A stretch of 64,000 nucleotides of DNA from Schmidtea nova (lineage: Eukaryota): NCBI GenBank assembly GCA_044892505.1, contig CM097883.1:393886001-393950000 (forward strand), written 5' to 3'. The notes under the pieces are model-generated. The model had not been told where the DNA came from, did no database searches, and saw nothing but the letters and a program-made list of their open reading frames with translations. Shown here piece by piece: positions 1 to 64,000 of this stretch. The translations under genes were made by a program, and so were the position numbers. The stretch's first letter is position 1, and each line of letters opens with the position of its first letter.

Positions 1-240
1 ATAGCCAATGTAACACCAATTTTCAAATATATAATTAAATTCATGATGAACGCTTTTCAAAACCATAAATATAGAAATAACCATACCATAAGTCTTTTAA
101 CAGATTAAATTGATGGTTTTTAAATATTTTTATACTGATTTAGTGAACTAAAATTTTGTTTAATAAATGAACTGGTAATTTGTTTTAAATTTCAATATTG
201 ATTATTAAAGACAATAAAGTTAGTCTAAAATGAACGTTAA

Positions 241-2380
241 CCCTTTCGTTACGGAATATTTTTAAGATTATAATGCTCCAAATACGGTGTTTTAAATGAA
301 TTTTGTATCCGTACGTTTTTCGGTATCAAAACTTTGGTGTTAGGTACTAGTACAAAGAAAAACAATTTTATTCTGGAGAAAATTTTATTTTTTATTTTCG
401 TAGAATACAAAGTTATATTAGTAACATATGAAGTACAAATTGAATTATTAGAGTATAGTTCAATTTATAATTGTTTTTTGTGTGATATATTTCAAAACAC
501 AACGGTCCATTTCAGTCTTTACAGTAATATGTAGTTTCTTTTCTTTTGTTATTTTTCGAACATACTAAGCATCTTCTTACGGTTATCTTTCCCTTATTCA
601 GTAGGTATTTTCTTTATCAAATGTCTTCCGGTAAATCTTGTTGGATTTTCGATGTGTACCGTTCTCGTGCTACTTGTTGGAGCTGAATTATATTTATCAA
701 GGATTTCTTTAATTAATTGAAGTTGAAAATTTGCTAGAGATGTTTTTATTGAGAGTTGTATAAAACGTGTGCGTTTAGCATAGTCATGTCCAGGAAATGA
801 AATAATACTTTTTATACCATTTTACACTTTTTCGAATTGATTTTACGCTGCTTAGAACCTTGGGAGACTTCTCTACGGCTTCCATATATTTATTATATTC
901 ACAAACTGCAGTTGATTTTTAAACTTTTTCGACGCTTTTTTATCTTTTTTTTCCTGTTTCACTCATTCCTACTTCATGCTGTTATTATTAGGAATTCTTC
1001 TTTCGCACCATTTTATACACAATAATGAACCAGACATAAAAAATTACTTCTCCTTTCTTCAGCTTATGTGAAGGAAAAACAGGCATATATTTTCAATTTT
1101 TTTAACTGTTCCATAAGCACTGGTTTTATGTTTATGTAAATATGTAAGTACTAAAGGACTTTTGTACCAGTTATATACAAATAACGAATGTCCTTTTTCC
1201 AAATACTTGTTCATCAATGTTATTACAATTTGACCAGATTTTCTAAGTTACGGATTATTTTTTAAGATTTCTGTTGTTGAACCAGTATATATAATAAAAT
1301 TTAAAATGTATCCAGTCTGGCAGTCACATTTCAGAAATAATTTTACACCGAATCGGTTCCTTTTTGAAGGTATATACTGCTTAAATGTAAGTCTACCTTT
1401 ATTATATGGAACAAAATTATTCTAGAATTAGTGCGTCGACAGGGAATCCAGGTAAAAAAGCCACGGAAAAAAAGCCAAAAACAATTTAGATGATGTCACA
1501 ATTATAAATTCATTTAATGAATATTTAAGTTAAGCAAAACCATAAAAAGTATATAAAAATGTTAAATAATATTTTAAATGAAAATTTAAATTAAGTAGAC
1601 AAATTTTCATAACTATTATTTTTATTACTATTGTTGACACAAATGGTTGACCAAATCTGATGTTATGACTGAATACCACAAAGTAACTGAGGGATGTCTT
1701 TTCGGCGATTGTTGAGGTCTTCCAGGAGATTATTGAGACATTTCTGCATTTCTTCGTAGCATCGTCGCTTGCGCTTGTGTTCTTGAATTCCACGTCCATC
1801 CTTTAGAACTTTGATGTGAAAGTTTTCTGAAGACTTTCGATTAATTTCGAATATAATGCCAGAATTTTATAATAATATATTTATTTATTTTATTCTATTA
1901 TTTAAAATATTAAAAATTATGAATGAATGAATTAAATTTGAGCACACTTCAAACAAATCATTTTTTTATTTACACATTTATGACTTTTCCGTAGCTTTTT
2001 CTTCCTTGGCTTTTTTTGCGCCAACCGTCGACAGGTAATCTTATTTTAAATAATTGATCATCACTTTTTTCGTTATTTTACAAAAGTGCAAAATTTTCAT
2101 TATTTTGCAGAATATTGGTGTTTCCAGCAATGGATGAATTGACCAATACTCTACCTCTTTAAGCTTTTTTACTTTAGCCATCAACTCTCTTTTTAATTCA
2201 TTTGTGTATTTTTAGAATTGCTTATTATCTTTCATAAATTGAAACTATTTGTTCGATTCCACTTTTTCCACTATTTTCCCCAATCAAATCGTTATGATTA
2301 AACAGCTCTTCAAAAACTAATAAAGGTGTAGAATTTATATTAATATTTGGATTATTGATTGATCTCAGTAAAATTATGAT
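241..2380 (-). mobile_element. Decayed piggyBac transposon (PGBD4-like transposase remnant), interrupted by a MITE
   Basis: Left end is TTAA|CCCTTT at 237-246. Manual minus-strand translation gives YWS...LHF...DQLFKIR (~2040-2150), KGRLTFKQYIPSKRNRFGVKLFLKCDCQTGYILNFIIYTG (~1280-1400) and the C-terminal Cys-rich domain RRCLVCSK...KETTYYCKD*...LCFEIYH (~480-580). Stops and frameshifts throughout. Confidence 0.85.
1443..2025. mobile_element. Non-autonomous MITE, Mutator-like, inserted in the piggyBac transposase
   Basis: 9-bp direct repeat CGTCGACAG at 1434-1442 and 2026-2034. Inverted subterminal repeats of the AAAAAAGCCACGGA type at both ends. Confidence 0.7.
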
Positions 2381-2383
2381 AAT

Positions 2384-2641
2384 TCAGAACCCAAGTGGGA
2401 TTGTATCCCAAAAGACAGTGACTATCAGATAATTCTTCTGCATTTTCATTTGCATATTTCCCTCGGAGCGTAACTTTAAAAGGTGACTGGGGTCCTTACC
2501 TCGTGAGAGCAATCGTAACTCGATGTGAAGCAAAAGTGCTTTATGATTATTCCCCATCTCATTGTATAAAATTAGTAATATGCGAGAATCAAGATGTTGA
2601 ATCTTTATAAAATTTACTGTTTTTGGACTCATTGAGAACAA
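2384..2641 (-). pseudogene. hAT transposase fragment (Buster/Charlie/ZBED8-like)
   Basis: KTVNFIK...DSRILLILYNEMGNNHKALLLHIELRLLSRGK resembles the family motif KxVNFIK..LNSRLF..LC.EMG..H..LLLHTEVRWLSRGK. Confidence 0.75.
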
Positions 2642-5636
2642 TTCTTAAGTTGGAGGGCACATTTTTTGTGGCTAAGGCTTCACGATGAATAATAGCGTGT
2701 AGATATTTACTTCGGGCTGTTGTCCTTCTTATTTTTAAATGTAATAAAAATTACAATAAATACCGATAGAATAGATAGATATATAACGTTAAAATTATTA
2801 TGTCGATTATTTTTATACTTTCTAAACTAAACTGCAATAAAATAGTTAGTGACTAAATAATTTCAAATAATTATGTAACTGAAATGAACGTCCTTAAACC
2901 TATAATTATTTTGGTGCTACTGTGTTTATTGCCTATCATTCAGATTAGCCACCCAACACGCGACTCATTGATTTTTAAACACGGCTATATTGGCTGGCAT
3001 ACACACACAAAACATGTACTATAGACTTTTACGCCAAACAAGAATGTCATCGATACAAGCGCTGCTTACTGGCAATTTTGAACGAGCTCGAGTGGGATAT
3101 GGACAATCATTTTATTTACTCGCCAACTTTTACTTGCTTGATCCCGGCGCTAACTAGACGTGAAATTTGTACTGTTACATGTACGATGTACATAAACAGT
3201 TTTCCGATGAAAAATGGATGTCACAAACCATATTCAATCGTCATAAATTTAAAATAAATGTGTGCATTAAGTATTTAACAATTTTTTTACTATAAGAAAT
3301 TTAAATTTTATAAAAATTCTATCATTTTTCGTTTTTTTAACAGATGCAACTTATGCAATTCAAAACGTTTCAAAACAGTGCAAGTAATATCAGCTATTTT
3401 TTATAATTATGTGTGTGATTCCAATTATCATAATTTGAGATTTTCAATTTCATACAGTGAATTTTTGTCCCTAATATATTATTTTTTTGCAAAACGTTAT
3501 AAAATATAATGGTAAAATAATAATTGGTAAATATTATTAATCAATAGATACTACTTACGAACGTAAGTAGTTTAAATTAAAATTAAAATTTAATATTATG
3601 AATTAGCCAATCAAAACCTTTTTGTTTTAATTACTATAAACATATTATTTACTGGTATAGTGTTTCGTAATTCATGGATGTAAATGCTTCCATGAAAAAT
3701 AGACTGTTTCGTTGCATATCCGTAAAGAAAACTATTAATATAGTCTTATCTTATCATTGTATTTACTATAATTGTATTTATTATCATTGTATTTATATTC
3801 AGTTTATTTTAATAATTTTATTTATAATTAAATACTAAAAAAATTTATCGAAATATTGATATTGTAAAATCCAATAATAAAATTTTTATTTTAAAAATCT
3901 TGTTTGCACATTTTACAATTACATAAAACAAATATCAATTTAATAAATGAAAATTTGATTTAATTGATTTATTATTATTTTTTTCATACCATAGATTATA
4001 AAAATTTATTCTTCTATTCAACACAAATTTTTGATTTATTGTCTGAAAATAAATGAAATCGTAAAAAGATAATAAATTTGAATGAATATTTTTAAATAAA
4101 AAATAAATATCTAATGAAAAATTTCAAGCTGCATTTGTTGATTAGCACTATTTTTACTTTCTTATTCAAATGAAAATACAGTTTCGTTTGACAAAGATGC
4201 GAAAGAAACTAAAATACACTACGTATATTTTGTTTATTTGTGTATATGTAAATGGGTGCATATATTTAAATGCTATTTTTCTCGCAGGATACCAATTATG
4301 ATTATAATCATTAAAATCTTAATCATTAATTTTTCGACTTCTTTTGGATTTTTTGCAGACAATAGATTAAAATTATTTTCTTCTATTCAACGCAAATTTC
4401 CAGCAGTCTTTTTCTCTTTCTAGTGTTATAATAATATCCAAAAATAATGATATTTATAACAAATATTAGAGTTTAAATCCAAAAAGAAAAACAAAAGAAT
4501 TAGATTTTTGTTCAGCAGTTATGAACAATTGAATAAACAAATGTGATAAAATTTTTAAATAGATAATAAAAGTTTATTTAATTTACAGTTGTCAGCAAAT
4601 TAAATATTAAAAATTTTCTAGTCAATGATTAGATACGTGAGCTGATTATTTTGAAAGTTCAACTTTTTTTAGCGAGATATTTAAAGATTTGCGTTTCAAT
4701 AAATTAAAAAATATTGACAAGCTCTAGTAGGTTACTTTAAATCAAGTCCATTTGGATATATAAAAAAAATTCTTCAGGTATCTTTGATAAGCATTATTAG
4801 ATAATAATGTTACATTATCTATAACTATAAACCACACATCTTTCAACATAAACTGCTTAATTGATGATGTTTATGTGTTAAATTGAACTAACGATATTTC
4901 TGGTGGTTCTTATGTGTGACGTTAGTACTTAGGACTGGAACGAATAACATCAACTGATTAATAATTAAAAATATAAAATGATTGTGTATACAATGTTTGG
5001 GGGTTGCATAAATTGAGGCAAAAATGTACTAAGAATTATGTTCAAAACAATATAAAAAACATAATTTTGTAAAAATCTTAAAATGTTCATAAATTAAAAA
5101 TTGGAAAAAAATTTTGAGGGGAAACAGATATAAGAGATGATGGGGTTGTGGATGGTTTTGTAAAATATATGTATGTGAATTCTTGCTTTCTAGGGATTTC
5201 CCGCCCACAACCTTGCATAAACTGATCGTCGATACGCGTATGCCCTTGACTATTCCCTACTAGCCAAGTTGGTACTGCATACGGTGGTGGAAAAATGATG
5301 GGCAGGAGAGCTTTGTTACCAGAACTACTCCCCATTTTTCTTCCCTCGGGTCCTTGCTGCCTATAGAAGGTCTTACGCATTTAAATCTTATTTCTATTTG
5401 TCCTAAACTCAATCTTTGATCTCTATGCCCCCAATGTCTAAAAACCACTTTCGAATAAAACTTCATCCCTTTACTTTCGGTGGAAACTTTTATTTAGACC
5501 TCCGCTCTTAAATTAATCTATTTAGTTTTTATTTATTTAGTGTAAAAAATTTGCATGAGTAGAGGCAATACCAAACTTAATTAATAACCCTTTAACTAGA
5601 AAACATTTTTATTTTTGACACATCAACTACAACATT

Positions 5637-6217
5637 TTATTTCATAAAATCCAAGTTGATTTCGTCCATCGGTTCCAATTCTGTTAGCGAGCTCAATCTA
5701 TCGATCTGCTTGTTCATCCGCTGAGCGAATTCTCGGCGGCGGCGCTTCTGTCTTGATCCTAATCGGTTCCTTCGTTGCTGTCCGACTGTGGTTGCGGGAA
5801 CCATGGGTTCTGGTTGGCTGCTGCGAAGTGTGGGAGGAACTTTCATTATAGGATTTGGAGCCGTGATAATTTAGTCCTCCGTTCCAATTTCTCCTGATAC
5901 TTGCTTTGGGTCCATCGTTGAGCCGTAATCGGACGAATTAACGCGCGCAGTTCGGTGTCTATATAGCTCTTTGTTACCGAATTTAGACAATTTCGCAACT
6001 CTCTCTGGACTGCGTCGAGCTCCGTCTTAGTCTCAGTTAAAGCTTCTTGCATTCTATTCATTTTCACCAGTTGGGTTTTCATTTGCTCTGGAGAAAACCA
6101 TCGATTTTTTAGTTCCTCATTTGCAACCGTGAGTCGCTTGATTTGCCGTTGCTGGTCTCTCATTCTCCGCTCTTGCACTTGATTTGTAAATTTCTTTAAA
6201 GTTTCGGCAGAATTCAT
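5637..6217 (-). pseudogene. Coiled-coil plus Arg-rich unknown protein, copy A (one ancestral ORF broken by a frameshift and a stop)
   Basis: ORFs 5846-6217 and 5637-5846 align to the single ORF 34404-35009. The intervening frame reads IGTED*IITAPNPIMK, versus CGTEDGIIMAPTLIT in copy B. Confidence 0.75.
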
Positions 6218-6474
6218 TTAGACTAAATAGTACAATACTTATTACAACGGTAAAGTTATCGGTGGCTTATATTTTACTTAAATAATATAATAGTTATATT
6301 GTAGGAAAATGAACACCATTAATTCTAACATAAGTATTGATTAAATTTTAATGAATTTGTCGAAAAACTTTATCGTCACCACTTCAAAAAACTTTAGAGG
6401 TTAAATTTATTGTGCTTAATTACTAACAAATGACTAAAAGAACTCGCATTTACTAAGACATTTATTGAACTAAA

Positions 6475-7026
6475 TTATTCACTGGACATTTTTCCCCGAT
6501 AGGAAAATATAGTGCGGATTTGTAGATTGACCTTGATTTCAGTGGCGATATTTGCAGCTTTCTTCAGACATTCTTTTTTGGCTTCCCGGAGGGGTCGGAT
6601 TGATACATTAAAAATGATTCCCAGCTCCTTGAATGTTGCGGCCGGAATATAACCCCAATAAATAACGAAATTCGGGAATCCATTTGCGTCCAACATCAGG
6701 ACAAACCACTCTGAGTGCCATTGCTCGAATTCCTCGCCCGGAATTATGGGCCAGTTGGCACATCCTTGGTACCATACATGATGGCGTGGGTGATCCCACA
6801 CTGTGAAGGGACATGCTGTGTCTAATTCCCTCTTCCAGGCCCACATTTTCTGGTGGACCTGCTGAATAATTTCGAAAGGAGCGGCTTTAGAGGACTGATC
6901 CGCACTCGATTTCGCTTGAGCTGCCCGTTTTTCCATCCCCACTGATTCTCGGTTTTGACTACTCTCCTTTTCCTCTTTAACGCATTTACAGTTGACATTT
7001 TCCTGGACAATCACAAAAATTATCAT
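6475..7026 (-). CDS. Trp-rich protein of unknown function, copy A
   Basis: Roughly two-thirds identical by eye to 35346-35819 over ~135 aa (HQKMWAW.REL.TACPFTVWDHPRHHVWY.GCANWP). Confidence 0.7.
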   Translation of the reverse strand: MIIFVIVQENVNCKCVKEEKESSQNRESVGMEKRAAQAKSSADQSSKAAPFEIIQQVHQKMWAWKRELDTACPFTVWDHPRHHVWYQGCANWPIIPGEEFEQWHSEWFVLMLDANGFPNFVIYWGYIPAATFKELGIIFNVSIRPLREAKKECLKKAANIATEIKVNLQIRTIFSYRGKMSSE

Positions 7027-9765
7027 TTATTATTTTAAATAATAGTTAGTTAAATTTAATATTCTCTCTCCTCGCTTGTTGTATTTTATTATGCTTATCA
7101 CCCCTTTTATGTTCTGGGTCGATTTTATGATGAGAAAAATATATTTCCCTAGTGTCAGTTCTCTGATTTTTTTTACTGTCCAAAATGTTCATTCGTCTGG
7201 GTATTACTGTTGGAAATTTTACTGTTTGTAGCTACTCCACGGTGATGTTATTCTTATGGATAAAAAATAAAAAAAAATTGTGTTTGACTTAAGATCCCTG
7301 CTACTTTCTAATCGCGTATCTCATGTCTATGTTGGTCTATATTATTTCAATAAAAATCAGTGCCCTTTCACACTCAATACTACCCATAGTGGAAATGATC
7401 CCCTGTTTTTCGGTGTCCCATGTGCAACCCTGCCGAAATTAATTACATCCTAGTCATTATCGATTTTTCTACCGGGTGTGGAGCCTCTAAGCACTATGAC
7501 GCGGACTGACACCCTGGGAACATGTAGCTCCCATTTGGCGCGCTACATATCTATAATTTATATATGACCAAAATAAGAAAATAAAATTATTAATATGTAA
7601 CATATAATTAGTATAACAAAATCATGAACATCAGCATTTTACAAATAATAAGTACCTAATTCCGTGAAATGCTTGTCAAGGTAATACTATATCTAAAATT
7701 ACAGTTTGGTTTGTAATTGATCGGCTGATTGATTGTGTTGCAAAATTGGTTCAGTTAGATCGGGTCAAATTCGAGTCTAACTTAAGTCAAAATTGCTCAC
7801 TGTTTTAAATGAATTTCAATCGGTATTTATATCGATTTGGCTGGGTCCGACTAACCAATCAGGTTTGATTGCTTCCATGGTAGGTCTAATTATTATTTTG
7901 TTTACCTAATTAATTTTCTATTTTTCTGATTCAATTCTTTCCAGGTGGTCCAGTTTTCCAATCAATTTTTCAATTACAAGTACTTTTATTTTATTTAAAT
8001 TATTAATATTTTACATTTTATTTGTTTTAGGTACCTCTTATGACGGCTAATTTTAAGATCTATCTAAAACTTATAATATAATTTATTTATAATTTAATAG
8101 TAATTTATTTATATTTTATTTTATTATCCTTTTTTTTAAATTTAACATTCACCTTTCTTAGCTTACATTTTTTCTTTTTGTTTTGCTATTCATTTATTTT
8201 CCTTTTTTCTCTGTTTAGCTGGCCCAACAGATAGAACCGTTTAAAATGAATGAAAAAACCAGTAGGGTTCGAATTGGATTTCATAAAAATCGTTATTAAA
8301 AGAAGTTAAAGTTTCGTAAATTTCGATTGCCCATAAAGTTACTAGTTAATAATAAACATATAAAAGTCCAGTTTAAAGCATTTATGTATTGAAATGTTGT
8401 GAATACTATTTGAAAATAAATTATTGGGTGTTTTTTTCTTGGTTTTAAGAGCACAAGGAGATTTTTATTTGTCGATAAGTTATCAGTAACCCAGCATAAT
8501 TAGATGCTCAATCACCTAGCCAAGTATTTGAGCTTTAAAAGCTAATGAATTTAATTATTTATCTATTTACATTCGTATAAATTATGTAAGTTAATGAATA
8601 AATGTCTAAAATTAAATAATTAACGTAATTTATGGAAATTAGAAATTTTGTCCAAATTAGATAAATTATGCATCATTCGATAGAGAAAGGTTGATTTTAA
8701 GATAACATAGAAATACAAAAATAATTTTTTAGCTATTAAAATTAATATACATATTTTCGAATTATATTATTTTATAATATTTTTCCAGTCAAGCGTTGAT
8801 CTTATAATTAATGAGAAACATATTTTAAAAGTAAAATATTATTATTTACAAAAAAACAATTCTTTGATTTTTCTCTTCTCTTTATAATTTTAGATGAGGT
8901 ATATATACTAGTTTTAAGTGCGATAATTTTTACTATAAATATTTATATTTCAATAATACTACTATTGCTGATTTGTGATATAATACAAATCAATTTAATA
9001 TTGAATTGTACTTTGACAGTAACATTGATAATCAATTACAATAATAGTTATAATATTGTTTAGATTGAACTTTGATTTTAACATTGATATATACAGGCCC
9101 GCAGAGATTTTCAATGGGCCCGGACCAAAAATATTTCTCGGGGCTCACGTATTATTTTTTTAAAATATTTAATTTTCTGTAATTTGGTCTTGATATTTGA
9201 ATTATAACAAACACAATTATTTTTTATTTACTGATATACATGTTAATTATTTTATAGATGCTTTTATTTATGACATGAAATATTTAAACTTAACTTTAAA
9301 ATCAGGGCCCGTGCCATATGATCCTTCTANNNNNNNNNNNNNNNNNNNNNNNNNNNNNNNNNNNNNNNNNNNNNNNNNNNNNNNNNNNNNNNNNNNNNNN
9401 NNNNNNNNNNNNNNNNNNNNNNNNNNNNNNNNNNNNNNNNNNNNNNNNNNNNNNNNNNNNNNNNNNNNNNNNNNNNNNNNNNATCACATTACTGCTAGGA
9501 GAAAGAAAAGCCATAAGAAACTGTTCAGATTCAAACAAGATGTTAGAAAACTTTAAAACACACTTTCTCCAAATTACCTTCTTAACAAACACGCAACATC
9601 AATAATAAATTAATAAAATCAGAAACATCAACAAAATAGTTTTACCTGTTTACATCCGTTCAATTTTTATCACTTCTTCACAACTTCGAAAGCTCTCAAT
9701 ATCAACTATCTTTAAAAATAATGTCTTTGCTGTTCTAAATTAAATTCTTTTGCTTATCCAAAAAT

Positions 9766-12396
9766 CAGGGCCGGCCCTAGAGTCGAGCCAGCTTGGTCGA
9801 GCTTGGCTGGTATGGGCGCCATATATGAAAACAATTAAATCAATCCTTCGCAAGATATTAGGGCTTATGAAACTTAATAGTAATTTAAAATTATGATACG
9901 CAATAAAGCAATTGCGTTTATTTAAAATAAGTAGTAAATTATTACATTTTTAAAAATATTCTGCGTATTAATCACATATACCGTTGGTAGTCATAGCAAC
10001 CATAAATATTATTGTAACACTAAATACACAAGTATTAAACTTTTAAAATTAATGTTCAGTGTTTTGAAAATTCAATCGAAGTTTCAGCGGTAAAAAGAAT
10101 AGGTATGTTGTATGTATTGATAAATGAATATCTATAATAGGATATAAATCTTTGTTTTAATATTGGCGTTCTAATCTTTCGTTTTTCTACATTGTTAGGC
10201 TTTATATTTAACCCATAATAATGCCTCCGAAAAAACTAAGTCACTACCAAGGTAGAAAAAGAAAATCAGAGCAGGAAAAGCAAATACAAAAATGTCAAAA
10301 GATTTCTTTTTTTAAATCTGAAAATGTTGATCTTCAAAGTGACGATTCAGAATCGGAAAATGAGCTCCAACATATTGAGACAGAGTCTACCTGCATAGAT
10401 TCAGATCTTATAAGTTCATCGAAATCATTGGACGTTGAATAATATTGTTCCAATCCCGAACCTGATCTCGAATCAGATCATAGCATTGATGACACATTTG
10501 ACATTATTTCTAATTCGGAAACGTTAAATTCCGAACATAATTCTTTATATGTTGTTCCAAGTATCCAAGACTATTTGTCCGATATTGGGAAATGGCTGCA
10601 AAATATTGGCCCAAATATCGATTTACTTGTAAGGCGTGAACCAGAGCAAATAATTAATTTTGATTTTCCATTAACTGTTCAAGAAAAGGAAGGAAGAAGT
10701 CGGAAGTTTTGTTCTACAAACTATTATCGAACACTTCCTAACGGTGAAAAGATTCAACGAAAGTGGTTGGTTTATTCAAAATCTAATGATGCTTTTTACT
10801 GTTTTGCATGCAAGCTTTATTCTAAGAAAGAAATTTCTCTAACTGTTAATGGATTTAATAATTGGAAAAAAGTATCAGCCAGATTTAAAGAGCATGAAAA
10901 AACAATTGAACACTTAAAATGTATATCAACATGGAATGACTTGGTCAGAAGTTTGAATGAAGGAAAAACTATTGACTCATTTAATAAAAAACTCGTGAAT
11001 GAAAATACAATACGTTGGCGAAATGTATTGGAGAGATTATTTGAAATCATTAAGTTACACGGGTCACAGAACCTTGCTTTGAGAGGAACATCTGATAAGT
11101 TATATGAAGATAACAATGGAAATTTCTTAAAAATTGTGGAGCTTATAGCCAAATTCGACCCAATCTTGAAAGAACACGCACGTCAAATGAAAAATAAAGA
11201 ATTACACGTACATTACTTGGGCAAAAGAATTCAAAATGAAATGATTACGTTGTTAAATTCTGCAGTCAAAGAAAATATTACAAACTTAATAAAACTGAAT
11301 AAATATTATTCAATAATCATTGATTGTACTCCAGATGTTTCTCATATTGAGCAAATGTCATTAATTGTCCGAGTGGTATGTCCAAGTGTTGATGAGCATT
11401 TCTTAAGTTTCATTGAAATTGATAATAGCTCCGGAGCTGGAATTACAGATAAGATTATAGAAGTATTAGAGTCAAATAACTTGTCAGTGGACAATATGAG
11501 AGGTCAAAGATATGATAACGGCTCTGATATAGCGGTGTCCAAAGTAGTATTTTTAATTTAAACCCAAGAGTTTTTTTTGTTCCTTGCAGTGCACATATTC
11601 TAAATTTACTGGTGAATGATTCTGCCAGCTGTTGTGTTGAAGGTATAACTTTTTTTGATATCATTCAGCATTTGTATGTTTTTTTCTCATCGTCAACTCA
11701 ACGCTGGTCTTTATTAAAAAAACATATAACTGGTTTTATGTTGAAAAGTCTAAGTGAAACTAGATGGGCCAGTCGAATTGATACTTTAAAGCCTCTACGA
11801 TATCACCTTAAAGAAGTTATTGCGGATCTGTATAATTGTATAAATGAGGATGGGCAACCTAATGTTACCACAGTCACAGCAGTGAGGAACAAGTCAGAAG
11901 CCACAGCGATATTGCAAAAAATTGAAAAATGTAACTAGCAAAGCATTTCAAGCAGTTGGTTTAAACCTGAGCCAAGCAGTAACGTTGTTATCAAAGAGCA
12001 TGGTGTTCCTGGAAGACTATAGAACAGATGCAAAATTTGATTGTATTTTGGAGGAGGCTAAAATAATTGCTATTGATTTAGATATTGATGTACAATTTGA
12101 ACGCGCACGAGTCCGCCGTCAAAGATGACAATTTGATTACGAACAACGTGATGAAGTATTTGAAATGAATAATAAAAATTCATGCAACATTATCCAGAAA
12201 GAAAAGTTTTATATACATATTGGTATAAAGAAAGTTTTGTATTAAATTTAATATAAAAATATTTTTTTAATTATTCATAATTTAGGTTAAACAAAATCAA
12301 AAATTTTTAGTTGATTCTTTTTTTTGCTTGTTAAAACTTATGGGGCGAGATTTAGACCCTTGGCCTAGGGCGCCATAAGAGCTCGGACGGGCCCCG
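9766..12396 (+). mobile_element. hAT DNA transposon (ZMYM1-like/TTF zinc-finger transposase), decayed
   Basis: Perfect 8-bp TSD CCAAAAAT (9758-9765, 12397-12404) and imperfect TIRs CAGGGCCGGCCC. ORFs 10575-11561 and 11612-11938 contain WLVYS..NDA.YCFACKL, IIDCTPD.SH.EQMS, YDNG, C.AH.LNL and SETRW. Confidence 0.9.
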
Positions 12397-13712
12397 CCAA
12401 AAATATAGTATATAAACTTAATTGTCTAAAATGTGACTGATGCTTAAATAGGAGAACCACGGAACTTTTCGCACAAAACTTAATGAACACACTAAAAACA
12501 AAATCAGCAATTATCACGAACATTGGGATGATTTCAGCTATAGGTCAAGCAAAGAGCCAAATTTTACAAGACGGATTTAAAAATTCATTACAAAGATTAG
12601 CTTCTGAAACTTCTTCATCAAAAAACACAAACCGTCCGTCAACTTTCAATTCTCACAAAATCATGTTTAAGGTTCAAAATTAAATTTAATAAATATAACA
12701 GTAAAAAGTAAATTTACTATTTAAGATTAAGTTAATATAATGATTGAAAAACACATTTGATAAAGACCGTGCCAAAATATCGTTTACATAATAAAAAAAA
12801 TTTTATTTTGTCTTACAAAAATTAATATTAAAATTTTTGGATTTTTTTTATTCGTACATTTTGACCCTTATGTAGTTATATTTTCGTCATAATCGTTTCA
12901 TTTTTGGAATAAAAAAGCACCAATATAATTGAAACTAGCATCTCTATCTAAAATGAATGTTTTTAAAAATCTATATTGCATAGTGATATTACACTGGCCA
13001 AGTTATGTTCTGTATTACAGTGCAAATGCACTGCAGACGTTCATTATAAACTGATATATGTAAATAACTGTCTGACTGGAAACTTTTGGTAGGCCGGAGT
13101 ACATTCCAGTAACATTGTTGCTGTAACAATAGCTACGAGATGATCAAAAATTCGACTTATTTATACGACTTAGGTTGTAAAATTTATATGAATCGTAAAA
13201 GTAAAAAATCTGAACTTTGGAAAAACTACGACATGCGACAAAATCCGAGATATCTCGATCCTACTAAAGTGAGCTCGACTGTATTATAATAGTTATTATA
13301 AATTGTTTTAAAAATTTAAATTTTCAAAAAAATAGACTATTTTCAAATAATAATAAATTACTATTTGGAGGTTTTACACTCATTGTTGAATCAAGAGATG
13401 CAGGTCCAATTATTTCATTTTTATTTCATTTTTTAACTGTTTTATTATTGTAATACGATGATGATCTGGGAAAAGAATAGATCTGGAAGTGCACAGCAAT
13501 GGGAACAAAGGTCACCAACACCTTCAACATGCTGCATGCGCCCATGTACACGTGTACACACATACACACAGAATATGACTTCACACCAGACACACACAGT
13601 GAGTCATGGTAATGGAGGATTGTCACTTTCTTAGAATATGACTACTCACACCAGACACACAACAGTGATAACAGTGAGTCATGTTAATGAAGGATTGCCA
13701 TTTTCTTAGAAT

Positions 13713-14198
13713 ATGATTACTTGGAGAGAACTTACAGATTTTCAGAAAGTCGAAATTTACGGATGTTATCTTTGTGGAAAAACTCAGAGTGAAACTGCTG
13801 CATTGACTGGTTATCCCAAAGGAACTATTAACTACTTCCTGAGGAAGTACTGCCAGGAGCAGACACACGTCAATAAGCAACGTACATGCCGCCCTAAACT
13901 TCTGAGCATCAGTACACATTCGCACATTATGAAGGAATTCTTTCTGCAGCACAGCATCAACGTTTTGGATTGGGTTCCACAAAGCCCTGATTTGAATCCT
14001 ATTGAGTTTCTGTGGAACTTCCTTGGTAGACGAGTTTGCAAAAGGATTCCCATTGCCTGTAACGCCTCCGAACTGGAAACTCATCTGTATGAAGAATGGT
14101 CACACATCTCCCCTTATTTCCAAGCAAAAGTGGTCAATACAATGCCTAAACGAGTGCGCCTTGTTATCCAGATGAAAGGTAATATAACGAACTACTAA
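13713..14198 (+). pseudogene. Tc1-like transposase with an internal deletion
   Basis: An N-terminal HTH region (RELTDFQK...GRP-like) is joined directly to the C-terminal WVPQSPDLNPIEFLW motif. A putative right TIR (ACTTTTGGTAGG.CGG.GTA) ends near 14320 and recurs near 13100. Confidence 0.8.
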
Positions 14199-14589
14199 CT
14201 CGCAGCACTACAGACATCTAGTATTCGTGTGTGTTTGTGACATTTGTTCCTATTGATGTTCATTATAAACTGCAATATGTAAATAACTGCTTGACTGGAG
14301 ACTTTTGGTAGGACGGGGTATGTACCACTCGGAACAAAAGGGTTATATATTGTATAATTCTTACTGAAGATACATAAAAAGTGATGAAATTTACCACATT
14401 TAATAGTAACCAGAACACTCTGATACTAATCCATATTAACTTATTGATACTAAATATAATTAAGCAATAACCATTGGTGAATCCTAAATTTGTTTAATTT
14501 TATGAGAAAATAATCAATCTTAGCATGTAAAAAATTGTAAATATAATTTATTATTTAGCAATCATATAAAAAGATTATGAACTTTGTAC

Positions 14590-17500
14590 TAGGGCTTCTA
14601 ATCCCGGACATAAATTCCGATCTCGGGATTTCGGGATTGTATTTTATAAATCCCGGGATTGACTTCTGCTGAAAAAAATAATATAAAGTAAAAACTAATA
14701 AAAACTAACAATTTTTTTAATTCAGTATAAAATTAATCTTTTTCTTAAATTATTAATAACATATACTATACTAGTAATTATTAAATTCATATATTAAGTA
14801 ATTCATATTAAAATTCTTGATTAAGTCTTTTTTGTTGTTATAAGGGGAATCTGAGGAAACAGAGCTCGTCTAGATCCTTATCATCCAAGGAACTTCGTTA
14901 TTTATTACAAAATAAACCTGCAGAAGAAAAGGCTCTTTCTGACTCGATGCTGATTGGTTTTATCGTTTTTAAATATTTATATGCATGTTTCAAATAATCG
15001 CCATGTGAGCCTCCATTTTCAAATAGAGCCATCTCTTTTTGAAGTTTGGAGACTAACAATTCACATCGATGTGGTATCACTTGTGAACGTGACATGTCAT
15101 CATTTATTGCTTTATTAATTTCTTCGGCTGTAGTTAACGGTTGTACAGAAATAACTTCAGCAATTTCCTCCTGCACAGAAACATCCTGTTATGGAAGTTG
15201 CATTCAATCTTTCAAGAAGATCTACAAATTATTTACGGCACTTAGTTGGTGATGGTACTATAATGAACTTATTATCTGAGTGACAGATTCCATTCAAGCC
15301 ATTATGTAGGTAATTCAAAAGTCCGCTTAAATCCGTACGACGTTGCTTCAATCGAATAGTTAAAGCTGTAAACAGCTTTTGACTAATAATATTATCCGCG
15401 TCCTCCAGTTTCTTCAACGTAAAGTTAATAGCGATATCGGCCGTAATAAGGTTCGCGTCCTGGCGACAAAGAGCTTCAACAGTAGCCTTGATAGGTGTTA
15501 AAGCACCAACAATTTCAGAAATCACTTGGATGTCATTTTGAGAAATCTCTATAGATATATTTTGTTTTACATCTATAAGAGCTTTCTGGACACAGTTTCT
15601 TAAGAAGTAAAAACGTTCTAACATAGCCAATACACTACTCCATCCACTCTTGCAATCCTTTATTAACTGAATTTCTTTCCCGAAATCTTCTCGAACATAT
15701 TTTTGCAAATCATCATTTTGGTGGGTGAGCGTTTAAACAAAGATACTGTTCTCCGCTTTTTTCTTTATTAGTGGCCCTAATGAAGCATCATTTACTTCAC
15801 ATAGCGGCAAACAGTTACGATCTACCAATTCTGCTCCGTCATATTCCAACTCCTCACATATTTCAGGTTCAGTCTCGCTTTCTGAAAGGTTATCCACTAG
15901 AGTATTTTCTTCTGATTCGGCTCTTTCATCTGACTTTTTGTAAAACACGTAAATAACTGAAAACTGTATACCGTGTGCCAAAAATAATTGTTGATGTACT
16001 GATAATAACTTTCCAACTTTTGTCATAACACTGGCTCCATCTGTCATAGTGTCATACAACTACAATTGTATAGTCATAAATTGAAATTTAATCTAATTAC
16101 AAAATTATAACCACACAATCACAAATACACAATCACAATTATACAACTATAAAAGACTTTAGGGGAAAATAACCAACACGAATTGTGAACATTACACAAC
16201 TTACCCCTTTAAAACCGGAGGTTAACACGAAAATAAAATTAAAGAATTTACATTTTAGCAACATTTACAACCTATTAAATAATTGTTAACTAATATTTAC
16301 AATTAACACAAAATTTACATTTTACATTAGCAGTTAACCTAAAAAAATTTTATTCGGTTTTGTTTTATGTTTTACAACGATTTAACCAAAAAAAATAAAA
16401 ACTGTACAACCTACATTGTTTGTGCATGTGTTTTGCTTGTGTGTGTTCGTGTTTTTATTTGAGGCAGTCACTGTATCGTTTGTTTTGTATAGGTATAGTT
16501 TTTGTATTTTTGTTAGGAAGTTGTTGGGGTTTTTGTTAATTTGATTTTGTTTTGTTTGGTTGTTATATTGATAGGGTTTTAGCCTGCGAATGTTGATTCC
16601 GATTTTCTTGTTGTTTATTAGTAGGGTGCCTACATTTTTATTCAGATTGATTAATTTGTAAGGACCTTCATATTTTTTACTCAAAACCGCTGGTGAACGG
16701 TTTTTTTATTAACACTGACTCGATGATGAGATTTGATTCTGAATGTTTGGGTTTGTCATCTCTATTTACGAAAGCTTCTTTTGATTTGTTTTCCTTTGTT
16801 TATGCTGTGTATTCGAATATTTTGTCGGCGTTTTCGACATTTTATATCATGTTTGGGAGGTTTGTTGAATGGTCGCTGATGATTGTTTGTGGGTATCCGT
16901 ATCTTGAGAACCAATTCAGTTCTATGTTTTCGTAGACAGTTCTAGCGGTGATTTTTTTGATTGGTATTGTTTCAAACCAGTTTGTTTTCCGATCAATTAT
17001 ATAGGAGCATAAACTTTTTGTCGATTTGATTCCCGACAGTGTCAAAGTTAGTTTTGAGAATTCTAACCATTTTTGGGGTGTGCCGTTTCGTCTGTAAAGT
17101 AATTTGGGATGTTTGCATTGGTGTTTATTATTGAATATATGGTGTGATGGTTGTCAGGGGTGTAATAATAGTTGGTGTTCTCTTGTTGAGCGTATGTGGT
17201 TTCGTTGTTGTGTGCTTGGGAATTGTTTGTTGGGTTTTGTTGGTTCGATGCCATTTGTCTTTATGTACAGTGCTATTTTATTTGTTTGCTGTAAAAAGAA
17301 AATGAGAGTCGTTAAAAGATATGGTCTACTGTGTTCGACCAACAGAGACGGTAGTCTTTATACCTCTACAGTAGGTATGCCAAAAGATTTCCCATTTGAA
17401 AAACACAAAAAAAATTTCGTCGAATATGTAATGCTGTTTTTATTTCTGACACCAGTTATTATGTACTACCTAGTTGTGGTGATTATTACTTATATTGTAG

Positions 17501-19534
17501 TATGTTGTTGTTGTTGTGTTGAATGTGTCTGTTATGGAAGTAGTTGTAAACCCAACAGAGTCTTCGGTAATATGTGTCGGGACAGTTGAGGTCAATACAA
17601 TATACGGTAGTGAGATTGTATGCGTGTTTTTTAGTTTGCACAGTAACAATTATAAAAAATATAATTCAACGATAACTTGATTAAAACGTTTATTTACCAA
17701 GATAGAATATAATAAAACAATTTACTCGCAAAAAATGGGTTTTGATTATTTTAATTGGTTATAATTTCTTTCTATAGCTTGTTCTGACTGTTTTCGATAA
17801 TATTATATTTTTTTGATTCCTATTTCGTTCCTAATTATATTTAGATTTTTCTTCTGCTTTTAATTGCCAGGGAATTAACTTTTTAATTTATGCTTGGATC
17901 GGTTTTGAATTCGTTTATTGTTTCAATAGTTTTATTACTTTACTTTTTTTGATTTGTGATTTGGCTTACTATAGCAATTTGCTATAGCAAGCCAAATTCA
18001 AATTTATGGATTGAAATTTAATATAATATAATAAAATTTAATATAAATAATACAATCACAACTGCTATCCTCCACCATTATACGACCACAACCCGCGACC
18101 ATATAACTACAATTGTATAGTCATAAATTGAAATTTAATATTATTACAAAATTATAACCACACAATCACAAATCACAATCATACAACTATAAAAGACTAC
18201 AAGGGAAAATAACCAACATGAATTGTGAACATTACAATAGATAATATCCTTATGCAAATTTAGTCCATGTTCATTTAACTTTTCTATTAAGAATTCAATA
18301 CACTTTTCTGCTGGCATTGTACAACTAATACAAACAAGACCCAAGCTCCAGAATTTTGATTCTTCAGCATTTACGTTTATATTCATGTACCGCCGATTCC
18401 GTAACGATGTCCACTCATCGAATGACAGAGAAAATCGTTCTCCTGATTTTCGTTGGATAGAAATTTCAGCTTTAATCGAATTTCTTATTTCATTAGCATA
18501 ATCTAAAACTATTTTACAAATCGTGCTTGGTGACGAAAGCAGTTTTCCAAATCCCATGGCAGTTAAGGCTACACGTAGATCCAAATAATGGCATAAAACA
18601 TTAAATGAAAGTCCATCTAGTGCAGTTAAACGTGACAGAGTTGCAGGAAGAGATTTTTGTTTATGCTCCAAAGCAGGAAAAAATTAGTTAATTTTGTGAC
18701 TCTTTTCTTCAGAGGTTCACCTGCTGTACTTGCGACATCTGAGTCGTTCTTATTCTTTAGTTGAATTTTGTGTATCGAAAATAAGTGAGTGTATAGACCT
18801 CTTGTCGTTCCACCACCAATTTTTAAAACCTTTTTGCAATATCTCACCTTACACATTGAAGTCTCACTTTTCTCATCGCTTAGGAATTGTTTCCATACTG
18901 CGGAATTACTTCCTGTGAAATATTCTTTGTAGACAGCCATTTATAAAGCCCTAAATATAAAATAATATTAATATAAAATACCGCATCCAACTAACATAAT
19001 TTTTTTCAATATACTTACTTACAGCGTATTGCAATGCAATTTAGAAATACGATTAATTTAGAAATTGTAAACATTATTTTAATTTAAAATACTGAAAAGG
19101 CACTGTAAATATAAAATATTATTTCAAAAAATTTTAATCATATCGCATTTCCTTTTCAATATAATATTTACGAAGTACTATATAATTGCACAAAGAATAC
19201 TTTAAAAAACTATTTTATTTTAAATACAATTTTCACTTTATAAATTCGATTAACTTTAACTTTTTGTTCACAAATTCGAAAACATACTAAAAATAATAAT
19301 ATTTTTAAAATAATTATTGAAATTTAAAATTTCTTCAGTTTAGCAACAAAAATAGACATGGATTACTTGTCGATAATAATTCTGATTTAACGTTAAAATT
19401 TTTATATATACAATATTTTGAAAGATTAGAATTTTCATACTATTTGATGTATATAAATCCAAGGATTTCTGAACCATAATCCCGGGATTGCAAAAAAACC
19501 TCAATATCCCGGGATCCCGGTATTGGAAGCCATA
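14590..19534 (-). mobile_element. hAT DNA transposon (BED-finger transposase), split by a nested LTR element
   Basis: Perfect 8-bp TSD CTTTGTAC (14582-14589, 19535-19542). TIRs TAGGGCTTCTAATCCCGG / TATGGCTTCCAATACCGG. Fragments carry the BED finger (VWKQF...CKV...C...HL), SFDEWTS, TDGASVM and ESERAFS. Confidence 0.92.
16050..18236 (-). mobile_element. Small, internally deleted Ty3/Gypsy LTR retrotransposon
   Basis: Direct repeats of ~140-147 bp (16050-16196 and ~18095-18236), TG...CA ends, 4-bp TSD ATAG. Integrase remnants IIDRKTNWFETIP...WFSRYGYPQTIISD (16842-17045) and the GPY motif KKYEGPY (16382-16684). Confidence 0.8.
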
Positions 19535-20609
19535 CTTTGTACGTGTTGAGGTCTCAAAATGGGAAATGAGCTCAACTTGCATGGGTTACATATATCAATA
19601 ATCATCAATAACACTAAGTAAGATTTATCAATTAAAATTCACCTTTGCCAAATGTATATTCAATGTTAGATGAGTTATTTGTACATACGTGCTTTTAACT
19701 ATGTCTTCTATGTTTTAATTTGAATTCATGGTCTTTGGGACCTTAAATTAAAAGATTTTAGTGGTAGTTTGAGTGAGAAATCAGTGAGTTTAAATACTCT
19801 ATTTTTTGTTTATTTTATATAAAGTGTTCTTTAAATAAACAGCACTAGAAATACAAATTAAATAATCAGCATTGTGTGCTTTTGTATACATAATTTTTGA
19901 ATATTATTTTGCAGTGGAAATAAAATGCATTTTTATAAAATAAATTTGTTTAATATCACTTAGTTTCTTTGTTAACATTTAAAAAAATTATTTTTATTAT
20001 TACATAAAATATTATTTATTTCGGTGAGGAATATTAATAAATTAAAATTGTATATTTAATAAAAAATTTTAATTTCATATTTTCTATGATTTTAGTTTGA
20101 TCAAAATGTGTTATAAAAATTATGAATTACTATTAACTGTTTCTCCTGTTATCAAATGTAAAATTATAAATCAAATCAAATAATATTTTAAACAATTAAA
20201 TCTAATAGATAATTAAAGGTCATACGAATAATTGTCATAAAAATCATCAGATTTCATTGAATGTTCGATTCAGTTTGAATTGCCTATAATAATTATCTAC
20301 TTCAAAACTTTTACGAGTTTTCCACTATCCAACATACGTTAAAGGTGATTTTTTAACTAATTTTTATTTTTGATCTTTTTTTCATGTATTCGAAAAATTT
20401 GTTAACTGTTTTATTTTTTCAGATAGTTTGAAGTTGGAAAAAAATATTTTTATTGTGTAGGTTATGAAATTGAATTTTACTAATTAATTCTCTGGCTCCA
20501 AATCGTGATTTATTATTAATAAAATAACGATTTACAACAGGAATCGATATTAATATCACAACTGATCTTTCAATTATACTGGAACAACCAATCAATAATA
20601 CGAGATAAT

Positions 20610-21266
20610 GGTTTTAGGACAAAATGGTACGGACAAAATGGTAGTTGGATAAAATAATATAATGGATGAAGTAGTATAGCTTTGAGTATATTTAAATATA
20701 ACAAGTTTTATTTTTCATTTATAAGAACTGTAATGGGTTATTAATCTAATATGTAAATATATTAATACATAATTGTATTCTAATACATAGTTATATAATA
20801 CATAATATATTACTGATAAGAAAAAGTTAGCAAGTAAGTAGGTTAGGTTGCCTTTATTTAACATAAATGTCTGATGCATTCACTTAATAGTAATAAAAAT
20901 CAATACAAAAATCTGGACTAGTAAAATAAAAATATATGAATGACAATGAATTAGTTAGTTTTATAAAAATTAATGTCAGAAATCTAAGACTAATGACTTA
21001 TTCAGTTATAAATTTTTGTACATTCTTTTGAACCGTTGCAAAAAGTCACTGTCAGACAACATTTATATTGAGCCCTCGTGCAATATCTTTTAGTTTAGAT
21101 CGAAGTTTATATAAAAAATTCTAGCATGTGTTAAAATTAAATAATAATAAATATTATAGTAAATATTATTAATTAATAAACTTCAAAGTTAATAATTAAT
21201 AAAAGTTTTTTTTAATAGTCCAGGGAAGTAGTACCATTTTGTTCTATACCATTTTTTCCGGCCACT
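20610..21266. mobile_element. MITE with GGACAAAATGGTA subterminal inverted repeats
   Basis: 8-bp direct repeat GAGATAAT at 20602-20609 and 21267-21274. Inverted GACAAAATGGTA / TACCATTTTGT units at the two ends. Confidence 0.6.
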
Positions 21267-21984
21267 GAGATAATTATACAGTACTTATTATGACAATATG
21301 TAAAGAATAAATTTTGTGGTACTTGAAATAATTTTGTTTTTCTATTTTGGCTTTTCGCATTCTTCCACAGCTCCTGCCTTATCTCTGACAGCTATGAAGA
21401 TATGCCTTGCTTTTCCTTTTTTGTTATTCCGACTTATTTTTTTGCAATTCTGATATCCCTGAAAAGTTGGCAAGATATAATTTTCTTCTTGTTTTTGGAT
21501 TTCTAAATTCTTTTTGCTTTCTTGTACTTCTTAATTAGGAATGACCTTTTTTGGCCATTTGTTCGATTTCCTTTGTTTCGCTGACATCTTATTTCTCAAG
21601 TTTTGTTCTTCAAATCTCCTTTGTATTTCAAAACATCGCATCATTTAACCTGTCCATTTTCCTCAATTATTTCATTTATTTGTAATAATGTTTAGTTTAT
21701 TATTTAGGTATCCTCAACATATCTCGCCCCTCCCATTAAAAAAATTCGTCCTTTGAATTAAATATTTAAATTATACTCAGTCAATTTCTTAAATTCGTTT
21801 TCATACCAGCTATCCCGTAAAATTTTAATAATTAGTAATTTAATAATGTTAACAATAATAATGATAATTTAATATTAATAAAATAGCAACAATAATAACC
21901 ATAATATATTTTGTTTATAATAATAACAAAAAGGATATCGCTCTAATAATGGTCATAACAATAATATCAATAGTGTTTTTATAG

Positions 21985-22805
21985 TGTATTTATTCAATTA
22001 GTCGGTACTATTTTCTGACTCTTCGGTGTTCTTAGGATTTATTCATGAAAATAACCCAACACAGAAAAATTTATTCGAAATTAGAATTAACACAAATCTT
22101 AGATACAATTTCTGAAAACAGAGTCTCTGAAATAAAAATTCGCAATAACTTTTGAACTGCTTTTCCGATTAAGCGTTGGTAAATCTCTCAATGGAAGATT
22201 TCCCCTTCTGGTATGCTGTGAAGAATAAATTCAACTTATAACTCGTTTAACTTTTTCATTTTCTAACTCGTTTAACTGTATCTGCTCATTGATAATTCTT
22301 TGCTCACCTTTTTTTTGACTTCGACCACTCTGGAAAATTCTGGTATTTTCGTTTCGTTTATATACTGTTCGTTTTAATGAGTTTTTCCTACCAAGCTGTC
22401 TGGCGGTATTTCCCAATTGACGTTTATTAATTAATCTAATTAAAAATAAAACATCAATTTTCTCGGGGATAGTTATCTCGTCCGGGCTTCCCACACTACA
22501 CGGGTTCTCCATTGCCTCGGCTTTCTTATTATCCAATTAATTAATTTATTTATTTGTTTAATTCTTTTCTTCTGGGACACACTATTAATTTTATTTTACC
22601 ATTTTTGAATTCGTCTCACAATTAGGAATACACCCATACCAATTTCCCCCGCAAAACCTTTGTTTTTAAATTATCTAAATTTTTAATTAATTTTCATGAT
22701 TTAATTATTACTTTTAAAATTTTATTTTTTTTTGATTTTGACTAAGTTTTTATATCTTTTTTGTATTTGACTAATTTTATTAAACCTTAGCATACTTCCT
22801 CCTTT
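21985..22805 (-). mobile_element. Diverged LTR of the same family as 33880-49637, with adjacent polypurine tract
   Basis: Shares AGTCGGTA..TTTCTGACTC and CCATACCAATTTCCCCCGC blocks with the 37k/49k LTRs. It is followed at 22793+ by CTTCCTCCTTT...AGATTCG.CCTCAAATC, like the sequence at 38070+. A further LTR-end/PPT junction sits at ~21712-21760. Confidence 0.65.
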
Positions 22806-22855
22806 AATTTAGATTCGACCTCAAATCTGTGATTATTTTTACTCGCACTTGCCCC

Positions 22856-22856
<1 letters not shown>

Positions 22857-22915
<59 letters not shown>
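22857..22915. repeat. (AAT)n microsatellite; others at ~38140-38670 and ~40597-40695
   Basis: Read directly from the sequence. Confidence 0.95.
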
Positions 22916-23264
22916 CATAGGAATATTTTTATAATTAATAAATCTAAAAATATTTTTTTTTAAATTAATAGATAATCCACGATGACCCTTGGAAATTTTA
23001 TAATTAGAATTTCTTTAGATTATCTCATTAATGAGATTCTTCTGTTTCTATTAATTGGAACTGACGCTGCTGACAAAGCAGTTAATTCTTTATTGACTGG
23101 AGAATAACAATTTCCTCCACCACCCGGAATATATCCGGGATTTTCTCTTGTCGAATTTATTTATTTTTTGAAATTTTTTATTTATTGATGCTACAAATTA
23201 TGTAATCTCTTTCACAAACGGTAAGATATCTGTATGTTTATAATCAATGGTAATTTGACTTTAA

Positions 23265-23501
23265 CCTTCCTAAGACCATGGGGGTAATTGTGTACCCCAG
23301 CATCATATTTTTTTGAAAATTTCTGGTAAATCTAGAACCTACCGCATTCGCCCTTTAGTTATTCCAAGTCTGATCATTTAATATCACGTTGCATCAATTT
23401 CATCACAAAAAAAAGAATCCTGTTGGCATTTATTGTAAAGAATCTGCTTCGGGTACAAATTTACCCCAGTTATTGATTAATTCGAGCCGGCCTTAGGAAG
23501 G
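23265..23501. mobile_element. piggyBac-family MITE
   Basis: TTAA on both sides (23261-23264, 23502-23505), TIR CCTTCCTAAG, internal inverted repeat GGGGTAA...GTACCC. Confidence 0.85.
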
Positions 23502-24247
23502 TTAATATGTTTTCTAATATATGAAATGTTGTTTTATTTTATAAAGGGAATATATAAATTTGTTTTCGTGTTTTTAAAAAAAATCCTAATGGTAATTTGA
23601 TTTTAATATGTTTCTAATTTGAAAAATATTGTTTTATATTATGATGTGAATTAGGGATTGCAAATTTTCTGGAAAAAGTCAATACCGGGATTTCGAGATT
23701 GATTAATCTAAAACCGGAATCCCGGTATTAATACCGGGATTTTCAAAAAAAATAAAAATTCCAAAAAAACATTTTTTCTATATATTAAAATATATTTAAA
23801 TAATAAATTAATAAAATAATAAATTAATTCATTCTTTGTAAATTTTTTTTTACGATGATACTCACGTCAATCGGAGTACCCTCGCCCGTTAGGGCATACC
23901 GTGGTCAGGGACCTTTGGTTCTAGGGTGATAATTCCATGTTAAACCTTTCGGAATGGCGACTACCATCAGCTATTATGATAGGCTTTTAGATATTCATCA
24001 TTCTTTGTAAATCAACAAAGAAATATGTTATTGTTAACAATTAATTTGCAAATTGCAATGCAATTATATCTCACGTATTAAAATACTATGTAAGAATATA
24101 TAAAATAGAATGTAAAAAAATAAAAAAACATTTCATCATATCACATCGTTATCAAATTTGGTTATTCGATGATTTTCTTTTATAAAATGAAGTTTTAATT
24201 TTAATGTTTTAAACTAAATAAAATATGAATATTAAAATAATACATAC

Positions 24248-24378
24248 ATTCTGATTTTCAAAAAAACGTTAATAAGACTGAATTAATTAAATTTATTTTA
24301 ATTTCATTACATGATGTAATGAAATTAAAATAAATTTAATTAATTCAGTCTTATTAACGTTTTTTTGAAAATCAGAAT
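24248..24378. repeat. Perfect palindrome with 65-bp arms and a 1-nt spacer
   Basis: 24248-24312 is the exact reverse complement of 24314-24378. Confidence 0.9.
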
Positions 24379-26696
24379 TAATTTAAAAAGAAGAATTAGA
24401 AAAGAATCACAATTCACATAAAAAAATTAATTCTTATCAATTATTCAATCACTTTTTTGATGTTTTTTGTTTCATAAAATGAGAATTTAAAAAACAAAGA
24501 TCACTCAAAGTCGAATCTCCTAAACGAGAACGAATTTTTGAGCAAAATCTTGCCGACATTGAAAAGCACCTCTAAGCTTCTACACTTGTTGGTGGAATGG
24601 TTTGGAGATCATTATACACAAATTGGAGTATCGGTCCTCGAGTTCCATTGGCCTCGAAAAAATTCATTTCTCTTTTTATGTCTGTCAAGAGAGTCGACGC
24701 AGATGGATGCTCCTTGGATATATTTAAGACGGCTGTACTACTGCTATCCTTCTCAATTATAGCTTGTAGTTCTTCTTGAAGACATTTTCAAATTGGGTAT
24801 GTTTTCATTACTTAGAGATACTTCTTCGGTGTCATCTAAGTTATCGTCCACGACTAAATCAATTTCAGCGTCAATAACTTCAACTGATCTCGTTCTATGG
24901 TAGATATTTGCAATAACTTTTGTAATAGCAGCCTTTTGTAGCCGCTTAAAAGAAGAGAGGATTTTATTGCGATTCCCGTTATGAAGATATTGTAATACAC
25001 TCGAAATATCTGTACGTCTTTGTGCAATTCTGAGATCCAATTGCGTCTTCAATTGTTCGCCGAAGTTGTTATTACTATTCATATTCAATTTTGCCATCAT
25101 AAATATGAGCGCTGCATGTGCGGTTAATAGGTTAGCATCTTGTCGGCAGATGGCTTCAACAGCCAATTTTACTGGAAGCAAATTTGATATCATGTTTTCA
25201 ATTACATCGAATTCTGCTTCAGAAAAGTATATTGGATAACGAATATCAATCAGTGCCTTTTGAACGCTCTTTTTTAAAAGAATAAAGTATTCCATCTGGT
25301 AGGAGAATCTAAAACTAGGGTGAGTTCTTTTTTATGTTCTATTTAAACATATGTTTGTAGAACATCATCGTTTTTCGAAGGCGAACGCCTAAATAACTTA
25401 ACGACCTTCCTAACCTTTGTAATAATTGAAGCCAACTCATATGATTCCGTAATTTGATATTTTTCACCTGCACCACAAAGGTTATTAATACCGATTGTAA
25501 ATCCACACTCGGATTCATTACTATCATCTTCTTCATCCTCGGAATTGTCAGAAGCATTCATATTAGCATTATGCAAGGTTTCAATCTCATTGACGATAAA
25601 ATTAGCTTCGGGTTCAATTTCTTGTACAGATTTCTTATAAATAACATCCGACACAGCAAGATGAATGCCATTCGTAAAACACAACTGTTGTTCGCATTTC
25701 AACATTCTCCCAACGCTCTTCATGACTGTGGCACCATCTGTAGTAATTGAAACTTTATCCTTCTCGAGACATAAATTATTTGTTTCCATTGTATTCTTGA
25801 GGAGCTCTACACATTTTGCGACTGGAAGTGATCCATTTATTCTAACGAAACCGATGTTCCAAAACTGACATTTCGAGTGAACATTTACATTTAGATATCT
25901 CCGATTTCGAATGGATGTCCATTCATCTAATGTTAACGAAAAACGTTCATCTTTTATTTTTTTAAGCGTATCAAAAATTTTAATCATAGATGTTCGTGTT
26001 TCTTGAGCGTATTTTGTTACAATTGCCCGTATTGTGTTGGGTGATGTGGGCACATTATTAAATCCCTGAGCATGTAAACCATTTCGTACGTCACTTTTAA
26101 TGGAAGTCCATCAAGTGCAACCATTCTTGAAATAACGAGCGGCTGTGTGACAATCTGATCGGAATGAAAATATCTAGTAATTTTTGCTGCTGAAGAGTTT
26201 GTTTCTTTATTTTCAACGACGGGCTCAGGATCAGGTCTTTTATTCACAGTTATATCATGTTTTGATCGTAAGTGCGTATGAAGACCAGTCGTCGATCCTC
26301 CCAACACTTTGAGAATTCTACCGCAGGACTTACATTTTGCGAGCTGTCCTGATGGGTTTCGTAAGAAATGTTGCCATACGGAATTCTTATTATGCAAAAA
26401 TTTGGTAACTTCCGAAAATTTTTCACTTTTCTCTGACTCTGAGGATTCACGCATCACTTCTTGGGATGTAGACTTTCAGTAAACTGTATAAAGTAAAAGA
26501 TAAAAATATACCAATAGCTGGTCAGTACAGTTGAACACAATTTTTAGTATTAGCTTCTTTTGATCTTTATTTTTAGCTTTATTCTTTATGAAAACAATAA
26601 ACACAACAACTAATTAAACAATTAAACATTAAAATATCCTGTATCAATAAAATAAATTAAAAATACTGATTATGTAGATTTAAAAATAAGTAACTA

Positions 26697-26906
26697 CCGT
26701 ATTTTTTGTCGTATAAGTCGCTACTTTTTTTCGTTAAAAATACAAGTGCGACTAATATAAAGAAGCGACTTAAATGATAATTTTTATTTTTTTTCTAACC
26801 AAACCAACAAATGTCCAGCCAAATTTCCAGAAGAAATAACAAATAATGATTTTTTAGAAAAAATCGAAAAATTTGGTTGCTGCGACTAATACCCTGGAAA
26901 ATATGG
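26697..26906. mobile_element. Tc2/pogo-like MITE nested in the hAT
   Basis: TA|CCGTATTTT...TATAAGTCGC at the left end and the inverted GCGACTAATA...AAATATGG|TA at the right end. Confidence 0.65.
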
Positions 26907-28339
26907 TAATTGTTAATATATTTTATTACTCGTCAATTGTTTTATTTTTTATTACCTGTCAAAAAATGGGATAAAAACCTTTGTGCCGGGAATTTGAACT
27001 ATTTAAAAATGAAGTGATACTTCGCTTAGGGGATTTTTGAATCTTGTAATAAATACAATGAAATAATATTTCGTTAAAGGCTTTTTGAATATAGAAACTA
27101 TTTTATTATCAATATCGAAATACCGGTATTGTAAAATGCAAATACCGGTATTCCGATTTTGGAAAAATCGTCCGAATCCCGGAATTCCGGTATTCGAAAT
27201 TCCGGAATTGTAATCCCTAATGTGAATATATAAATTTGTTTTCGAAATCAGAGTAGTGAAAAATGACATATATTCACAACGATGGCACTAAATATATTTG
27301 TATTTTTACAAATGCCTGTTCTATATTGATGAAATTCACTCCGGTTTTTTCATAACGGTCAAGAAATATAAGTTTATGAATTCTAAATTTTTCGAAAATT
27401 ATTATAATAATCGAACGAAAACTGATTTTAGTTATTTTTTATAGTATATTTTACATTTTATTAAATATTTGAAACGATCACAATAAAGTTACATCAATTT
27501 ATTTATTTATTCATCACTATATATTTTACCAAAAACTTATTGAATTGAATTTGTCTCAAGATTGAGTGAAAATTTTCTGAATTTGTTGATGAAAATAATA
27601 CATGGGGTTTGGTGTGTTGATTTTTAGATAAATGAAAAAATATGTCTTGATTTGAATGTTATTATTATTAAGACTCTTACTCCCNNNNNNNNNNNNNNNN
27701 NNNNNNNNNNNNNNNNNNNNNNNNNNNNNNNNNNNNNNNNNNNNNNNNNNNNNNNNNNNNNNNNNNNNNNNNNNNNNNNNNNNNNNNNNNNNNNNNNNNN
27801 NNNNNNNNNNNNNNNNNNNNNNNNNNNNNNTTAGCAACAGACCCTTTGCAAACGTAGTCAAAGGTAGCTAAATCCCGGCGTTTTGGATTGTTCTGTTTGC
27901 TAATCATTTAATTTGATTCTTATTTTATTTTGTTATTACTTTGTTCTTATTTTTAGTTATTTATTTCATGCTGAATCATTAAAAATAATATTAATAATAT
28001 GACTGAAAATAAAAGTTTACTACATGGTTTAACTGGTGGGCTGCCTTAATAAAAAAGATAAATCATCAATAAATTTACGATTATTTATTTTATAAATAAA
28101 TTGATTGCAGTTAATCCATTTTTATTTCCATTTTTTGGATCCATGCTAATATCGGACAATCGTTTCCACTCGTTCATAAATCAGGCCGTTTTATGATAGG
28201 GTCTGACTGACTTCTATAAATGAATCCGCTTTCATTTTCCTGTCTTTTTTCTCTCTGGCCATTGAGTCATATTCAAACGTAGGTTGAAATATTACAATGT
28301 TCAAACTTGTTATTGTCTCTAAGTTTTTTTTTCAATTGG

Positions 28340-51540: not shown

Positions 51541-53614
51541 TCGATAGATGGATATTAAATAAATTGTTTAATATTTAATAATTTATTTAATATGTTTTCT
51601 TAATAATTATCAAATCTGGTAATTGATTTCAATAATTTAATTTTAAAAAATTTGATTAAAAACTCATTTTTAAAACTTTTTTAGGAAAATAATAATTACG
51701 ATTTTTTATGGCTCGTGGATTTGTAATTATTTTTTTTTCTTACTCTTTGTCTACGACATAATAAATGGCCATTTTCAGTAAAACAGCAATGAATTAGGTA
51801 CAGGTAGGTGTGTATTTTTCTATAATATAAGCTATATAATTATTATAGGTCGCCATATCCAGTGAAACACGGTGTATGTCGTAGACAAAGAGTAAGAAAA
51901 AAAAAAATTACACACAAACACAAAACATAGAAAAAAACAAATGGTAAATATCATGGGTGTGTTTTGTTTTATTCAATATGGCTACCATATATAATTTTTA
52001 TCAGCAGAAAAATTGAAAATTAAAATGTATAATAAAATTTCAATAATTGGATCTGATGAATCTACATTGAGTTTCCACGAAAATGATGAAATATCATCGT
52101 AAGTGTTATAATTTGAGTATTGAAAATTTTATATTTTCCCAGTTTTTAAGACAATTCACTGGAAACAATACCATTTCGTGAAAAAGATGAAATATCATCG
52201 TAAGTAATGTAAATTGTCATAAAATTTTTATACTTTCCCAGAATTTCAGAAAATTCACTGGAAACAATGACATTTCGCGAAGATGAAATAGGAAAATGGT
52301 ATCACTTTTTTATTTATTGAAATATTTATTATGGTCTTAGCCTTTCAGATATTCCAGGTACACCGTACAACTGCATTTCATTCGATATCCGAAAAAATGT
52401 TCGCAAATCGTAAGATGAAATAATAAATATTTAAAAAGTTATTTGATTTTAATAGGATTTCAGATATCGACAAAGCCAGAATCATAAACGCAAAGGAAAA
52501 TAAACAAGATTACTTCCATTTGAATTACTTCCATAAAGATGAATATAAAGATTTGGAAAACTTTTTCTTACATGTTCGCCGATTTTTTTCTAAATGTTTT
52601 CGAAAAATTGAAATATTTGGAGATTAATGTATTTATCAAATAAATATTAGTTAGAATTGAATTTTTACTTACCTTTGATGTTAATAATTCCATAATATCA
52701 TAAACATTTTCTACTAATTATTTAAAAATTAAATAAAAATAAAATTGATGAATAAAGATAACCTTTTAAAGCTTTTATAGTGATCTCATATCATTATGAG
52801 AAGAAAATAAAAGACTTAAAAGTTATCCTAATTACAAAAATTACCTGAAAGCCATTTTAAAATGGCTAATTCCAACAAATTTTGAATTAATGACTAATAA
52901 TAACCCGTGATGTATCTCACTCACCTGCATTATAAGTCGCCATATCCAGTGAAACACGGTGTATAGATACATTAATTGTTGCATGCCTGCCCTTTGCTGT
53001 GTAATTAAATTTTATATTAGAAGTTGTATTCAGCGTTATACGATGTACTTTGAGAAGCTTGGTAGCTCTAATTTCACAAATAAAATTAAATCATGATTTA
53101 CTTTTATTTGAAATTTATTAAACACAAATATAAACGCAATTAGGAAACCATGTAAAAGGACTCCCGAAACGCATTCTTAACGGAACATAAAAGACACACT
53201 GTACCGGATATAAAACGGAAGTTACAAGTTATTTTGGCTTGTTTTAGATGCATTTTACTAAAATCGGTTAAATTACGACAAACCAATTTTATTAAAATTA
53301 AGTTGTCTGCAATCTAACTTTTAAATAATAATTACATCTATGTAAAAATTAACCAAATTAAAAATAAAATAGGGATCAAGCGTGAAAAGCTGGAATTTTA
53401 TTTATTACAATATAAGATAATTCATTTAAAGTACAAAATTTTAAAATTGATTAAATAATTCAGACAAAATATTTAAATAACTAGGTCAATTTTCGACATT
53501 AATTGGCACGCAGACTAAATTAATTTTTTAATTAAAAATAATTCATTTTATCATACATTTTAATTTATGTCTGATCAACAATTCGAAATAAATTTAATTG
53601 AGCAAAACTTTTAT

Positions 53615-54783
53615 TTAAAATTTATCAAATTTAGTAAATGTTCCTTCAGCATGGACCGGTTCCATGTTAGCAACATTAGTTTTCGCTTTTGAAATGAAGC
53701 GTTTACTTTCAATCACTTCAATCTGGCTCAATATAAAATGCTCAGAGACATAAGTTCCTTTAAATTCTCTTTTCCATTTGTCTATTAAAAATTTCAACTA
53801 ATAACGATGTGAAATCATCTGATCACCTTTTAATGCACCCAAAGGTCCATTTTCTCCATTATATTCAAAAGGCAATAACCGCATCAACCCTGGAATTTTA
53901 GAAGCTAATTTCTCGATATCGTTTTTTAGCCGAATTGTCTACAATAATATATAATATTATTAGTTAAAATAAAATTGGTTTAACTCTTTTTTTCATCTTA
54001 GGTTTCATAAGCAGTTCCGAAATCGAACAATGTATGTCAAAAATAATAGGTTCTCTGAAGAATATCAAATTTTTAAGTCTCATAGGATAAGTTTCCTAGG
54101 AAAATTTTTACTTTTCACAATTAAGTTATGATATGTTACCTCCCATATTTTTTTCCAATTTTTAAATAACTCACATTGATTCCATACTTGGTTTACCTTT
54201 GTATTGGCTCGATCCAAATCCATAATTACCGATATTCCATGAGTTTGAGTAATGGTTTTTGCAGCAATTAAATCAATACCCATAAACAGAACTCTCATTA
54301 GATCAATTAATTTAATACTATTTGGATCCCACAATCCAAACTGTATCAATATAACTAATTGACCGTCATCACTGCATCCCAAAGGAACTAACAAACTATT
54401 GAAATTATAAAAATATTCACTTTGAATTTTTAAATACTTTAGATCCAAAACTTTATCTATCATCTCATTGCTTAGAGATGACCAATCAAAAAATTTGCTG
54501 CATTCAACATGAGAACGACGCAATGTGCAAAAATTATCAAGCCTCTTTTGAGCAACCGAATGATCATATTTAGCGCTTCGCAGAAATCTTAACAAAAATT
54601 CTTTATCTAGAGAATATGCTCAGATTTACATCAATTTTAATAATATATCAAACTTTGAGGAACTTTTAAATGCAATGTACTACTACACCATTTACCAAAG
54701 CTTTCGACGTGAGCATCGATATTTTCAAACTGCTCATTGAGTTCAATTTGCCAGTTACTTTCACTTTTAGATATTATTGACAT
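53615..54783 (-). CDS. Host CRAL-TRIO domain lipid-binding protein (alpha-TTP/clavesin/RLBP1-like), multi-exon
   Basis: FLLRFLRSAKYD, G..VILIQFGLWDP, HGISVIMDL, YPMRLK.L.F..EP, LLPFEYNG. Short GT-AG introns of ~42-50 nt (e.g. 54607-54653) give an apparently open frame. Confidence 0.85.
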
Positions 54784-56949
54784 TATAAAATTTAATTACT
54801 TTTTCTTTAGAAGTTGATCATATTTTATATGTAAATAAAACAACACACAAAATTCGCATCTATTATTAAATATTCGACAAGCTGATTTCTGCACAAAAGA
54901 CGATTAGTAACAATTTACAAGCTCTTTAGCATGACTGTGATATGTATATATGATTATCATATCACAACCGCCAAAGGCTCTATTATGTTGCTTTAAAAAC
55001 ACAATTGAATATTTCGTACGATCACTCTACTTTCAAACCACCAATGCTGACTGTGATTAAATTTAACTTTTATTCACAATCACTTTGGAGGTTTTTAAAT
55101 TAGATAATTACCAGCATTGAAGGTGACTACCTTATTTAGGACATCAAATTTGGCTGTGATACCAGCCGAATAATATGTTACCAGTCTCTATCGACAGTCA
55201 AATAATGATGTCCATAACAGGCATAATGTCACTAACTTTTGAACAGATGATTTATTCAATGATTTTCGAAAAACACATTAGAAGGACATTTTTTAAATTA
55301 ACAATATCTGTCCCACTACCTGTGTCTTTCAAAGAGTACTGAATCACCAAAAACACAACAAATGCTAATCTACAAGATAAAATTGCATATATATACAAAC
55401 AAATTCAAACTCTTACTCAGCGAAATTTCGTTAAAGAATTATTTCTTTGTTAGTCATTTAAAAATGAAGACTGACTAATACAATGATAAAGTAGACAATT
55501 CACTAACTATGAATCATAATTTTCCTACCTTCCCCATTTTATTTCAATTGCATGCGCATGCACGCACAAATGTATTTCTCAAATGTATCCAATGTACATT
55601 TGAAAATGTGACACACAAGCACACAGAAAGAAAATTGAAAAACGTCTGCACGTCTAGATTTCGGTGTTTTTCATTAGCTTAAAAAAAAAGCTTTATGCAG
55701 TAGTCAGACAGATTTTGTATTGAAGGTGATGATGCTGTGTATTATATTTTATATTTGGCTATCCGTATTTTATGTTTAACATGTGACTGATTATGTAGGT
55801 CAGTTGACAAAGGCGAAGGAATTTGAATTTTTAAATTCGTTAGTTCTGTTCGATAATATCAAATTTTGAAACTTAAATGATCTCAATTATTTATGCAACA
55901 TAAATTATTATTATGTATTTAAAATAATTACATTTATCTTCTTTGTTTATCGGAATTAATAAATGTTATGATTTCAATTAAGTTAATAAAAAATAAAATA
56001 ATTTTTATTGAAATTAATCACCTCCAGTCTAGCCCGGAAATATCTTAGAATTTTGTTTACTGACTATTAATTAATGAATATTATTATTAGATTTGTGTTT
56101 TTTAATTTTTTAATGAATTCCAATTATGTAATTCACATCAATTTCCATTTACTGAGTATTTTTTTCATTTAAATAACTTTGATTAATAATAATTATGTTG
56201 AAAGTGCACATTTTTGTTGATAAAGTCAATCAGAATTTCAATAATTTTTGCTTTTCATCTATAAATAGATTTCTAAATTTCTATTTACTGTCAAATTGTG
56301 AGTAAAATAAAGAAAAGAAACAGTTTTAATAGTTTGAAATTGTGATTAAGAGGGAAGTTTTCATTGAAAAGTTTCATTTCAATCATTTGATAAGACATAA
56401 TTATTATAATTAAAATATATTTGTATTTATACTTCTATCATTATTCTATAAATAACATTGGCGGATTGGTTCCAATTATGGATAATGCGATTTCATGTCG
56501 TTTTGGTCAAACGTATTTGTAAAAGTGAATAATGACATATAAGGAACAATAATAAAACAATTATTCGGCAACCTATTATTTATCACATTTACCGTGCTTT
56601 CATGCATGCTTTCATGCTAGTTACTAGAACATCGTTTGTTTTATTCCGAGGCCTGCCTAAACTAGGAATCACAAGCAATTTGCAAGTTTGAGTCTATATT
56701 TGTAAACTTTATGTAAAAATCGACCGAGCTTTGAAAATTGAAACTAGATAAATTTCAACCCAGAATAGTACTATTTCCTCAGCTATTTCGTTTAAAGTAA
56801 AAATTTTGTATGTTTTACAGGTTATAACTTTTTCGCCATTCAAATTTTGTTTTAATTTAATGGACAATTATTGTTTTATTTGATAATTTTTATTTTTATA
56901 AAAATAAAACATTGTCTAATGATATGTATGTTAAATTAAAGTAAATAAA

Positions 56950-57697
56950 TTAATCCATTAAAGCGTCTTTAGCTCGTCTTAAAATATTGACTTTAATTCC
57001 GGATGCCCATAAAGAAGTTAACTCATTTTGAATTGTTTTTCCGCAATAAGTTACATGAGATTCTTTAGCAGAAATACGTCGTAAATGCTCGTTTAAAGTT
57101 GCATCGTATTTTCTCAACAGTTCCACTAAGCCCAAAACATTTACATTTTGAGGAGTCAATAATCTGTCTGAAGAACTACGAAAATATAATTTATTTTTCG
57201 ATAGGTACAAAATTATGTTGCACATGCGATCTAACACAAGTCGCCAGTGATCTCTTTCTCTAATAATTAAAGATTGCAAATTTTTATCAATAGTTTTATT
57301 AGTTTTAAGCCTACGACTAGCTTCAAACCAATTACCAAAACACTGTAAATGTTCGGGTGAATTTTCATGTGATTTCAAATATTCAGTAATGTGTTTCCAG
57401 TTATTGATTCCAACAGTGGCCAATGATGATTTAGATTTATCTGAATGATAAAGCTTACAACAAACACAAAACACTTTATCACAAATAAGATTCACCGTTA
57501 TTTAATTTTCTGTACAATAATGATTTCGAAAAACAACGATTGTTATGATCTCGTGGAAATTCAATAACATTTGTTAGGTGCGATTCTACATCAATTCCTA
57601 AATAAATTATGTGATCACGAATTTTATAATTAAGGAGAACTGGCCATAGTGCAGGATCATTTATATCTATTTTAACGTGACCAATAGTGGTAGAACT
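56950..57697 (-). pseudogene. hAT (ZMYM1-like) transposase N-terminal fragment
   Basis: KVFCVCCKL, GINNWK, H..HE.S.EH..C, LGLVELL.KYD.TL.EHL, GKTIQNEL. Confidence 0.8.
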
Positions 57698-57891
57698 CAG
57701 TAGCGTAAATATGGGCCCGCAACTGCGGGGGGGCGCAGGTAAAAGGGGGCCCATTTTCAAACCTGAAAAAATGAACTATTTTAATTAATAAATGCACAGC
57801 AGAAAGCCGGAAACCGAAACTACTTGTAAACTCATTAGCCTTGTAAAATCAATAAATCATGCAGGCAGGCAGATGATGTGGAATATTACTA

Positions 57892-58164
57892 TTGATGCAT
57901 TACACCTCTATTTCATCTTCATATCTGGACGTGGTAACTGCTTTGATTATGTTTTTGACATTGCCAGTCACAGTGGCTACAGCAGAAAGGTCATTTTTGA
58001 AACTTAAGTTCATCAAAAATTATCTCCGCAATTCGATGGGTCAAGAACGCCTTAGTGGCTTAGTCTTGTTGAGCATTGAAGACTCGCGGGCAAAAGTTAT
58101 GGATGTTGACCAGCTCATTGACCGATTTGCAGAGATAAAGAGTCGTCGCAAGGACTTGTCTTAG
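57892..58164 (+). pseudogene. hAT C-terminal dimerisation domain fragment
   Basis: LTLPVTVATAERSF.KLK.IKNYLR.SMGQERLSGL.LLSIE. A hAT-like GC-rich end starts at 57698. Confidence 0.85.
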
Positions 58165-58375
58165 AATACTTATCTGTACTGTACTAAATACAAAACTGTT
58201 CTTGATTTATGATTTCGTAACATTGAATAAAACAATATTCAGTAACATCTCATTTATAACATTTAATCAATTTTAATGCAAATCGAAAACAATTTTTAGT
58301 TGTGGCATAAGATTACAAATTAATAATAAAATAAAATATCATAAATTAAAATCATTAAAATGTATGCCTCAAAAG

Positions 58376-60754
58376 TAGGGTTGATCTTTTACCGATTATT
58401 TACCGATTTATCGGTAAATTATTTTTACCGTTTTATCGGTAAATTATAATATTAATTTCGAAATTAATTTTTTTTTTATTAATTTCCAAGTGTGCGTCAT
58501 TAACAAATTATTAATTGTTAATTACATTTTTTATTAGATTGTTTTAATTACAAACAAAAATGTTTTGCTACAAATTGTTATGTTTTTTTTAATTAATTGT
58601 TAATAAATGACATAATTTTTTTTCAATAATTAGTTTTGTCTCAGCACTCATTAGAAGAAGATATATTTGTGATTATATTAAAAACGAAAATAGTAATTGA
58701 ACATTTATTTTAAATTTGAGAGCTCTTAGCAAAATGTCAGAGGCTTGGAAATATTTCAGAAAAGACACAAGTGATGGCGTCAGTGTTTGCAATATTTGTG
58801 GTTCAAAAATTCAGTACACAAGCTCTACGACTGGAATGTGGTATCACCTTCGAAAAAAACACGGGAAATCAATTGAAAAACAAGCTAAAGAAACAACAAA
58901 AATCTCTGCAGCTTCAGGAATCAAATCTGCACAAAAAATCTCATCTTTTTTCAAGAAAGAATCAATTGGAGAGGTTATTTCCAAACTGACAGCATTGGAT
59001 GGATTTAGTTTCAATGGATTAGTTAATAGTTCATTTGTTCGAGCAGCCATGCTAGAAAAAGGGTTGGAATTTCCAAAAAACCACAGACAAGCAATTCAAT
59101 TAGTAAAAACTTTTGCCAGTTGCATGAAGAATGAAATGAAAACTAAATTTCTTTCAATGATATCAAGTGGTCAACGGTTTTCAATTACTTTGGATGAATA
59201 CACTTCCTTAAAAAATCGAAGGTTCATCAATGTCAATGTTCATCAAAAGAATAAGCACTGGAATCTTGGACTGAAAAGAATTTCTGGGTCTCTTCCTGCC
59301 GAGAAAGCAGTTGAAATTGTAACAGAAAAACTTGAAGAATTTGGGATGAACATTGTTGATCAAATTGTTTGCTCTGTCACTGATGGGGCTTCTGTGATGG
59401 TAAAGTTTGGAAAATTGATTCCTACTGGACATCAAACATGCTATTCACATGCCATTCATTTGGCCGTTCAGGAAGTATTGTATGAGAAACCTGCCAAAAA
59501 AGCACAAACCCAAAGCAACAGCTTGGAAGAGGAAGAGGAAGATATTGCGGAAGAAAATAATATAAGTGATGAAGATGAAAATAGTGATGACTCTGATGAT
59601 GAGGATAGCACTGGTCTTCTTGACAACTGCATGAATGAAAGCATTTCCATTCCAAAAGTTAAAATGAACTTTCAGTCTATCATCACCAAAATTAGAAAAA
59701 TTGTCAAGCTATTTCGAAAGTCACCAGTAAAAATGATGTACTTCAAGAAGAAGTAAAGAAACAACATGGAAAAGAAGTTTCACTTATCAATGATTGCAGA
59801 ACAAGGTGGAACAGTTTATTATCAATGATTCAACAGTTTCTAAAAATTAAAGATTCCATAACAAAAGTATTAACGGATATTTCACCACTTTTAATTTGCA
59901 GTGAAGATGAATTTGATATTTTAGCAGACATTGTTGCAGCTCTTGAACCAGTTAAATTGGCTGCTGAGGCACTTTGCAGACAAGATGCAACTCTCTTAAC
60001 GGCCGAAGGGATCTTTAAGTTTCTTGTGAACAATTTAAAGCATAAGAAATCAAACCTTTGTATTTTGATGAAAGATGCTATTTTGAGACGATTTGCTGAA
60101 AGAAGACAAACTAATTTGGTTAGTTTATACAAATACCTCTCAAATCCAGAATGTCTTTACCAGGTTGAAGACCATGACGTTTTCAATATGCCATCAAAAA
60201 CTATACTTCAAAAGACTGCTAAAAACATGCTATCCAGATTGTTCCCAACCTTAGAAATTGAAAATGATAATCACGTGAACTGTAGCACAGATAATGAGAC
60301 TAAAAAAGAGGAACAGCTACTATCACTTCAAGATGAGCTAGAAGAGGCTATCAAACATTCTGCAAAAAAACAAAGACATAACTCACATGATGAGTTCAAG
60401 GCAATTTCAAAAGAAATGCAAGTCTTTGAAGCAACTGGAAAGAGGACACCAAATCTTGAACTTTTGTTCAATGCTCTTGAAACTATTCCTCCAACAAGTG
60501 TAGAGTCAGAACGTGCATTTTCTGCAGCTGGACTATTTGTAACAAAAATAAGATCACGAATGAGTGATGACCTTCTTGATACGTTGTATTTTCTTAAAGC
60601 ATATTTTTTAATGAAAAATAAATCTTGAAATTGCTCTTATTTCTATTTGAATGCTTTATAAATTTTTTTACCGATTTTACCGATTATATCGGTAAATTGT
60701 TGGATTTTTATCGTTTTATCGGTAAATTTAAAACTCGGTAAAAGATCAACCCTA
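58376..60754 (+). mobile_element. Near-intact hAT (BED-finger) transposon
   Basis: TIR TAGGGTTGATCTTTT and subterminal TACCGA repeats. Transposase 58716-60628 has BED finger, DEYT, TDGA, CYSH, TRWNS and ESERAFS, with one frameshift near 59735. The flanks are not duplicated. Confidence 0.92.
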
Positions 60755-61775
60755 ATCGAGACTTATACCGCAATTCAAGTTATTATCTAAATATCCTAAA
60801 TTTCGGACAAGACTTTGCATGTATGTGGCACTAAAATTATCATTTTCAAAATCTTGAGTATATGTTTCTCGATAATCGGTATTTTTCGACAATGATAATG
60901 TAGTTACATTGAAATGTTTGAATGTAGATGAAGTTTCAGCATAAGACCCATTATATTGATTTTCAGTTTGAAAAGCTATAAGAATGAAATTTGGCATTCT
61001 TCTATCACCAAATATTTGCTCCTTGTAAAATGATGATGCCCCTTTACCGATAGCAAACGATACAATTTCTTTGGATTTTATTGGATAAATTGCATGTTTG
61101 TTATTTAAACCAATTTGATGACCAGCTAATACTGAAGATTCACATCGAACTCTTCGAACCATTAATTTAGCGTCTACTAATTGGAGTATTGGTTTCCCAG
61201 TTTCCGATTTCAATGATAATGCAGAATCAGATCTCTTCAATCTAATATAATATATTAACTCCGGGTAGTAAGTATTTAGGTTGATTCATAAAATCAAGTT
61301 GTAATGGTGAACACATGTTGAAAAGTTTCGATCCCTTGATCCACCTTTTTCTATCATCAGTTGGATCATATCCCATTGGAGTAAGACAAGTTTCTTTCGC
61401 ATCACTAGTATAATTTAAAATAGTTTCGATTATTGCCTTGTGTGCGTATGTATTGTTTCCATCCTCAATTTTTATATTATTAAATCCAAGAATTGCATCT
61501 TTGAAAAGTGTATGAAACAGGTAATTATCAGGTACTACATCACTCGCATCAACTAAGTGTTTTTTATCTTTATCTACAACCTTGACCGTAACGGATAATA
61601 AAGTATCGTTCAAATCCAAATATTCGGTTTGTGAACCGTTAATGTAAAATTCAACATCATTTCTACTATCTGTAATAGAATTCATTGGAAACACATCTTC
61701 AAACACCCCATATTCAATAACTGCTTGAGGGCTTGGTCGATCAAAAAGACATAATTCAGATTTACCGCAAATCAT
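60755..61775 (-). pseudogene. Polinton major capsid protein (hexon, double jelly-roll); frameshifted near 61242 and truncated by the hAT
   Basis: CGKSELCLF...Q..IE.G, EYLDLNDTLL, YAHKAIIETILNY, DFMNQPKYL.PGV, AKLMVRRV, AIYPI, YNGS...FKHF. Confidence 0.8.
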
Positions 61776-62143
61776 TCTTTAAATATAGTTCCAAGACCCT
61801 TCATTCGTTTGTTTATACGCTTTCTACCTCGCTTACGTCTTGGTCCTACTGGTTCAGGTTCCGGTTCATTTGTAATTGAAGGAAGCATTTGTGTTACAGC
61901 AGGTATAGCTTTATTAACTGCGGCCAAAGCATTTGTTTTCAATGATGGTAATATTTTATTATCTTTCATGATAACGTCCTTGGCAGTTTTCATTCCGAAA
62001 TTACCTATTCGCCTAAGTATTGGAAATGCAAATCTCCCAGTAGTTTTCAACTAACCTGATCCATATTGTTTACCTACAAAATACGGTAATTCACCACCAG
62101 TTTGGCTATTACTGTACAAAGAAACTATATCGGGATTACTCAT
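61772..62143 (-). pseudogene. Small basic Polinton core-like protein (PW-like)
   Basis: MSNPDIVSLY...QTGG...QYGSG*...RRKRGRKR..KGLG: Gly-Gly/GxG protease-site-like motifs and an Arg-rich tail. One internal stop. Confidence 0.6.
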
Positions 62144-63149
62144 CGTTTTTTCGAAAATGTAGAGTTAAATGAGTTTTTGAATCTTTTGGAAAGTTTATTA
62201 ATCTTCCACTATCATCCCTGATATTTATTTCTATATTGTTTATACATGAATTCGAAAGCGATAAATACATTGCATTTTCTACTTGTATTTGTACTACCTC
62301 ATCTTGCTCATATTTATCGATCCATACCGATTTTAGTAATGGAACTAAAGAATCTCCAACAATTATGGGTTCGATAATGTTACTATATATGAATAATTGC
62401 TGATGAAGTTTAGTTAATTTCGGTGGTCGAATACCAGAAACGATATTTTTCTCTCTAAATATATGCTTATCTAATCCCAATGTTTTGACCAAGTATTTAT
62501 CAAATACCACTTCATTAATGTTTTCTTTGAGACTGAATTTGAACAATTTATTTAATTCAACAACTTTAAAAATATGCGAACAATTATCAGAAACATATCT
62601 CTGTAATTCATCGATTTGAGTTATATACAACTCATCCTTGAATGTGAATGTATTTTCGTTTTCCGTATTATACGATATATTTAAAGTTATTTGTTCTAAA
62701 TCTGTAGAACCATTTTTTGACATAACCCATATTTCACATTCTTCTGAATTACATGTCTTTGTCAGTTGATTACTTCCCATTCGTTTTGCTTCATCAAGAT
62801 TTTTAAATGTAATTGTATAAGGAGTAATATTACATGTGATAATTATTTCACTTCGATGATACATTTCGATATCTGGATCAAAAGTTTGATATGGAACATT
62901 TAACTTGCCATTAGCATTATTGATAGTGAAAAATACATTAGATGTATTCGCTTTAACTTGTTTGTAATAAATTTTAGATTGACTATAAAATGGAAAAGGT
63001 TGGTAAACAAATGTAAAATCCAATAGACCAACTTCCCAATTTCCATGTAAATAAATTCTATTTGGTAAATTCACCATGAATTTACTAGCGGTATTTTCCG
63101 GATGTATATTCGGACAACTATTGCTCGGTAAAATAGTGTAAAAATTCAT
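62136..63149 (-). CDS. Polinton minor capsid protein (penton)
   Basis: FYTILPSNS...NTASKF.V.LP..I.L.GNWEVGL, and LFIYSNIIEP..VGD..VPLL...IEINIRDDSG...LHFRK. Confidence 0.8.
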   Translation of the reverse strand: MNFYTILPSNSCPNIHPENTASKFMVNLPNRIYLHGNWEVGLLDFTFVYQPFPFYSQSKIYYKQVKANTSNVFFTINNANGKLNVPYQTFDPDIEMYHRSEIIITCNITPYTITFKNLDEAKRMGSNQLTKTCNSEECEIWVMSKNGSTDLEQITLNISYNTENENTFTFKDELYITQIDELQRYVSDNCSHIFKVVELNKLFKFSLKENINEVVFDKYLVKTLGLDKHIFREKNIVSGIRPPKLTKLHQQLFIYSNIIEPIIVGDSLVPLLKSVWIDKYEQDEVVQIQVENAMYLSLSNSCINNIEINIRDDSGRLINFPKDSKTHLTLHFRKNDE

Positions 63150-63950
63150 TATTCGAGGTTATTTGATGATATCCATAATGGTTCTTTATATCCATGCCAT
63201 TTGACATAGTATTGTTTATCCTTACCCACCATTTTAGTTTTCAGTATTTTTTGAATTCTAAATATTTTGGGTGGAGGTATAACTTGTAATTCTTGTTCAT
63301 AGAATTTACCACTGACTATATTGTTATCAGAATCAGAAATAGTATACATGACAGGATTCTGGACTGTGTTGACTTTCGATATTTTAAATACCTCATTGCT
63401 CCAATTACTATCAAAATTTTTGATGAATGGCGATGCACTAATTTTACTAATTCGAACATGATCACCAATTTTATATTTTGGTTTCTTTATTTTTGTATCA
63501 CTCAAAATATTTTCAGTATCAACTACTTCAGCAGGTTTCTTTCCATTTATACCTCGATGAGCAGAATGATTGTAACTGTGAATCATTTGTGGTAAAACAT
63601 TAATCCATGTTTTATTCCCTTGGTGCACAAAATACTTTTTGAGACGATCCCTCAAGGTACGAATAAATCTTTCAACATGGGCTGCTTTGAATTGAGAGAA
63701 TACCGAGTAATGATTGATTCCTTTTATAATTTCCTTGACTTTACTGTTGTAAAATTCTTTTCCTAAAATATATTAAATATATTAAATTCTATTTAAATTT
63801 ACCTAAATCGGTTTGTAAATTTAGTTGGCCGATCCTTTTTCATCATTGTCTTGATAGCGATTGCCATGTCATTAACAGATTTAGATTTGACTCCAATTGC
63901 TTGAGCAAATCTACTGTAAACATCAATACATGTTAAAATATACTTGTTAA
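63149..63950 (-). pseudogene. Polinton retroviral-like integrase with C-terminal chromodomain and a spliceosomal intron
   Basis: YILTCIDVYSRF, QTDLG|KEFYN (40-nt GT-AG intron at 63763-63802), VERFIRTL, YKIGDHVRI, YYVKW.GY. A 1-nt insertion lies near 63820. Confidence 0.85.
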
Positions 63951-64000
63951 AATATAATTATAAAAGATTAATATAAATTGACTCTAAAAAGTTTTAATTA

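Follow-up and report, generated by a model that had tools for sequence, protein, structure and literature searches.

Two 3-kb units with Gypsy-type ends in Schmidtea nova, probably solo LTRs harboring two conserved genes and an RNA hairpin

The copying of Gypsy elements is known to require a PBS, a PPT and two LTRs, and solo LTRs are normally non-coding. Genes lying in or overlapping U3 are known from retroviruses, e.g., sag of MMTV and nef of lentiviruses, and foamy viruses possess accessory genes with an internal promoter; hence, protein genes within an LTR, regarded as unusual in an earlier sequence-only reading of the locus described here, are unusual but not unprecedented. TRIM and LARD elements, in turn, have two LTRs with a PBS and a PPT. 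The same requirements for Gypsy copying are given in PMC7264820, which also describes the additional ORFs of the plant and fungal LTR retrotransposons Grande, RIRE2, Retand and Boty: conserved orphan genes present in most copies of a family and located internally, in most cases after pol and before the 3' LTR.

Among planarian elements, the giant Gypsy-like Burro (GYPSM1) has an internal region of up to 25 kb and a total length above 30 kb, with one gag-env-pol polyprotein carrying extra domains and with accessory ORFs (PMC6431247). These sizes imply multi-kb LTRs of ~2.5 kb or more each; the text of the review, in the part cited here, has accessory ORFs and polyprotein domains, and no genes within the LTR. 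In HERV-K (Rec/RcRE) and HTLV-1 (Rex/RxRE), proteins with arginine-rich motifs are paired with LTR-located RNA elements (PMC12724133, PMC9523361). The Ginger1 and Ginger2/Tdd DNA transposons are 2.6-7 kb long and have TG...CA ends (TGTNR), a 4-bp TSD, terminal inverted repeats of 40-270 bp (Ginger1) or 50-180 bp (Ginger2) and CCGG/CCGT or RTATAY as targets (PMC2836005).

The window analysed here is a stretch of 64,000 nucleotides of Schmidtea nova DNA (assembly GCA_044892505.1, contig CM097883.1, positions 393,886,001 to 393,950,000 of the forward strand). It harbors two TG...CA units, copies A and B (Table 1), whose limits and LTR-type ends had been given exactly in the sequence-only reading. 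Their left ends are TGATGGGGTTGTG and TGTTGGGGTTTGTG, respectively, and both end in CCCAACA, as do the nearby 840-860-bp LTRs; the terminal motif, of the integrase type, is common to A, B, element C and solo LTR D. The first 13 bases of A are identical to the U3 end of the 5' LTR of C. The terminal inverted repeat is complete in B and 6/7 in A, and the two copies can be aligned over their whole length as five collinear blocks (68-84% identity).

Table 1. Features of the window (positions are those of the 64,000-nucleotide stretch)
Feature	Position	Strand	Remarks
Purine tract adjoining left end of A	5116..5137	+	possible PPT or chance; 19/22 purines
Copy A	5138..8229	.	3092 bp, TG...CA unit; older copy, both genes broken
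CB1 of A	5222..5384	-	non-coding, long imperfect stem-loop, GUAA loop
ORF2 of A	5637..6217	-	split by frameshift near 5875-5890
AATAAA of A	6461..6466	-	just past ORF1 stop; aligned with 35308-35313 in B
ORF1 of A	6475..6960	-	split by frameshift near 6880
CB2 of A	7457..7541	-	non-coding, upstream of ORF1; 76% identical to 36385-36469; fold z -0.8
TATAAA and CCAAT box of A	7826..7859	-	CCAAT 29 bp upstream; points at genes
Cassette F	29648..30857	-	third, diverged copy; accessory region of older Burro-like element E
Solo LTR D	31147..31986	-	ordinary 840-bp solo LTR, same terminal motif, flanks GATT/GACT
Element C, host of B	33880..49637	-	deleted Burro-like Gypsy, 15.8 kb, TSD CATT, PBS, PPT
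Copy B	33897..37242	.	3346 bp, TG...CA unit with 7-bp terminal inverted repeat
CB1 of B	33980..34142	-	same stem-loop as A, GCGA loop
ORF2 of B	34404..35009	-	201 aa; long N-terminal helices, disordered linker, arginine-rich helix, leucine-rich tail
ORF1 of B	35346..35819	-	157 aa; basic N-terminus, Trp/Cys/His-rich core
CB2 of B	36385..36469	-	two hairpins; z -3.1, 0/200 shuffles as good
TATAAA and CCAAT box of B	36844..36877	-	spacing same as A

The clean 4-bp TSD that had been noticed around B is TTAT (33893-33896 and 37243-37246; 4/4, chance ~0.01). The copy was inserted 17 bp into the 3' LTR of element C, and the site without B and one TTAT copy matches the 5' LTR of C at 61/61 bases; hence, the ends of B are fixed independently of the terminal motif. 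The flanks of A, GAGA (5134-5137) and GATA (8230-8233), match at 3/4 positions (chance ~0.09), so this TSD alone proves little. Both A and B are real insertions.

The lack of terminal direct repeats, PBS and gag/pol stood up as well: A and B contain no exact internal direct repeats longer than 13 bp, no PBS adjoins either end of either copy, and none of their four ORF products matched a gag or pol domain of Pfam. Unlike TRIM and LARD elements, the copies thus possess neither an LTR pair nor a PBS, and solo LTR D, examined as an internal comparison, is like them in both respects. Neither a PBS nor a PPT nor an internal domain is attached to B, while A has the purine tract at its left end; 22-mers as purine-rich as this make up 0.23% of the window. 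A profile of the four short LTRs revealed no homology within A or B, and end-anchored alignments with these LTRs reached a z of at most 1.8 (in 1/8 tests).

Both copies contain two minus-strand genes, ORF1 and ORF2, open in B and frameshifted in A. For ORF1, 103/150 codons specify the same amino acid in the two copies (dN/dS 0.21/2.09), and the pieces of ORF2 in A are 72% and 47% identical to B at the amino acid level (0.19/3.5 and 0.37/3.1). With ratios of ~0.05-0.12 and saturated synonymous sites, ORF1 and ORF2 are real genes under strong purifying selection, and the combination of such selection with saturation implies long replication with working genes. Protein-coding capacity within or beside an LTR is shared with MMTV sag, lentiviral nef and the foamy viruses, but A and B differ from these in having two whole genes, each followed by AATAAA (past ORF2 at 5636 in A and 34376 in B), between Gypsy-type ends. 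The likeness to the conserved orphan genes of Grande, RIRE2, Retand and Boty is similarly limited, since the latter lie in the internal region (PMC7264820).

Searches for relatives were largely negative. Neither the 13 near-length candidates for ORF1 nor the 217 near-length candidates and 7997 longer forms for ORF2 included a homologue; the profile search with ORF1 found none among 1.84 billion representatives, and its loci were absent from 49 viral and 599 metagenome stretches. Pfam and PHROGs gave nothing significant for the A and B proteins, and the protein atlas gave no usable match for ORF1 and only rows below 0.9 for ORF2. ORF1 had no match in the PDB, and its fold search, with 0 matches at E 0.001, carries no meaning because of the poor model (pLDDT 39). 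ORF2 has a coiled coil, and in the model of the B protein (pLDDT 73) the arginine motif is predicted to be helical; its PDB search returned only four weak matches (E 0.019-1.3), all to helical proteins and none of the Rev family. The arginine-rich motif is conserved, with basic residues at 7/10 positions in B and 6/10 in A. A leucine-rich, NES-like pattern follows this motif in A, but occurs only further downstream in B. A putative ORF1 relative at 21200-21718 (E 0.05) failed on retest, and a short peptide present at both 17.4 kb and 32.3 kb turned out to be coincidental, arising from the reverse strand.

The block CB1 is conserved at the nucleotide level, being identical at 151/163 positions between A and B. 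Its minus-strand fold is the same in all three copies (A, B and cassette F), with a GNRA loop in 2/3. In B the fold is better than in most shuffles (z -2.45; 5/200 as good), while the whole block of A attains a z of only -1.4; of 28 pairs, 3 are changed on both sides, a covariation equalled by 90/500 shuffles and not significant. A coding exon was considered for CB1 and rejected, its synonymous sites being conserved and those of the ORFs saturated. Readings as a known ribozyme or a tRNA derivative are unsupported, since Rfam gave no match and ARAGORN no tRNA in A or B. The CB1 pattern had 0 matches in metagenomes; nine 17-mer matches in viral contigs, which had been chosen by that word and extend little, were treated as chance. 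The TATAAA/CCAAT pair of each copy is presumably a promoter; TATAAA is no more frequent in A and B than expected by chance.

The neighborhood of B is informative as to its likely kinship. The LTRs of element C (48781-49637 and 33880-33896 plus 37247-38069) are identical at 818/839 aligned bases and enclose a gag-env-protease-like region, in which no RT or integrase was seen. One open frame carries Retrotrans_gag (aa 24-103) and PF24664 (aa 187-256); a mononegavirus-like env stands in frame after gag and ahead of the protease, as in Burro, and there are further env pieces and accessory ORFs. Cassette F comprises a CB1 homologue (29719-29830; E 1.1e-6), an ORF2-like piece without the arginine motif (29796-30017; 1-2/1000 shuffles as good) and a frameshifted ORF1-like piece (30385-30857; 15-19/1000 and 28-56/1000). 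Its left end, TGCTGG, coincides with the point (29648) at which homology to C breaks off, as it would if F had been inserted; neither a right end nor a TSD of F was found, so it may represent an internal module rather than an LTR.

The B-type family has many copies in the genome. In contigs from the sequencing runs of one study, those near-identical to B were, by a rough estimate, 10-20 times deeper than the exact flank contigs in 4/4 runs, and those ~86% identical reached, as roughly, ~50 times the flank depth in 3/4 runs. CB1 was the deepest bin of B in 4/4 runs. None of the 24 loose contig ends listed fell at the termini of B, with 2760 further ends standing outside these 24.

With a probability of about 70%, A and B represent solo LTRs from a Burro-like family with long LTRs, the repeat of which holds two accessory genes. 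A Burro-like Gypsy LTR would have grown to 3.1-3.3 kb by taking in a cassette of promoter, ORF1, ORF2 and the hairpin CB1, and recombination between LTRs would have left A and B as solo copies. The LTR-like ends, a 4-bp TSD like that of C and the exact empty site of B speak for this. Given the needs of Gypsy copying, A and B could have had a PBS, a PPT and an LTR pair only within a larger element; hence, we infer a full-length, Burro-like parent, past or present, that possessed a PBS, gag-pol and a PPT. The link to Burro is plausible in view of the planarian host and of the gag and mononegavirus-like env in one frame of C, and the kin of the cassette in the accessory region of element E counts for it as well. 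C has the gag-env order of the Burro type and accessory ORFs, and the LTR length implied for Burro is about that of A and B (PMC6431247). At the same time, C is only 15.8 kb long, with 0.85-kb LTRs and no RT or integrase, and neither a parent of A and B nor any copy attached to a PBS, PPT or gag-pol was seen. As to orientation, the balance tips slightly toward an LTR that runs the same way as its genes, which would then occupy U3, CB1 being close to R-U5: the genes, the promoter, the hairpin strand and the A-rich right end point to the minus strand, and the plus strand is favored by the purine tract of A and by the pattern of four versus three Gs at the ends.

Of the competing explanations, the one surviving best, although improbable, is that Burro-like elements carry the cassette as an internal accessory module, of which F may be an example. 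A and B would then be remnants of deletion or recombination in which just the outer tips of two LTRs and the module were kept, or else A would be the 3' LTR of a plus-strand element that had been truncated. The position of F between accessory genes of E would fit this, as would the purine tract and imperfect TSD of A and contigs that link CB1, across an intervening stretch, with the U5 end of an LTR of the C type (3/4 runs, depth 16-22). However, the collinearity of A and B extends over both ends even though their synonymous sites are saturated; one and the same deletion would therefore have had to propagate, for which an LTR pair is needed again. The perfect TSD and empty site of B and the TG-like left end of F also argue against it, as does the left flank of A, for which neither C nor E has a match in its 3' internal region.

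Somewhat less probable still is the other option raised in the sequence-only reading beside the large gene-bearing solo LTR, a passenger borrowing a Gypsy integrase. Such an independent, non-autonomous unit would have been moved as DNA by an integrase of the Gypsy or Ginger type able to recognise the short ends, and would never have had an LTR pair. Both copies stand alone with a TSD or near-TSD, the family is multi-copy, homology with the short LTRs does not extend past the ends of A and B, and the end pattern and TSD length are those of Ginger (PMC2836005). Yet the inverted repeat is 7 bp, far below the Ginger range, no integrase-like transposase is encoded in the four ORF products, and the target of B, A-TTAT-G, fits neither CCGG/CCGT nor RTATAY. 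A retroelement agrees better with prolonged selection on an RNA hairpin and on two genes that encode no transposase. Moreover, we know of no route by which such a unit would replicate, or by which fresh linear ends would arise without PBS, PPT and LTRs, and this, with the failure of the ends to agree with Ginger, makes the passenger less likely than the solo LTR, the option now better supported, with real genes. That A and B are host genes with chance TG/CA ends, which the lack of a match to any transposon or viral protein family might favor, is very improbable, being contradicted by the empty site, by ends conserved between divergent copies and by copy number relative to the flank.

ORF1, ORF2 and the hairpin may together regulate the element as in complex retroviruses. 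Tentatively, ORF2 could be a Rev/Rex/Rec-like adaptor acting on the CB1 hairpin: its arginine-rich helix would bind CB1 RNA, and its leucine-rich tail would recruit export of unspliced RNA. Common to ORF2 and Rec or Rex are the small size and the arginine-rich motif; the leucine-rich segment, the putatively multimerising helices and CB1, as a candidate structured RNA element located in the LTR and surviving in solo LTRs, would be further likenesses (PMC12724133, PMC9523361). Rec and Rex, though, are encoded outside the LTR and expressed through splicing, and no similarity in sequence links them to ORF2. A Tat/TAR-like activator comes second to the Rev-like reading and is distinctly less likely. 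By its composition, ORF1 might possibly be a nuclear, perhaps metal-binding, accessory regulator or an antagonist of host defence.

It is conceivable, though rather unlikely, that a planarian Gypsy lineage independently evolved a control module in the style of complex retroviruses, whole within the LTR and made up of a Rev/Rec- or Tat-like protein, a hairpin and an orphan gene. Were B a known long Burro LTR with its ORFs already drawn, the value would be that of an annotation detail. Were ORF2 and CB1 to function like Rev/Rec and the response element of the latter, Retroviridae would not be alone in having regulated export of unspliced RNA; the two papers found on Rev-like export together with Gypsy both concerned retroviruses, judged by their listings. 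The finding is also relevant to whether Burro-like elements qualify as true proviruses (PMC6431247), and to planarian biology, in which stem-cell survival is reported to be aided by Burro1 (as cited in PMC13465017). On the solo-LTR reading, recombination would leave many copies that each retain both genes intact and a conserved RNA element, so that even a dead element could supply proteins in trans. With a control module of the kind just described, those solo LTRs whose genes are open, B among them, would be dispersed, self-contained units of expression able to act in trans on other hairpin-bearing elements.

The two related TG...CA insertions A and B, each carrying two minus-strand genes (ORF1 and ORF2), are best read as solo LTRs of a long-LTR, Burro-like family, a reading to which a probability of about 0.7 can be given. 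The alignment of the two falls into five collinear blocks (68-84% identity) and takes in both ends. As claimed in the sequence-only reading, their terminal motif recurs on short LTRs nearby, B has a clean 4-bp TSD (TTAT on both sides; chance ~0.01 from local composition), and terminal direct repeats and PBS are absent: the longest exact internal direct repeat measures 13 bp, and no PBS adjoins either copy. The flanks of A read GAGA/GATA (chance ~0.09, likewise from local composition).

Positions of the A/B units and of the elements nested around them
Feature	Position	Strand	Remarks
A	5138-8229		3092 bp
CB1 of A	5222-5384	minus	conserved block
CB2 of A	7457-7541	minus	conserved block
E nest	21985-51220		older Burro-like element; its 3' LTR at ~21985-22790
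hAT-like insertions	near 23.6-27.2 kb		within E
F	29648-30857		diverged third copy of the cassette, within E
D	31147-31986		840-bp solo LTR, within E
C	33880-49637	minus	within E; TSD CATT; PBS and PPT present
B	33897-37242		3346 bp; inside C
CB1 of B	33980-34142	minus	conserved block
CB2 of B	36385-36469	minus	conserved block
Mariner-like transposase gene	41047-41643		inside C

B is a true insertion, located 17 bp into the 3' LTR of the Gypsy element C. Since the site without B equals the 5' LTR of C (61/61 bases), B arrived later than C, in a 4-bp-staggered, integrase-type event. C itself is a recent copy (818/839 aligned LTR bases identical, 97.5%) in which gag shares one frame with a mononegavirus-like fusion protein (PF24664), the order described for Burro in PMC6431247. 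This mononegavirus-like env is broken, and C also holds a protease-like piece, a membrane-protein ORF and accessory ORFs; neither RT nor integrase was seen in its ORFs, and C is therefore a deleted, Burro-like copy. By eye, an exonuclease-like acidic motif appears in its accessory ORFs, with no Pfam match.

Integrase inserts linear reverse-transcribed DNA, the making of which requires a PBS, a PPT and two LTRs (PMC7264820). What recombination between LTRs leaves behind has the ends of an LTR and a single TSD, with no PBS, PPT or second LTR; D is a relic of this kind in the window. Burro sizes in the review PMC6431247 imply ~2.5 kb or more per LTR. The sequence-only reading had offered either solo LTRs or passengers borrowing an integrase: the former is favoured, and the alternative of Ginger-type DNA transposons fails, because Ginger1 and Ginger2 (PMC2836005) differ from A/B in TIR length, transposase and target.

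In four public runs of one study (kind unrecorded), which hold 45-48% of B's words and are perhaps the window's own source, hence not independent, exact contigs of the flank had a depth of 8-10. Contigs 2-4 substitutions from B reached 100-161 (4/4 runs), and those ~86% alike 418-504 (3/4 runs). Summed depth, which does not equal copy number, peaked at the conserved non-coding block CB1 (32,555-47,418 vs ~2,200-7,300 for core bins of the ORFs), suggesting that CB1 is common to more subfamilies than the genes. One joint of CB1 with a C-type LTR end (3/4 runs) and one of the U3 of C with B's right end (2/4 runs) are weak hints; none of the 24 loose ends listed, with 2760 more beyond these, lay at B's termini.

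On sequence evidence, ORF1 and ORF2 are real genes. In ORF1, 103/150 aligned codons are amino acid-identical between A and B (dN 0.21, dS 2.09), and the two parts of ORF2 gave dN/dS values of 0.19/3.5 and 0.37/3.1, the ratios being rough because dS is saturated. The frames are open in B; in A, each has one frameshift (near 6880 and near 5875-5890). AATAAA follows each gene in both copies, which also share a TATAAA ~400 bp from the right end, with a CCAAT box 29 bp ahead of it. B has extra TATAAA words before ORF2 and ~30 bp before CB1, both lacking in A; TATAAA counts in A/B are at chance level. Sequence, Pfam, PHROGs and PDB searches, and for ORF1 also profile, viral and metagenome searches, returned no homologues. 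In the structural model of ORF2 (pLDDT 73, pTM 0.31), a pair of long helices is followed by a disordered linker, a helix rich in arginine and one last helix.

CB1, a block of 163 nt close to the left end, has 151/163 bases in common between A and B, far above the synonymous sites of the ORFs, and is thus constrained as nucleic acid. Its minus strand folds into the same long imperfect stem-loop in A, B and F (z -1.5, -2.5, -2.6), with GNRA loops in A (GUAA) and B (GCGA); plus-strand folds differ (z 0.25, 0.30, -2.3). Across the three sequences 89% of cells pair (2/500 shuffles as high), and only 3/28 pairs changed on both sides, a level reached by 90/500 shuffles; the tested structure itself came from the same three sequences. 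The stem-loop is likely but unproven. Of the two copies of the second block, CB2, that of B alone folds well.

F was recognized by a CB1 profile match (29719-29830, E 1.1e-6) adjoined, in cassette order and strand, by an ORF2-like piece (1-2 of 1000 shuffles as good) and an ORF1-like gene split over two frames (15-19 and 28-56 of 1000 shuffles). It sits in the accessory region of E, where E exceeds C by ~3 kb, net of D. Homology to C ends at 29648, exactly where TGCTGG starts; neither a right end nor a TSD was found in the F region. F would be an old insertion like A and B, or else an internal module. The ~1.9 kb of E at 31987-33879, unmatched elsewhere in the window, contains decayed frames and several words resembling TATA and CCAAT boxes; it may represent additional accessory genes or the right part that F lacks. 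No 5' LTR of E was found within the window. Another element has left a remnant at 21700-21735, some 270 bp away from the LTR of E: a second PPT with a TG end after it (TGTTGAGG on minus). The opposite end of that element was not found.

The window has the composition of AT-rich eukaryotic DNA. Rfam matches to mir-753, mir-71 and mir-2 lie below gathering scores at 52.8-55.3 kb, mir-753 being presumably a pointer to a planarian; the mir-753-like hairpin and mir-71/mir-2-like cluster (52762-55337) stand beside a CRAL-TRIO gene fragment (54080-54463). A 144-bp direct repeat (90% identical) at 16053-18236 surrounds a CA-rich, degenerate minus-strand frame, resembling an integrase core by eye at 16845-17153, with no confirmation from Pfam. 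ORFs at 60752-63586, which by eye we take to resemble Polinton/Maverick capsid and integrase-tail genes, had no family match in a Pfam scan. A 131-bp near-perfect palindrome (99%) occupies 24248-24378.

In the paper listings and text passages covered, no genes inside planarian or Burro LTRs were described, a weak negative; the passages covered of PMC8532177, PMC11410931, PMC13465017 and PMC13238120 give no LTR anatomy. Regarding orientation, adenine makes up 53-54% of the 200 bases with which the right ends begin when read on minus. This is similar to where U3 begins in C, D and E (43-51%) and favours minus; the left ends have 23-24%. End alignments, however, reached at most z 1.8, in 1/8 tests. 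With their four Gs the left ends look like U3 ends, which favours plus, as does the purine tract at A's left end. Under either orientation the genes lie inside the 3-kb unit, and genes within retroviral U3 are already known.

In Rec and Rex, an arginine-rich motif goes together with an export signal, multimerisation and an LTR-located RNA element, the last being kept in solo LTRs of HERV-K (PMC12724133 and PMC9523361). ORF2 is similar in its basic motif, which is conserved between A and B; it differs in lacking sequence homology, in an export-signal pattern clean in A only, and in the absence of the motif from F. By analogy, ORF2 might tentatively be considered Rev/Rec-like, and a Tat/TAR-like role would be more doubtful still.
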